A program made the translations under genes and the position numbers. DNA of 32,000 nt, taken from contig CAZXEQ010000001.1 in NCBI GenBank assembly GCA_964640155.1, positions 276,403-308,402 of the forward strand. Reading direction: 5' to 3'. Source of the stretch: an uncultured bacterium. Its GTDB lineage: Bacteria > Auribacterota > JACPWU01. Positions 1 to 32,000 of the stretch are shown here, piece after piece (positions within the stretch are counted from its first letter, which is position 1; the number at the start of each line of letters is the position of its first letter). The notes under the pieces are model-generated. The model did no database searches. It saw nothing but the letters and a program-made list of their open reading frames with translations, and had not been told where the DNA came from.

Positions 1-208
1 TTTCTGTTTTATTTTCTTTAAGCACCAATTTCATATTACAAATGGGACAATCTCCAGGTCTATCACTGGTATAGGTTGGATGCATAGGGCAATAATAAAC
101 TTTTTTCTCAGAGCGAACGGTTTTTTGAGTCATTCGTAGATAAATAAAAGTTCCCCCACTAAAAATTAACGCAGCCATCAGCAATAACGTCCATTTTTTT
201 ATTTTCAT
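1..208 (-). CDS. Efflux-pump periplasmic adaptor (membrane fusion protein), N-terminal fragment running off the window start
   Basis: Not in the ORF track because it is truncated. The reverse complement from ATG (208-206) reads MKIKKWTLLLMAALIFSGGTFIYLRMTQKTVRSEKKVYYCPMHPTYTSDRPGDCPICNMKLVLKENKTE. This is a signal anchor followed by YYCPMHP-x6-PG-x-CP-x-C-x-M-x-L, the heavy-metal-binding domain typical of CusB/CzcB-type adaptors. An AGGAG Shine-Dalgarno lies just upstream, and the gene is co-directional with and immediately downstream of the TolC-like gene. Confidence 0.75.
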   Translation of the reverse strand, partial: MKIKKWTLLLMAALIFSGGTFIYLRMTQKTVRSEKKVYYCPMHPTYTSDRPGDCPICNMKLVLKENKTE

Positions 209-264
209 AAGTTCTCCTATTAAAAACAATCATCAATCCCCAAATTCCAAACTCCAAATAATTT

Positions 265-297
265 CCAATGACCAAACTTCAAAGGCTTGGTCATTGG
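265..297 (-). repeat. Perfect 11-bp inverted repeat (hairpin) abutting the stop codon of the TolC-like gene, preceded by a CCAAAYT 7-nt periodic tract (240-262)
   Basis: ccaatgaccaa (265-275) and ttggtcattgg (287-297) are exact reverse complements with an 11-nt loop. The hairpin lies between the TolC-like stop (298-300) and the adaptor start (208). Confidence 0.6.
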
Positions 298-1599
298 TTA
301 CTGTCTGTTTATTTGGTTATTGTGATTTGATGATTGGTCATTTCTTCTAAATTCCTTTCCAACACTTTTCTCCAATTCAGCCCTATTCTTGTGATAATCT
401 GCAATAGCTTGCTCGTATTCCAACTGAAATTCTAAAAGGCTTCTCTGACTATCCAAAAGCATGAGAAAATCAATTTTGTCTGTTTGATAATTCACTTGAG
501 CCAATTGAACCACTTGTTCTGCAGATGGCAAAATTTCCAAACGATACAGATCCACCAAACTTTGGGCCGTTTTCACTTTTACAACCCCTTCGCGAATACT
601 CAAAAAAACTTCCAACCTCTTGGCGTCATACTCACTTTTGGCTTTCTTTAAATTTGCTTTGGCTTCCTGAATCGCACCACTGACTCTGGCTCTTGACCAA
701 AGCCAAGGGATATTGATACCAAACATCACATCGTACTCCTCCAAACCTTCCCCCTCAAATTGACGAGCTTCTAATTTCGTGAAAAAATTTGGCCAATATT
801 CTCGTTGAGCTAGTTTTAGTTCATAAAGACTCGCGCGAATATTGAATTGTTCATTCTTCAATAGAGGACTATGATCAAGAGCCAAGTCCATCAAAGCATC
901 CTCATCTAAAGACATTTTCTCCACGGATTGGACTTGAGGCTTTTGAAAAACCTGATTTTGTGTATGTGCAAGTATTGCATTCAGCTTCGCTTGAATAGAA
1001 ATTTGAGTCTGCTTCTGAATCAAAAACCTGTTTTTCACTTTTGCAAGCTCTACCTGAGCCTTTAAAACATCTTGCCCAGACGCTTTACCCAATTCATATT
1101 TCTGTCTTGCAATATCCAAAAACTGTTTCAACAAATCTTCATGCTTTTGTAAAATAACCAAAGATTGGTCGCCCCAACAAAAATCTGCATAAGCCATTTT
1201 CATACGACTCATGATTTCAAGTTTTTTCTCTAAATATTCCTGATAAGTTTTTTGAACTTCTTGCTCTGCCACTTTTCTTTTGAGACCTGACTTACCCGGA
1301 AAAGGAATCTTTTGAGAAAAACTCCATTCAATATCTTGATAACGACCCCAGTCCAGCGTATTTCTAGACATCCCTTCAAACTCGACACCTAATTCTGGGT
1401 CATCCCATACACCCGCTTGCATGGCTTTATATTTTGCAGCTTTATACCTTTGCTGCATGGCATGAATTTCTGGATTGTTATTCAAAACCTGTTCAATCAA
1501 ATCCTGAAGATTCAGCTGAATTGGATTTGAATCAGCTGAAACTAAATTAATTGAAACCATTCCTACTAGAATTAAATTAATCCAGAAATTTTCATTCAT
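298..1599 (-). CDS. TolC-family outer-membrane efflux protein (CusC/CzcC-like)
   Basis: 433-aa ORF with an N-terminal signal peptide (MNENFWINLILVGMVSINLVSA). Two-repeat coiled-coil-rich sequence typical of the outer membrane factor family. GGAGTGG SD upstream. Same strand and operon as the adaptor. Confidence 0.85.
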   Translation of the reverse strand: MNENFWINLILVGMVSINLVSADSNPIQLNLQDLIEQVLNNNPEIHAMQQRYKAAKYKAMQAGVWDDPELGVEFEGMSRNTLDWGRYQDIEWSFSQKIPFPGKSGLKRKVAEQEVQKTYQEYLEKKLEIMSRMKMAYADFCWGDQSLVILQKHEDLLKQFLDIARQKYELGKASGQDVLKAQVELAKVKNRFLIQKQTQISIQAKLNAILAHTQNQVFQKPQVQSVEKMSLDEDALMDLALDHSPLLKNEQFNIRASLYELKLAQREYWPNFFTKLEARQFEGEGLEEYDVMFGINIPWLWSRARVSGAIQEAKANLKKAKSEYDAKRLEVFLSIREGVVKVKTAQSLVDLYRLEILPSAEQVVQLAQVNYQTDKIDFLMLLDSQRSLLEFQLEYEQAIADYHKNRAELEKSVGKEFRRNDQSSNHNNQINRQ

Positions 1600-1688
1600 T
1601 ATTCCACTCCTTTTTCAAAACTCATCACACATTGAGCGTCGCAATATTATTTTTAGGAAAGAAGATCGATAAAAGAAAAAATCTCTTT

Positions 1689-2072
1689 TCAATACGCAAG
1701 AGGAGGAGCTAAAGAGGAAAAAACTTTTTTATAGAAAGGATAATTTGAATAAATAAGGGGTGGGCTTAAATTAAGAATAAGATTTGAAAAATATATTTTG
1801 AGATTAGAAATATTAAAAAGATAGGTTAAAGAGAAAAAAGAGGATTCTTTTTCTTGAGCAAATTCTACAATTTTAGGGAGATTGGCAGAGAAAGAACAAC
1901 AGCACAGACCACTCCCCGCTTTAGGTTGTTGAGACTCTTTTTCTGAAGAAGCATGGCAGGGAGGCAAACTCTTTTTAGAAGAAGGACAGCAGGCTGAAGT
2001 ACCCACCACCCCACATGCTAAAGAGCCGACAAAATAAATGAGCACAAAAAATGAACCCAAAAGCTTTGCCAT
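1689..2072 (-). CDS. Small Cys-rich exported protein, hypothetical (possible metal-binding accessory protein of the efflux operon)
   Basis: ORF with a strong GGGAGGA SD. Hydrophobic N-terminus, then CC, C and CCC clusters (ACGVVGTSACCPSS..PPCH..GLCCCSF). It is the first gene of the TolC/adaptor operon. The C-terminal half is low-complexity, so the true extent is uncertain. Confidence 0.4.
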   Translation of the reverse strand: MAKLLGSFFVLIYFVGSLACGVVGTSACCPSSKKSLPPCHASSEKESQQPKAGSGLCCCSFSANLPKIVEFAQEKESSFFSLTYLFNISNLKIYFSNLILNLSPPLIYSNYPFYKKVFSSLAPPLAY

Positions 2073-2148
2073 ATTTTTATTATCCTCCCTCTAAAGACAC
2101 ACGTCAACAAAAAAAGACAATTTGACATCCTATGATTATAGTCTATGT

Positions 2149-2326
2149 AAAAGTGTGGTTTTTATAAACTCGGGTGATCCCACCACCTTCGTGTTTGCCA
2201 GAGGCAAACCTCCTTGGGAGGTGTTCGCTTCGCGAACCCAAGAAGGTGGTTGGGAGCGGGGGCCCCACCGCGCGCAACTTTTGCTGAGCACGGTGGGGCT
2301 GCCAAGTGGCAGGACCCGATACTTTT
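2149..2326 (+). ncRNA. Unclassified GC-rich structured RNA element, copy 1 (expanded variant), in the leader of the DD-carboxypeptidase gene
   Basis: Core 2170-2319. P1 is UCGGG (2170-74) with CCCGA (2315-19). P3 is CCCCACCG (2263-70) with CGGUGGGG (2291-98), enclosing the conserved loop CGCGCAACUUUUGCUGAGCA. It carries an extra 78-nt domain at 2178-2255: a 13-bp stem UCCCACCACCUUC/GAAGGUGGUUGGGA enclosing three hairpins (UUUGCC-AGA-GGCAAA, CCUCC-UUG-GGAGG, GUUCGC-UUC-GCGAAC). It aligns with copies at 17852-17959 and 22367-22471. Confidence 0.6.
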
Positions 2327-2431
2327 CAGAAAATCATACTTTTCTCTGAGCACTTTAAAACACAAAATCCTTTAAAAATTTTAACTTTTCAAGTTGAAAG
2401 TAAAGACAACCTCATTTACGATAATCGCCTT

Positions 2432-3553
2432 ATGAAAAAAATAATTTTTATATTTTTATTATTCATCATCATTGCGCCTCTTCAAGCCCAACCTCTTGAA
2501 AAAGGGCCCAATATCCCTGTTGAATCCTATTTGGTCTTCAATGTCGAAACAGACACTGTCATTTTCGAAAAAAATCCCAACGCCCCACATGCTCCTGCCA
2601 GTCTCGCCAAGTTAATGACACTTTATCTCACATTAGACGCTATTCGAAATGGGAAAGTGAAATGGGATCAACTTTACACTGCTCCAAAGCATGTATGTCG
2701 TGTAGGCGGCTCAAAAGCTAAACTTTGGCCAGGAGAAAAAATTTCCATTCGAGATCTTTATAAAGCAGCTGCAATCGGAAGTGCCAATGATGCAGCCGCT
2801 GCCCTTGCAGAAATCATCGGAGGCTCTCAAACAAATTTCGTGAATATGATGAATATAAAGGCTCGTTCTCTGGGATTAACTCAAACTCGTTTTGTCAGCC
2901 CCCACGGTCTTCCTCCACGTCCCAACTCTCCAAAAGATACGACAACTGCTGTTGATTTAAAAAATCTCACACTCGCAATTCTGAAAAACCATCCTGAAAT
3001 GCTTCAAACCACTTCTCTTAAAGAAACATATATTCGAAAAGGCAAATATCGCTTTAACAATACCAACAAACTTATTGGTAAATATGCAGGAATGACAGGA
3101 CTTAAAACGGGTTTTACAAATGCAGCAGGGTTTTGTCTGGTTTCAACTGTCAAACGTGGCAACTTAAGCGTTATTTGTGTGCTCTTAGGAGCAAAATCAA
3201 ATAAAGAACGTTTTTTGCATACACAGAAACTCCTGAACGAAGTTTTTTTACGATTTACTAATGTTTCTCACTTTTGCAAGGGAAAATCTTTTGAAATCCC
3301 CATTGCTGAAAGTGCTAATCGTGTGGATATTGGGATTGCACAAAGAAATCTTCTGTTTATAGGCCCTAAAAATGCGGTCTCAAAAATTCATTATGAGTTG
3401 TTTATCCCTCACCAGCTTAAAGCCCCTATTTCTCAAGGGCAAAAGATTGGAGAATATGTTGCTACATGGAATGGAAAAGTTCTGGCGAGAACAAATGTCC
3501 TTGCTCAAAAACCTATTGAGAAAAAAGGGCTGTTAAAGAGGATTTGGTCGTAG
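2432..3553 (+). CDS. D-alanyl-D-alanine carboxypeptidase (PBP5/6-type, peptidase S11)
   Basis: The track ORF starts at 2306 but reads through the RNA element. The in-frame ATG at 2432 gives MKKIIFIFLLFIIIAPLQA, a signal peptide. Contains SxxK (SLAKLMT), SxN (GSANDAA), KTG (LKTGFT) and the C-terminal PBP5 domain. Confidence 0.88.
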   Translation: MKKIIFIFLLFIIIAPLQAQPLEKGPNIPVESYLVFNVETDTVIFEKNPNAPHAPASLAKLMTLYLTLDAIRNGKVKWDQLYTAPKHVCRVGGSKAKLWPGEKISIRDLYKAAAIGSANDAAAALAEIIGGSQTNFVNMMNIKARSLGLTQTRFVSPHGLPPRPNSPKDTTTAVDLKNLTLAILKNHPEMLQTTSLKETYIRKGKYRFNNTNKLIGKYAGMTGLKTGFTNAAGFCLVSTVKRGNLSVICVLLGAKSNKERFLHTQKLLNEVFLRFTNVSHFCKGKSFEIPIAESANRVDIGIAQRNLLFIGPKNAVSKIHYELFIPHQLKAPISQGQKIGEYVATWNGKVLARTNVLAQKPIEKKGLLKRIWS

Positions 3554-3738
3554 CAATGAAGTTTAGAGATTGAAAGTCTAAAATTACTAACAAGTCCGCA
3601 GTTTATAATACACATCAAGAACTTGTACCTTTTTATTATTTTTCTAAGGATCGGTACTACTTCGATGTAGTACTACAGGGCCGATCGAAAGTCTTGTCGG
3701 ACTGTCAGATAAACAACGGCCCTGTCAGTAAGACTGCA

Positions 3739-4731
3739 TTAAAGTGCATATTTTTCTTTTTTAAACCAATCAACTGCCTTACGCAAGGCACCCTCAACAG
3801 AACTCTGAGGCAAACCTAATTCTCGAACAGCTTTGGATGCATTAAAAAACATAACTTTACGAGCCATGCGAACTCCATCGACAGGAATAGAAGGGGGACG
3901 ATGACTAATCAAATTGGCATATGCTGTACTAAAATAGGCCAAGCCTAGCGCTGCCCACAAAGGCATTTTAAATTTCGGCATTGGAATATCTGTCAAGCGA
4001 GATAAAATTTCAAAAATTTCTTTCAACCAAAGATTTTGACACCCCAAAATATATCGCTCTCCAATTCTTCCCTTTTGGGCAGCTAAAATATGCCCCATAG
4101 CAACATCTTCAACATCAATGAGATTTAAACCTGTTTCAACATATCCGATCATGCGTCCCTTCAAAAAATCTACGATCATTTGCCCTGTGGGAGTAGGCTT
4201 CACATCACGCGTTCCAACGGGCGTGCTAGGATTCACAATCACAATGGGAGCCCCTGCTTTTGCCAGTTTTCTCACTTCCTCTTCAGCTAAAAATTTAGAT
4301 CTTTTATAATGAGAGACCATGTCGTTTAATCTAACTAGAGTCTCTTCATTCCCTAGCCCCTCTTTTAGAGGGATACCCAAAACTCCTACCGTACTTGTGT
4401 AAACAATTTTACGCACTCCCGATTCTAATGCAGCTTTGATGATATTGATCGAGCCTTGAACATTGGACTCATAAAGTGTTTGAGAATTTCTTACCCATAA
4501 ACTATATTCAGCTGCTACATGATAAAGAGTATCGCAACCCCGAAGTGCTTTTGAGAAAGAACCGGCGTCTTTCAAATCTCCTCGCACTAAATCTACAGAA
4601 AAACCTTCTAAATTTTTTAGAGAACTTTGAGGACGGCTAAGAGCCCGCACTTTTTCTCCATTCAAAAGCAATTTTTCAATCACGTGACTTCCCACAAAAC
4701 CTGTTCCGCCCGTCACAAAACTCATACCCAT
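3739..4731 (-). CDS. hpnA: NAD-dependent sugar epimerase/reductase, hopanoid-associated HpnA-like
   Basis: Rossmann motif VTGGTGFVGSHV and catalytic YKRSK. Long blocks typical of HpnA/dihydroflavonol-reductase-like SDRs: IVNPSTPVG-RD-KPTPTG, GLNL..VEDVA.GH, GRIGERYILG. Confidence 0.75.
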   Translation of the reverse strand: MGMSFVTGGTGFVGSHVIEKLLLNGEKVRALSRPQSSLKNLEGFSVDLVRGDLKDAGSFSKALRGCDTLYHVAAEYSLWVRNSQTLYESNVQGSINIIKAALESGVRKIVYTSTVGVLGIPLKEGLGNEETLVRLNDMVSHYKRSKFLAEEEVRKLAKAGAPIVIVNPSTPVGTRDVKPTPTGQMIVDFLKGRMIGYVETGLNLIDVEDVAMGHILAAQKGRIGERYILGCQNLWLKEIFEILSRLTDIPMPKFKMPLWAALGLAYFSTAYANLISHRPPSIPVDGVRMARKVMFFNASKAVRELGLPQSSVEGALRKAVDWFKKEKYAL

Positions 4732-4760
4732 AACGACTTATCCTTAACTATTAAAAATTT

Positions 4761-7154
4761 TCAAACCTTTACAGGCATTTCAAAAAACTTCTGATGAAAT
4801 CCTAGCTTTTTACCTAGAGACTCAAAATTTTTTATCGCGATATCTGATGAATCTTTTTGTAGAACATCAAAAAAAAGATTCTGTATTTTCCAAAGAGAAA
4901 CATTTAAAACTTCTTCATTCGAGAAGTCTAAAATTTTTTCGATTGATTTAAAGTCATTCTGAAAAAATAATTTTTCGAGCTGAGTTTCCAAAACTCCGCG
5001 TAAAGAGGTTAAATCTAAAGCAATATCCCAATGTTTGGCTTCTTCCAAAATAGCCTTCATTTCTTTTAAAACACCATCCTTTTCTGAAAAAACCTTTATC
5101 ACTCTTTCTAAACTTCTCATTAATACATATTCGACAGATGAATGAAATGCTTTAGGTAAAGGAATTTCTTCTTCCCGAAGATGTTCCATCACAGAACGAT
5201 TTTTTTCATAAAATTCTTTAAGAGATTCTTCCAGCTTAAGCAAATTTTCTTCCGTAACAAGATTTAAAATTTTTCTTTTCTCATCCAAGAAAAGATTTTT
5301 CAGAGTCCAATAAGACCCCACTTTTTCCTGACGCATTTGAAAAATTATTTCCTTAAAAAACTTCCCATTAAACTTTTTGATGCTTTCAGCTTTAAAAGCA
5401 TCGAAAGATTCGACATTCCGCCATGTCACACAATGAAAATCAGGACCTCCTAAAAATAAAAGGGCAAAGGCCATTTCTTTAGATTCTAAGGTAATTTTAG
5501 AAGTAACACAAACCCGTCCGACTGAAAAAGAAACTCCATCTCCTGCTAAACGCTCAATCCCCAAAGAGCGATATTCATAACTATAAAGTGTACTTTGCTC
5601 TGGATAAGACTCGAAAAGACTGCTGATAGCCCAATGCGCCATGGCTCTGTTAAAATCAACTCGGGCTGGCTTTACAGCCTTTTCATAAACTCCTAAACCT
5701 GTTCCCCATTCTTTCAAATTACTTTTAGCCTTTGAAAGATATGAAGAAAAAGGATTTTCAAGATTTTCACCAAAATCTTTTGCCAATTGAATAGCACGAT
5801 CGGCGTAGTTTAGAATTTGAACAGGTTCCAAACCAGAAATTTCATCAAAAAACCATCCACAACTTGTAAACATAAGCATTGCATTTCTCTCGATCTCCAT
5901 CAGCTTTATGATTTTTACCTTATCGTCTTCAAGAACAATTTGCGGGGCATGCGACTTTAAAAATGCATTGATGGTTTCAGGATTTCGATCAATCACAACA
6001 TCAATATAATCATTTCTGGCTTTCCAAGGATCATTCAATAAAGGCTTAAGCTCTCTTTCAAAAAGTTCATCTAGTTTTTCTTTTAAACTATTGAGACCTT
6101 CTCTGAGCGGCTTTCTCCATTTCTGATTCCATCCTCGATAATGCTCTGTTCTGCAACCACAATCTTCACTCCATCGTCCTACTCCATGTGCACAACTCCA
6201 CGAACTATTTTCATAAATCTGAACTTCCCATTCCGAAGGGCAAGCTTCTAAATATTCACCAAAATTCGTAAGCCCCATTTCATTCTCATTTATTATTTTT
6301 TCAAGCGCATACGCCAAAGCCATTTCCCCAAATTTGCGATGATGTCCATAGGACTCCCCATCTGTTGCAATGGGAAGGATTTGATTCCAGGATCTATGAT
6401 GTGAAAAGCCCCCCTTCATTTTATGGGCTAAGACTTCTCCGCTCGACAAACTGTCATCAAACGCAAGTCCAAAAGAAATAGGCCCATCATAAAAAAAGAG
6501 ATCTATCGATCGCCCGCTGGGAAGAAGAAGCTTGTAAGCATGAGAAGGATCAATTTTTGCACCTGTAACATCCATCCACTCACTATTTGAACCCAGGGGA
6601 CGAACACGCCAGGCTTGATAAGGCGATAGAAGGGTGAAACGAATTCCATTAGTCGCAAGAATTTCCAATGTTTCTAAATCTACAGCTGTTTCAGAAAGCC
6701 ACATCCCTTCTGGTTTTCTCATGAATCGTTTTTCAAAGTCTCGAATCCCCCAAATCACTTGAGTCTCTTTATCTCGGAGAGAAGTCAAAGGCATAATAAT
6801 ATGATTATAAATTTGAGCCATCGCATTCCCATGTCCCTGATGCGCTCCAACACTGATCTGATCAGCTTCTAATATTTTTTTATAAACATCGCCCGCATGA
6901 CGCTCGAGCCACGCTAAAAGAGTGGGACCAAAATTAAAACTGATGCGTGAATAATTATTAATAATATTTAAAATTTTTCCTTGCGCATCTACAATACGTG
7001 CACAAGTATTGGGCGCATAACACTCTGCAGTCACACGTTCATTCCAATCATGAAAGGGATAAGCGCTATCTTGAATTTCAACTTCATCCAAGCCGGGATT
7101 TTCTCGCGGAGGTTGATAAAAATGCCCATGCACACACAGATTAAATTTTTTCAT
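4761..7154 (-). CDS. Glycoside hydrolase family 57 protein (alpha-glucan acting) with long C-terminal helical domain
   Basis: The N-terminus HGHFYQPPRENP and the following blocks (FNFGPTLL, WLSETA, GHH) are characteristic of GH57 enzymes. 797 aa. Confidence 0.85.
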   Translation of the reverse strand: MKKFNLCVHGHFYQPPRENPGLDEVEIQDSAYPFHDWNERVTAECYAPNTCARIVDAQGKILNIINNYSRISFNFGPTLLAWLERHAGDVYKKILEADQISVGAHQGHGNAMAQIYNHIIMPLTSLRDKETQVIWGIRDFEKRFMRKPEGMWLSETAVDLETLEILATNGIRFTLLSPYQAWRVRPLGSNSEWMDVTGAKIDPSHAYKLLLPSGRSIDLFFYDGPISFGLAFDDSLSSGEVLAHKMKGGFSHHRSWNQILPIATDGESYGHHRKFGEMALAYALEKIINENEMGLTNFGEYLEACPSEWEVQIYENSSWSCAHGVGRWSEDCGCRTEHYRGWNQKWRKPLREGLNSLKEKLDELFERELKPLLNDPWKARNDYIDVVIDRNPETINAFLKSHAPQIVLEDDKVKIIKLMEIERNAMLMFTSCGWFFDEISGLEPVQILNYADRAIQLAKDFGENLENPFSSYLSKAKSNLKEWGTGLGVYEKAVKPARVDFNRAMAHWAISSLFESYPEQSTLYSYEYRSLGIERLAGDGVSFSVGRVCVTSKITLESKEMAFALLFLGGPDFHCVTWRNVESFDAFKAESIKKFNGKFFKEIIFQMRQEKVGSYWTLKNLFLDEKRKILNLVTEENLLKLEESLKEFYEKNRSVMEHLREEEIPLPKAFHSSVEYVLMRSLERVIKVFSEKDGVLKEMKAILEEAKHWDIALDLTSLRGVLETQLEKLFFQNDFKSIEKILDFSNEEVLNVSLWKIQNLFFDVLQKDSSDIAIKNFESLGKKLGFHQKFFEMPVKV

Positions 7155-7307
7155 TTTTAGGATTTTACCTATATCGTTTAAGTGTTTTTTATTGTGATGT
7201 ATTATACCAAAAATATTTTTTTATAAAAATTGTTGTGGTAATCGCTTGTAAAGCTGATAGAATCTACCTCCGTCACTAAACTTAAACCTTAAAGGAGAAT
7301 CAGCAAG

Positions 7308-7586
7308 ATGAACAAAGCACAACTTGTAGAAACAATTGTTAAAGATAAGAACTCCGGAATTGAATCAAAAGCTGCCGCAGAAAAAGCCATTGCTTCTGTA
7401 TTAAGCGCCATTCGTACCGGCCTTAAGAAAGACAAAGGAGTTCAGCTGATTGGTTTTGGTAATTTTGCCGTAAAAAACAGAAAAGCTCGCAAGGGTATCA
7501 ATCCTAAGACGGGTGAAAGCATTCAAATTAAGGCTAGCCGCACTGTGGGTTTCAAGCCTGGTAAAGCTTTGAAGGCTTCTGTCTAA
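7308..7586 (+). CDS. hup: HU-family nucleoid-associated DNA-binding protein
   Basis: 92 aa: MNKAQLVE...GFGNF..K.R.AR.GINPKTGE.I.I...R...FKPGK.LK. Strong AAAGGAGAA SD. Followed by an intrinsic terminator. Confidence 0.95.
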   Translation: MNKAQLVETIVKDKNSGIESKAAAEKAIASVLSAIRTGLKKDKGVQLIGFGNFAVKNRKARKGINPKTGESIQIKASRTVGFKPGKALKASV

Positions 7587-7606
7587 TCCATTTTTCAAGA
7601 ATCAAT

Positions 7607-7646
7607 AAAAAAGCCCCGATAAACTCATCTCTATCGGGGCTTTTTT
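7607..7646. terminator. Bidirectional Rho-independent terminator between hup (+) and the oxidoreductase gene (-)
   Basis: A6-GCCCCGAUA (7613-21), 10-nt loop, UAUCGGGGC (7632-40), then U6. The A tract on the left gives a U tract on the opposite strand. Confidence 0.9.
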
Positions 7647-7690
7647 ATTTTAGATTTTTTCACAAAACCTTTCTGAAATGACATGTTAAA

Positions 7691-8719
7691 TTATGGCTTA
7701 ACCAGAATCTTCCCAAAATTTTTACGGTCGAGCATACGTTCCTGGGCAAGTCTGGCTTCGGCAAGAGGAAAGACTTGATCAATCACTGGCTTTAATTTCT
7801 TAGAAGCAATTAAAGGAAGAAGGGTTAAAAGTTCATTTCGACATCCCATCATAGAACCTAAAATAGAAAGTTGTTTGGAAAAAAGATATCGTAAATCAAG
7901 TTTTGCTTCGGGTCCTGTTGTCGCGCCGCAAGTAACCAGTTTCCCATTTTTCGCTAAAGCTGTAATACTTTGTGGCCAGGTTTCAGGTCCAATGTGTTCA
8001 AAAACGACATCGACACCATGTCCACCTGTTAAGATGCGCGCACGTTTTGAAAAGTCTTCTTTGCTATAATCAATCACTTCATCCGCCCCTAAGGCTTTTG
8101 CTTTTGCACCCTTTTCTTCACCACGTACTGTGGTAATCACAAAAGCTCCTGAGAGTTTGCCAATTTGAATGGCTGCAGAACCAATCCCACTTCCACCAGC
8201 ATGGACAAGAACACTTTGTCCTAATTTTAAACCACAACGAGTAATGAGCATATGCCAAGCGGTTAAAAAAGTGAGGGGGAAAGCAGCGGCCTCTTCAAAA
8301 GAAACAGGATCTTCAATGGGAATTACGTTGATGGCGGGAACCTTAACAAATTCCGCATATCCTCCATTCGAACCCGCTCCTAAAATTTTGTAGGATTGAC
8401 AAAGATTATCATGTCCAGAAAGACAAAATTCACATTTAAAACAGCTGAGGCCTGGGGCTACAAGCACTCGCGTTCCTATTTTTAAACCCTCCACGCCATC
8501 TACGATTTTTGCTACTTCACCGGACACATCACAGCCTGAAATATGAGGCAAATTAATTTTATAGGCAGGCACTCCCTGACGAACCCAAATATCCAAATGA
8601 TTGAGTGCACACGCCTTTACCTTAATCAGAACTTCTCCAGCATTTAATAAAGGTTCTGGAACATCTGTATATTCTAATTTTTCAGGTCCCCCATGTTCGC
8701 GAAAAATAACTGCTTTCAT
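7691..8719 (-). CDS. Zinc-binding medium-chain dehydrogenase/reductase (alcohol dehydrogenase / quinone oxidoreductase family)
   Basis: GroES-like N-domain with a Cys cluster (CFKCEFCLSGHDNLC) and the NAD(P) fold HAGGSGIGSAAIQ. 342 aa. Confidence 0.85.
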   Translation of the reverse strand: MKAVIFREHGGPEKLEYTDVPEPLLNAGEVLIKVKACALNHLDIWVRQGVPAYKINLPHISGCDVSGEVAKIVDGVEGLKIGTRVLVAPGLSCFKCEFCLSGHDNLCQSYKILGAGSNGGYAEFVKVPAINVIPIEDPVSFEEAAAFPLTFLTAWHMLITRCGLKLGQSVLVHAGGSGIGSAAIQIGKLSGAFVITTVRGEEKGAKAKALGADEVIDYSKEDFSKRARILTGGHGVDVVFEHIGPETWPQSITALAKNGKLVTCGATTGPEAKLDLRYLFSKQLSILGSMMGCRNELLTLLPLIASKKLKPVIDQVFPLAEARLAQERMLDRKNFGKILVKP

Positions 8720-8788
8720 ATGAAAGCTCCTCTCTAAAACCTATTTTTTATTTCTAATGAAATAAAATACATTTTAAGACAATTCCAA

Positions 8789-8817
8789 TTGATCAATCAT
8801 ACTAGCCATTGTATGAT
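8789..8817 (+). promoter_or_regulatory. Candidate sigma70-type promoter for the 8859 gene
   Basis: TTGATC (8789-94), 17-nt spacer, TATGAT (8812-17), about 40 nt upstream of the start codon. Confidence 0.35.
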
Positions 8818-8858
8818 ACATCCCTAATTTTTAGAATAGTCTAATAAAGGAGAAGTTT

Positions 8859-9170
8859 ATGAGCAAAGTATTAGAATTAAATGATGATTTGATAAAAGAA
8901 GTTTTTGCACTGTTATCTTGCAGCACAGATTATGAAGCAGGTTTAGCCTATGATTCAACCAGCCCAGACTTTTGGCAAAATGAAAATCTGGATGCAGATT
9001 ATGAAGTCAGTCAAGCCAAACGTGAATTTGCACTCGATGCTTTAAGAGGCGTCTTAAATTATCTTCAGCATCATGGATATCAATTGACTCAAGACGGAGA
9101 ACCCGTTGATTTCTCTGATGCCCTCAATACTTTAGTCCAAAAGTCTGAGGAAGAAGAAGTTTCTAACTAA
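8859..9170 (+). CDS. Hypothetical small acidic protein
   Basis: 103-aa ORF with AAAGGAGAA SD. No motif I recognise. Acidic C-terminus (SEEEEVSN). Confidence 0.55.
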   Translation: MSKVLELNDDLIKEVFALLSCSTDYEAGLAYDSTSPDFWQNENLDADYEVSQAKREFALDALRGVLNYLQHHGYQLTQDGEPVDFSDALNTLVQKSEEEEVSN

Positions 9171-9171
9171 A

Positions 9172-9250
9172 GTAGTTCGTAGTTCGCAATTCGTAAAAAC
9201 CTTTCATGAAAGGCCTTTTAACGAACTACTAAATACTAATTACGAATTAC
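9172..9250. repeat. Inverted pair of 7-nt-periodic arrays (GTARTTC units) around a central palindrome, located between convergent genes
   Basis: Left arm is GTAGTTC GTAGTTC GCAATTC GTAAAAA. The centre is CCTTTCATGAAAGG. The right arm read on the minus strand is GTAATTC GTAATTA GTATTTA GTAGTTC. GTAGTTCGT (9172-80) is the exact complement of ACGAACTAC (9221-29). Confidence 0.7.
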
Positions 9251-10496
9251 TGTACTTTATCATTGCAACTACTTCACAATGTTTTGTCTGCGGGAAAAGA
9301 TCAAAAGGTCTTATCTTCTTGACAGCATAGCCATGCTCGCTCAAAAAGCCGAGATCTCGAGCTAAAGTGGTGGGATTGCAAGACACATACACAAGCTTTG
9401 AAATTTTCAATTTCGCTAGAGCCTCGAGAACAAAAGGATCACACCCTGCTCTGGTAGGATCTATAATCGCACAGTCGGGCGTCTGCTTAAAGAATCTTTC
9501 AGGATGCTTTAATATTTTCTCCACACTTTTATTCCAAAACTCTACATTGCTCACTTGATTATTTTGAGCATTCATTTTTGCATAATCAATGGCATGAGAA
9601 TCTGCTTCAGCTCCCACGCAAAATTTGACTTTGGAGGCTAACAAAATGGCAAAAAGTCCTACTCCACAATAACCATCAAATAAGAACTCATTTCCTTTCA
9701 AATCTAAAAATCTTTCTACTGTTCGTACCATTTCTTCAACCACAGGCAAATTCACCTGAAAAAATGAAAGAGGATGAACTTTAAATTTTTTAGAGCACAC
9801 TTCTAAAGTCAAAGGGTCGTTTTCAGTAAAGGGCACTCGCCCATGTAAATTTAAAAAATAAGATTTTGCTCCATCTAAGGTATCCCAACACTTTACAACT
9901 TGTGCCCAACGTGGAATTTCCAACTCCCCTTTTCTATTTTTCTCTCTGATCTCATGAAACAGAGTATTAATATTCTCTGCACTGATCGGACAAGATTCAA
10001 TATCCAAAACCTTACGATTATCTTCATCCACAAAACCCATTTTTAATGTTTCTTGGCCATGAAAAATATGAAAATCCACGCGATTGCGATAATTAAATTC
10101 TTTTGGAGATCCAAAAATAGATTCCATTTCAAAATGCGAGAGGCGGCCGATTCTCTCTAAACTTTCTTTGACTTGGCTTTCTTTTAAACGAAGTTGATGA
10201 GAATATTCCACATGTTGATATTGACATCCTCCACATCGGCCATAGACAGAACAAATAGGTTGAACGCGATGAGGAGAGGCAATTAAAACTTCTTTAACTG
10301 CAGCTTTCAAAAAATTCTTCTTGATATGGGTAATTTCAGCAATAACCTTTTCCCCATCGAGCCCTCCTCTCACAAAAACCACAAGACCTGATAAATCTGC
10401 AGAAGGCGGATTAGCTAATCTCCCCACAGCCTCTCCTCCAAAAGCCACACGATCCAGCTGAACTTCGATTAAGTCACCTGCTTGATATGAAATCAT
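9240..10496 (-). CDS. TRAM-domain 23S rRNA (uracil-C5)-methyltransferase, RlmD/RumA family
   Basis: N-terminal TRAM domain, Fe-S Cys cluster (C..CGGCQYQH), SAM-MTase fold (DGYCGVGLF) and catalytic Cys region (YVSCNPTTLARD). Confidence 0.85.
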   Translation of the reverse strand: MISYQAGDLIEVQLDRVAFGGEAVGRLANPPSADLSGLVVFVRGGLDGEKVIAEITHIKKNFLKAAVKEVLIASPHRVQPICSVYGRCGGCQYQHVEYSHQLRLKESQVKESLERIGRLSHFEMESIFGSPKEFNYRNRVDFHIFHGQETLKMGFVDEDNRKVLDIESCPISAENINTLFHEIREKNRKGELEIPRWAQVVKCWDTLDGAKSYFLNLHGRVPFTENDPLTLEVCSKKFKVHPLSFFQVNLPVVEEMVRTVERFLDLKGNEFLFDGYCGVGLFAILLASKVKFCVGAEADSHAIDYAKMNAQNNQVSNVEFWNKSVEKILKHPERFFKQTPDCAIIDPTRAGCDPFVLEALAKLKISKLVYVSCNPTTLARDLGFLSEHGYAVKKIRPFDLFPQTKHCEVVAMIKYSNS

Positions 10497-10504
10497 TCAT
10501 CCTT

Positions 10505-11560
10505 TCAAAGATTTTCTTTTACAAATTTTCCTCTTAACTGTCCACAAGCCGCCTCAATATCCCTCCCCTTACTTCTACGGTAAGTCGCCACAACGCCTAA
10601 AGCCCTTAATTCATCTACAAAAGCATCCCCATGGTCGGATCTTTCAAGCCCGGTTCCTTCCACTTCATTATATTCAATGACATTGACGCTATGAGCAATC
10701 CCTTTTACCATCTGGGACAAAGACTGAGCATCGGAAAGAGCATCATTCACATCTTTTAACAAAAGGTATTCAAAAGTCACTCGACGACCTGTTTTGTCAG
10801 AATAAAGACGTAAAACATCCATTAATTCACTGACAGGATATTTTTGATTAATGGGCATAATCTGATCCCTAGATTCATCATGAGTACCATGAAGAGAAAT
10901 ACTCAATCTCACTTGATGAAGATCTTCTGTCACTTGAGTCCACTTCAATATACCAGGAACATATCCTGCAGTTGAAACGGTAATACGTCTTGCCCCAATC
11001 CCTAAGCCCCATGGAGCTTTTAAAATGGAAATACTTTTTACAAGATTTTCAAAATTAAGAAGGGGCTCTCCCATCCCCATAAAAACAATATGACTGGGTT
11101 TATCATCGCCTTTAAGATCTTGTTCAATGCTTAAAACTTGTCCAATAATTTCATGAACTTCTAAATTTCTTTTGAAACGAACTTGTCCACTTGCACAAAA
11201 CGTGCATTTCAAAGGGCATCCCACTTGAGTTGAAAGACAAATGGTTTTAAAACCCACTTGAGGCATCCAAACGGCTTCGACAAGTTCTCCATCACTCAAA
11301 CGAAAAAGATATTTCACGCTTTTATCATGATGAGAAAAAGCCTTCTCAACAACTTCAAGCGTAGAAACAGCAGCCTTTTCAGAAAGCACCTTTACAAGTG
11401 CTTGAGGCAAATTTTTCATTTGAGAAAAATCTTGAATCTTTTTCTGATAAATCCATTCTAAAACTTGTTTGGCTCGATAAGGCTCAAAACCCCAAGATTC
11501 ACACTGCTTTTGGAATTCTTCTAAAAGGAGATCTGTTAGAAATATCTTTTTCACAATCAA
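10505..11560 (-). CDS. rlmN: Radical SAM 23S rRNA/tRNA adenine-C2 methyltransferase RlmN
   Basis: YRAKQ...W, CPLKCTFCASG radical-SAM motif, MGMGEPL, C-terminal ..IEAACGQL. Confidence 0.92.
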   Translation of the reverse strand: MIVKKIFLTDLLLEEFQKQCESWGFEPYRAKQVLEWIYQKKIQDFSQMKNLPQALVKVLSEKAAVSTLEVVEKAFSHHDKSVKYLFRLSDGELVEAVWMPQVGFKTICLSTQVGCPLKCTFCASGQVRFKRNLEVHEIIGQVLSIEQDLKGDDKPSHIVFMGMGEPLLNFENLVKSISILKAPWGLGIGARRITVSTAGYVPGILKWTQVTEDLHQVRLSISLHGTHDESRDQIMPINQKYPVSELMDVLRLYSDKTGRRVTFEYLLLKDVNDALSDAQSLSQMVKGIAHSVNVIEYNEVEGTGLERSDHGDAFVDELRALGVVATYRRSKGRDIEAACGQLRGKFVKENL

Positions 11561-11934
11561 TCCTCTTGTCTTCCCTGTTCAATCAAAACACGAGCTAAAA
11601 CAAATTTTTTCGTCGAAGCCACATTAATCCACATCATATCTTCTTTTAGAACATATTCTTTCAAATTACCACTTAACCTCACTTTAAAAGCTTTTCCTTG
11701 AGAGTGAACTTGAATTTTTTTCCATCCTGTTAAACCAAACCAAGAAATTTCTAACGCCTTAAAAACAGCTTCTTTGATGGCCATGAGAATTGCTAAAGCC
11801 TTTGAAGAATTTTGACTTGAGTGTATAAAAACCATTTCTTGAGGACTTAAAAAACGACAAAGCTTTTGACCATAGGCTTCATATAATCCTTTCGCTCTTG
11901 AAACTTCAACAATATCTATCCCTATTTTCAGCAT
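11557..11934 (-). CDS. acpS: Holo-[acyl-carrier-protein] synthase
   Basis: The track ORF extends to 12006. The internal ATG at 11934 with GAGGG SD gives MLKIGIDIVEV, the canonical AcpS N-terminus, followed by ..KEA.FKA. Confidence 0.85.
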   Translation of the reverse strand: MLKIGIDIVEVSRAKGLYEAYGQKLCRFLSPQEMVFIHSSQNSSKALAILMAIKEAVFKALEISWFGLTGWKKIQVHSQGKAFKVRLSGNLKEYVLKEDMMWINVASTKKFVLARVLIEQGRQED

Positions 11935-12039
11935 GTTCTTTTTCCCTCGGCGAATAGCATAGCAGAACACAAGATCTTGTGCTATTCTGCATAAAAAATG
12001 AAGCATGAGACAAGAAGATTATAAACAAAATTAAGTGGT

Positions 12040-12109
12040 TTTCCTGTTTCCTGTTTCATGTTTCATGTTTCATGTTTCATGTTTCATGCCTCATGTTTCA
12101 TGATTGATG
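12040..12109 (+). repeat. Tandem heptanucleotide array, ten units of TTTCATG-like sequence, in the divergent acpS/mazG intergenic region
   Basis: Units in order: TTTCCTG x2, TTTCATG x5, CCTCATG, TTTCATG, ATTGATG. Contiguous, with no spacers. Confidence 0.9.
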
Positions 12110-12126
12110 GGATTAAGAACAAACTT

Positions 12127-12924
12127 ATGAAAAAAAGTAACAAGAAAAAAACCAAATCATCCTCTTTCGACCAATTGGTAGAAATCATGCGCATATTGCG
12201 AGGGCCCAAAGGCTGTCCGTGGGATAAAGAGCAAACCCTCAAAAGCCTCAAACCTTATATGGTTGAAGAATGCTATGAAGTTTGGGAAGCCATTGATAAC
12301 GGAAGTCCTTCCCAGATTAAAGAAGAACTTGGAGATCTTCTTTTTCAAGTGGTCTTTTGTGCCCAAATTGCCTGCGAAAACCTTGAATTTGATATTCAAG
12401 ATGTAGCAAAAACTGTTAAAGAAAAAATGACTCGCCGACATCCTCATGTTTTTGGAAAAACAAAAGTGAAAGATTCTGAGGAGGTCCTGTCAAACTGGGA
12501 ATTGATCAAAAAGAAAGAACGTTCTGAAAAAGCTTCTGTCCTGCAAGGCATTCCAAAACATCTTCCTGCTCTTTTGAAAGCTCATCGTACCCAAGCTAAA
12601 GCGTCTCGTGTCGGTTTTGACTGGAAAAAGACAGAAGAGATGATGGATAAACTTGAAGAAGAGTATGGTGAATTAAAAGAGGCCTATCGAGAAGGCAATA
12701 TCGAGCATATTGAAGAGGAAATGGGAGATTTGCTTTTCAGTGTTGTAAATGTTGCTCGAGGCTTAAAAATTAATCCCGAAGACGCTCTTCACAAAACCAT
12801 TCGTAAATTTACAAAACGTTTTCAGTATATTGAAAAGAAAATTGCAGATCGTGGGGAAAAACTCGAAGAAAAGTCCCTCGCAGAATTAGATAAGCTTTGG
12901 AATGAAGCAAAGAAAAAGTTGTAA
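12127..12924 (+). CDS. mazG: Nucleoside triphosphate pyrophosphohydrolase MazG
   Basis: LRGPKGCPWDKEQT..SL..Y..EE.YE and duplicated EE.GDLLF motifs (two MazG domains). The track start at 12058 lies inside the heptamer array; ATG 12127 (MKKSNKKK) is the more likely start. Confidence 0.9.
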   Translation: MKKSNKKKTKSSSFDQLVEIMRILRGPKGCPWDKEQTLKSLKPYMVEECYEVWEAIDNGSPSQIKEELGDLLFQVVFCAQIACENLEFDIQDVAKTVKEKMTRRHPHVFGKTKVKDSEEVLSNWELIKKKERSEKASVLQGIPKHLPALLKAHRTQAKASRVGFDWKKTEEMMDKLEEEYGELKEAYREGNIEHIEEEMGDLLFSVVNVARGLKINPEDALHKTIRKFTKRFQYIEKKIADRGEKLEEKSLAELDKLWNEAKKKL

Positions 12925-12957
12925 TTCGCAATGCGTTAAAAAGTTAAGACCTAACGA

Positions 12958-14784
12958 TCAATCCGCCCACTGATGTTGGCCACAATTCGCAAGAAATTCA
13001 TTGTATCTTCTTAGAATATCTTCTTCTCCATAGGTAGAAATAGAAGCTAGAAATCGATTGATATATTCTCTCACCGGCCGAGCCCTTGTTCTCCAGAAGG
13101 GAGTAAATGCGCTCAATTGACCTGAAATACTGGATTCCACAGCCACAATCCCAATGCTATAATCCGTACTTCCACTACTTTGTCTAGAGGAAATCAATGT
13201 CCTTAGAGGACAACTAATCATGCCATAGGGGCATAAAAGATATTGTTTTTCCCAATACAAAAGTTCATATCCCTGAGCCTCATCTGTCCAATAACCTCCA
13301 TAAGCCCCAAACTCTGAAGTATCCCAATGAATCAGAAAGGGATTTGCACTAAATTCTTCGCGCAAACGAATGGAAAAATCACTGGAAGCCGAATACCCAT
13401 AATTTGCTAATTCAGCTGGCGTCATCCAATGAGTTCTGAAAAAAAGTCGCTTTGCTTCCTCACCTGACAACCTTCTTCCTGTTTCATCCACTGGAGAAAA
13501 AGGATAATATCCATCAATAGAATAGATAATATCGCTATGATCGAGCATACGTGTTCCCGGCCTTATCCATCGAAATATCAATCCCTGATGTCCTGCAAAA
13601 TTACCAAGCCTTCCAGCAGCTCCAAAATTAAAAATATTTCTTACGGGAATATTAATACTTCGACATAAATCATAGAATAAATTAGAGACGGCAGGACAAC
13701 CTGTTGGTGCAAAAATTCCTCTGGAGATGCTTGTACTCCCATCACGCGCTGTAAAAGTTCTTGTCTCTTGTCTAAGACGATCCTTCAAGAAATTATGAGT
13801 CATATAATACTCAATCGTATTTTCAGGAGATAACGTGAAACCACTCCCATGCATGACATTTTGTGCAAACCAAAGGGTAAGATTTTCAAGAGTCTCTTCC
13901 TCAGTAGAGCCTAAAAGGTTCACATGTAGGCTAGAGTTTCTTCCAGTGATAAAGTTGTAGCCATCGCGAGGATCTCCTAAAAGTCCTATTCCTCTCGCAA
14001 ACGGATTATTTGCACGATGAGAAAGTTGAAAATCACGATGAGGGCGAATATGCTCGGGATAACCTACTAATCTATAATAATCTTCCCTCGAACGACCTTC
14101 TGAACTTCTATAGGCATCAACAATTCTACTGTGATAGCGATCAGAAGATAGAAGTTCAGCCAATTCATCTTCTGGGAGAGCAAAGATCGACCAAGAAAAA
14201 TGCCCCATCGCTTCATGCCAGAGAACACACGCACAATGAGCCAAATAGGTATCTAAAGCTTCATCCTCTGTTAAATACATAATAGGATTAAATGAAAGTC
14301 CTCCAGCAGCCCAAGTCTGTTGATTCATATTATTTCTAGGATTGGGTAAATGTATTCCAAGATTTGGATCTCTATTGAGCATTTTTTGAAAGAACTCGTT
14401 TAAACGGTCTTTCCATTCATGAGGCCAATAATCATAAGATAGATGTGCCCCTGTCGCTGTTTCCCAAATAATTTGACGACGAAGTTCAGGATGAGTGCAC
14501 AAACGTTCGTCTAAAGTTCCAACTGAAGAATAAAGAGTTAAACAACCTCCTTCTGTAGCTGGAACAATCACAGGACGTGCACCTTCTGGAGTTGCATCTG
14601 GCGGAGGAAAATAAATGGATTCTTGGGGTTTGATATTAAAAAGATCTGTCAACTTTTGAGGAGTTTGGTCATATGATTTATCTTTGTAATCCTGTCCTTC
14701 CAAGGAAGTTATCACAAAAAAACTAAATAGAATCAAAAGGGTATTGAGAGAAATACGAAGTGGACTGGTTGTAAAAGCCTTCAT
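12958..14784 (-). CDS. Secreted hypothetical protein with a possible transglutaminase-like Cys-His-Asp core
   Basis: 608 aa with signal peptide (LLILFSFFVITSLEG). TGCPAVSNLFYDLCRSINIPVR (Cys363), GHQGLIF (His399) and LDHSD (Asp415) have the spacing typical of transglutaminase-like cysteine protease folds. The rest is unrecognised. Confidence 0.6.
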   Translation of the reverse strand: MKAFTTSPLRISLNTLLILFSFFVITSLEGQDYKDKSYDQTPQKLTDLFNIKPQESIYFPPPDATPEGARPVIVPATEGGCLTLYSSVGTLDERLCTHPELRRQIIWETATGAHLSYDYWPHEWKDRLNEFFQKMLNRDPNLGIHLPNPRNNMNQQTWAAGGLSFNPIMYLTEDEALDTYLAHCACVLWHEAMGHFSWSIFALPEDELAELLSSDRYHSRIVDAYRSSEGRSREDYYRLVGYPEHIRPHRDFQLSHRANNPFARGIGLLGDPRDGYNFITGRNSSLHVNLLGSTEEETLENLTLWFAQNVMHGSGFTLSPENTIEYYMTHNFLKDRLRQETRTFTARDGSTSISRGIFAPTGCPAVSNLFYDLCRSINIPVRNIFNFGAAGRLGNFAGHQGLIFRWIRPGTRMLDHSDIIYSIDGYYPFSPVDETGRRLSGEEAKRLFFRTHWMTPAELANYGYSASSDFSIRLREEFSANPFLIHWDTSEFGAYGGYWTDEAQGYELLYWEKQYLLCPYGMISCPLRTLISSRQSSGSTDYSIGIVAVESSISGQLSAFTPFWRTRARPVREYINRFLASISTYGEEDILRRYNEFLANCGQHQWAD

Positions 14785-14811
14785 GTATACTTCCCTTCTT
14801 TGTCTGCAGAG

Positions 14812-14840
14812 GATATACCATGAGAATTGAGTCTTGTCAA
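14812..14840 (-). promoter_or_regulatory. Candidate sigma70-type promoter for the 12958-14784 gene
   Basis: On the minus strand: TTGACA (14840-35), 17-nt spacer, TATATC (14817-12), about 28 nt before the ATG. A C6 tract (G6 on +, 14845-50) sits just upstream of the -35. Confidence 0.4.
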
Positions 14841-14869
14841 ATGAGGGGGGATCTCGTACGAATCACTAC

Positions 14870-15757
14870 CTAGGATATTGCTTTTTGTAACGCTTCTTTC
14901 AACTCTGGATACTGAAATTTAAATCCAGCATTGAGCAATTTTTTCGGAACAACACGTGTACTTGACAAAAGCAAGGCATCTGCCATTTCCCCAAAAACAA
15001 GTTTAGCCATCAAAGCAGGTATTGGAAACACAGTCGGTCGATGAAGAATTTGCCCCAAAGTTTTTGTGAATTCAAAATTGGTCACAGGCTGTGGCGAAGC
15101 AGCATTAATAGCACCATGGAGGGGAGACGTTAAAAGATAAGAAACAATTTTTGGAATTTCTGACAAAGAGATCCAACTCATATATTGATGCCCATTTCCC
15201 AATTTTCCTCCTAATCCTAATTTAAAAGGCAGAAGCATTTTGGCTAAAGCACCCCCTGCCCCATCCAATACAATTCCAAATCGTAAATGAATCACTCGTG
15301 TTCTAAAAGACCGTAAATCATCAGAAGCCTTCTCCCAAGCCTGACACACTTCAGGCAAAAATCCCTCTCCAGGCAAACTCTGCTCCGTCAAAAGCTCGTC
15401 TCCTCGATCTCCATAAAACCCAATTGCTGAAGCACCAATAAAAGTTGAAGGAGGTTTGCTCAACTGACTTAAAAACTGGCATAGTCGCTCTGTTGAATTA
15501 ACACGACTTTCTCTAATTCTCTTTTTCTTTTCTTGAGTCCATCGTCCACTAGAAATATTTTCACCGGCCAAATGAATGAAAGCATCTAATCCATCAATGT
15601 CACCCTTTAGTTCTCCCGTTTCAATATCCCAAAAAATTTCGTTGTCATTGGCTACAGAACGACGCACCACATTAAAAATAAAATGACCCTCTTTTTTTAG
15701 AAAGTTGACCAATGGCGTTCCAATAAATCCATGAGAGCCTGAAATTATAATTTTCAT
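14870..15757 (-). CDS. TIGR01777/YfcH-like epimerase-family protein (atypical SDR with C-terminal DUF1731)
   Basis: MKIIISGSHGFIGTPL Rossmann motif, SAIGFYG, C-terminal ..P..L...GF.F.YP.L..AL. Confidence 0.8.
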   Translation of the reverse strand: MKIIISGSHGFIGTPLVNFLKKEGHFIFNVVRRSVANDNEIFWDIETGELKGDIDGLDAFIHLAGENISSGRWTQEKKKRIRESRVNSTERLCQFLSQLSKPPSTFIGASAIGFYGDRGDELLTEQSLPGEGFLPEVCQAWEKASDDLRSFRTRVIHLRFGIVLDGAGGALAKMLLPFKLGLGGKLGNGHQYMSWISLSEIPKIVSYLLTSPLHGAINAASPQPVTNFEFTKTLGQILHRPTVFPIPALMAKLVFGEMADALLLSSTRVVPKKLLNAGFKFQYPELKEALQKAIS

Positions 15758-16506
15758 GATAGCTGGCCTTTGTCCTTAAAAAGCTTTGTTAGCTCATGCT
15801 GCAAAATAGCGATTCCAGCAATGGCTGCAGTTTCAGAGCGCAAAACTAAAGATCCCAAATTCACAGCCTTCCACCCTTGACTTAAAGCCTGTTCCACTTC
15901 CTTTGGAGAGAAATCACCCTCCGGACCTATAGCCAAAATAATTTTATCTAAAGAAGAAACTCCTTTTACAACTTCATCCAATGTCTGACGATCAACACTC
16001 TCCAAAGTAGCTATTAATTTTAAATTAAAATTTTTAGAGATAGATAAGAATTCAGACCAGCTTTGAACAGCTAAAACATGAGGAATATCCAAACGTTGGG
16101 ATTGCTTCGAAGCCGATAAAGCAATTTTTTGCCATCGATCAATTCGATCAGTCTTCTTTACAACTCTCTCTGTACACAGAGGGTAAAACGTTTCAATACC
16201 AAGTTCTGTTCCTTTTTCGATAATCCAATCCATCTTTTGAGACTTAGGAATGGCCTGAGCAAGACTTAATTTCCAAGGCGTTGATATAGTAACTTTATCT
16301 TCTTCTAAAATAGACAGATACACTTTGTCTTTTTCAATTTGACTGACTTTGGCAACAAATTCTTTATCGTTTGTGAAAAGACAGACGGGATCATTCAAAC
16401 GAATTCTTAAAACATGAATTAAATGATGTGCTTCAGCGTCTTTGAGAATAACGGATTGTCCAACAGAAGTAATTCCTGAATAAAAGACTCTCGGTGGTCG
16501 TGACAT
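15754..16506 (-). CDS. rsmE: 16S rRNA (uracil1498-N3)-methyltransferase RsmE
   Basis: N-terminal PUA-like region (HH...VLR....) and C-terminal SPOUT knot (IGPEGDFS..E........LG..VLR.ETA). Overlaps the downstream gene by 4 nt. Confidence 0.88.
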   Translation of the reverse strand: MSRPPRVFYSGITSVGQSVILKDAEAHHLIHVLRIRLNDPVCLFTNDKEFVAKVSQIEKDKVYLSILEEDKVTISTPWKLSLAQAIPKSQKMDWIIEKGTELGIETFYPLCTERVVKKTDRIDRWQKIALSASKQSQRLDIPHVLAVQSWSEFLSISKNFNLKLIATLESVDRQTLDEVVKGVSSLDKIILAIGPEGDFSPKEVEQALSQGWKAVNLGSLVLRSETAAIAGIAILQHELTKLFKDKGQLS

Positions 16507-16547
16507 AAGTTTTAAATATGAAGCAGATTGGACTTTTTCATCAAACG

Positions 16548-17720
16548 TTAAATCTTAAAAAATCTCTTTACCTTATCTAGAAAAGCCTTATGCATCGGCA
16601 TAGCACCTTCCGAGTTTATCTCAGCAAAACGTTTCAAAAGATTTTTCTGCTCTTCTGCTAACTTAACAGGGATTTCAATTAAAATTTTTATCATCTGATC
16701 CCCTTTGCCATATCCTTGAAGATGTGGAAGACCCTTTCCCTTTAAACGAAAAGTCTTTCCTGTTTGTGTTCCACTTGGGATTTTGAGCATGGCTCTTCCT
16801 TCTAAAGTGGGAACTTCTACTTCTCCACCCAAAGCCGCAATATAAAAAGGAATTGGGACTTCACAAATCAAATCATTTCCATGCCGCTCAAAAAATTCAT
16901 CTTCTTCCACATGAATTAAAATATAGAGTGAACCCGGTTCACCGCCAACCATCCCCGCATTACCTTCCCCACTCATCTTTAAACGAGAACCTGTTTCAAC
17001 GCCTGCTGGAATTTTAATAGAAATTTTTCGGGGAGCTTTACTTCGTCCTTCACCACGACAGCGCTTACAGGGATGCGGCATCACTTGCCCTCGACCACGA
17101 CATCGGGGACACGTTTGACTCACCGTAAAAAATCCCTGATTACGACGTACTTGACCCTGTCCATGACATTGAGAACACTCTTCGCGACGAGACCCTGCTT
17201 CAATCCCTTCTCCTTTACATTCCTGACATTTTTCTAAATGTTCAAATTCTATCTCTTTTTTACAACCAAATGCAGCATCTCGCAAACTAATCGAAAGATC
17301 ATAGCGCAAGTCTTCTCCATCCAAATCCTGATCTCCTGCACGCTGTGAATGACTAAATCCAAAAATATCATCAAAAATACTGCCGCCTCGACCGCCCCGA
17401 CCCCCACCCCCAAACTCTCCCATAAAGGTACGAAGGGCTTCTTCTAAATCAATCCCAAAACCTCCTCCACCACCTGCACCACTACGTGCTCCAGCCCCTA
17501 CGCCTGCATGACCAAATTGATCATAACGAGCTTTTTTATCGGCATCACTTAGCACTTCATATGCTTCAGAAGCTTCTTTAAATTTTTCCTCAGCCGCTTT
17601 ATCTCCAGGATTGCGATCAGGATGATATTTCATCGCCAATTGACGATAAGCTTTTTTCATCTCATCGGCAGAAGCTGTTTTACTCACACCTAAAATTTCG
17701 TAATAATCTCTTTTTGCCAT
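16548..17720 (-). CDS. dnaJ: Molecular chaperone DnaJ (type I: J domain, G/F region, four CxxCxGxG zinc-finger repeats)
   Basis: DYYEILGV...HPDRN, Gly-rich linker, [32 protein letters not shown]. Confidence 0.97.
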
Positions 17721-17762
17721 AATAAATTTAATTCTCCATCCTCAACTTCACATCTAAAATGT

Positions 17763-17788
17763 ATTCACTCTCTTTGGGTTAAGTGAAT
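17763..17788. promoter_or_regulatory. Degenerate CIRCE-like inverted repeat upstream of dnaJ
   Basis: ATTCACT (17763-69), 12 nt, AGTGAAT (17782-88), 43-68 nt upstream of the dnaJ start. It shares only the CACTC/AGTG core with the CIRCE consensus TTAGCACTC-N9-GAGTGCTAA. Confidence 0.25.
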
Positions 17789-17851
17789 CACAATACACGA
17801 TACGCGATTTGTGATCAAGCCCCTATTAAATCAAAAACAAAGACCGTTTAC

Positions 17852-17959
17852 AAAAAAGTGTGTCCTCTACAAATACGGGTGACACTCGACGGGGAGCCCC
17901 GCCGCGCGCAATTTTTCGTGAGCACGGTGGGGACGACGAGTGGCAGGTCCCGTTTCTTA
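17852..17959 (+). ncRNA. Unclassified GC-rich structured RNA element, copy 2 (minimal 79-nt core), in the leader of giant GspK-like gene 1
   Basis: Core 17875-17953. P1 is ACGGG/CCCGU. P2 is CACUCG (17883-88) with CGAGUG (17937-42). P3 is CCCCGCCG (17897-904) with CGGUGGGG (17925-32), containing a G-U pair that is only valid on the + strand. The conserved loop is CGCGCAAUUUUUCGUGAGCA. Conserved junctions are UGA, ACGGGGAG and GCAGG. No + strand gene lies upstream; the ATG of the next gene is about 150 nt downstream. Confidence 0.6.
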
Positions 17960-18106
17960 CCTAGTCCTAAAGGACGGCGAAAAGCCTGAAGAGACACTTT
18001 TATAGAGGAAAACTAATCTAATATCTTTAATTGCAATTTAAAAGTAACACTATTATTATAATATGCTTTCACGATATTAAATCTATTTTTAGACATCAAA
18101 TATTGT

Positions 18107-21100
18107 ATGTTTATCAATCATCATAAGTCTGCATCTACTGGAGCCGCCCTGGTTCTCACCGTGGGAATGCTTGCCCTTTTGACTTTGCTTGCCGTTGCTT
18201 TTGTAACACTCACACGAACTGAAGAAAAAATGAGTCGTTCATCTATTTATAGATGCCAAGCTCGAGCCATTGCTTCTGCAGGTCTTCATTATGCCATTGC
18301 CATTCTTCAAAAAGATCTACACGACGACAAAGCTGCAACAACTTTAACAGATCCTCAAATGTTGGATTCTTTCGATGAAGAATGGTCGACACTTTTTCTG
18401 GGAGCAGATATTCAACTAAGTACTTATGATGCTCGAATCTCTCGATGGATTTACATTCGAAAAACAACGGATCCAGACAGTCCCATCGTGGGTCGATTTT
18501 CTATTTTAATTCAAGATGAGGCAAGTAAGATCAATATCAATACAGCTGGAATAGGCCATCAAAACGAAGGTTGTAGCACCCATGAAATTGATTTGGGCGA
18601 CATCCCTGGGATTGGCGTTGCCTTAAGAGATGATATTGTCAACTATCGCAATGGTGCTAACACAGTTCCGGGTTCAAATGGTTCAGGCCTCACTCTTTAT
18701 TTAGCAGATGATAACAACAATACAACCCCGCTCAAAAAAAATAATATTGACGATGATGCAGATACTGCAACAGAGGGAATAGACAGTCTGGACTCCGATG
18801 AAGGGCAAGATAACGGTGACCCGAGTGAATTCGACCCAGAATTTCCGTATGGAGACGACAGACCTTTCACAGACATTGAAGAATTGGAAGCCATTCCTGG
18901 AATCGGTAACAACATTGTAAAAGCAGCAAAAAACTATGCCACAATCTGGAGCTATGATCTAAATCAATACTGGAGTAAAGAAACTCAAAGTTGGAACAAA
19001 AAAATTAATTTAAATCATTTTCTTTCTACAGGTCAACTTTACGGACTTGATTTGACTGCCACATCCAAACTTCATCGCTTGGCAGCTAACATCATAGATT
19101 ATAGCGACTGCGATATTTACCCCACTTTCACTACTTCGGATAAGGACAATCCTATTTCAAGCAATTCCTATCTCGGGATTGAAGGATTACAATTCAATGA
19201 AATCATGACTCAAACAGCGGCCATCATCCGAGAAAATAATGCCCATCATGTCAATCGTACAAGCGCTTGGCACCCTCGCTCAACAGATGTAGCCTACGAT
19301 GAAGCAGATGAAGGACAAGTCGGGACATGGAGTTGGCCTTGGGACAATGCAAATTACAATGTCACGATTCAGATTGAAGCAAGTACAACCGAAACAACAG
19401 CACCTATCAGCTATGTTATCGAAGGTGTCTCCGGAACCATTGATCCTCCAGCTACGAGCAGTGGTCCTATTCCCATCACCATTACTGGTGGAGAAATTAA
19501 TTTAACACTCACAGCAGCTCAAGACCCAACAACGCCTCCTCAAAAATCTTCTTTTGATAAGATAAAAATATCTGGTTTAGGGAAATATATTGAAATCATT
19601 AATATCAGCCAGCAAGGCATTTCTTTTGATACAGGAGATGATGATGCATGGAGACTTTTCTTCAATCCATCGCTTGTCTCCCCTGTCGATGATGGTCTTC
19701 CTACCAAAGTTGTTGGGGATTCTTATTTGTCGCTTGCCTCCGCCCTCCATCCCTCTACTTCTATTACTCTGAATGGAATAGACGAGAATGTTCCTACTCA
19801 TGATCCACCCAACTATGACTATTTAATCATCGCAGACAGTCTTTACGCATTAGATGCACTGCATGGATCTAGCGACGACGGATCTTGGTCAAAAACGGAA
19901 TCTGAACCCGGAAAAGTTTTAGTTCTTCCAGATCTTCTCTCTCATCTTCTTGAAGGAACAGATTTGGTTTTAACTGACTGGAAAAATAATGTAATCGCAT
20001 ATGCTCCGTCTTCGAATGAAAAATTTAATATCACTGCGTACGATACATCTTCAACAACGTCTTATGCCTCTTTTTCTCGCATTTCTGCCGTCAATCAACA
20101 AAATGCCTGGTTGATTACAACAAGTACAAGTCCTGGGACAAAAAATTTCAATGCCATTAATTCAGATAGTGGAACAGACAACCTTTTCTGGAAAGTTAAA
20201 GATCGTTCATTCGCGAATCTAGGTGAATTAGGAGATGTTTTTTTAGGAACCAGTAACAATGCAACGCATGACATTGAAACCAGCTATAGCCCTCTGTATT
20301 TTTCTAGAATTACTTTGTCTTCCAAAAGAATTGAAGCAGAGGACGCTGATATGCCTTTACCCTGGAATGCTCAAGAAATATCTTTCGAAAATGATGGAAC
20401 GACACGCTATCTTGCTCCTGGAACATCGGGAGGATGGATATGGAACTGGACTTTTAATCCCACTAACACTTTACCGGATATTGATAAACCTTTTCGTCTT
20501 CCTGTCAACAACACCACATTTGATCTACTTGTTTACGGACAATTTCTTTATCATTTTGATTCACCTATGGGAATTCATCGAAATCCTAAACCCAATCATG
20601 GAGTGAGCCTACCATCTGTCACCATATCAGGAAACAACATCAATTTTCCAATCTATGCAAATGGTTTGGCCCCAAAATTAGATTATATTATTCTGACTCC
20701 CGAGCCCTATACTTGGGGAAAAATCAATATCAATACAGCTTCCAGACAAACTTTAAAGGCCTTACCAGGCATAAGCACATCACTGGCCAATCATATCCTC
20801 GCCTATCGACAAGGAAATTCCGGGCCCTTTAACCAAATTCAAGAAGTCACAGAAGTTTCTAATATTGGGGAAACAACGTTTAAGCCCATTTCCAATCTTA
20901 TTACCGTCAGAAGCGATACCTTTCGTATTCTCGTTAAAGGCCAACAAGTTATGGATATGAATGAAGATAACACCATCGATTCTAATGAAATTATGTCCAC
21001 AATCACTTTAGATGCCATTATAGACAGAAATCCGTCTGGGCAAAGGCCTAACACCAACGATCAATATCAGATTAAGAGTTTAAAACATGAGTACTCCTAA
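18107..21100 (+). CDS. Giant GspK-like minor pseudopilin (paralog 1, 997 aa) with inserted beta-sandwich/LTD-like modules
   Basis: GspK-type N-terminus lacking Glu+5 (STG|AALVLTVGMLALLTLLAV). IQDEASKININTAG + IPGIGVALRDDIVNYR, and a second GKININTAS..LKALPGIS..LANHILAYR helix-hairpin-helix pair. C-terminal ..LITVRSDTFRILV... as in T2SS protein K. About 650 extra residues compared with typical GspK. Confidence 0.75.
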   Translation: MFINHHKSASTGAALVLTVGMLALLTLLAVAFVTLTRTEEKMSRSSIYRCQARAIASAGLHYAIAILQKDLHDDKAATTLTDPQMLDSFDEEWSTLFLGADIQLSTYDARISRWIYIRKTTDPDSPIVGRFSILIQDEASKININTAGIGHQNEGCSTHEIDLGDIPGIGVALRDDIVNYRNGANTVPGSNGSGLTLYLADDNNNTTPLKKNNIDDDADTATEGIDSLDSDEGQDNGDPSEFDPEFPYGDDRPFTDIEELEAIPGIGNNIVKAAKNYATIWSYDLNQYWSKETQSWNKKINLNHFLSTGQLYGLDLTATSKLHRLAANIIDYSDCDIYPTFTTSDKDNPISSNSYLGIEGLQFNEIMTQTAAIIRENNAHHVNRTSAWHPRSTDVAYDEADEGQVGTWSWPWDNANYNVTIQIEASTTETTAPISYVIEGVSGTIDPPATSSGPIPITITGGEINLTLTAAQDPTTPPQKSSFDKIKISGLGKYIEIINISQQGISFDTGDDDAWRLFFNPSLVSPVDDGLPTKVVGDSYLSLASALHPSTSITLNGIDENVPTHDPPNYDYLIIADSLYALDALHGSSDDGSWSKTESEPGKVLVLPDLLSHLLEGTDLVLTDWKNNVIAYAPSSNEKFNITAYDTSSTTSYASFSRISAVNQQNAWLITTSTSPGTKNFNAINSDSGTDNLFWKVKDRSFANLGELGDVFLGTSNNATHDIETSYSPLYFSRITLSSKRIEAEDADMPLPWNAQEISFENDGTTRYLAPGTSGGWIWNWTFNPTNTLPDIDKPFRLPVNNTTFDLLVYGQFLYHFDSPMGIHRNPKPNHGVSLPSVTISGNNINFPIYANGLAPKLDYIILTPEPYTWGKININTASRQTLKALPGISTSLANHILAYRQGNSGPFNQIQEVTEVSNIGETTFKPISNLITVRSDTFRILVKGQQVMDMNEDNTIDSNEIMSTITLDAIIDRNPSGQRPNTNDQYQIKSLKHEYS

Positions 21101-21145
21101 CCACTTCAGACCAAAAGAATTAATGAATTTGACCCTCTTCGATCG

Positions 21146-21174
21146 TTGACCCTAGAGAATCAATATGTTATTCT
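21146..21174 (+). promoter_or_regulatory. Candidate sigma70-type promoter for the gspG-like gene
   Basis: TTGACC (21146-51), 17-nt spacer, TATTCT (21169-74) preceded by TGT. TTGACCCT is directly repeated at 21129-36 and 21146-53. Confidence 0.3.
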
Positions 21175-21204
21175 AAATGAGTGAAGGTTTTCAGTAGGTG
21201 ACTT

Positions 21205-21753
21205 ATGCAACCAAAGCGAAGTCTTAGGATAAGTGTTTCAGCTTTCACAGTCATTGAAATGCTTATTGTTATTTCAGTTATTTCTATTCTTGCAGGTATT
21301 TTACTTCCGGCTATTCATTCTGCTCAGAAAAAAGCAAAAATTGCAAAAACTCAGGCTGTCATCGATTCTATCACGATCGCTCTCAAACAATATCAAACAG
21401 ATTTTGGAGCTTACCCATCGGCTGACATTCCAGGCGTTTCAGGAGAAACTTCCGCTGAATGCGCCTACTATTACACAGCCGCAACATTTGTAGCAGGTGA
21501 AAATAGTAATGAAATCTCAGCAGGCCCCTATATGGAATTTCGGCAAAAAGATAGAAAATCAACCAGTAGAACCGCTGACCTATTGGGAGATGGCACAAGC
21601 AATGATACGCTTTATCAAGTGATTGATTCTTGGGGAAACCCTTTAATTTATACTCAACCGGGCACCAACAATTCTAGTTCTTTTGATCTGTACTCCTATG
21701 GGCCAAATGGTACAGCAGGAGGAAGCCCTGATGATGACATTAAGAATTGGTAG
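21205..21753 (+). CDS. gspG: Type II secretion major pseudopilin GspG-like
   Basis: Prepilin motif SA|FTVIEMLIVISVISILAGILLPA, then AK..QAV.D...I..AL..Y..D.G.YPS, and C-terminal DSWGNPLIY..PG....FDLYSYGPNG.AGG..DDI.NW, closely matching GspG family conservation. Confidence 0.85.
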   Translation: MQPKRSLRISVSAFTVIEMLIVISVISILAGILLPAIHSAQKKAKIAKTQAVIDSITIALKQYQTDFGAYPSADIPGVSGETSAECAYYYTAATFVAGENSNEISAGPYMEFRQKDRKSTSRTADLLGDGTSNDTLYQVIDSWGNPLIYTQPGTNNSSSFDLYSYGPNGTAGGSPDDDIKNW

Positions 21754-22348
21754 AAAAACAAACCATCGATTTCTAGGACAATCTGGGGGCTTCACACTCA
21801 TTGAACTCCTCGCTGTAATTACAATTATTGGATTACTTGCACTATTGGGCGTCACCACATTTTCAAAATTTGGAAGCAATATTCGACTTAAAAGTGCGGC
21901 AGATCAAATTGCAAGTACCTTGCGTTTGGCTAGAGATTTGGCCGTTACTCAAAATAAAACAATACGAGCCACCATTTATCCTAGAAGAGCAAGTCCTCCC
22001 AATTGTATCGTTTTAACAGATTCAGGAGTTCAGATAGACAAGCCTTGGATTGCTTCTCCCTTGATTGAAATCGCAGACATAAATGGTTCTTCTAGCTCTA
22101 CAACTATAGACATTGATTTTTCCCCTTATGGAACCGCAAGCAGTAACTCTATTCATATCATTCAAAAAGGAACATTGATTTCAGGAAGTGCTTATAGCCC
22201 TTCAGGCTCGTACACAAGCGCCAACAAAAGCGAGCGCGTCAAGTGTTATACCCTCACAACAGATAACAATACAGCAAGAACACAAATCTATGCTTATGGG
22301 AGAAATGCGCCATGGGATACGGACGATTTAAGCGCATCACCGCCATAA
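21731..22348 (+). CDS. GspH/FimT-like minor pseudopilin
   Basis: The in-frame ATGATG at 21731 overlaps the gspG stop. Leader MMTLRIGRKTNHRFLGQSGG|FTLIELLAVITIIGLLALLG, then ...AADQIASTLRLARDLAV.. typical of GspH-class pseudopilins. The track start at 21683 is probably too far upstream. Confidence 0.7.
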   Translation: MMTLRIGRKTNHRFLGQSGGFTLIELLAVITIIGLLALLGVTTFSKFGSNIRLKSAADQIASTLRLARDLAVTQNKTIRATIYPRRASPPNCIVLTDSGVQIDKPWIASPLIEIADINGSSSSTTIDIDFSPYGTASSNSIHIIQKGTLISGSAYSPSGSYTSANKSERVKCYTLTTDNNTARTQIYAYGRNAPWDTDDLSASPP

Positions 22349-22923
22349 AAAGGGATGCTGTTCCTCAAAGTACGTCCTCTATAACCGCGGGTGACGCTCG
22401 GCGGGGTGTCCCATCGAGCGCAACTTTTCCTGAGCACGATGAGGCTGACGAGCGGCAGGCCCCGCTACTTTTTCAAGATACACCCTTTAATATAGACCAT
22501 CTTAAAAAGTTAGAGAGACAAAAGACAGGTGGCTTCACTTTGGTTGAGATTGTAGTTGCTCTGGGACTTTTAGCCTTGGGCATTCTGGGAATTCTTTCGC
22601 TTTTCCCTGTAGGCTTAGACGCTCAAAAAAGGGCCTTGGATTATTCAAATCTAACTAATTTAGCAGAATGGAAAATGGCCGATATCGCTTACAAAAGTCA
22701 TTTGACAGGCTCCCTTAACAGTCTGACCGCTGCTACAAGTTATCCGAATTCTGGAGTTACTTCTTTTGATCAAAACAAAAAATATTCGTGGCATTATTAT
22801 GTTTCCAAACCCTATTCTGGCACTCTTGACAATCTTTATAGAGTTGATTTAGCGATTTATTCCGTCAGTGACACAACAAATCCTATTGAAAAGGTGGTGA
22901 GTTATCTTGAACTTCCTCAATAA
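22312..22923 (+). CDS. GspI-like minor pseudopilin (prepilin-type N-terminal methylation domain); start codon uncertain
   Basis: QKTGG|FTLVEIVVALGLLALGILGILSLFP, with predicted cleavage after 22533. The only in-frame ATG/GTG/TTG upstream is ATG 22312 (GGAG SD). That gives an unusually long 74-aa leader which reads through RNA element copy 3. Assigned as I-like by small size and position. Confidence 0.6.
   Translation: MGYGRFKRITAIKRDAVPQSTSSITAGDARRGVPSSATFPEHDEADERQAPLLFQDTPFNIDHLKKLERQKTGGFTLVEIVVALGLLALGILGILSLFPVGLDAQKRALDYSNLTNLAEWKMADIAYKSHLTGSLNSLTAATSYPNSGVTSFDQNKKYSWHYYVSKPYSGTLDNLYRVDLAIYSVSDTTNPIEKVVSYLELPQ
22367..22471 (+). ncRNA. Unclassified GC-rich structured RNA element, copy 3 (79-nt core), between the GspH-like stop and the mature GspI-like coding sequence
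   Basis: Core 22387-22465, the same length as copy 2. P1 is GCGGG/CCCGC. P2 is CGCUCG (22395-400) with CGAGCG (22449-54). P3 is UCCCAUCG/CGAUGAGG. The loop is AGCGCAACUUUUCCUGAGCA. Compensatory changes relative to copies 1 and 2 occur in P1, P2 and P3. Confidence 0.6.
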
Positions 22924-23764
22924 CATATTGTCATGCGTCGTGCGTTATACGTCGAGCGTAAAAAGATATATTCCCTCAAGAACCACGCATCACGCATCAC
23001 GTATCACGCACAACGGTTTCTCAATGATTGAGTTACTGAGTGCTCTCGCTATTTTTAGCATCATGGGCCTCGCCCTTTATATTGTTTTTGATAGGGCCAA
23101 TCAAGTGTGGAAACATGGAGAATATAAGTCTGATCAATATCAAAATGCCCGACTCGCATTAGACACCATGTCACGAGAACTGACTTCTTGCTTGATTGGA
23201 ACAGGTGGGCCCACTTCTTTTCAAGATAACACAAATAAACGTCCTTATCTGTGGTCACTGGATAATTCACAGACTATTTCAGGACAAACTTATGATCGTG
23301 ATGAAATCTATTTTACTTTTGTAAGAGCCAACACCATTTATGAAGTTGGCTATTCTATTGATGATCAAAGTAATAGTAACTGCAAAGATGATATTTTGAG
23401 AAGGGCCTATACCTCTGGACTTTCAAGTGGCACAGATTTTGATATTGCAACAACAGATTTTGGATCCAATGATGATTTTGCGTTTAAAGTCACAGATTTG
23501 GATATCAAATTTATTTATAAAGACTCTTCTGGAAATTATCAAAAGGCAAATGTATGGGATACACGCATGGGTTATTTGACAGGAGGAGGAACCACTACCT
23601 CTGGCACCACCATTGACGATGGGCAACTACCGGATTGGATTGAAATCTCCATGCGTATTGTCGATCAGGAAACCCTTAATAAAAACAATGGTAATCCTGC
23701 AAAAGCTGATCGAAAAGAGTTCAAAACACTTATTCCCATGAATCAAAGGAGATTTTCCAGATGA
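22907..23764 (+). CDS. GspJ/PilW-like minor pseudopilin
   Basis: NG|FSMIELLSALAIFSIMGLALYIVFDRANQVW....ARLALDTMSRELTS, as in GspJ-class proteins. TTG start at 22907 follows AAGGTGGTGA; alternatives are TTG 22928 and GVG-frame GTG 22940. The stop overlaps the next gene's ATG (ATGA). Confidence 0.7.
   Translation: MNFLNNILSCVVRYTSSVKRYIPSRTTHHASRITHNGFSMIELLSALAIFSIMGLALYIVFDRANQVWKHGEYKSDQYQNARLALDTMSRELTSCLIGTGGPTSFQDNTNKRPYLWSLDNSQTISGQTYDRDEIYFTFVRANTIYEVGYSIDDQSNSNCKDDILRRAYTSGLSSGTDFDIATTDFGSNDDFAFKVTDLDIKFIYKDSSGNYQKANVWDTRMGYLTGGGTTTSGTTIDDGQLPDWIEISMRIVDQETLNKNNGNPAKADRKEFKTLIPMNQRRFSR
22933..23011. repeat. Inverted pair of heptamer arrays (RTGCGTN on the left, CACGYAT x4 on the right) at the gspI/gspJ junction, inside the gspJ-like leader-coding region
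   Basis: Left arm is ATGCGTC GTGCGTT ATACGTC GAGCGTA (22933-60). Right arm is CACGCAT CACGCAT CACGTAT CACGCAC (22984-23011). The arms pair as periodic 5-bp blocks (18 of 27 positions complementary). Confidence 0.7.
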
Positions 23765-26658
23765 AAATAGTCGACCCTTTGAAAGAAAAAAATTCTCAAG
23801 GCATCGCTCTGATTCTTGTCATGGGGACTCTTGCACTACTCACAGTTCTTGCAGTTTCTTTTACCACATTGATGCGCCATGAAGAAAAATCTAGCCGGGG
23901 ATCATTTCAATTTATTGAAACTCGTGAGCTTGCTACGGCCGGACTTCAATACGCCATCTCTATTTTAACAAAAGATTTAAATGACGATCAAACTTCTAAT
24001 CAACTTTATGATGCTTTTGATGAGGATTGGATTACCCTTTTTACAGGAACAAGTGTTGATTTAGACCAAGACGGAACTTCAGACTCACGATGGATTAACA
24101 TTCATGAAAATGGAATTCTGATCGGCCGTTATGCCATATGCATTCAGGACGAAGCTGGGAAAGTCAATATCAACACAGCCGCTTCAACCTCTCAAAATGA
24201 AGGATGGTCTCCTTATGAAACCAACATGGCTGTTTTGCCCGGTTTAAGCTCAACACTTGCGAGTAATATTCGTAACTATCGGTATGGAGCCAATACTGTC
24301 CCAGGGCTGAACTCCAGTCAACTCGCACCCGATGGGGATGACGATGAAACCTCACTTCCCTTTCGTAATGACGGCATTGACAACGATGGAGATGGATCTA
24401 TCGATGAAATTACTGAAGGAGAAGATGATCCTATTGAATTTAATCCTGAAATTCCCTATGGAGATGATCAACCTTACTCCTCTATTGAAGAATTAGATAA
24501 AGCCAGTAGCAGCTTAACTTCAAGTAATGTTAAAACGCTTAAAAATTATACAACTATCTCCAGTTATGATCTCAATCAATATTGGAATGGGGCTTGGTCT
24601 AAGAAAGTTAATTTAAATCATCTTCTCACCACAGACTCTCTTTACAATTTAGTTCAGGGATCTTCTGGATCTAATTCATTCAGACTTACAGCCAATATGA
24701 TTGACTCTTTGGATCGAGATAATTATCCCACAGCAAAATGGTCTTCCAGTGCTTCATTCAATTCAACTAATGCTTATATCGGGCTAGAAGGACTTCAATT
24801 TAATGAAGTCATGAGACAAACCAAATGGTTTGCTGGAGAAAACAGTACGGCTGATCGTACAGGTTCTGGGTGGAGTGCTTTTTCAACAGAAGACAGGGGA
24901 AATGAAGGAACAACAGGCCAATGGTCCTGGCCATGGGATAATGGAACTTATAACATGAGAATTTATGCGCGTACAGAGGCTGCAACCCCTGTCACTTATA
25001 CGTTGGAAACACTTTCAGGATCTGTAACAACACTTCCCACCCAGGTGAACAATGTGACTGTTTCAGGAGGCAGAATTAATTTACAACTTCTTGCCCCTAC
25101 TCAATCGGGCGGAGGACAACAATATTCCTATTTTGACAAAATTGAAGTTCAGGCTGGGAAATACATTGAAATCATCAACATCAGTCAAAGAGCTGTCACT
25201 GTTGATAAAACAGGAAGCGATTCTTGGAATCTTTATTTCGGAGGGTCTCTCAGTGCCCCCTCTGCTGATGGACTTCCTGCAAGACAAAGTGGAGGAACAG
25301 CTCTTGCCCTATCTGGAGCAACTTATCCCACCAGTGGAGATATTACTTTATGGTCGGCAGCTCCTACCACCTATCGCTATTTAATTATTGCAGACAGTCT
25401 TTATGGACTCGATGCCACTTATGGCAATAATAATGGGTCATGGTCCGGTGGATCTGCTCCAGAATCAGAAAGACTTTTAGTTCTTCCACAACTTTTGTCT
25501 AATCTCAATTCTGGCACAGACCTCACACTCACAGACTCTCAAGGTAATGTTATTGCGTATGCACCTGCTACAGCGCAATTTAATATTCTAGGATTTGATG
25601 ATGCTACCCTGGCTACTTATCAAAGTTTTTCTAGATCTTCACCTGTCAATCAACAAAGTGCATGGACCACTTCTACAGCCACAAACGAACAAACACCCGG
25701 AAGAAATAATAATGGAGTGACACAAAGTAATACGGGAGAAAATAAATATTGGTTGATCAAAGATCGCCCCTTTGCCAGCATCGGAGAATTAGGAGATGTA
25801 TTTTTAGGAACTCAAAATAATCAGACTTATGATTTGGAAACATCTGGAAATTATCTGGATAAAATAACCCTAGCAGCTAAACGATTGGAAGCTGAAAATG
25901 CAAACTCTATTTCCTGGAGTAACTCAGAAACAGCTTCTGATCAGGATGGAACCACACGCTATGTTGCTTCCAATAGTAATCGCACACTTGCAAGATGGGA
26001 TTGGACGTTTGACATCAGCATTACTACCGACATCAGCAAACCTTTTCGACTTAAAAGTAATACTTCTTATGACATGATTGCATATGGGCAATTCGCAAGC
26101 AATTTTGAATCCCCCAGTGGAACATCTCGTTGGGTAAAACCTAATCACAGCTCTGCTCTAGACTCTCAAACGGTTGGTAATCTCATAACCAACGGTATTC
26201 GTTTCGATGCTTATGGAAATACTTCCGTAATTCCTAAATTTGATTTTTTAATTTTAACTCCAGACCCTTATACCTGGGGCAAAATCAATATTAATACAGC
26301 TTCCAGCACTGTTCTTCAAAGTTTAAAAGGTATTAGTAGTACGCTTGCCTCAAACATTGTCAGTTATCGCCCTTTATCGAATAGCAATCCTTTTAATACC
26401 ATACAAGAGTTGATGTCCGTTTCAGGGATTGATGAAACGGAGTTTAAGCCAATTGCCAATCTTATTACTGTACGTAGTGACGTTTTTAGAGTCATTGTAA
26501 GAGCTGAGAAAATTGTCGATGCTAATAACAACGGTACCGTTGATTCTGGGGAAAATATTTCAACCATTACATTAGATGCGATTGTAGATCGTAATCCTTC
26601 CGTCCGTGATCCTGGTACAACGGATAAACACAGAATTGAATCATTGAGATATGAGTAA
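23761..26658 (+). CDS. Giant GspK-like minor pseudopilin (paralog 2, 965 aa) with inserted beta-sandwich/LTD-like modules
   Basis: NSQG|IALILVMGTLALLTVLAV, IQDEAGKVNINTAA, GKININTASSTVLQSLKGISSTLASNIVSYR, LITVRSDVFRVIV. Collinear with paralog 1 along its whole length. AAGGAGA SD. Translationally coupled to the gspJ-like gene. Confidence 0.75.
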   Translation: MKIVDPLKEKNSQGIALILVMGTLALLTVLAVSFTTLMRHEEKSSRGSFQFIETRELATAGLQYAISILTKDLNDDQTSNQLYDAFDEDWITLFTGTSVDLDQDGTSDSRWINIHENGILIGRYAICIQDEAGKVNINTAASTSQNEGWSPYETNMAVLPGLSSTLASNIRNYRYGANTVPGLNSSQLAPDGDDDETSLPFRNDGIDNDGDGSIDEITEGEDDPIEFNPEIPYGDDQPYSSIEELDKASSSLTSSNVKTLKNYTTISSYDLNQYWNGAWSKKVNLNHLLTTDSLYNLVQGSSGSNSFRLTANMIDSLDRDNYPTAKWSSSASFNSTNAYIGLEGLQFNEVMRQTKWFAGENSTADRTGSGWSAFSTEDRGNEGTTGQWSWPWDNGTYNMRIYARTEAATPVTYTLETLSGSVTTLPTQVNNVTVSGGRINLQLLAPTQSGGGQQYSYFDKIEVQAGKYIEIINISQRAVTVDKTGSDSWNLYFGGSLSAPSADGLPARQSGGTALALSGATYPTSGDITLWSAAPTTYRYLIIADSLYGLDATYGNNNGSWSGGSAPESERLLVLPQLLSNLNSGTDLTLTDSQGNVIAYAPATAQFNILGFDDATLATYQSFSRSSPVNQQSAWTTSTATNEQTPGRNNNGVTQSNTGENKYWLIKDRPFASIGELGDVFLGTQNNQTYDLETSGNYLDKITLAAKRLEAENANSISWSNSETASDQDGTTRYVASNSNRTLARWDWTFDISITTDISKPFRLKSNTSYDMIAYGQFASNFESPSGTSRWVKPNHSSALDSQTVGNLITNGIRFDAYGNTSVIPKFDFLILTPDPYTWGKININTASSTVLQSLKGISSTLASNIVSYRPLSNSNPFNTIQELMSVSGIDETEFKPIANLITVRSDVFRVIVRAEKIVDANNNGTVDSGENISTITLDAIVDRNPSVRDPGTTDKHRIESLRYE

Positions 26659-26674
26659 AAAGCTATAACGCGAA

Positions 26675-27652
26675 CTACTGCCTTGAAAGCATCTCACAAG
26701 CAGTTTGAAATGCTTGTTTGACCTCTAAATCCTTCATACATTCATGTGTTTGAATACGGCAAAATCCCTCCATACATGGAGAACATGGGATTTCGAGTCG
26801 CACAACACGATGGAGACAACCATAAGGGCCATAAATTTTAGGGTCGGTCGGACCAAAAATAGCCAAAACAGGACAATTGACGGCCACAGCTAAATGCATG
26901 GGGCCCGAATCATTTGCAATAAAAAGTTTTGCTTTCTTGAGGAGAGCCGCAACTTGCATTAAAGAAAGTTCTCCTGTTAATTGAATGACTTCCGAAGAAA
27001 AAACCTTCTTAAACTCCTCACGATCTTCTTTGGGACCCACAACCACCATCGTAAGAGAATATTTTTCTTTCAATTGCTCAGCCAATTGAGCAAATTTCGA
27101 AGCTTCCCATCTTTTTAACCGATTGGCAGCCCCTGGCCCTAAAACAATATAGGAAGAACCAACGCTCATTCCTTTTTTTAAAAGAATTTCTTGCATTTCT
27201 ACCCCAAAAGATTCAAGTCGAGGTAATGCAAATGTAGCAGGGCCCTCAATTCCCAAGGTTTTCAAACGCGCCAGATGTCTAAATACAGCATGACCTTCTA
27301 CTTTCTTTTTCAAAATAGGTGTTGAGAAACGAGGACGTATAAAAATAGGAATGGCCGTATTTTTTAAATCAATCACCAAATCAAATTTTTCTTTTTTGAG
27401 CTGCATCATCAAAACCAGTTTCTCTCTAAGGCGCGTATGTTTGTCATAGATAATTGTTTTTTCTAGATACGGATGGTTTTCAAAAATCTCTTGAGCCCGA
27501 GGTCCTACCATTGCTGTAATACTCGCGTTCTTAAAAAAAAGACGTGTTAGATGAAGGCTGGGGGTCGTTAAAATCGCATCCCCAATATTGCTGAGCGAAA
27601 TAAAAAGGATTTTTTTTATTTCTCGAGGATCGATGTGTTTCATACAGGACAA
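26675..27652 (-). CDS. Glycosyltransferase family 9 (LPS heptosyltransferase-like)
   Basis: ILFISLSNIGDAILTTPSL N-terminal motif and NDSGPMHLAVAVNCPVLAIFGPTDP C-terminal motif, both typical of GT9. Confidence 0.85.
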   Translation of the reverse strand: MSCMKHIDPREIKKILFISLSNIGDAILTTPSLHLTRLFFKNASITAMVGPRAQEIFENHPYLEKTIIYDKHTRLREKLVLMMQLKKEKFDLVIDLKNTAIPIFIRPRFSTPILKKKVEGHAVFRHLARLKTLGIEGPATFALPRLESFGVEMQEILLKKGMSVGSSYIVLGPGAANRLKRWEASKFAQLAEQLKEKYSLTMVVVGPKEDREEFKKVFSSEVIQLTGELSLMQVAALLKKAKLFIANDSGPMHLAVAVNCPVLAIFGPTDPKIYGPYGCLHRVVRLEIPCSPCMEGFCRIQTHECMKDLEVKQAFQTACEMLSRQ

Positions 27653-29733
27653 TCTTCATGCTTGATGATTTTCTGAATTTCCTGAAAAACCTGATTGACA
27701 CTTATTTTTTCAAGACAATCATGCGTTACTATTTTGCAGATAGGAGAATAACACGGAGCGCAAGGGACCGGATGCGTTAAAACTTTTACATTACCAGGGG
27801 GAACATGCCTCAAAGGCTCTGTAGGGCCAAACAAAGCAATAGCAGGAGTTCCTACGGCCGCTGCCAAATGAAGTGGCGCAGAATCTCCTCCAATCCAAAG
27901 TTGACATCTTCTCAAAAATTCTGACAGCACACCCAAATCCAATTGCCCAATAAGATTTAAATATTTTATTTCTAATCCTGACAAAAGTTCCTGAGCATCT
28001 TTTTCATCTTCTTTTCCCCCAATAAAAACAGGGATAGCTTTCAATCGCTGAGAAACAAGCTTTGCCAACTCTCTAAAATGTTCAAACCCCCATCGTTTGG
28101 TTTGCCATCGGACATTCGAAAAAGGGAAAAGAGCAATCAAAGTATTGCTGGATGAGAGCTGATGAACTTTAAAAAAATCTTCAACCCATTCTTTTTGTTG
28201 TGGAGAATTCCACATTTCTAAATAAACATCTTGATGAGAGATTCCTAAAAGCTGAAGCAATCGATTTTGACTTTCAATAGGGCCTACATCTTTTTGATAA
28301 GGAATGTGATGTGTCAGAAGAAATCCCCTTCCCTGGCGACCGAATCCCACTCGAACAGGGATACGACTTAAAAAACCTAAAAGATGAGATTTTTCGTTAT
28401 TTTGAAGATCAATCAAAATATCAAATCGCCGAATTTTGATTTCATGCAAAAGCTTAAAAAAGCTCTTTAGATTAACCTTTTTAGGAAAAATTATTTTTTC
28501 TTCAAGATACGGACAATGTTCGACCACTTTTTGATAAGCCTCTTGAACCAAAAGGCTCACATGCGAATTAGGATAGTTTTTTTTTAGAGCACGAAAGGTG
28601 GGGCTTGCAAGAATAACATCTCCTAAAGCACTTGATTTAATCACAAGAATTCTCGGGATTTTCAAAAGCTCTTCATAAACCTCTAAAGTTCTTTTGACCA
28701 TTAGATTTAAATTAAACTTTTCTTCGACAGAATGTCTTGCCTCTTGTATGACAGAGCTCAGGCTTTCTGGATTTTTTAAAACTTGAATCATTTGTTCCGC
28801 CAAAGTCTGCGCGTCTTGGGGAGGAACAAGCCAACCATTCTTTCTATGCTCAATGATATCTACCACACCTCCAACACGTGTGGCTATGACAGGCACACCC
28901 ACAGCTTGAGCTTCTACCAAAACTCGACCAAACGCCTCCGGTGTAGTCGTCGCCAAAACCAAAAGATCCAAATCCTTCATCGCCTCATAGACATTCTGTG
29001 TGCCAGGAAGAAAATCGACATACGAAGAAAGTCCTAAATTTTCTCGAAGCTTTAGAAGGCCCTGATAATAATTTTGTTTTGAGGCAGGCGCATCTCCAAT
29101 GACAAAACCCTTTGCATCAGGAAAAGTCTTAATCACTTCCTTCATAGCCATTAAAAAAAATTCATGACCTTTGAGAGGCGTAATACGACCTAAAATTCCA
29201 ATATGAGGAGTCTTAAAATTGATTGATTTAGAATAAAAAGGAAATTTCTTTAAATCAACCCCTCTTGGAATTAACCGAATTCTTTCATTAGAAACACCAA
29301 AATTATGAAGCAAATGTTCACGAATCGCTTCAGAAACCGCAATAACTCTTTCTCCCCATCCCATGACACGACTTCCCCAGTGAGGACGATAATAACCATG
29401 CGCTGTCGTCACAAATCTTGCAGAAGTTCCTCGAACAGCAAGCCATGCAACCCAAGCTGGTGCACGAGATCGGGCATGCACAATTTCAATTTTTTCATTT
29501 TGAATAATTCTTTTCAAAGCTCGCGATGAAGACCAAATACTCCAAAGAGATTTACGATGAACAGGAAGTTCAATATGACGAACCCCCACTTTTTCGAGAG
29601 ACTGGACCAAAGGTCCTCCCGCACTAACAACAAAAGCTGAATGTCCTAACCGGACAAGCTCACATGCCAAATCCAGCGTGCCTGTTTCAACACCCCCCAT
29701 TTTCATTTGAGGAACAATTTGTAAAATCCTCAT
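27640..29733 (-). CDS. Fusion protein: N-terminal GT4 glycosyltransferase plus C-terminal GT9 heptosyltransferase-like domain
   Basis: aa 1-360 carry GT4 hallmarks (MRILQIV....GG.E, EAFGRVLVEAQAVGVPVIATRVGG). aa 360-697 carry GT9 hallmarks (ILVIKSSALGDVILASPTF, GGDSAPLHLAAAVGTPAIALFGPT). Confidence 0.8.
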   Translation of the reverse strand: MRILQIVPQMKMGGVETGTLDLACELVRLGHSAFVVSAGGPLVQSLEKVGVRHIELPVHRKSLWSIWSSSRALKRIIQNEKIEIVHARSRAPAWVAWLAVRGTSARFVTTAHGYYRPHWGSRVMGWGERVIAVSEAIREHLLHNFGVSNERIRLIPRGVDLKKFPFYSKSINFKTPHIGILGRITPLKGHEFFLMAMKEVIKTFPDAKGFVIGDAPASKQNYYQGLLKLRENLGLSSYVDFLPGTQNVYEAMKDLDLLVLATTTPEAFGRVLVEAQAVGVPVIATRVGGVVDIIEHRKNGWLVPPQDAQTLAEQMIQVLKNPESLSSVIQEARHSVEEKFNLNLMVKRTLEVYEELLKIPRILVIKSSALGDVILASPTFRALKKNYPNSHVSLLVQEAYQKVVEHCPYLEEKIIFPKKVNLKSFFKLLHEIKIRRFDILIDLQNNEKSHLLGFLSRIPVRVGFGRQGRGFLLTHHIPYQKDVGPIESQNRLLQLLGISHQDVYLEMWNSPQQKEWVEDFFKVHQLSSSNTLIALFPFSNVRWQTKRWGFEHFRELAKLVSQRLKAIPVFIGGKEDEKDAQELLSGLEIKYLNLIGQLDLGVLSEFLRRCQLWIGGDSAPLHLAAAVGTPAIALFGPTEPLRHVPPGNVKVLTHPVPCAPCYSPICKIVTHDCLEKISVNQVFQEIQKIIKHEDCPV

Positions 29734-31661
29734 GATTTTACCTGCGAGGGAGACTCAAATAATCTTAAAATTTCTTGCTGAACTAAGAGGGTTTCCTGAG
29801 AATCTATTTCTTTTTTACCCATTTCATTTTTAAGATTTTCTAAAATAGGAGCAAGATCTTTAGGCCAACATCGTCGAATTCGACCTGACTTTTCAAAAGC
29901 ATTTAATGTTATTTCATATTTTAAGGGACGAGAACTCTTCTGAGGCAAGCGTATCGTAATAACAAAACATCCTGAATGAATAGCTTCCATGATCATGGAA
30001 AAACTATCCTCTGTCACCAACACTATCTCCGCAAGTCCTAAAACTCCAGGGATTGGATTTTCAGGATAATCTTTAGCACATAAGAGATGGACATGCTTTT
30101 GTTGTCCCAATTTTCTTTCAAAAATCTGCTCTATTTCTAAAGGCGTACGCCGAGAAGTTGCCATTAGAATTTGTGTAGAATTTTTCTCACATATGTTTAA
30201 GAGAAAATCTACCAAAACTTCCATCTCAGACGCCTTCATTTCTAAGCGCTCTGAATCTCCACCGATTAAAACCCCTATTTTTCTTCCAACATCTAAACTT
30301 AATTTATCTGAAAGAATTTTTGTAGACCTATCCGCTATTTCCTTTGAAACAAGTGTAGGCATACCCTGGAGGATTAAAACATTTTTTGCATTTAAACTCG
30401 AATATGAATCATGCGTAGGCAAAACAACCAAATCAAATAATTTTTCTGGATGAGAAACTCCCGATTTCATTAACAGAACTGTTTTTGCTTCATAATAATG
30501 TTTCAAGAAAAAAGCAACCGGAGCACTCAGAGAGCCACAAGCTAAAATCAAAGAGGGAGACCAAATAGGTAATTGCTGAAGAGAATCTTTAGACAAACAC
30601 CAACGTAAAAGTTTCATCGAATGGAGCCCAAAAAATAGACTCAAGCTGACCATAAAACGATGAAAAGAAGATTTGAAGTGAATAAAACAAATATTCTTCT
30701 CCCAATCAGGAAACCCATTTGCAATTGCTAAAATTTGATTAAAATGTCCGGGCTTCCCATCATTTAAAAGCAGCATCTTCTTTTCATATCGAGTGATTTC
30801 TCCTGGAGGACGTGTTTTCCAACGACGATGAAGCCATAACCACTGAGAAGGATCTTCTCGAATAAAGTTTTCAAGAGATAGAGTAAATCTTTCCAAAACA
30901 ATTTTTTCCTGCTCATCTAGGCTTAATCCATCTAATCCTTCTGTTAAATCCTTCCCAATAAAAGCTCGATATTCCAGACGATCTGAGAGCCTACGTAAAA
31001 AGCCAGGTAAAATTGGGACTCCATATTTCAAACCTAAACGAATAATGCCAGTTGGAGTCGAAGCAAGCCTTCCAAAAAAAGGAGCAAAAGTCCCACGCAC
31101 TCCCCCATCCTGATCTACCAAAGCGCCCACCGTATGACCTTGATCAAAAGCTCCTACAATATGACGAATCTGTCCTTTGCTAATAACATTAACATTGTAA
31201 CGAGCACGAATCGACTGAATCCAATTTTGAACTTTTTTATTTTTAACATCACGTGCAACTACCGAGTTAATAAACCCCGCCCATCGACCTAATTTTGCTA
31301 AAAGCTCCCAGTTTCCAGAATGTCCTGTGAGAAAAAGAATCGCTTTCCCAGACTTTTTTGCCTTTTGAAGATGCTCATATCCTTCTTCAAATATATGATC
31401 GCGCCAAGCATGAGGATTTTTTTGAGACAAAATTAAAACTTCACATCCGACAAGAACTAAATTCTGAAAAACTCTTTTTGTAATATTACGAATCTGGTCT
31501 TGCGTATATTCAGGAAAAGCATTTCTCAAATTCGTAAAAGCAATGTTACGATGCTTTCGATCTATCCAATAAAAAATACACCCCAATCCCCTTCCCAATT
31601 TCATCAAGAAGGCTACAGGCGAGATTTTCGCCAAAAAATCAAGAAAATGGAGTAGGAACAT
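29730..31661 (-). CDS. Fusion protein: lipid A late acyltransferase (LpxL/HtrB family) plus C-terminal ELM1/DUF1022-like domain
   Basis: The N-terminal 290 aa contain ..NL..AFPE, the FLTGHSGNWELLA active-site H-x4-E/D motif and the ending ..P.QWLW.HRRWK. The C-terminal 350 aa resemble the ELM1/GtrOC1-type putative glycosyltransferase family (LLNDGKPGH.NQ..., VLIGG). Confidence 0.7.
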   Translation of the reverse strand: MFLLHFLDFLAKISPVAFLMKLGRGLGCIFYWIDRKHRNIAFTNLRNAFPEYTQDQIRNITKRVFQNLVLVGCEVLILSQKNPHAWRDHIFEEGYEHLQKAKKSGKAILFLTGHSGNWELLAKLGRWAGFINSVVARDVKNKKVQNWIQSIRARYNVNVISKGQIRHIVGAFDQGHTVGALVDQDGGVRGTFAPFFGRLASTPTGIIRLGLKYGVPILPGFLRRLSDRLEYRAFIGKDLTEGLDGLSLDEQEKIVLERFTLSLENFIREDPSQWLWLHRRWKTRPPGEITRYEKKMLLLNDGKPGHFNQILAIANGFPDWEKNICFIHFKSSFHRFMVSLSLFFGLHSMKLLRWCLSKDSLQQLPIWSPSLILACGSLSAPVAFFLKHYYEAKTVLLMKSGVSHPEKLFDLVVLPTHDSYSSLNAKNVLILQGMPTLVSKEIADRSTKILSDKLSLDVGRKIGVLIGGDSERLEMKASEMEVLVDFLLNICEKNSTQILMATSRRTPLEIEQIFERKLGQQKHVHLLCAKDYPENPIPGVLGLAEIVLVTEDSFSMIMEAIHSGCFVITIRLPQKSSRPLKYEITLNAFEKSGRIRRCWPKDLAPILENLKNEMGKKEIDSQETLLVQQEILRLFESPSQVKS

Positions 31662-31672
31662 GTAAAAACCGA

Positions 31673-31762
31673 GTTAAGAGTTAAGGGCTAAGAGTTATGG
31701 GGTTAAGAGCTAGAACGTTCGATGTGGCTTTTACTTAGCCCATAGTCCTTAACTCTTAGCCC
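31673..31762. repeat. Inverted pair of heptamer arrays (GYTAAGR units) between lpxK and the LpxL-fusion gene
   Basis: The + strand reads GTTAAGA GTTAAGG GCTAAGA GTTATGG GGTTAAGA GCTAGAA. The minus strand after the lpxK stop reads GCTAAGA GTTAAGG ACTATGG GCTAAGT. GGGCTAAGAGTTA (31684-96) is the exact complement of TAACTCTTAGCCC (31750-62). Confidence 0.75.
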
Positions 31763-31766
31763 TATT

Positions 31767-32000
31767 TTAGTAGTAACAAATATTGTGCACAAAATCATTA
31801 AAATCCGAAGCCCCCTTCACCAGCTTAATTTCAACTCTCAAATAAAGAAGCCTTACACCATCCAACGGAAAACTGGGGATTCGAACTGCATCTTTTTCTG
31901 TTGTTACAATAATTTGAATACCTTGGGCCTTTGTCTTAGCTACAATATCTTTCAGTTCTCGTCGATGATAGCGATGATGATCTCTAAACCGAAAAGATAA
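31767..32000 (-). CDS. lpxK: Tetraacyldisaccharide 4'-kinase LpxK, C-terminal fragment (start lies beyond the window end)
   Basis: Not in the ORF track. The reverse complement from 32000 reads LSFRFRDHHRYHRRELKDIVAKTKAQGIQIIVTTEKDAVRIPSFPLDGVRLLYLRVEIKLVKGASDFNDFVHNICYY*, with the stop at 31769-31767. F.DHH.Y and TTEKDAV.. are the conserved LpxK C-terminal motifs. Co-directional with the downstream lipid A/LPS genes. Confidence 0.8.
   Translation of the reverse strand, partial: LSFRFRDHHRYHRRELKDIVAKTKAQGIQIIVTTEKDAVRIPSFPLDGVRLLYLRVEIKLVKGASDFNDFVHNICYY

Follow-up and report, generated by a model that had tools for sequence, protein, structure and literature searches.

The window, i.e., the entire stretch of 32,000 nt that was analyzed out of a contig of 621 kb, stems from a Candidatus Auribacterota-like bacterium, and tandem arrays of heptanucleotides lie at or across its gene boundaries, a placement that an earlier note on this DNA had claimed and that our analysis supports. 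Near the left end, a co-directional gap separates an outer-membrane efflux gene (stop at position 298) from the next gene on the minus strand (start at 207). Directly past the efflux-gene stop, a 13-bp hairpin (265 to 297, minus strand; −19.6 kcal/mol, z = −2.4) with a terminator-like match is followed just 3' by a T-rich direct array (240 to 259, minus strand) that reads AATTTGG AGTTTGG AATTTGG and was found by Tandem Repeats Finder (TRF), by our own scan and by inspection of the sequence. Of all sites associated with arrays, no other resembles an intrinsic terminator.

An inverted pair of arrays lies between the convergent genes for a 103-aa protein (8859 to 9170, plus strand) and a rumA/rlmD-like enzyme (9240 to 10496, minus strand). 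Its left arm (9172 to 9199; GTAGTTC GTAGTTC GCAATTC GTAAAAA) begins 2 nt past the stop codon of the former gene, and its right arm (9219 to 9251; reverse complement GTAATTC GTAATTA GTATTTA GTAGTTC GTTA) includes the stop and the last codons of the latter. The center of the resulting hairpin (9200 to 9218) is a small palindrome, CCTTTCATGAAAGG, with an A-run and a T-run on its flanks. TRF, folding and register analysis support both arms, and the relative L001 lacks the element altogether.

The divergent gap between acpS (minus strand) and mazG (plus strand) is occupied by a direct array of about ten units (12040 to 12109; TTTCCTG twice, TTTCATG five times, CCTCATG, TTTCATG, ATTGATG) that was detected by both TRF and our scan. 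At the other end of mazG, sequence inspection and the L001 comparison identify an array remnant (12921 to 12943, plus strand; GTAATTC GCAATGC GTTAAAA AG) that provides the mazG stop codon (TAA, 12922 to 12924). Its inverted partner, across a 608-aa gene, may be the imperfect remnant GTAGTGATTCGTACGAG (14853 to 14869, minus strand) directly past the stop of a DUF1731 epimerase gene.

A further site, 67 to 95 nt upstream of dnaJ, is a palindrome of the form ATCACAA - CACAATA CACGATA CGCGATT - TTGTGAT (17787 to 17815; fold z = −2.0), which is identical in L001 over 35 of 35 nt, unlike the other sites. It had been listed as one of the arrays; the palindrome is indeed present, but its periodicity is limited to three loose units, too few for TRF to report. 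More probably than an array that evolves fast, this fully conserved sequence is an operator-like site. Rfam gave no match at E ≤ 1 over positions 17700 to 18120.

The pair at 22933 to 23011 had likewise been regarded as a gene-boundary array. Rather than being intergenic, it falls within the stretch that encodes the leader of the fourth pseudopilin, whose gene starts with a TTG codon at 22907; the hypervariable leader peptide of a pseudopilin is thus also occupied by an array pair. Both arms are on the plus strand and emerge from folding and gene comparison, together with register analysis for the left arm (22933 to 22960; ATGCGTC GTGCGTT ATACGTC GAGCGTA) and TRF for the right arm (22984 to 23011; CACGCAT CACGCAT CACGTAT CACGCAC). 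The latter stops 3 nt ahead of the prepilin cleavage motif (Gly|Phe, GGT TTC at 23015).

Toward the right end, a single GTAGTTCG unit (26671 to 26678, minus strand), noticed in the sequence and in the count of GTARTTCG, contains the TAG stop codon of a GT9 glycosyltransferase gene (26675 to 27652, minus strand) and lies in a convergent gap of 16 nt. The last inverted pair occupies the co-directional gap upstream of an lpxL-like gene (start at 31661, minus strand). Its left arm (31671 to 31712; GAGTTAA GAGTTAA GGGCTAA GAGTTAT GGGGTTAA GAGCTA) is built from a 14-nt super-unit and is supported by TRF, folding and registers, and its right arm (31737 to 31764; AGCC CATAGTC CTTAACT CTTAGCC CTA) by folding and by relatives. 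In an alignment of GC-rich inserts, the two copies in the window are related to each other only, and the insert of L001 is unrelated.

Period-7 signal, hairpins and gene ends

TRF reported CCAAATT in 2.9 copies (240 to 259), GTAGTTC in 3.4 copies (9172 to 9195), 3.6 copies of a heptamer at 9227 to 9251, TTTCATG in 9 copies (12040 to 12102), CACGCAT in 3.9 copies (22984 to 23010) and 5.4 copies at 31671 to 31709, where the actual unit is the 14-mer GTTAAGGGCTAAGA. At least two to three head-to-tail 7-nt units are hence present at 240, 9172, 9227, 12040, 22984 and 31671. Our own scan found seven period-7 segments in the window against 1.0 ± 1.0 (maximum 5) in 100 dinucleotide shuffles, while periods 4, 5, 8, 10 and 11 were at background level. 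Six of these seven segments are intergenic, although intergenic DNA makes up just 7% of the window. The autocorrelation of this intergenic DNA reached z = 8.2 for a lag of 7 nt; for lags of 14 and 21 nt, z was 7.6 and 3.4, respectively, and the lag-7 value was still 6.3 when the large array at 12040 was left out; coding DNA exhibited period 3 only. The degenerate unit GTARTTCG occurs six times in the window where 1.06 occurrences are expected, and Rfam covariance models yielded nothing at the gathering threshold over the entire window. Taken together, TRF and our scan confirm the period-7 arrays that the earlier note had reported, the excess over shuffled sequence is clear, and the notion of one architecture with unrelated unit sequences is supported.

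The three inverted pairs (9172 to 9251, 22933 to 23011, 31671 to 31764) fold with z values between −3.0 and −5.2, and none of 200 shuffles folded as well. The hairpins had been described as slippery, with arms that can pair in several registers; this holds, since the best arm-to-arm registers (complementarity 64–79%) are spaced exactly 7 nt apart. Nearby arrays that share a unit and converge from opposite strands, as described for Xanthomonas by Rehm et al. (2015), are thus found at 9172/9219, 22933/22984 and 31671/31737. Loops and full elements differ from site to site in the window and its relatives, with no loop shared between hairpins, and the units GTAGTTC, TTTCATG, CACGCAT, GAGTTAA and CCAAATT contain no G3+ tracts from which G-quadruplexes could form.

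Arrays extend into the ends of the rumA, mazG and GT9 genes and supply new stop codons. The earlier description of units that directly follow stop codons therefore needs to be modified: at 12921 and 26671, the GTARTTCG units overlap the stops, with the TAA or TAG inside the unit, and at 14870 a unit does lie directly past the stop but is imperfect (GTAGTGATTCG). Similarly, the idea that units containing TAG or TAA present stops in all three frames is correct for perfect repeats only; stops occur in two frames after position 9170 and in none after 22923. Arrays are equally frequent at both ends of genes, as five of the 26 stop codons and five of the 26 start codons of the window are located within 40 nt of one, so that an enrichment at 3' ends over 5' ends is not seen.

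Turnover among relatives and occurrence in PVC genomes

Relative L001, which is 81–91% identical to the window at the nucleotide level, lacks both the 9172 pair and the 12040 array, and carries arrays where the window has none or remnants only. At the mazG end (position 12921), it possesses a different inverted heptamer pair (TCTTGCG.../ACGCAAG...), and among the sites shared by the two genomes the dnaJ palindrome alone is conserved. In several relatives, the gap between rumA and the 103-aa gene measures just 9–20 nt and contains no hairpin seed. The 31737 site is represented in L106 by the same unit family with another copy number and loop, and a 27-mer identical to the 31737 arm sequence is found at a non-orthologous site in L099. 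Units of the CTTAACT/CTTAGCC type occur at two sites in the L099/L106 genome, and ATCAAAA recurs in L100. L106 also contains a second pseudopilin leader with a heptamer array, an array lies in a divergent promoter gap of L103 (4788 to 4880), and the L099 contig terminates within an array.

Inverted partners can be unequal in length, with 2.5 versus 8.5 units in L024 and 10 versus 17 units in L069, a Verrucomicrobiota locus that has an internal 8-copy run of CACGCAT, a unit also present in the 22984 arm of the window. At an orthologous Verrucomicrobiota site, genomes that are 91% identical carry wholly different unit families and loops. Among closer genomes the picture is static: no 7-nt indels were found in the arrays of nine near-identical pairs of fetched loci, and strain pairs with 99.3–99.9% identity (L069, L070, L021) possess identical arrays. 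The strain-to-strain differences in copy number that the earlier note had suggested looking for are hence not seen at the fetched loci, and the short arrays are not hypermutable because strains of such identity share them unchanged; this result is compatible with slippage as well as with its absence. From these sequence comparisons, array turnover through deletion, re-creation and replacement appears to proceed on the time scale of about 10% divergence. An exact look-up of the rumA product of the window retrieved no public contig, and one metagenome scan detected distant relatives only, with at most 38% amino-acid identity.

In a lineage sample of 125 kb, 26 of 31 arrays are intergenic, compared with 10% intergenic DNA (P = 1.5e-21). 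PVC loci totaling 1.06 Mb contain 82 period-7 arrays, against 5, 10, 7 and 3 arrays for periods 5, 8, 10 and 11, respectively. More than 40 different unit sequences are represented at this one period, which points to a length-specific and not a sequence-specific process. An inverted partner accompanies 30 of the 82 arrays (37%), while the other 52 (63%) are single. Array density amounts to 2.9 per kb in co-directional, 1.9 in convergent and 1.0 in divergent gaps. Relatives of the window share this architecture but use other units, and loci of distant Verrucomicrobiota are likewise rich in it, contrary to the former suggestion that it might be lineage-specific; the heptamer-repeat phenomenon extends to uncultured PVC phyla.

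Relation to described repeat classes

The earlier note knew of no described family with this organization; however, tandem heptanucleotide repeats are already on record as STRR and as long SSRs (LSSR). They have been known in bacteria since 1990, when cyanobacterial STRR were reportedly described by Mazel et al., and their genome-wide excess since 2007. Heptanucleotide-dominated long SSRs of prokaryotes were described by Mrazek et al. (2007, as cited in PMC4679880 and PMC4692102). The arrays of the window match this known class (STRR, LSSR), including the inverted pairs of the Xanthomonas type. In common with it, they consist of tandem 7-nt units, display a strong excess of period 7 over neighboring periods, are intergenic, comprise several units per genome, vary among relatives, and are, as in the known class, not known to serve a function. 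Differences are that the arrays here are short (3–10 units) and stem from the little-studied phylum Auribacterota and also from Verrucomicrobiota, neither of which is reported in the literature searched; a search that combined Verrucomicrobia with heptanucleotide returned no paper. The described units TAACTGA, CCCCAGT, TTGGTCA, CAACAGT, GGGAATC and GGGGATT do not occur in tandem in the window.

A similar layout is seen in the GGGAATC/GGGGAYT heptamers that Rehm et al. (2015, PMC4692102) reported from Xanthomonas and Nostoc, which are biased toward intergenic DNA, scarce between divergent ORFs, variable in length among relatives and adjacent to genes of no particular functional class, and for which a slippage hypothesis is cited; each Xanthomonas genome contains 70–75 convergent (inverted) array pairs with the potential to form stem-loops. 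Shared with the PVC arrays are the intergenic position near start or stop codons, a length of mostly about four units, the frequent convergent pairs on opposite strands, the enrichment in co-directional and depletion in divergent gaps, the length variation among related genomes, and neighbors of every functional class. In contrast, the Xanthomonas and Nostoc repeats form one G-rich, G-quadruplex-capable family, of which 83% of the sites are kept between two species, whereas many AT-rich or mixed units without G-tracts are found here, and few sites are conserved at about 90% identity.

The TAACTGA repeats of Beggiatoaceae, Cyanobacteria and Bacteroidetes (MacGregor 2015, PMC4679880), with 2–6 copies, are also intergenic and at times occur together with other heptamers; close relatives may have or lack them, contigs break in them, and their unit is found in distant lineages. 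Strain differences correspond to indels in 7-nt steps. Unlike the arrays studied here, they have a single dominant unit and are nearly always direct and located just upstream of starts, with one inverted set.

Intrinsic terminators resemble the inverted pairs as stem-loops right after stop codons, some of them bidirectional between convergent genes; the pairs differ from them by the lack of a consistent U-tract, by long, AT-rich and mismatched stems, and by additional occurrences at 5' ends, within coding sequence and between divergent genes. REP/BIME elements and REPINs, the latter reportedly described by Bertels and Rainey in 2011, are extragenic, hairpin-forming inverted pairs at gene boundaries that are present or absent among relatives, and REP/BIME sequences become part of the 3' regions of mRNAs, which they can stabilize. 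REP units are palindromes of 20–35 nt with one consensus per family and a RAYT transposase, whereas here the arms are 7-nt-periodic, and units and loops are site-specific. The core site of integron attC, GTTRRRY, likewise measures 7 nt; GTTAAGA and GTTAAGG misfit this motif, and the genes present have housekeeping functions and lie in either orientation, so this candidate was rejected.

Possible origins and roles

We consider it somewhat more probable than an even chance that the arrays are heptanucleotide SSRs of the known kind, i.e., products of strand slippage in weakly constrained DNA with, at most, a generic role as RNA hairpins. A 7-nt stretch in an intergenic gap, in the last codons of a gene or in the hypervariable prepilin leader would be duplicated in tandem by replication strand slippage, a process that would favor the 7-nt register in many bacteria; as 7 is not divisible by 3, the arrays would survive almost solely outside constrained coding sequence. 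An inverted pair may arise when both arms of a short palindrome expand independently, which would yield arrays that are complementary in every 7-nt register, and the unequal arm copy numbers in L024 and L069 support such an independent expansion. The period specificity, the bias toward intergenic DNA, the turnover relative to L001, the altered copy number in L106, the unrelated loops of different hairpins, the stop codons supplied by arrays, and the like properties of the Xanthomonas and Nostoc heptamers also favor the slippage reading. Template switching, which is able to create hairpins (PMC8794818), may alternatively copy an array in inverted orientation and probably makes some of them. The resulting long, imperfect, multi-register hairpins would be transcribed together with their neighbors and would probably do no more than serve as generic RNA stem-loops in 3'-end protection, partial termination or intercistronic structure; they do not give the impression of a dedicated, sequence-specific signal. 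Several findings count against slippage: no such event was caught in the strain pairs, unit families recur at several sites with the 27-mer shared by two genomes, and the model leaves the 7-nt register itself without an explanation. Moreover, the seedless gaps of 9–20 nt and the replacement between 91%-identical genomes imply that elements of 70–100 nt appear de novo, which an insertion or an active process explains more easily than stepwise slippage.

It is rather unlikely, in our judgment, that the arrays are mobile or copied hairpin elements, similar to REPINs/BIMEs or MITEs, which an enzyme acting on folded ssDNA (e.g., a REP-associated Y1 transposase) or gene conversion between arrays would insert or replace at gene boundaries. 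The clean presence or absence of 70–100-nt elements between close relatives, the exchange of an entire element with arms and loop at one orthologous site, the dispersal of unit families in genomes including the non-orthologous 27-mer, and the contig end inside an array of L099, as expected for a multi-copy repeat, argue for mobility. As a lead only, the commonest unit of the window starts with GTAG, the conserved 5' motif of REP sequences. Yet the hairpins have no common loop or full-length consensus, more than 40 unit sequences and unequal arms are seen, just 8–27-nt arm fragments recur and not the full units of a REP family, no target-site duplication or shared core as in MITEs borders the L001 indels, and 52 of 82 arrays have no partner. 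The transposase-type Pfam matches in the fetched loci were one IS110-family transposase and one integrase-core (rve_3) fragment; none of the fetched loci contains a Y1 transposase (RAYT). A further, unlikely reading is an active, length-specific but sequence-independent process that would build, spread and replace the heptad hairpins at PVC gene boundaries as an alternative to terminators or as mRNA-end insulators; candidates are an enzyme that targets hairpins, a mobile element, or some oddity of the replication machinery. It would explain why 70–100-nt elements arise de novo in tight gaps, why orthologous sites are replaced wholesale, and why unit families (CGTAAAA, CACGCAT, CTTAACT) are common to sites and phyla.

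A dedicated terminator or insulator, one of the options named by the earlier note, would use the slippery hairpins to stop or insulate transcription at gene ends; we regard this role as improbable. Stable hairpins, the start of the 9172 pair and of the 12921 and 26671 units at or within stops of convergent genes, the lower array density in divergent gaps, the 265 to 297 hairpin with its T-rich array, and a UUUUU that follows the minus-strand 31671 hairpin just ahead of the lpxL start speak for it. Opposed to this are the equal frequency near starts and stops, the arrays in divergent promoter gaps (12040; L103) and in the coding leader of an operon (22933 to 23011), the poor conservation of sites between close relatives, the 63% of arrays without an inverted partner, and the lack of a consistent U-tract. 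Consensus scans for sigma-70 promoters and terminators were uninformative, with counts at or below those of shuffles. The terminator scan missed the 9172 and 31671 hairpins and accepted 265 to 297 alone among the array-associated hairpins; the one match that overlaps an array (23015 to 22988, minus strand) is antisense to the pseudopilin genes, and a canonical terminator is found elsewhere in the window, at about 7609 to 7650.

It is very unlikely that the arrays offer multivalent sites to a protein that binds RNA or DNA with a 7-nt footprint. HutP binds UAG-N4-UAG-N4-UAG, the pattern of GUAGUUCGUAGUUCG; as leads for GTAGTTC, this pattern and the REP motif GTAG were both set aside, as the other units fit neither. 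The strict 7-nt spacing, the CGT/ACG or TAG/TAA core common to many units, the several arrays at most 40 nt from start codons, and the translational regulators proposed for TAACTGA repeats (MacGregor 2015, PMC4679880) are in line with a binding function, but the units are too diverse for a single specificity, use both strands and orientations, and are not conserved at orthologous genes, and no candidate protein was identified. Least probable of all is a phase-variation (contingency) switch, in which the gain or loss of a single 7-nt unit would alter the spacing of a promoter or the reading frame, for instance at 22933 to 23011. That pair does lie inside the leader of a pseudopilin, a surface structure, where a change of ±7 nt would cause a frameshift, L106 has a second pseudopilin leader of this kind, and the 12040 array is in a divergent promoter region; however, most neighbors are housekeeping genes (rRNA methyltransferases, mazG, dnaJ, lpx genes), the arrays are short (3–4 units), and their copy number is equal in near-identical strains. 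For the heptamers of Xanthomonas and Nostoc, phase variation was likewise rejected (PMC4692102).

In the PVC genomes, a single genome holds many different units, inverted pairs that form hairpins are frequent, and turnover is fast; arrays remodel the 3' ends of genes and have entered the leader sequence of a prepilin. Such traits make the Auribacterota and Verrucomicrobiota a useful comparative data set for weighing slippage against an active or mobile process. For genome annotation, starts and C-termini called within heptamer arrays are unreliable, as exemplified by the pseudopilin start at 23024 and by the ATG codon at 12058 in the TTTCATG array, which was rejected as the mazG start since the comparison with L001 sets this start at 12127.

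Period-7 arrays and hairpins in the window

A self-match scan detected seven period-7 segments in the window, against 1.0 ± 1.0 (maximum 5) in the 100 dinucleotide-preserving shuffles that served as the chance baseline; periods 4, 5, 8, 10 and 11 were at background level in the same scan, and the signals at periods 9 and 15 are coding repeats. Tandem Repeats Finder delimits period-7 arrays at positions 240-259, 9172-9195, 9227-9251, 12040-12102 (nine copies of TTTCATG), 22984-23010 and 31671-31709. On a gene map built from ORFs and Pfam matches, six of the seven segments are intergenic, although intergenic DNA makes up 7% of the window. Autocorrelation, a check suggested in the earlier note, is strong in this intergenic DNA at lag 7 (z = 8.2), with z = 7.6 at lag 14 and z = 3.4 at lag 21; the lag-7 value is 6.3 once the large array at 12040 is removed, and coding DNA displays period 3 only. 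The observation of recurrent 7-nt arrays made in the earlier note is confirmed, and its interpretation is supported in part.

Three pairs of inverted arrays (9172-9251, 22933-23011 and 31671-31764) each give a long, imperfect stem-loop. Folding energies range from -20 to -40 kcal/mol and fold z-scores from -3.0 to -5.2, none of 200 shuffles being as stable; these hairpins are real. When one arm is slid along the other, complementarity reaches its maximum (64-79%) at offsets separated by exactly 7 nt; hence, their description as slippery and multi-register was correct. Two further arrays are direct: that at 12040 lies between divergent genes, and that at 240-297 is preceded by a separate 13-bp hairpin immediately after a stop codon. 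The sequence GTARTTCG occurs six times in the window (1.06 expected). Each of its two isolated occurrences includes a stop codon, that of mazG (12922-12924) in one case and that of a GT9 glycosyltransferase gene (26675-26677) in the other, and the rumA stop likewise lies within a GTAATTC-GTAA unit. Stop codons in all three frames, as envisaged for such units, are not generally realised because the arrays are imperfect.

Turnover among related and distant genomes

The nearest match in the genome collection is a Candidatus Auribacterota MAG whose rumA product is 93% identical. The related locus L001 is syntenic with the window over a shared stretch of 11 kb at 81-91% nucleotide identity. It lacks the 9172 hairpin and the 12040 array, the gaps there measuring just 20-50 nt, and its rsmE/dnaJ gap holds an inverted heptamer pair that is absent from the window. 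Between mazG and the epimerase gene, L001 carries a different, intact inverted pair (TCTTGCG.../ACGCAAG...); in the same interval, the window has a 608-aa gene with array remnants on either side.

More distant relatives, fetched via protein look-ups, exhibit the same design with other units. At least 11 arrays are present in 21 kb of L100 (units ATCAAAA/TTTTGAT and GTCNACR, several of them paired), nine in L103 and seven in L106, and almost none in L102, L104 and L105. Two L106 sites are orthologous to sites of the window. The pil3/pil4 site is occupied in L106 by a pair built of other units (GTGAATC/GATCCAC), with a homologous loop between the arms; the lpxK/lpxL site has the unit family of the window (GAGTTAA/GGGCTAA) and differs in copy number and loop. 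Contig L099, from the same genome as L106, carries an identical 27-mer of this family at its end, in a non-orthologous position. Across 125 kb of the lineage, intergenic DNA amounts to 10% and accounts for 26 of the 31 arrays (P = 1.5e-21). As a side observation, L099 is a Logan contig that terminates within its heptamer array (positions 1-41, 27 nt identical to window 31671-31697), as would be expected if assemblies break at arrays present in many copies.

Loci reached via distant rumA homologues are mostly from Verrucomicrobiota (55-63% G+C; 1.06 Mb non-redundant) and contain 82 period-7 arrays, compared with 5, 10, 7 and 3 for periods 5, 8, 10 and 11. With such abundance, the phenomenon is not confined to the lineage, contrary to the suggestion in the earlier note that the design may be lineage-specific. 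An inverted partner lies within 140 nt of 30 of the 82 arrays, and more than 40 different units occur, the commonest being AAAACGT. Examples from locus L069 lie at 11123-11213 and at 16533-16771, the latter a 10-unit/17-unit pair that holds eight copies of CACGCAT, the unit of the window array at 22984. The orthologous site upstream of rumA has TGCGTGT-type arms in L069 and L040, and CGTAAAA-type arms with unrelated loops in L024 and L050, L024 and L069 being 91% identical. Copy number at this site can differ greatly between the two arms of one pair; the arms expand independently. In strain pairs that are 99.3-99.9% identical the arrays are identical. Turnover occurs on a scale of about 10% divergence, with stability below 1%.

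Repeat class and possible origin

The proposal of a dedicated terminator design is unsupported. Within 40 nt of an array lie five of the 26 start codons and five of the 26 stop codons of the window; the array-associated hairpins show no consistent U-tract, and a consensus terminator scan gave no excess. The organism does use ordinary terminators, since a canonical bidirectional intrinsic terminator (approximately 7609-7650; A-run, stem GCCCCGATA...TATCGGGGC, T-run) is present between the HU gene and a zinc alcohol dehydrogenase gene. Among the gaps of the lineage set, arrays are present in 14 of 47 co-directional, 3 of 17 convergent and 2 of 19 divergent ones; these are small numbers, and the same trend has been reported for the heptamers of Xanthomonas and Nostoc. 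A generic role as RNA stem-loops may apply. The window arrays failed the test for intrinsic terminators, and neither REP/REPIN elements (no conserved full element) nor MITEs (no target duplication) fit them.

Rehm et al. 2015 (PMC4692102) described heptamer SSRs of Xanthomonas and Nostoc that are biased to intergenic DNA, prefer about four units, are rarer between divergent ORFs, occur near start or stop codons, differ in length among species, and neighbour genes of all functional classes; their function was not identified. The TAACTGA repeats described by MacGregor 2015 (PMC4679880) are mixed with other heptamers, differ between strains by indels in 7-nt steps, are present or absent among close relatives, and break contigs. 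As these two papers relate it, Mrazek et al. 2007 noted a general excess of heptanucleotide repeats and raised the idea that 7 nt corresponds to the stretch of DNA gripped by the polymerase. The window arrays share the defining features of this class (tandem 7-nt units, an excess specific to period 7, and a concentration in non-coding DNA), carry none of the named unit sequences of its known families, and are incapable of G-quadruplex formation. They are a known, still unexplained kind of repeat in a phylum new for it, and provide comparative material for asking, as has long been asked, what sets the register at 7 and if the hairpins have any role.

The arrays are specific to period 7, diverse in their units and restricted to weakly constrained sequence. 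We infer that they arise by slippage, as tandem duplications in a 7-nt register. Pairs could form when both arms of a short palindrome expand, in which case the arrays would match in every register with no need for coordination; template switching might instead copy an array inverted (PMC8794818). The main rival to slippage, an active or mobile process, is in our view unlikely. It is kept alive by features that lie outside the slippage model: elements of 70-100 nt arise de novo where the gaps of relatives measure 9-20 nt, an orthologous site has undergone wholesale replacement, and the same unit families recur at several sites and in distant phyla.

Array-bearing leaders and neighbouring elements

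Comparison with L001, whose mazG lacks an array and begins with a homologous MKK, places the mazG start at 12127 and not at the array-internal ATG at 12058. The pair at 22933-23011, which the earlier note listed among arrays at gene boundaries, is not intergenic and is found inside the coding leader of the fourth pseudopilin gene. This gene starts at TTG 22907, downstream of a strong ribosome-binding site (AAGGTGGTGAG); its conserved N-terminus (L/M-N/S-F-L-N) recurs in the homologues P0126 and P0128 and in the L106 gene, and 23015 is the position of its Gly|Phe prepilin site. Both arms thus code for part of a predicted, hypervariable leader of 37 residues, which overlaps the stop of the preceding gene by 17 nt. 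The pseudopilin record for this locus, P0121 (246 aa), begins at ATG 23024 and thus lacks the Gly|Phe processing site. Heptamer arrays (TCGTACG x2.5, ATCCCGC x2) are also present in a second, GspH-like pseudopilin leader (L106 4498-4560), a short way upstream of the FTLIELL motif; such repeats may thus settle repeatedly in prepilin leaders. The four pseudopilin genes are flanked by genes for two unusually large GspK-like proteins (18107-21100, 997 aa; 23761-26658, 965 aa), both with a C-terminal HHH_3 domain, and the arrangement may represent a type II secretion or pilus minor-pilin module that is duplicated or atypical.

The 608-aa ORF (12958-14784, minus strand) has no Pfam domain, is missing from L001, and lies between inverted heptamer-hairpin remnants (GTAATTCG at 12921, CGAATCAC at 14859); L099 has a 651-aa ORF with no recorded Pfam match at this position. 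In L104 (about 2990-3250), the 530-nt gap that follows rumA contains 3-4 tandem copies of a repeat unit about 47 nt long (…GTCCTCGAAGAGGGCAAGATGACTCATGCAAAAGATTAATTCATCA…); this is not a CRISPR array because its 'spacers' are identical.

The three loose units at 17787-17815, listed as arrays in the earlier note, sit inside a palindrome (ATCACAA-N15-TTGTGAT) 67-95 nt upstream of dnaJ that is identical to L001 at 35 of 35 nt, where flanks are about 85% identical; no other array is so conserved. This element is probably an operator upstream of dnaJ rather than a class member, and it is not known to match the CIRCE or the HAIR consensus. A GC-rich dispersed element with a common core of about 60 nt (GCCCCRCCGCGCGCAAYTTTTSSTGAGCACGGTGGGG...AGTGGC) stands out in this AT-rich genome. 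Its two copies (2170-2305 and 17880-17990), which have no match in Rfam, each lie upstream of a plus-strand gene, for a D-Ala-D-Ala carboxypeptidase and the 997-aa GspK-like protein, respectively; the second is within some 170 nt of sequence that L001 lacks. The window element may be a structured leader RNA or may be mobile and small. Between rlmN and rumA, where the window gap is 8 nt, L001 has an insert (7354-7526, about 170 nt) that is also GC-rich and has no similarity to the window element.

Follow-up and report, generated by a model that had tools for sequence, protein, structure and literature searches.

The window, i.e., the whole 32 kb stretch of DNA that was analysed, contains the pilin operon of a type IV pilus-like machine from an uncultured bacterium (Table 1). 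The first-pass annotation had read the gene order as K1, G, H, I, J and K2, and the ORF listing bears this out, with six intact genes on the + strand. The stretch 17852-18106, with which the feature proposed there opens, is non-coding and carries one copy of a dispersed repeat of ~100 nt, a copy that is missing at the same site in the close relative L008. K1 is preceded by a 386-nt intergenic region and lies upstream of G, separate from I and J. Within the window the block is an orphan, as had been noted: Pfam scans and a blastp check of the other ORFs of at least 100 aa revealed no motor, secretin, GspE/F/L/M/C or A24 peptidase gene. In the Pfam scans these ORFs correspond to housekeeping and LPS genes (dnaJ, rsmE, rlmN, heptosyltransferases and an lpxL-like gene), and three of them have no family match.

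Table 1. Features of the pilin block (positions in the window; K residues in protein numbering).
Feature	Position	Strand	Description
Dispersed GC-rich repeat copy	17856..17965	+	Upstream of K1; outside pilin system
K1	18107..21100	+	Giant GspK/PilX-type minor pilin, 997 aa; extra paralog between dnaJ and G
K1 C-terminal ComEA-like (HhH)2 unit	20720..20899	+	Residues 872-931, Pfam HHH_3 match
G	21205..21753	+	GspG-like major (pseudo)pilin, 182 aa
H	21683..22348	+	GspH/FimU-type minor pilin; start codon uncertain
I	22312..22923	+	GspI/PilV-type minor pilin
Dispersed repeat copy	22361..22475	+	H-I junction; in frame within I leader
J	22907..23764	+	GspJ/PilW-type minor pilin
K2	23761..26658	+	Giant GspK/PilX-type minor pilin, 965 aa; ancestral position after J
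K2 residues 1-132	23761..24156	+	Leader, long alpha1 helix (9-79), first pilin-sheet strands; AF2 model, hhalign
K2 residues 133-320	24157..24720	+	First INxNTA/HhH helical region, Asp-rich loop DGIDNDGDGSIDE, second VNLNHLLT unit
K2 residues 321-835	24721..26265	+	Nested beta-sandwich head (AF2 model, Foldseek)
K2 C-terminal ComEA-like (HhH)2 unit	26281..26466	+	Residues 841-902; Pfam HHH_3 67.4 bits
K2 residues 906-965	26476..26655	+	ITVRSDVFR and two further strands rejoining pilin sheet

The prepilin motifs of G, H, I and J retain Glu+5, which is missing in K1 and K2 alone. G has the leader ...VSA/FTVIE (cleavage at the slash), a C-terminal ...DDDIKNW motif and matches to Pfam T2SSG (52.2 bits; GA 21) and TIGR01710 (74.5; cutoff 88.85). 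H (leader G/FTLIE) matches Pfam GspH (23.4 bits; GA 21), N_methyl (23.7) and TIGR01708 (44.2); on contig L001, which is identical, its start is called at the equivalent of 21698. I (leader G/FTLVE) matches N_methyl (23.7 bits), with PilV (23.5) and GspI (17.1) both sub-threshold, and its family profile aligns with E. coli GspI (hhalign probability 84.5%, E=6.9e-6). J (leader G/FSMIE) belongs to a family in which 7 of 13 members match Pfam T2SSJ and whose profile matches EpsJ (2ret_B, E=1.3e-5) across the globular domain; the hhalign probability against E. coli GspJ is 95.9%. The mature part of I, beginning at its cleavage site, comprises ~130 aa. Alignment with orthologs of 154 aa suggests that the ORF of I is ~50 codons too long, owing to the second repeat copy that sits in frame within its leader. 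This repeat could impair the expression of I and counts against the explanation that we prefer below.

K1 and K2 are full-length paralogs, as first described, and align from end to end with 48% identity (65% positives). Their prepilin-like leaders, sub-threshold scores with the GspK HMM and Foldseek hits on GspK/XcpX identify both as minor pilins of the GspK/PilX family. The GspK hallmarks reported in the first pass are present in each: leaders without Glu+5 (G/AALVL in K1, G/IALIL in K2), two (K)INxNTA units (KININTAG and KININTASR in K1, KVNINTAAS and KININTASS in K2) and an ITVRSDxFR motif. Among named HMMs, NCBIfam T2SS_GspK scores highest for K (71.8 bits for K1, 63.6 for K2), and neither protein reaches its equivalog cutoff of 130. 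The Pfam T2SSK threshold (GA 24.2) is passed by K2 (26.2 bits) and narrowly missed by K1 (22.9). T2SSK_1st gives 13.9 bits for K versus 108.7 for E. coli GspK. In hhalign, the K family pairs K2 residues 10-290 with residues 3-223 of E. coli GspK (E=5.6e-5).

The AF2 model of K2 (pLDDT 86.3, pTM 0.84) shows a pilin sheet split around a beta-rich insert. Foldseek matched it to 3ci0_K, 6utu_C and 9a1f_T, all with probability 1.0, the GspK/XcpX match covering ~125-130 columns. The Asp-rich loop within residues 133-320 is conserved, with near-invariant D/E/G columns in the family. In the model, ~550 residues of beta-sandwich modules are predicted to be nested within the helical HhH domain of K; the head combines a jelly roll resembling CBM36/CBM6 with a lamin-tail-like Ig domain (~466-612) and one further beta domain. 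Foldseek matches of the K2 models include CBM36, CBM6, CBM61 and lamin tail domains: CBM36 structures 1w0n/1ux7 were matched by both the full and the insert-only models (probability 1.0, TMt 0.57-0.58) and lamin tails 3gef/3jt0 with probability 0.98, all these fold matches being modest (TM about 0.5-0.6, 10-19% identity; pLDDT 69.5 for the insert-only model). A Pfam LTD match of the homolog P0020 projects onto K2 residues 466-612. The C-terminal strands of the model (908-918, 932-943 and 958-964) rejoin the pilin sheet, and in the family alignment S906 is invariant and N900 and T903 are near-invariant (K2 numbering). The giant K, of ~1000 residues, is a putative tip subunit of the GspK/PilX type enlarged by sugar-binding-like modules. 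The suggestion of a tip adhesin built into the pilin itself fits this model, with its beta-sandwich modules inside a GspK scaffold.

The closest characterised protein is GspK/XcpX, the tip minor pseudopilin of the T2SS (PDB 3CI0, 5VTM/6UTU; Pfam PF21687 and PF03934; NCBIfam NF037980). In both, the leader is cleaved after Gly, alpha1 is hydrophobic and lacks Glu5, and the pilin sheet contains an INxN-initiated HhH-type helical domain followed by a conserved V-x-S-x-x-F strand; the K2 gene likewise lies directly after a GspJ homologue. Unlike GspK/XcpX, K is three times larger, with its beta-sandwich nested in or after the helical domain, scores 64-72 bits against the cutoff of 130, has a ComEA-like C-terminal HhH unit, and belongs to a family whose machinery includes PilT and PilM.

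The layout with a giant K had been thought to be without precedent, which does not hold: Omnitrophota, Auribacterota and related MAGs normally encode a K of ~1000 aa directly after a GspJ homologue, and some of these proteins are already auto-annotated as GspK. The giant K family numbers 719 clusters (E<=1e-30) and 70 species-level loci, chiefly from Omnitrophota, with a GspJ homologue immediately upstream of K in at least 20 related loci. PilB/PilT/PilC or PilM/secretin genes are present near K in all relatives with at least 8 kb on both flanks (23/23), so that a retractile pilus of type IVa, and not a classical T2SS, appears to be the parent machine. The linked machinery includes a PilT/PilU ATPase (443.8 bits; cutoff 319), PilM (161.7; cutoff 133) and an AMIN-bearing PilQ-like secretin; GspL/M/C were not found in that of the inspected relatives, nor do the genes called in L003 and L004 include one with a PilY1/PilC domain. 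The T2SS framing of the first-pass annotation is not supported on these grounds, together with the failure of any K to reach the GspK equivalog cutoff.

A classical T2SS pseudopilus would have G-H-I-J-K serving a GspD/E/F machine, possibly of the chlamydial type, with periplasmic K heads acting as substrate-recognition or secretin-gating plugs and K1 and K2 choosing different exoprotein sets. The GspG-like G with its DDDIKNW motif, the rank of T2SS_GspK as top named HMM for K and the match of J to EpsJ/GspJ are consistent with it. The closest labelled relatives are 'Chlamydiae bacterium' MAGs; chlamydial T2SS loci reportedly lack recognisable minor pilins, which such an orphan block could provide (PMC6668835). 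We nevertheless consider this reading unlikely: every HMM score is under the equivalog cutoff, the machinery linked to the relatives is of the PilT/PilM/PilQ type just described, the Chlamydiae label is itself uncertain (a near-identical contig is labelled Auribacterota), and heads of the CBM-like and lamin-tail-like kind are found more typically on surface adhesins than on components of the periplasm.

Homologous giant K genes are contained in Omnitrophota type IVa clusters and in an Akkermansia Amuc_1098-1102-like cluster, where they adjoin PilB/PilT/PilC genes, or PilM, Amuc_1100-like and secretin genes (the Amuc-family matches of L004 being below cutoff). A role in attachment to the host has been suggested for the pili of these clusters (PMC10066038). 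Unlike them, the clade of the window has its pilin block detached from the machinery and K duplicated. Another parallel is the Verru_Chthon cassette (NCBIfam TIGR02600, TIGR02598, TIGR02599 and TIGR02596), which combines a giant protein A (~1300 aa, GspK-like N-terminus) with three prepilin-type proteins. K, I, J and H match A, B, C and D, respectively, in their N-terminal parts, but all scores are far below the cutoffs (47.1 for K1 and 37.8 for K2 versus 332) and confined to the N-terminal helix region. No paper on this cassette was found in the literature, and the cassette is itself uncharacterised.

Judged from sequence, the C-terminal HhH unit of K is nearer to ComEA than to canonical GspK. 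It reads INTAS...GIS...F.s.qEL..VsGI...F, as in ComEA, and matches Pfam HHH_3 (69.4 bits in K1, 67.4 in K2), for which E. coli GspK has no match; the ComEA HhH-region model TIGR00426 (cutoff 53.1) is passed by K1 (55.2). Against the PDB, the K family profile ranks EEPD1 (59.6 bits) and ComEA (44.5) above XcpX (29.7). Unlike ComEA, a periplasmic or membrane DNA receptor, K has this unit as a single domain inside a pilin and does not match the full-length comEA model; a DNA-binding role is putative. These matches, and PilT in related loci, would suit the tip of a DNA-uptake (competence) pilus, in which the unit would bind extracellular DNA that retraction then draws into the periplasm. Such a mechanism has been put forward for ComZ or the minor pilins of Vibrio, and the two K copies might differ in DNA affinity. 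Bacterial lamin-tail domains are also often found with extracellular nucleases. We regard such a function as improbable. The helical domain of GspK is itself HhH-derived and has no known DNA role, so the ComEA-like unit may reflect ancestry and not function. Moreover, K2 falls below the TIGR00426 cutoff (38.1 bits), HHH_3 is far weaker in many Omnitrophota members (27-32 bits), linkage to comEC, comEA or dprA was found neither in the window nor in the inspected loci, and the head modules appear carbohydrate-binding-like by Foldseek.

The detached block and second K are restricted to this small clade, and the sister genomes L006 and L007 have dnaJ followed by a G-H-I-J-K block that contains just one K. 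K2 represents the ancestral copy, whereas K1 stems from a duplication in the ancestor that this genome shares with a sister lineage. In L002 each of the two has its own ortholog, and K1 also has one in L008, relative to which it is under purifying selection (dN/dS 0.107 over 641 codons). The divergence between K1 and K2 is even along the whole protein, alpha1 and pilin core included, and is not focused in the head, which gives no direct sign of specificity switching. This evenness, together with the position of K1 apart from I-J behind its own intergenic region, could mean that the copies are not interchangeable: work may have been divided after duplication, e.g., one K could prime assembly together with I-J while its paralog relies on another I-J set or on another kind of display, or one copy may be silent. 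Both copies, however, keep their full length and every family-invariant motif, K1 is under purifying selection and the pair is retained in L002, which makes this quite improbable. K1 and K2 are most likely two alternative tip adhesin-pilins. That the tips are interchangeable, as first suggested, is compatible with the retention of both paralogs as orthologous pairs and with the K1 dN/dS (0.11); we still infer it.

Parallels exist in type IVa pili, where four minor pilins, including a K-type subunit without Glu5 (PilX/PilK), prime assembly and a large adhesin (PilY1/PilC) sits at the tip; the relatives of the present block carry PilT-containing machinery. Alternative tip sets per machine, as proposed here, occur with PilC1/PilC2 in Neisseria and in Myxococcus xanthus, in which three minor-pilin/PilY1 sets serve one machine (PMC7541494, PMC9109919). 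Unlike those systems, the block has no separate PilY1 beta-propeller, the large module lying within the K pilin with its closing beta-strand in cis, and K alone is duplicated instead of the entire minor-pilin set. Modular pilins that carry bulky functional modules provide a precedent for the K design (PMC8179133). CpaL/TadG of Tad pili, Thermus ComZ, CofB/TcpB and S. sanguinis PilB/PilC likewise display such modules at the tip, although their parent systems differ, K has no detectable sequence relationship with them, and they bear beta-solenoid, vWA or lectin modules where K has a CBM-like jelly roll, a lamin-tail Ig and a ComEA-like HhH. In CpaL and ComZ, too, the extra module interrupts the pilin fold, with a C-terminal strand coming back to the sheet (PMC13533445, PMC6561018), CpaL being a precedent for beta-strand addition in cis or trans (PMC13533445).

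On balance, we lean towards a reading in which the block supplies every pilin of a type IV filament machine: one major pilin like GspG, three minor pilins (H, I and J) and a pair of paralogous K-type giants. The motor, platform, secretin and peptidase would be encoded elsewhere in the genome, and the giant K adhesin-pilins would provide two alternative tips for one machine. The absence of machinery genes from the window, the K scores below the GspK equivalog cutoff and the modest fold matches of the head domains speak against it. In the K scaffold, the leader is cleaved after Gly, the hydrophobic alpha1 lacks Glu5, and the C-terminal strands complete a split beta-sheet in cis. If it behaves like GspK, CpaL and ComZ, K would sit on top of a priming complex formed with I and J, start filament assembly and end at the extreme tip, where its CBM-like and lamin-tail-like modules would be displayed. 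K would be an adhesin within a pilin, taking the job of PilY1/PilC in classical type IVa pili, and the two tips would probably differ in ligand specificity or regulation. Giant K proteins form a large uncharacterised family, common in related phyla, in which the duplication alone is rare; unusual here are only the presence of a second K and the separation of the block from the machinery genes. Since both K copies have been kept, the cell is probably able to build two alternative tips.

The pilin block consists of six + strand ORFs spanning 18107-26658 in the ORF listing (see table). Its description in the first-pass annotation as containing two collinear paralogs of a giant GspK-like protein, K1 and K2, is borne out by the 48% identity of these proteins across their full length. 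Both proteins carry the hallmarks named there: Glu5 is lacking, and KININTA(S/G) units and an ITVRSDxFR strand are present. K2 directly follows the genes encoding the GspI- and GspJ-like pilins I and J, as in the GspI-J-K order, whereas K1 is located instead upstream of the gene for the GspG-like pilin G. The remaining window ORFs of at least 100 aa correspond to housekeeping and envelope genes, with three having no family match; dnaJ, rsmE and rlmN lie upstream of the block, and GT9 heptosyltransferase genes and an lpxL-like gene downstream, both groups on the opposite strand. Family scans of these ORFs confirmed the absence of T2SS or pilus machinery genes from the window: no secretin, GspE/F/L/M/C or prepilin peptidase was detected among the ORFs of the 32-kb window, from which gspD, E, F, L, M, C and O of the classical T2SS are all absent. 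The window ORFs also contain no PilY1/PilC beta-propeller adhesin domain, and a promoter and terminator scan yielded no more sites than in shuffled sequence.

Coordinates of features in the window (nt) and of regions in the K2 model (residues)
Feature	Position	Strand	Length or description
TTTCATG tandem repeat	12040-12102		nine heptamers, across the annotated MazG-like start (12058)
ORF without Pfam/NCBIfam match	12958-14784	-	608 aa
GC-rich repeat, copy 1	2220-2330	+
GC-rich repeat, copy 2	17856-17965	+
GC-rich repeat, copy 3	22361-22475	+
K1	18107-21100	+	997 aa
G	21205-21753	+	182 aa
H	21683-22348	+
I	22312-22923	+
I leader region with repeat copy	22312-22530
J	22907-23764	+
K2	23761-26658	+	965 aa
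Asp-rich loop of K2	~24337-24438		K2 residues ~193-226
GT4-GT9 fusion gene	27640-29733	-	697 aa
LpxL-like-Mito_fiss_Elm1 fusion gene	29730-31661	-	643 aa
K2 model, alpha1 helix	9-79		long, then two strands
K2 model, helical region	~133-320		conserved Asp-rich loop
K2 model, beta-rich block	~321-835
K2 model, HhH unit	~840-905		four helices
K2 model, final strands	after HhH unit		three strands

The leaders of both K proteins are cut after Gly and lack Glu5 (K1 ...STG/AALVLTVGML; K2 ...SQG/IALILVMGTL), and a hydrophobic helix follows. Their proposed kinship with GspK is upheld only in part by profile searches: K2 passes the Pfam model T2SSK (PF03934; 26.2 bits, cutoff 24.2), K1 stays under it (22.9 bits), and neither reaches the cutoff of 130 bits of the NCBIfam model T2SS_GspK (NF037980; K1 71.8, K2 63.6 bits), on which homologs of K score 46-79 bits. 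With Pfam T2SSK_1st (PF21687), K1 obtains 13.9 bits (cutoff 26.2) and K2 gives no match. Both proteins exceed the cutoff of 27 bits of Pfam HHH_3 (K1 69.4, K2 67.4 bits); with the ComEA helix-hairpin-helix (HhH) region model (TIGR00426, cutoff 53.1), K1 scores 55.2 and K2 38.1 bits, and with the full comEA model (TIGR01259, cutoff 152) 57.2 and 40.0 bits, respectively. As a control, E. coli GspK obtains 108.7 bits with T2SSK_1st and 49.2 bits with T2SSK, and does not match HHH_3. K also matches PilX_N, for which one homolog (P0013, 26.2 bits) scores above the gathering threshold (GA). The K family profile is collinear with E. coli GspK (K2 10-290 versus GspK 3-223, E=5.6e-5) and, against PDB sequences, ranks the HhH of EEPD1 (59.6 bits) before ComEA (44.5 bits) and XcpX (29.7 bits).

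The AF2 model of K2, for which 49 homologs were used (pLDDT 86.3, pTM 0.84), displays the GspK fold, in which a helical domain interrupts the pilin sheet. Foldseek retrieved with this model the GspK/XcpX structures 3ci0_K, 6utu_C and 9a1f_T (probability 1.0 over 124-131 columns, partial matches with TMt 0.27-0.29), and also jelly-roll carbohydrate-binding modules (CBMs). The ~550-residue beta-sandwich insert, modelled alone with less confidence (pLDDT 69.5), matched CBM36 (1w0n and 1ux7, TMt 0.57-0.58), CBM6, CBM61 and CBM29, as well as the tail domains of lamins A/C and B1 (probability 0.98). The lamin-tail assignment of K2 is based on this fold search and on the Pfam lamin-tail match of Omnitrophota homologs, which corresponds to K2 466-612, Pfam giving no match on isolated segments of the K2 insert. 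From the family scores, the profile alignment and the AF2 model with its Foldseek matches, we conclude that K belongs to the GspK/PilX-type minor pilins without being an equivalog of GspK, and that it carries CBM-like and lamin-tail-like modules, both nested, as well as a ComEA-like HhH unit. K falls among the modular type IV pilins as defined by Raynaud et al. (2021) in combining a pilin module with others, here CBM-like, lamin-tail-like and HhH modules, but these are nested inside the scaffold, not appended to it. The first helical region also contains an Asp-rich loop (DGIDNDGDGSIDE...EGEDDP.EF), near-invariant in the K family alignment (A1), that looks like a calcium-binding motif of the DxDxDG type.

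The four pilins encoded between K1 and K2 have Glu5-bearing prepilin motifs (G, A/FTVIE; H, G/FTLIE; I, G/FTLVE; J, G/FSMIE). G matches Pfam T2SSG with 52.2 bits, slightly below the GspG equivalog cutoff, and H matches Pfam GspH with 23.4 bits, above the GA of 21. For I and J, homologs were gathered from related loci by iterated HMM searches. With the J profile, matches were obtained to EpsJ (2ret_B, E=1.3e-5), over its globular domain, and to structures of GspJ; Pfam T2SSJ matches seven of the 13 members of the J family, and hhalign gave a probability of 95.9% for J versus E. coli K-12 GspJ. The I-family profile found no GspI match among PDB sequences; hhalign of I with E. coli GspI gave 84.5%, the alignment extending past the shared helix. 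The H-I-J assignment appears reasonable from these comparisons, and is weakest for I. All four minor pilin types are thereby represented, FimU/GspH by Pfam, PilV/GspI and PilW/GspJ by profile comparison, and PilX/GspK.

A GC-rich repeat of ~100 nt is present in three copies that are 78-83% identical. Conserved among them is a hairpin (CCCCACCG...CGGTGGGG), with a single compensatory change in copy 3 (C-G to T-A); a further small hairpin is also present. Rfam produced no match, either for the whole window at gathering thresholds or for 17700-26700 at E<=1, so the element at the start of the block is not a known riboswitch or leader, and we classify it as a dispersed repeat. It folds no better than shuffles (z -0.3 to -1.6). 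Its absence upstream of K1 in L008, a contig from a close relative, suggests the behaviour of a small mobile element of the MITE/REP-like kind. The copy at the H-I junction lies in frame within the I leader, and the I ORF has 203 aa versus 154 aa in the related loci L002 and L006. Its start ATG, which overlaps the 3' end of H, is unchanged. As no canonical start codon occurs between the repeat and the G/FTLVE cleavage site, I would have a prepilin leader of ~74 residues; alternatively, I may suffer from impaired translation.

Machinery genes are encoded next to K in relatives of the window. Upstream of G-G-H-I-J-K, locus L003 has three T2SSE-family ATPase genes (two with MshEN, one PilT-like) and genes for PilC/GspF, a sigma54 regulator and a kinase. 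In locus L004, PilM, an Amuc_1100-like protein and an AMIN-bearing secretin are encoded downstream of the pilins and K; the called genes of these two loci include none with a PilY1/PilC domain. NCBIfam models identified PilT/PilU (443.8 bits, cutoff 319.1) and PilM (161.7 bits, cutoff 133) in relatives, whose PilB-like ATPase has a MshEN c-di-GMP domain. At least one pilus machinery gene lies near K in 51 of the 74 loci, and in all 23 with at least 8 kb on both sides of K. A J homologue is located immediately upstream of K in at least 20 loci, with I and J assigned by HMM, prepilin regex counts having been set aside as too strict. The linked machinery comprises PilT, PilM and a PilQ-like secretin in place of GspL/M/C, which argues for a parent system resembling a retractile type IVa pilus whose major pilin is GspG-like, and not a classical T2SS. 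That K is a periplasmic T2SS cap seems unlikely beside this type IVa pilus-like linkage. MshEN-bearing PilB-like ATPases are encoded upstream of the pilin and giant-K genes in L003 (1-7165), L010, L037, L059, L060 and L064-L066, where a sigma54-type response regulator and a histidine kinase come after the pilus ATPase genes; this suggests that the pilus of these relatives may be under c-di-GMP and two-component control.

Nearby machinery is missing only in the small clade that comprises the window, L002, L006 and L007. The last two, from 'Chlamydiae bacterium' MAGs, have dnaJ-rsmE followed by G-H-I-J-K with a single K, and the window shares the extra K between dnaJ and G with L002 and with L008, a partial contig. 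In a neighbour-joining tree, the K1 proteins of the window and L002 form one pair and their K2 proteins another, the two pairs being sisters; the duplication is therefore older than the split between the two lineages, both of which kept both copies. The only other apparent double K, in L045, turned out to be a single gene with a frameshift. Both the K duplication and the detachment from machinery genes are confined to this lineage. K1 and K2 diverge fairly evenly along the whole protein. Subfunctionalisation or partial silencing of the K paralogs seems unlikely: K1 and its L008 ortholog have a dN/dS of 0.107 over 641 codons. RlmN shares 96% identity with a protein of L008 (a 9,227-bp contig labelled Candidatus Auribacterota), 67-68% with proteins of 'Chlamydiae bacterium' MAGs and at most 49% with all others. 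By such sequence comparisons, the organism is from an uncultured lineage with conflicting labels, and for this reason we do not lean on chlamydial T2SS biology; chlamydial T2SS loci have been reported without recognisable minor pilins (PMC6668835).

L008 is otherwise collinear with the window but lacks the entire gene for a 608-aa protein with a signal-peptide-like N-terminus, the alignment skipping from window 12911 to 14884. It also breaks at the tandem TTTCATG heptamers, each of which contains an ATG; this region spans ~156 nt in the window versus ~24 nt in L008, so the copy number differs, which suggests that the MazG-like start region could be slippage-prone and possibly phase-variable. 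In the LPS cluster downstream of the pilin block, two fusion genes are kept in L002, encoding a GT4 glycosyltransferase-GT9 heptosyltransferase and an LpxL-like lipid A acyltransferase-Mito_fiss_Elm1 protein.

A word-indexed search detected 77 K homologs, of which those with a source name are labelled 'Chlamydiae bacterium', Omnitrophica, Brocadiaceae/Scalindua or plain 'bacterium'; some are already called GspK by NCBI. A scan of one genome per species, a set outside which the window's own genome falls, yielded 70 loci, chiefly from Candidatus Omnitrophota, with others from Auribacterota and Planctomycetia-labelled MAGs. When 1.84 billion cluster representatives were searched exhaustively by HMM, 719 matched K at E<=1e-30, and most of the best 150 of these 719 are 900-2900 aa in length. 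The N-terminal matches of K, I, J and H go to Verru_Chthon proteins A, B, C and D, respectively, but membership of this cassette was rejected on the scores (A 47.1/37.8 versus 332.3, B 26.7 versus 51.4, C 39.0 versus 256.5, D 36.1 versus 70), and none of the K homologs tested reaches the protein A cutoff; the cassette is a curated but uncharacterised analogue. A literature search found no paper on the giant-K family (GspK with lamin tail domain) or on this cassette, and the main study of Omnitrophota, in which type IVa pili are discussed as organelles of host attachment, does not mention giant K (PMC10066038). The giant-K architecture is thus a widespread yet unstudied variant of tip minor pilins, and the initial interpretation of the block is supported in part; the duplication and the detachment alone are limited to the lineage.

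Knowledge of GspIJK provides the established basis for the role that we propose for K. In the reading that we consider most likely, K would nucleate the filament together with I and J and remain at its apex, the nested head would act as an adhesin, and K1 and K2 would provide two alternative tips. Precedents for this mechanism exist in the PilVWX-PilY1 priming complexes (PMC7541494), modular pilins (PMC8179133) and ComZ (PMC6561018), and CpaL offers one for cis beta-strand addition (PMC13533445). A DNA-capturing competence tip, to which the HhH unit could point, is likewise unlikely as the explanation of K, but DNA binding is compatible with the tip-adhesin reading. Beyond this lies a broader proposal, tentative when all its parts are taken jointly: across Omnitrophota, Auribacterota and PVC-like bacteria, the ~1000-aa K proteins may constitute a large class of all-in-one pilus tips that has gone unrecognised, in which a single polypeptide would serve both as initiator pilin (PilX/GspK) and as tip adhesin (the role of PilY1) and, with glycan-binding-like modules and a still ComEA-like DNA-binding unit, would grab host cells or DNA for ultra-small, host-dependent bacteria; here, duplication of the tip gene would have given a switchable two-tip pilus, its pilin operon apart from the machine.

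It has been proposed that Omnitrophota and related host-dependent, uncultured bacteria attach mainly by type IV pili (PMC10066038). Our data suggest the giant K family as a concrete tip candidate, in which one subunit would start the filament and bear CBM-like, lamin-tail-like and ComEA-like modules; a single giant K would then replace the PilX and PilY1 pair of model organisms. It is a defined protein with which host or glycan recognition, or DNA capture, could be probed, and it would add a natural case to the recent model in which tip assembly is licensed by beta-strands in cis or in trans. For tip exchange, the two K copies of this lineage represent a small natural experiment.

Follow-up and report, generated by a model that had tools for sequence, protein, structure and literature searches.

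The locus raises the question of what two giant proteins, K1 and K2, encoded on either side of a run of pseudopilin genes, carry in their long middle regions and what this could do for a filament. The genes concerned lie as follows in the 32,000-nt stretch of DNA that was analysed (the window):

18107–21100, + strand: K1, giant GspK-like minor pseudopilin (open reading frame of 997 amino acids; identical to public protein P0017)
21205–21753, + strand: GspG-like major pseudopilin (Pfam T2SSG, 7.2e-14; N_methyl)
21683–22348, + strand: GspH-like minor pseudopilin (Pfam N_methyl, GspH)
22312–22923, + strand: GspI-position minor pseudopilin (N_methyl motif at amino acids 71–95; start probably internal)
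22907–23764, + strand: GspJ-position minor pseudopilin (N_methyl motif at amino acids 36–58; public gene call, L001, of 246 amino acids)
23761–26658, + strand: K2, paralogue of K1 and giant GspK-like minor pseudopilin (965 amino acids; identical to public protein P0016; module order as in K1)

K1 and K2 are GspK-like pseudopilins

K1 and K2 are GspK-like minor pseudopilins that flank the G-H-I-J pseudopilin genes, and they share 48% identity over their full length. The cluster runs G (T2SSG), H (GspH), two N_methyl proteins and K2 last, with K1 as an extra copy upstream of G; the G-H-I-J-K order is kept in the loci of relatives L002, L011 and L012. Genes for a secretin, an ATPase or a platform protein were not found in the window. 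Internal reading frames at 20259–20606 and 25091–25384 were rejected as genes because they lie out of frame within K1 and K2.

K1 matches the NCBIfam family T2SS_GspK (NF037980) with an E-value of 6.8e-20 and 71.8 bits, and K2 matches it with 63.6 bits, against a cut-off of 130. The Pfam domains in K1 are HHH_3, T2SSK, T2SSK_1st and PilX_N; T2SSK (PF03934) scores 26.2 bits in K2, above its gathering score of 24.2, and 22.9 bits in K1, under it, and is matched by 13 of 17 family members. The prepilin N-terminus of K1 (STG/AALVLTVGMLALL) has no Glu at position +5. Both proteins have a class III signal, with Gly at -1 and a hydrophobic alpha1N (STG/AALVLTVGMLALLTLLAV in K1, SQG/IALILVMGTLALLTVLAV in K2), and Leu at +5; Glu5 is present in the adjacent G, H, I and J proteins, which read FT(L/V)IE. 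The insertion point in K1 is given by the Pfam boundaries, T2SSK_1st ending at amino acid 281 and T2SSK starting at 873. The C-terminal helix-hairpin-helix (HhH) subdomain is ComEA-like in sequence, its top matches in a PDB sequence search being ComEA and EEPD1. Public records label proteins of this type just 'helix-hairpin-helix domain-containing'.

Relatives of the K proteins were collected by exhaustive HMM search. With 15 representatives among 1.84 billion, the family counts as rare, and it occurs in Ca. Auribacterota and Omnitrophota genomes; a word-seeded homologue search with the K middle region returned no matches. The motif G.EG.q.NE is kept in all family members.

A lamin tail domain split by a nested module

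From its motifs, the K1 middle region had been proposed in an earlier note on this DNA to hold a lamin tail domain (LTD) split by about 120 inserted residues and followed by a sugar-binding-like module. The motifs were confirmed at GLQFNEIM (amino acids 360–367), GTWSWPWDNANYNVTIQIEA (406–425), FDKIKISG (483–490), GKYIEIINISQQGISFD (492–508), YDYLIIADS (570–578), TDLVLTDWKNNVIAYAP (618–634), YASFSR (653–658), KRIEAEDAD (740–748), DGTTRYLA (763–770), WIWNWTF (777–783) and FDLLVYGQF (805–813). The insert measures 124 amino acids (368–491) between the K1 first strand and GKYIEI, and K2 does have the same blocks, at nucleotides 24790–25635 and 25879–26094. The modules are assigned as follows:

19169–19207, + strand: K1, LTD first strand, amino acids 355–367, YLGIEGLQFNEIM (aligned by hhalign to VVFNEI of outside LTDs; strand E12–18 of the AF2 model)
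19208–19579, + strand: K1, nested CBM6/35/36-like jelly-roll module, amino acids 368–491, in the loop between LTD strands 1 and 2 (AF2 model, Foldseek, hhalign)
19580–20152, + strand: K1, LTD remainder, amino acids 492–682, with two internal expansions (hhalign against outside LTDs; Pfam LTD in spliced relatives)
20153–20320, + strand: K1, linker, amino acids 683–738, DRSFANLGELGDVFLG (low pLDDT, two short helices in the AF2 model)
20321–20710, + strand: K1, C-terminal CBM6/35-like jelly-roll module, amino acids 739–868, KRIEAEDAD to LDYIILTPEP (AF2 and Foldseek)
20717–20917, + strand: K1, second HhH subdomain of the GspK alpha-domain, amino acids 871–937 (Pfam HHH_3, 2.9e-19; T2SSK, 873–934)
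24775–24813, + strand: K2, LTD first strand, amino acids 339–351
24814–25155, + strand: K2, nested CBM-like module, amino acids 352–465 (local nested-module HMM matches 350–465, E = 4e-38)
25156–25716, + strand: K2, LTD remainder, amino acids 466–652 (spliced K2 matches Pfam LTD)
25879–26268, + strand: K2, C-terminal CBM-like module, amino acids 707–836 (local C-terminal-module HMM matches 702–839, E = 4e-49)

In the K1 remainder the motifs come in the order GKYIEIINIS, W.L, YDYLIIAD, DLVLTD..NVIAY, SFSR, W and SPGTKN, and this segment matches residues 462–651 of P0013 end to end (E = 2e-17), a protein that itself matches Pfam LTD. The Pfam scan found no LTD in intact K1 or K2, and none in K1 even with the insert spliced out. 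When the insert was removed from K2, its sole Pfam match was PF00932 (E = 0.017, 15.9 bits, profile positions 8–103), so that both proteins stay under the gathering score of 34.3 bits. Removal of the insert gave Pfam LTD matches in nine of 17 relatives (best E = 1.2e-5); LTD was the sole recurring family, the other being one weak DUF match. A profile of 17 spliced sequences (A5), none of which matches LTD when intact, was compared by hhalign with two outside LTDs (P0024 and P0025, all that the homologue search returned) and aligned with a probability of 96.2% (E = 2.3e-9) over 134 columns, query positions 8–208 against LTD 6–153, from strand 1 to the terminal TPGxxN motif. Three controls against the outside-LTD target (the profile reversed, the insert, and the C-terminal module) reached 0.1–0.2%, and the LTD-like pattern is thus more than chance.

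Four distant relatives (P0015, P0014, P0013 and P0022) match Pfam LTD without splicing, and only from profile position 20 or so onwards, as expected if the first strand is displaced; P0015, at 41 bits against the threshold of 34.3, is the single one of the four above it. A profile of the LTD part built from the strict clade reached P0013 strongly and P0014, P0015 and P0022 in patches only, so it is hhalign and Pfam, rather than HMM-to-sequence scores, that tie the region to canonical LTDs.

Could the likeness have arisen by convergence or chance, amino acids 355–682 being an unrelated beta-sandwich? K1 lacks a Pfam match even when spliced; profiles built from the middle region, from the spliced LTD and from the C-terminal module drew nothing but noise in sequence searches of the PDB; and the lamin tail is not among the top 50 Foldseek matches for the model of amino acids 350–700. 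The PDB sequence negatives carry no weight, however, since a genuine bacterial LTD likewise finds no PDB LTD by sequence, and the hhalign result with its clean controls, the recurrence of LTD alone among the Pfam matches, and the fact that Pfam itself scores the equivalent regions of P0015 and P0022 as LTDs make this explanation extremely improbable. We therefore regard an LTD split after its first strand by a nested module as supported, as had been proposed, in K1 and K2. The nesting is a clean example of a domain within a lamin tail domain, and it keeps the LTD out of sight in routine annotation.

The nested and C-terminal modules as jelly rolls

The AF2 model of K1 amino acids 350–700 is all-beta (pTM 0.80), with about 11 strands in the nested module at pLDDT mostly 80–95. 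Foldseek against the PDB matched this model to structures of CBM6, CBM35, CBM36 and the xanthan-binding module MiXBM (E = 1.5e-4 to 1e-3, 125–145 columns), including 7ehg, 2cdp, 7ay3, 1ux7 and 2w3j (TMt 0.5–0.6). Given the match length and the relatedness to the C-terminal module, these matches probably belong to the nested module. The model of amino acids 700–872 was of moderate confidence (pLDDT 67.8, pTM 0.68); its best matches were MiXBM 7ehg (E = 1.9e-4, TMt 0.57), CBM6 2cdo/2cdp and CBM35 2w1w/2vzp. An hhalign comparison relates the nested module to the C-terminal one (94.9%). Foldseek also linked the modelled regions to Cry domain III and to the head of the Epf adhesin, and a viral fold search gave phage tail-fibre and CBM-like matches only.

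The models thus support a CBM6/35/36-type jelly-roll fold for both modules, in line with what had been suggested: a nested beta-sandwich, for which the best PDB neighbours are CBM6/35/36-type jelly rolls and the Epf head, and a following CBM6/35-like module. No CBM sequence family was matched at E ≤ 10 by either module of K1, K2 or 10 relatives in Pfam, and the PDB profile search was empty; the CBM likeness is therefore at the level of the fold, from which sugar-binding residues are not inferable. Identity between K1 and K2 is lowest in the nested module (36%, other regions 44–71%), in keeping with a surface shaped by diversifying pressure.

Jelly rolls and Ig-like domains also have purely structural roles, often as spacers, and the GspK alpha-domain has no known ligand. 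The block could on these grounds, and from the absence of a conserved CBM family signature, be a bulky cap or spacer for filament initiation or length, or a secretin plug, with no external ligand. We consider this unlikely: at least two genomes retain two diverged K paralogues next to each other, module copy number differs among the relatives, and the nearest structural neighbours are binding modules and adhesin heads.

A putative ligand-binding head at the filament tip

Because the block sits in the fibre-capping GspK alpha-domain, we infer a ligand-binding tip as its most likely function. It is in our estimate reasonably probable that a single type IV filament uses K1 and K2 as alternative tip subunits, with the grafted block serving as a ligand-binding head. 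As members of the GspK/PilX class they would cap either a pseudopilus of the T2SS or a fibre resembling a type IV pilus, whose body would consist of the GspG-like pilin and of the minor pilins at the H, I and J positions, encoded between the two K genes. Each K protein combines a prepilin-type N-terminus lacking Glu5, a GspK pilin core and an HhH alpha-domain, with a block of about 590 amino acids grafted between the first and second HhH subdomains; the order within the block is a lamin-tail-type Ig-like domain hosting the nested jelly roll, a short helical linker and a further jelly roll paralogous to the nested one. Since the alpha-domain points away from the fibre in the solved GspI-J-K complexes, the block should form a head of about 65 kDa at the very tip. 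This head would most likely bind some extracellular polymer, with a glycan as the best candidate, be it on detritus, in biofilm matrix or on another cell; the fibre would then be an adhesin or capture device, and the two paralogues could provide two specificities. Adhesion through modular minor pilins that display lectin or vWA modules is well established (PMC8179133, PMC9934059), and Ca. Auribacterota are inferred to be fermentative heterotrophs for which type IV pili have been proposed in attachment to detritus (PMC9324843).

The ComEA-like HhH raises the alternative of a head whose ligand is extracellular DNA instead of glycans; LTD and HhH together would capture the DNA for uptake or foraging. 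In the PDB sequence search this subdomain is nearer to the DNA-binding domains of ComEA (8dfk, 48 bits) than to GspK (5vtm, 22.6 bits), with HHH_3 at E = 3e-19; extracellular nucleases, ExeM among them, contain LTDs, and deletion of the LTD lowers activity in vitro (PMC6085458); and ComZ, proposed to act in this way at the tip of the Thermus pilus, sets a precedent for tip pilins with a DNA-binding module (PMC8179133). Canonical GspK has HhH-like subdomains too, however, without known DNA binding, ExeM does not need its LTD to degrade DNA in vivo (PMC6085458), the two largest added modules resemble carbohydrate-binding modules, and competence genes were not found in the window; on balance DNA as the ligand seems improbable to us. 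Quite unlikely, in our view, is a further reading, a dynamic fibre that fishes for extracellular polymers with K1 and K2 as its interchangeable heads, the LTD, jelly rolls and ComEA-like HhH capturing DNA or acidic polysaccharide at the tip and reeling it to the cell for uptake. If true, it would mean that an uncultured, fermentative phylum related to PVC forages for polymers with a pilus, and it would be the first defined role for bacterial lamin tail domains, whose role is not known (PMC6085458).

The T2SSG-type major pseudopilin also invites a reading within a classical T2SS, where the modules would form a periplasmic cargo dock holding glycosylated or otherwise tagged exoproteins on the pseudopilus tip for the piston to push out; that tip is viewed as a piston acting on exoproteins (PMC6211770). 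We hold this to be very unlikely, as T2SS core genes and obvious exoprotein genes were not found beside the operon and the literature search gave no precedent for CBM-mediated recognition of T2SS cargo.

Filament tips are where type IV filaments contact the outside, and modular minor pilins are the known way to vary that contact. K1 and K2 show that the GspK alpha-domain can scaffold about 65 kDa of grafted binding-type modules, put an LTD in a setting where a binding function is testable, and suggest a means by which uncultured Auribacterota and Omnitrophota could adhere to particles or partners. Literature searches (LTD with pseudopilin; GspK with CBM) returned no description of this architecture. 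It is a variation on the known 'modular pilin' theme, and the gain is incremental, with no new principle.

Comparison with known systems

The closest known counterpart is GspK/XcpX, the T2SS tip minor pseudopilin (PDB 3CI0, 5VTM), which has in common with K1 and K2 a prepilin-type N-terminus lacking Glu5, a pilin core interrupted by an HhH alpha-domain, a place as last gene of the G-H-I-J-K cluster (K2), and the families behind their Pfam T2SSK, T2SSK_1st and NCBIfam GspK matches. K1 and K2 are about three times its size, with an LTD and two jelly rolls (about 590 amino acids) between the HhH subdomains; their HhH is closer to ComEA than to GspK; and the cluster has two K paralogues, one ahead of gspG.

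IPR001322 is the InterPro lamin-tail entry. Pilins with IPR001322 (6+1 proteins) are found in Dataset S1 of PMC8179133, and that paper describes ComZ and GspK as having the extra domain inserted into the pilin fold, not appended. The modular pilins (PilB with vWA and PilC with lectin of S. sanguinis, CofB of ETEC, ComZ of Thermus) are likewise minor pilins with a grafted binding module that the filament displays, whereas K1 and K2 have three modules inside a GspK-class alpha-domain, one nested in another and all missed by standard domain scans of the intact protein. With bacterial LTDs (PF00932; ExeM/NucH nucleases) they share the motif order INE, EfIElxN, W.l, a hydrophobic strand, L.d..g.viD, S..R and W...TPG..N; unlike these, the K1 first strand lies 124 amino acids from the rest, and there are two further internal expansions of about 30 and 20 amino acids.

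CBM6, CBM35, CBM36 and MiXBM (PDB 2CDP, 2W1W, 1UX7, 7EHG) resemble the K modules as beta-jelly-rolls of about 125–140 residues (Foldseek E about 1e-4, probability 1.0, TM 0.5–0.6, at 10–20% identity), and the K C-terminal module has the 'EAE' start and terminal 'lDyi.L.P' strand; they differ in that the K modules have no Pfam or PDB match at the sequence level. The top Foldseek match for amino acids 350–700 is the Epf adhesin head of Streptococcus pyogenes (PDB 4ES8/4ES9), over about 317 columns, at a TM of 0.22–0.25 and an rmsd of about 15 Å that indicate a different domain arrangement. The Epf head pairs a CBM-like with an Ig-like (FnIII) subdomain (PMC7846122); these are consecutive, whereas those of K1 are nested, and Epf is a cell-wall-anchored fibril rather than a pilin.

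Two giant GspK-like proteins enclose a set of pseudopilins

K1 and K2 are giant paralogous GspK-like minor pseudopilins with 48% identity over their full length. They are separated by four short genes, one with a T2SSG fold (Pfam 7e-14), one with N_methyl and GspH matches, and two with prepilin N-methylation motifs; the operon therefore reads K1-G-H-I-J-K2, where G is a GspG-like major pseudopilin, H a GspH-like minor pseudopilin, and I and J minor pseudopilins in the GspI and GspJ positions.

18107-21100, + strand: K1, ORF of 997 aa; holds the feature under study
22312-22923: I-position pilin, mechanical ORF; N_methyl at aa 71-95, well downstream of the ORF start
22907-23764: J-position pilin, mechanical ORF; N_methyl at aa 36-58, well downstream of the ORF start
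23761-26658, + strand: K2, ORF of 965 aa; paralogue downstream of K1

As the prepilin motifs of the I- and J-position genes lie far inside these ORFs, and the public gene call for J is shorter (246 aa versus 285 aa), the true starts are probably internal. Housekeeping genes border the operon, DnaJ and RsmE on its upstream side and LPS-core heptosyltransferases on its downstream side; the 32,000-nt window contained no gene for a secretin, ATPase or platform protein. Directly downstream of K2 (26675-31661, - strand) are genes for a heptosyltransferase (GT9), a GT4-GT9 fusion and a lipid A acyltransferase-ELM1 fusion, syntenic in relatives (loci L011 and L013) and with no evident functional link to the pilin operon; the upstream DnaJ-RsmE pair is syntenic in groundwater MAGs. 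A 608-aa ORF at 12958-14784 (- strand) had no Pfam match at E <= 0.01.

NCBIfam T2SS_GspK matched K1 and K2 (E 7e-20 and 2e-17), both under its curated cut-off, and Pfam matches comprised T2SSK, T2SSK_1st, HHH_3 and PilX_N. The N-termini (K1 STG/AALVL..., K2 SQG/IALIL...) have the prepilin shape and lack Glu5, which is absent from GspK too. On K1 the two consecutive Pfam GspK alpha-domain models are T2SSK_1st (aa 221-281) and T2SSK (aa 873-934); since the first ends at aa 281 and the second starts at aa 873, a block of ~590 aa lies between two HhH subdomains. The solved GspI-J-K complex has the alpha-domain crowning its tip, and thus, by analogy, we can reasonably infer that the block would be exposed at the fibre tip. 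That it is a periplasmic cargo dock of a classical T2SS is very unlikely. An Asp/Asn-rich stretch (~18704-18862, K1 aa 200-252; K2 aa ~190-236, NDGIDNDGDGSIDE; family consensus DGIDNDxDGxxDE) takes the place of the DWID.D/GAED region of canonical GspK, much expanded, and its sequence resembles a calcium-binding loop.

The sequence of the C-terminal HhH domain (20717-20917, K1 aa 871-937; K2 26278-26481) scores higher against ComEA DNA-binding domains (8dfk, 48 bits; 8dss, 40 bits) and against EEPD1 (60 bits, two repeats) than against solved GspK, where 5vtm reaches 22.6 bits. A DNA-binding role of the tip head would accord with these far better scores, and lamin tail domains (LTDs) accompany extracellular nucleases; we consider such a role unlikely.

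A lamin tail domain split by an inserted module

The earlier note, made from sequence alone, had proposed that K1 and K2 carry a split LTD-like module with nested and following CBM-like modules. All the K1 peptides it quoted (11/11) and their K2 counterparts are where it had placed them, and the insert after the first strand, put at ~120 aa, measures 124 aa between LQFNEIM (aa 361-367) and GKYIEIIN (aa 492-499). Intact K1 and K2 had no LTD match in Pfam, even at E <= 10. With the insert removed, K2 matched a single Pfam family, PF00932 (LTD; E 0.017, profile positions 8-103 of 109); spliced K1 had no Pfam match. When 17 family members lacking an LTD match in intact form were spliced, nine matched LTD (best E 1.2e-5), the sole other family being a single DUF (E 0.034). 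Matches in unspliced proteins were found for three relatives, P0015 (41 bits; gathering score 34.3), P0014 (23.9 bits) and P0013 (19.7 bits), and a fourth, P0022, bears a precomputed PF00932 label; in all four the match begins at profile position ~20-22, past the first strand.

The profile-profile comparison that the note had called for was run with hhalign, aligning a profile of the 17 spliced sequences with two LTDs of unrelated proteins (P0024 and P0025, both PF00932). Probability was 96.2% (E 2.3e-9, 134 columns), the alignment extending from LQFNEIM/VVFNEIH via GKYIEIINIS/AEFIELYNQN to the terminal TPGxxN; three control profiles, the reversed one and those of the insert and the C-terminal module, stayed at 0.1-0.2%. 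A strict-clade LTD profile matched P0013 (462-651) end-to-end at E 2e-17 (1.8-billion search space). PDB sequence searches found no LTD, a negative without weight because a genuine bacterial LTD fails likewise. The split LTD is thereby upheld, with K1 and K2 themselves below the Pfam LTD threshold: by sequence comparison, aa 355-367 and 492-682 of K1 together form a diverged LTD with a domain inserted in the strand1-strand2 loop and two smaller expansions.

Nested and C-terminal jelly-roll modules

An AF2 model of K1 aa 350-700, from a 12-sequence alignment (alignments throughout were shallow, 12-22 sequences), was all-beta (mean pLDDT 78.6, pTM 0.80). For this model the best Foldseek match in the PDB, at E 6e-5 and with low TM over ~317 columns, was the adhesin head of Epf, made up of a CBM-like and an FnIII Ig-like subdomain (PMC7846122). 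A long run of CBM6, CBM35, CBM36, CBM86 and MiXBM modules followed, with E 1.5e-4 to 1e-3 over 125-145 columns, target TM 0.5-0.6 and probability 1.0. The model of aa 700-872, of moderate confidence (pLDDT 67.8, pTM 0.68), was closest to MiXBM 7ehg (E 1.9e-4), a xanthan-binding module from a Microbacterium xanthan lyase (PMC10881899), CBM6 2cdo/2cdp, CBM35 2w1w/2vzp and Cry toxin domain III. Nested-insert and C-terminal-module profiles matched each other in hhalign (probability 94.9%, E 4.6e-8), which makes the two modules paralogous copies of a single jelly-roll module. Foldseek did not report aligned ranges; the CBM matches of the aa 350-700 model were assigned to the nested insert because the two modules are related and the aligned length fits. 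Neither module matched a Pfam CBM family in K1, K2 or ten relatives, so that the predicted models bear out the proposed nested and following beta-sandwiches with a CBM resemblance at fold level only.

A rare family with variable module number

Just 15 relatives emerged when the K1/K2 middle region was used for an exhaustive HMM search across 1.84 billion representative proteins, and a profile search of a 5.8-billion set added close paralogues and one Omnitrophota protein. Local HMMs gave the same order in all family members: strand 1, nested module, rest of LTD, C-terminal module. P0011 has two tandem jelly-roll copies nested in the LTD loop (aa 374-508, 541-650), and P0015 one upstream of LTD strand 1 plus one nested (aa 321-412, 446-568).

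K1 has an identical public counterpart in P0017 and K2 in P0016, both on a 621-kb contig. When species-representative genomes were scanned, a Ca. Auribacterota MAG proved to carry a fragment with 83% identity; further Ca. Auribacterota (Ca. Auribacter fodinae among them), 'UBP3' and unclassified MAGs, and groundwater MAGs labelled Chlamydiae have more distant copies. Several carrier MAGs are labelled Chlamydiae/Chlamydiota, and the closest species-representative genomes Ca. Auribacterota. The closest relative (L011 673-9433; P0001/P0018) keeps K1-G-H-I-J-K2 with heptosyltransferase genes downstream; judged by their N-terminal and LTD regions, P0001 is closer to K1 and P0018 to K2, so the K duplication is older than these two genomes. 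Two groundwater MAGs (L002, L012) have DnaJ-RsmE-G-H-I-J-K, with a single K after G-H-I-J. In the Omnitrophota locus (L003 1-7665), which also holds pilins, a T2SSF gene and a >3,150-aa protein with no Pfam match on record precede the LTD-bearing GspK-like gene, and a Big-domain protein follows.

Proposed function and comparison with known systems

K1 and K2 are most likely modular tip pilins: either would nucleate the fibre together with the I- and J-position pilins, and its grafted head would bind an external polymer. Structurally, the modules come closest to carbohydrate-binding modules, an adhesin head and phage tail fibres. Ca. Auribacterota are described as fermentative heterotrophs for which type IV pili were proposed to mediate detritus attachment (PMC9324843). 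K1 and K2 are least alike in the nested module (36% versus 44-71% elsewhere), which fits two specificities; a purely structural role of the grafted block seems improbable.

Our literature search found no paper pairing 'lamin tail domain' with 'pseudopilin', nor GspK with CBM in the sense meant here. We take IPR001322 to be the lamin tail domain. Modular pilins are well documented, among them PilB (vWA), PilC (lectin module), CofB and ComZ (PMC8179133, PMC9934059), and a published pilin census lists IPR001322 in 6+1 proteins and a CBM6 entry in one (PMC8179133). The K1/K2 family is rare, comes from uncultured PVC-related phyla, and has a module architecture that escapes routine annotation, the public labels of relatives P0002, P0021, P0022 and P0005 being merely 'helix-hairpin-helix domain-containing protein' or 'hypothetical protein'. 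What is new by comparison with these systems is that architecture: three modules within the GspK alpha-domain, one of them nested in an LTD.

Follow-up and report, generated by a model that had tools for sequence, protein, structure and literature searches.

A dispersed hairpin repeat probably lodged in the discardable leader of a GspI-like pseudopilin

The structured motif found between a gspH-like and a gspI-like pseudopilin gene in the 32-kb stretch of DNA analysed here (the window) is probably a member of a dispersed family of hairpin repeats that lies within the discardable leader of gspI, and a role for it as a switch of the tip genes of the operon is not supported. It will be referred to as copy 3, the window having three copies in total, each of them on the + strand; a covariance model of the motif (R1) adds no further match. 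By analogy, it behaves like an insertion of the Rickettsia palindromic element type that is tolerated in a leader removed by cleavage.

The gspI leader and the block inserted into it

The gspH-like gene occupies positions 21731 to 22348 of the + strand (an open reading frame with the Pfam domains N_methyl and GspH, PF12019), and its last 37 nt overlap the start of the gspI-like gene at ATG 22312, which is preceded by an SD-like GGAG at 22299-22302. The GspI-like open reading frame (22312-22923) encodes 203 aa, compared with 128-169 aa in its homologues. Its N_methyl prepilin motif (Pfam, E 3e-5) spans residues 71-95, with GG↓FTLVEIV at 22528-22536 and the cleavage site at 22533/22534; the protein thus shows the G↓F(T/S)L(I/V)E N-methylation motif and the ensuing hydrophobic helix of a prepilin, and F75, T76, L77 and E79 are invariant across 15 aligned homologues. 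The region encoding the mature pseudopilin, including the stop codon (22534 to 22923, + strand), was covered by the same alignment, with 88% amino acid identity to the orthologue in L003. It is the leader (22312 to 22533, + strand, from the ATG to the GG before F) that departs from the short basic form, being 74 codons long, whereas the leaders as called in 14 GspI homologues measure 3-46 aa and those of the two closest (P0002, P0003) 21-23 aa.

When aligned at the nucleotide level with L003 and L004, two related operons of Chlamydiae, the region shows one gap of 156 columns with alignable flanks on either side, which defines the block missing from the orthologous gspI genes as 22350 to 22505 of the + strand (ends accurate to a few nt) and which corresponds to a 52-aa gap in the protein alignment with the homologues. 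The length of the block is a multiple of three, it begins directly after the gspH stop codon and, of its three frames, only that of gspI is free of stops. Both related operons use the same overlapping gspI ATG without having the block, their N-termini at this ATG reading MGHRRFKRITAIK / MERKRFK. The N-terminal MG[YH]xRFKRITAIK is common to the GspI-like protein and P0002, the N-terminus is also shared with P0003, and the first 13 gspI codons are identical to those of L003 at 36 of 39 nt. Neither nhmmer nor an unfiltered run of the covariance model found a match to the element in L003, L004 or L005, and the syntenic K1-G-H-I-J-K2 operon of L004 is without it. At both window sites for which orthologous sequence from close relatives was available, the element is missing in the relatives.

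The ends of the block carry two copies of TAAAAAG, at 22346-22352 (including the gspH stop codon) and 22503-22509, both on the + strand, which lie 157 nt apart, the remainder of the leader being 1 nt shorter than in the relative (28 vs 29 nt); L003 has a single TAAAAAA at the corresponding site. Direct reading of these letters tentatively suggests a 7-bp target-site duplication, seen at copy 3 only and in A-rich sequence where it may have arisen by chance, and no clear duplication is apparent across the family.

A first, sequence-only reading had placed the motif between the gspH-like stop (22348) and GG↓F, and these coordinates were confirmed, the conserved core lying at 22387-22465. Likewise, its statement that no ATG, GTG or TTG lies in frame downstream of the motif, and that only ATA 22492 would give a normal leader (14 aa), agrees with a codon scan that found none of these codons from ATG 22312 up to the cleavage site, where start-like codons in frame are limited to ATC 22336 and ATA 22345, 22381 and 22492. 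Its deduction that translation must otherwise begin at ATG 22312 and run across the element is borne out by L003 and L004, which start at the same ATG, and its view of the leader as a place free to host the element by the fact that these two orthologues, with leaders of 21-23 aa against 74 aa here, lack exactly the 156-nt motif block; the comparison of leader lengths in homologous operons had been one of its proposals.

The most probable course of events is that copy 3 was inserted in frame into the leader-coding part of gspI, right after the gspH stop. Translation would still proceed from the ancestral ATG 22312, coupled to gspH via the 37-nt overlap, and the ribosome would pass through the element, resulting in a leader of 74 aa in place of about 22 aa. 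This leader would stay in the cytoplasm and be removed by prepilin peptidase at GG↓F. The mature pseudopilin would thereby be left unchanged, and the leader would represent a permissive landing site, comparable to the surface loops that accept Rickettsia palindromic elements.

Copies in the window and the fold of the core

The stretch of copy 3 that is homologous among the three window copies, i.e. the core plus subfamily-specific flanks, extends from 22366 to 22497 on the + strand, on the basis of repeat families D1 and D11, alignment A1 and an nhmmer match at 22367-22476, its 3' limit being read from the flanks by eye. Within it, the GC-rich conserved core of about 80 nt (22387 to 22465, + strand; R1 72.3 bits, E 1e-12; covariation in alignment A4) comprises P1 (CGGG/CCCG), a UGAC//GGCAGGN internal loop, P2, P3 and an apical GCGCAA...UGAGCAC module. 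The folding energy of copy 3 is in itself unexceptional (z = -0.6 for the core and -0.15 for the block of 156 nt as a whole), and what speaks for its structure is covariation in the family. A consensus scan also detected, at 22451 to 22475 of the + strand, an alternative, terminator-like arrangement in which a 5-bp mini-hairpin (AGCGG/CCGCT, 22451-22466) is followed by the U-run ACUUUUUC. It is missing from copy 2 and from most of the family, the U-run tail being found only in the PVC-type subfamily; given its presence at copy 3, a local influence on the operon is conceivable.

Copy 2 (17854 to 17960, core 17875-17953, + strand; 76.4 bits with R1) lies in the intergenic region between dnaJ and the gspK1-like gene, so that the same element does precede K1, as the first reading had noted. 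The homologous dnaJ/gspK1 spacer of L004, of 172 nt, contains no copy, and the sole promoter-like site upstream of K1 (18031-18059) is located downstream of copy 2. Copy 1 (2149 to 2343, core 2170-2319, + strand) lies upstream of a D-Ala-D-Ala carboxypeptidase gene, likely within its 5' UTR; it scored 47 bits over 2242-2317 and is interrupted by a nested 75-nt hairpin (2179-2253) in place of the 5' strand of P2. Two short-read (Logan) contigs, L001 and L085, stop at or beside copy 2 and copy 1, respectively, a common occurrence where sequence is repeated.

Across the family, the core measures 75-82 nt and has the consensus nCGGGUGAC-P2-P3-GCGCAAC-GNNA-GUGAGCAC-P3'-P2'-GGCAGGACCCGn. In alignment A4, 96.9% of the cells are paired; shuffling lowers this value to 83.9% and sliding of the partners to 23-44%. 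Double-sided changes number 191 where 55.5 are expected, with 10 pairs showing them; a conserved fold is thus backed by covariation, as in riboswitches. The non-canonical pairs C.A, G.A and A.G and a bulge of 3 nt show no variation from phylum to phylum. The structure is assigned to the + strand chiefly by its G...A apical loops and purine-purine mismatches, because the comparison of G.U with A.C pairs is strong only in P3 (59:6, with few independent events among them), whereas P2 (11:9) and the outer stems (8:9) show no bias. The apical loops are GNNA or GNA with the third base free, and not the RNA-specific GNRA. It is the apical 80-nt core that is nearly invariant across phyla: the outer inverted arms, which flank the core and pair, are lineage-specific, the termini vary accordingly, and the bases that precede the stem include TTAG, ATAG, CCAG, GATG and others.

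Searches of the window and of 18 loci with the motif gave no Rfam 15 match at the gathering score, and on the motif none appeared at E<=10 either. Compared by hand with the consensus of the family, a tRNA-like element (no T-arm), a K-turn (wrong G.A/A.G register) and the hairpin, HDV and hammerhead ribozymes (no catalytic cores) did not fit. A SECIS element was rejected as well, the UGA being mostly out of frame or intergenic, and so was an integron attC site, for which R'/R'' boxes and cassette context are missing.

Spread, neighbours and in-frame copies

A search of GTDB genomes and metagenomes with a 23-base pattern, for which chance matches were estimated at about one, returned 79 loci in the former and 82 in the latter, about 150 of which are true copies. 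Among the MAGs that carry the core are those of Omnitrophota, Auribacterota, CPR and Planctomycetales; a genome has several copies, and in a single MAG up to 10 contigs bear one. The family thus consists of palindromic units of about 100-150 bp, scattered in many copies. No matches were obtained when metagenomes were searched with a pattern specific for the PVC subfamily, nor when viral contigs were scanned for the element, and no description of it was found in the literature by sequence-string or keyword searching.

With regard to genomic context, copies occupy tight intergenic gaps in both orientations. Among the 88 copies with both neighbours, the arrangement is >> in 38, << in 27, <> in 14 and >< in 9 cases, meaning that 27 of the 65 co-directional cases are antisense, and the upstream, same-strand placement typical of riboswitches is not a property of the family. 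Copy orientation is likewise unbiased with respect to local GC skew (57 positive, 62 negative). The genes downstream of copies, which include tmk, dusB, argG, tilS, dnaG, hflX, gpmA, purB, prmC and rplU, are varied housekeeping genes and form no coherent functional class, and pseudopilins are found next to copies only in the window; a search for prepilin motifs downstream of other copies yielded one weak regex match, GMTFPEA at residue 74 of a 458-aa open reading frame in L031. Certain contexts do recur, namely cysS-motif-tmk in at least 10 contigs and purF/purM in 4-5.

About 5% of the family copies lie within open reading frames, where they share the reading frame GGU GAC (G D). The proteins concerned include Obg and an alpha-2-macroglobulin-like protein; the copy in L066 encodes ...NTGDARRGGPSSATFAEHDGADERQDPPLL... 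within a 1534-aa open reading frame, and the Obg protein of a member of the Saccharibacteria (L075) has, in comparison with PDB 1lnz, the additional residues 96-126. In-frame insertions missing from orthologues, as known for the Rickettsia elements, are seen in the gspI leader, in Obg and in further in-ORF copies, and no frame is universally open across the family (A 59%, B 2%, C 52%). The cysS-tmk junction points to turnover of copies. In two genomes whose Tmk proteins are 91% identical, it holds different subtypes of 77% identity with the same boundaries, yet between genomes with a Tmk identity of no more than 75-80%, cores at this junction still agree at 97-100% although their flanks defy alignment. 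A near-invariant core at such a diverged site suggests that resident copies are under selection or subject to conversion, and a host function is therefore possible. Within the loci of about 8 kb, no recurrent neighbour of the copies was found, be it a transposase, a reverse transcriptase or another gene; moreover, neither a split autonomous form nor a parent IS was found.

Known systems, rival readings and meaning

The closest behavioural parallel is offered by the Rickettsia palindromic elements (RPEs), repeats of about 100-150 bp that occur in many copies and are often translated in frame in unrelated genes (Ogata et al. 2000, as summarised in PMC10969869), being tolerated where the extra peptide leaves the protein undisturbed. 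The likeness extends to size, dispersal, in-frame translated insertion and an obligate intracellular or reduced-genome host. However, RPEs are confined to Rickettsia, while the core described here spans PVC, Omnitrophota and CPR, with only some 5% of its copies in open reading frames and none of the frames open throughout; a relationship in sequence is not expected, and membership in RPE-1 to RPE-10, which belong to a different phylum, is not claimed. REP/REPIN sequences are extragenic hairpins near gene ends that are moved by RAYT (Y1 HUH) transposases, and as by-effects they stabilise mRNA or terminate transcription (PMC3733652, PMC3116915). They share with the present family the insertion in either orientation, some intragenic copies and long persistence at orthologous sites, and their strand-specific structure is recognised as single-stranded DNA. 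In contrast, REPs are species-specific, 20-40 nt long and bear a GTAG or CGTC tag, whereas the core is an 80-nt unit whose internal loops do not vary between phyla and which has no consistent tag, and no RAYT was found beside any copy in the ~8-kb loci. MITEs (Correia of Neisseria, ERIC, BOX) are also non-autonomous, 100-150 bp long, with long hairpins that form on co-transcription, located between operon genes and occasionally fused in frame. They conserve the terminal inverted repeats of their parent IS; here, the centre is conserved instead and the termini vary by lineage. Finally, riboswitches and other cis-regulatory RNAs of Rfam resemble the family in their covarying multi-stem fold, invariant loop nucleotides and several copies per genome, but differ from it in that the family matches no Rfam entry, lacks an association with orientation or gene class and has copies in open reading frames.

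These properties bear directly on the idea that the motif provides separate control of I-J-K2 and of K1, which the sequence-only reading had drawn from its placement and which they do not support. A cis-regulatory RNA (riboswitch, attenuator or processing site) that separates I-J-K2, and via copy 2 also K1, from G-H would fit the position of the element at the boundary of H and I and ahead of K1, the covarying fold with its invariant internal loops, the mutually exclusive hairpin and U-run at 22451-22475 and the 5' UTR that likely harbours copy 1. It is nevertheless quite improbable, given the near-random and often antisense orientation, the neighbours of no common functional class with no pilin genes downstream elsewhere, its absence from the syntenic operon of L004 and from L003 and L005, the copies in frame in unrelated proteins, the confinement of the U-run tail to one subfamily, the promoter-like site of K1 beyond copy 2 and the lack of an Rfam match. 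More plausible, though still unlikely, is a structured RNA that benefits the host and is kept by selection locus by locus (a protein-binding, processing or stability element, a small RNA gene or a new ribozyme), with copy 3 as a functional resident. The near-identical cores at cysS-tmk, the recurrent contexts, the invariant non-canonical pairs and bulge and the excess of G.U in P3 all point in this direction. On the other hand, the cysS-tmk site carries different subtypes in closely related genomes, close relatives of the present genome do without the element at the two window sites, antisense copies in operons place the conserved strand often off the mRNA, copies in frame in Obg and other proteins would be odd for an RNA gene, and neither the pairs of P2 and the outer stems nor the GNNA/GNA loops bear an RNA signature.

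It is far less likely still that the insertion disabled gspI, leaving a young pseudogene or a gene translated anew from a non-canonical codon, for instance ATA 22492. The leader is indeed far longer than in the homologues retrieved, and a start at this ATA would restore 14 aa; but the open reading frame continues in frame without interruption, both the SD and the ATG are retained in their ancestral form, no SD-like sequence precedes ATA 22492, the mature part shows a dN/dS of 0.066 against L003 without any frameshift, and another lineage has the element translated as part of its essential gene obg. The dispersed repeat thus remains the preferred reading of copy 3. Its family would spread as a non-autonomous mobile or converting element, the + strand fold of which may be recognised by machinery encoded elsewhere. 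Any differential effect on G-H and I-J-K2 expression would be a by-product of the hairpin, which may stabilise the mRNA or terminate part of the transcripts in the manner of REP elements; such an incidental effect on the operon mRNA is possible.

As for the family as a whole, it may be, though this is offered tentatively, that the 80-nt core constitutes an undescribed, strand-specific structured family of Chlamydiota, Auribacterota, Omnitrophota, Planctomycetales and several CPR, near-invariant at orthologous sites whose neighbouring genes have diverged and yet mobile, overwritable and found in frame in essential genes. It would be either a new kind of mobile element whose single-stranded DNA or RNA fold is the substrate of a widespread enzyme, or a functional RNA such as a protein-binding module or a ribozyme.

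At the gspI locus, the account of a riboswitch that splits an operon gives way to a simpler and testable one, a repeat in a disposable signal sequence, at which automated annotation will report an odd GspI of 203 aa. Translated palindromic repeats, a Rickettsia phenomenon, are thereby extended to Chlamydiae, Auribacterota and, with Obg, Saccharibacteria. The element is conserved across phyla in little-studied lineages with small genomes (CPR, Omnitrophota) and has no entry in Rfam or in the literature searched; of particular interest are its means of spread and the form, RNA or single-stranded DNA, in which it acts. If the fold is indeed the handle of a mobilising enzyme or of a host factor, this partner would reveal new genome dynamics or RNA biology in uncultured bacteria.

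A probable insertion in the gspI leader

The pseudopilin cluster consists of G (21205-21753), H (21731-22348), I (22312-22923) and J (22907-23764), flanked on one side each by two paralogous giant GspK-like genes, K1-like (18107-21100; 997 aa) and K2-like (23761-26658; 965 aa), both with HHH_3 and weak T2SSK Pfam matches; contig L004 is arranged alike, and L005 has the distal paralogue only. The GspI-like ORF encodes 203 aa and carries its prepilin N-methylation motif at residues 71-95, which places cleavage after GG (22528-22533) and leaves a 74-aa leader. The sequence-only reading of this region was right in every detail, from the gspH stop and the long leader to the start codons, the overlap and the repeated motif: ATG 22312, with GGAG upstream, overlaps gspH by 37 nt, no further in-frame ATG, GTG or TTG precedes the cleavage site, the only start-like codons in frame up to that site are ATC 22336 and ATA 22345, 22381 and 22492, and a GC-rich segment within the leader (GC 0.53 versus about 0.39 in the surroundings) recurs at 17854-17960 and 2149-2326.

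The 14 homologues of the GspI-like protein are 128-169 aa long; the closest bear source names of Chlamydiae, and on this basis the window was assigned to a Chlamydiae MAG. P0002, the closest of all (encoded on contig L003), starts with MGHRRFKRITAIKNPASQKAQ|GFTLVEI; the N-terminus of the window protein, MGYGRFKRITAIK, is that of P0002, in which the cleavage site comes almost directly after it. Of the two starts that had been considered, ATA 22492 and ATG 22312, comparison of the leader with homologous operons thus favours the latter. When the DNA was aligned with L003 and with L004, which carries a syntenic K1-G-H-I-J-K2 operon, both showed a single clean 156-column gap, equivalent to 22350-22505 of the window and alignable on both sides. 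The block starts directly after the gspH stop, and only one of its three frames, the one in phase with gspI, is free of stops. The first 13 gspI codons, whose sequence doubles as coding sequence for the GspH C-terminus, match L003 at 36 of 39 nt, and over the mature part identity is 88% (dN/dS 0.066, dS about 1.1), indicating that the ancestral start has been kept and that the gene remains functional and under selection. The 7-nt sequence TAAAAAG occurs at both block edges (22346-22352 and 22503-22509) where L003 has a single TAAAAAA; the two lie 157 nt apart, offset by a leader remainder 1 nt shorter. The pair may be a target-site duplication, though only tentatively so, given that the sequence is A-rich.

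The most likely account, and one that we consider probable, is that a dispersed palindromic element inserted in frame into the cleavable gspI leader; it would be translated through, starting at the ancestral ATG coupled to gspH, and the peptide it encodes would be thrown away with the cleaved leader. The earlier argument that a leader due to be discarded is free to host such structure holds. Several copies of the element likewise lie within long ORFs. In L066 (Auribacterota), a 1534-aa alpha-2-macroglobulin-like ORF reads ...NTGDARRGGPSSATFAEHDGADERQDPPLL... across the element, in the same frame and with nearly the same peptide as the window's ...TAGDARRGVPSSATFPEHDEADERQAPLL..., and in L075 (Saccharibacteria) the element forms extra residues 96-126 of the essential GTPase Obg; these are missing from Bacillus subtilis Obg (PDB 1lnz), whose alignment is interrupted exactly there. 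Such behaviour resembles that of the Rickettsia palindromic elements, described as lying inside ORFs and being translated (PMC10969869), and of some REPs, described as intragenic (PMC3733652).

Other repeats are also found in the window. The GspJ-like leader region (38 aa; 22925-23025) contains a palindrome in which CACGCAT, repeated 3.9 times (22984-23010), stands opposite the inverted copies ATGCGTC GTGCGT (about 22934-22950), with a folding energy of -25.2 kcal/mol (z = -3.0), making this a second pseudopilin leader of the operon with hairpin-forming DNA; a similar sequence is present at 630-700 of L003. ORF 12058-12924 has at its 5' end a tandem array of nine TTTCATG heptamers (12040-12102; 91% matches), which includes the ATG of this ORF and lies a short way downstream of the divergent ORF 11557-12006. 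Finally, a 33-nt inverted repeat of GAGTTAA-like heptamers (31665-31768; arms 31665-31697 and 31736-31768) sits a short distance downstream from where the last large minus-strand ORF starts.

Distribution and structure of the element family

The element has no match in Rfam 15, and a literature search found no description of the family. The bases invariant among the three window copies (cores 2170-2319, 17875-17953 and 22387-22465, all on the + strand) define the scan pattern GCGCAA-N4-10-TGAGCAC-N14-18-GGCAGGNCCCG, whose 23 specified bases are estimated to yield about one chance match in the 596 Gb of GTDB representative genomes. There it retrieved 79 loci, four of them chance matches without the 5' half; JGI metagenomes gave 82 (about 4 false) and viral contigs none. 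A covariance model detected exactly three copies in the window and none in L003, L004 or L005. True copies belong mostly to Omnitrophota; those in Auribacterota occupy 10 contigs of one MAG and are closest to the window's by sequence, and others occur in CPR lineages (Uhr-, Kerfeld-, Doudna- and Saccharibacteria, Parcubacteria), in Planctomycetales MAGs and in some MAGs labelled Gammaproteobacteria. Conservation across phyla marks the family off from REP, RPE and MITE families.

The consensus runs from nCGGGUGAC through P2 (5-7 bp), a junction, P3 (7-9 bp) and G(C/A)GCGCAAC to an apical loop (GNNA/GNA or CUUUUNN), and returns through GUGAGCAC, P3', a junction, P2' and GGCAGGACCCGn. An A.G mismatch and a 3-nt bulge (GGA) characterize the basal module, and invariant C.A, G.A and A.G mismatches the apical one. 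In a covariance-model alignment of 77 distinct sequences, standard pairs fill 96.9% of cells, compared with 83.9% in shuffles and 23-44% with partners slid, and double-sided changes number 191 against 55.5 expected; the P1 closing pair is GC in 52, AU in 10 and UA in 10. Outer arms are lineage-specific and lengthen the hairpin to 100-155 nt. The selected form could be either RNA or single-stranded DNA. The relevant strand is indicated with only moderate clarity. G.U outnumbers A.C by 59:6 in P3, where few events are independent; P2 has a ratio of 11:9 and the outer stems one of 8:9. Apical loops on the + strand follow G...A with any third base, a pattern compatible both with RNA and with stable GNA/GNNA hairpins in DNA.

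Individual copies and subfamilies vary. Copy 3 is slightly eroded (C.A mismatch in P3, GGC for the GGA bulge, 72 bits), with folding z-scores of -0.6 and -0.15. In copy 1, a nested 75-nt branched hairpin (2179-2253) replaces the P2 5' strand, the whole 161-nt unit folding at -84.7 kcal/mol (z = -5.7), and the L029 copy has a different insert in P3; thus, the elements can serve as insertion targets themselves or have stems that can expand. The CPR subfamily (L010, L022, L037, L040, L047, L050, L068, L077) has an asymmetric repeated unit, with a conserved A/T-rich 5' extension of about 35 nt (TAAACTTTTTATTGAGCCnGAAAGGCCAAG...) before the hairpin in unrelated contexts, and 80-nt cores identical between different MAGs. 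In L078, a bacterial RNase P RNA gene (4377-4777, - strand; Rfam RF00010, 166.7 bits) is followed after about 50 nt by a copy (4248-4328, - strand).

Regulation, mobility and constraint

The element does not behave like a cis-regulator. For the copies that have a gene within 400 nt on either side (88 in all), the neighbours are oriented >> in 38 cases, << in 27, <> in 14 and >< in 9, with no significant sense preference; random intergenic placement in typical bacterial genomes is expected to give about these classes. Copies mostly fill their spacers tightly, often with 0-60 nt to either neighbour, and show no orientation bias relative to local GC skew. The neighbours are unrelated housekeeping genes (tmk, dusB, argG, tilS, dnaG, hflX, gpmA, purB, prmC, rplU and others), no pilin genes adjoin copies other than the window's, and no transposase-like or other family recurs beside them. 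The near-random orientation, unrelated neighbours and lack of pilins outside the window speak against the proposal that the element gives the tip genes I-J-K2 dedicated control. Its suggested role before K1 fares no better, since the sole promoter-like site of that gene (18031-18059) lies downstream of copy 2, evidence against that copy belonging to the K1 leader. A loose terminator consensus is matched at 22451-22475 by an alternative hairpin of 5 bp together with ACUUUUUC, a tail confined to the PVC-type subfamily and missing from copy 2. REPs are known to stabilise the upstream mRNA segment or to terminate transcription partly, and by analogy a by-effect of copy 3 on H versus I-J-K2 mRNA, through upstream stabilisation or partial termination, is possible.

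Orthologous sequence covers two window sites, the junction of H with I and the spacer between dnaJ and K1, and relatives lack the element at both. Copies 2 and 1 lie at or beside the ends of the Logan short-read contigs L001 and L085. Many Omnitrophota-type genomes have the same intergenic junction taken by the element: at least 10 contigs carry it between cysS and tmk (L024, L028, L042, L099, L102, L109, L118, L124, L131, L165), the cysS stop codon TAG often forming the first pairs of the stem, and purF/purM carries it in antisense in L015, L081, L112, L123 and L127. Between L042 and L118, Tmk is 91% identical and the element subtypes differ (77% identity) within the same boundaries; between L024 and L118 or L131, Tmk is 75-78% identical, the core 99% identical and the flanks unalignable. 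This subtype swap and conserved core imply that resident copies are overwritten or converted, or are under strong selection. It is the element family, more than the gspI locus, that is the part worth following up.
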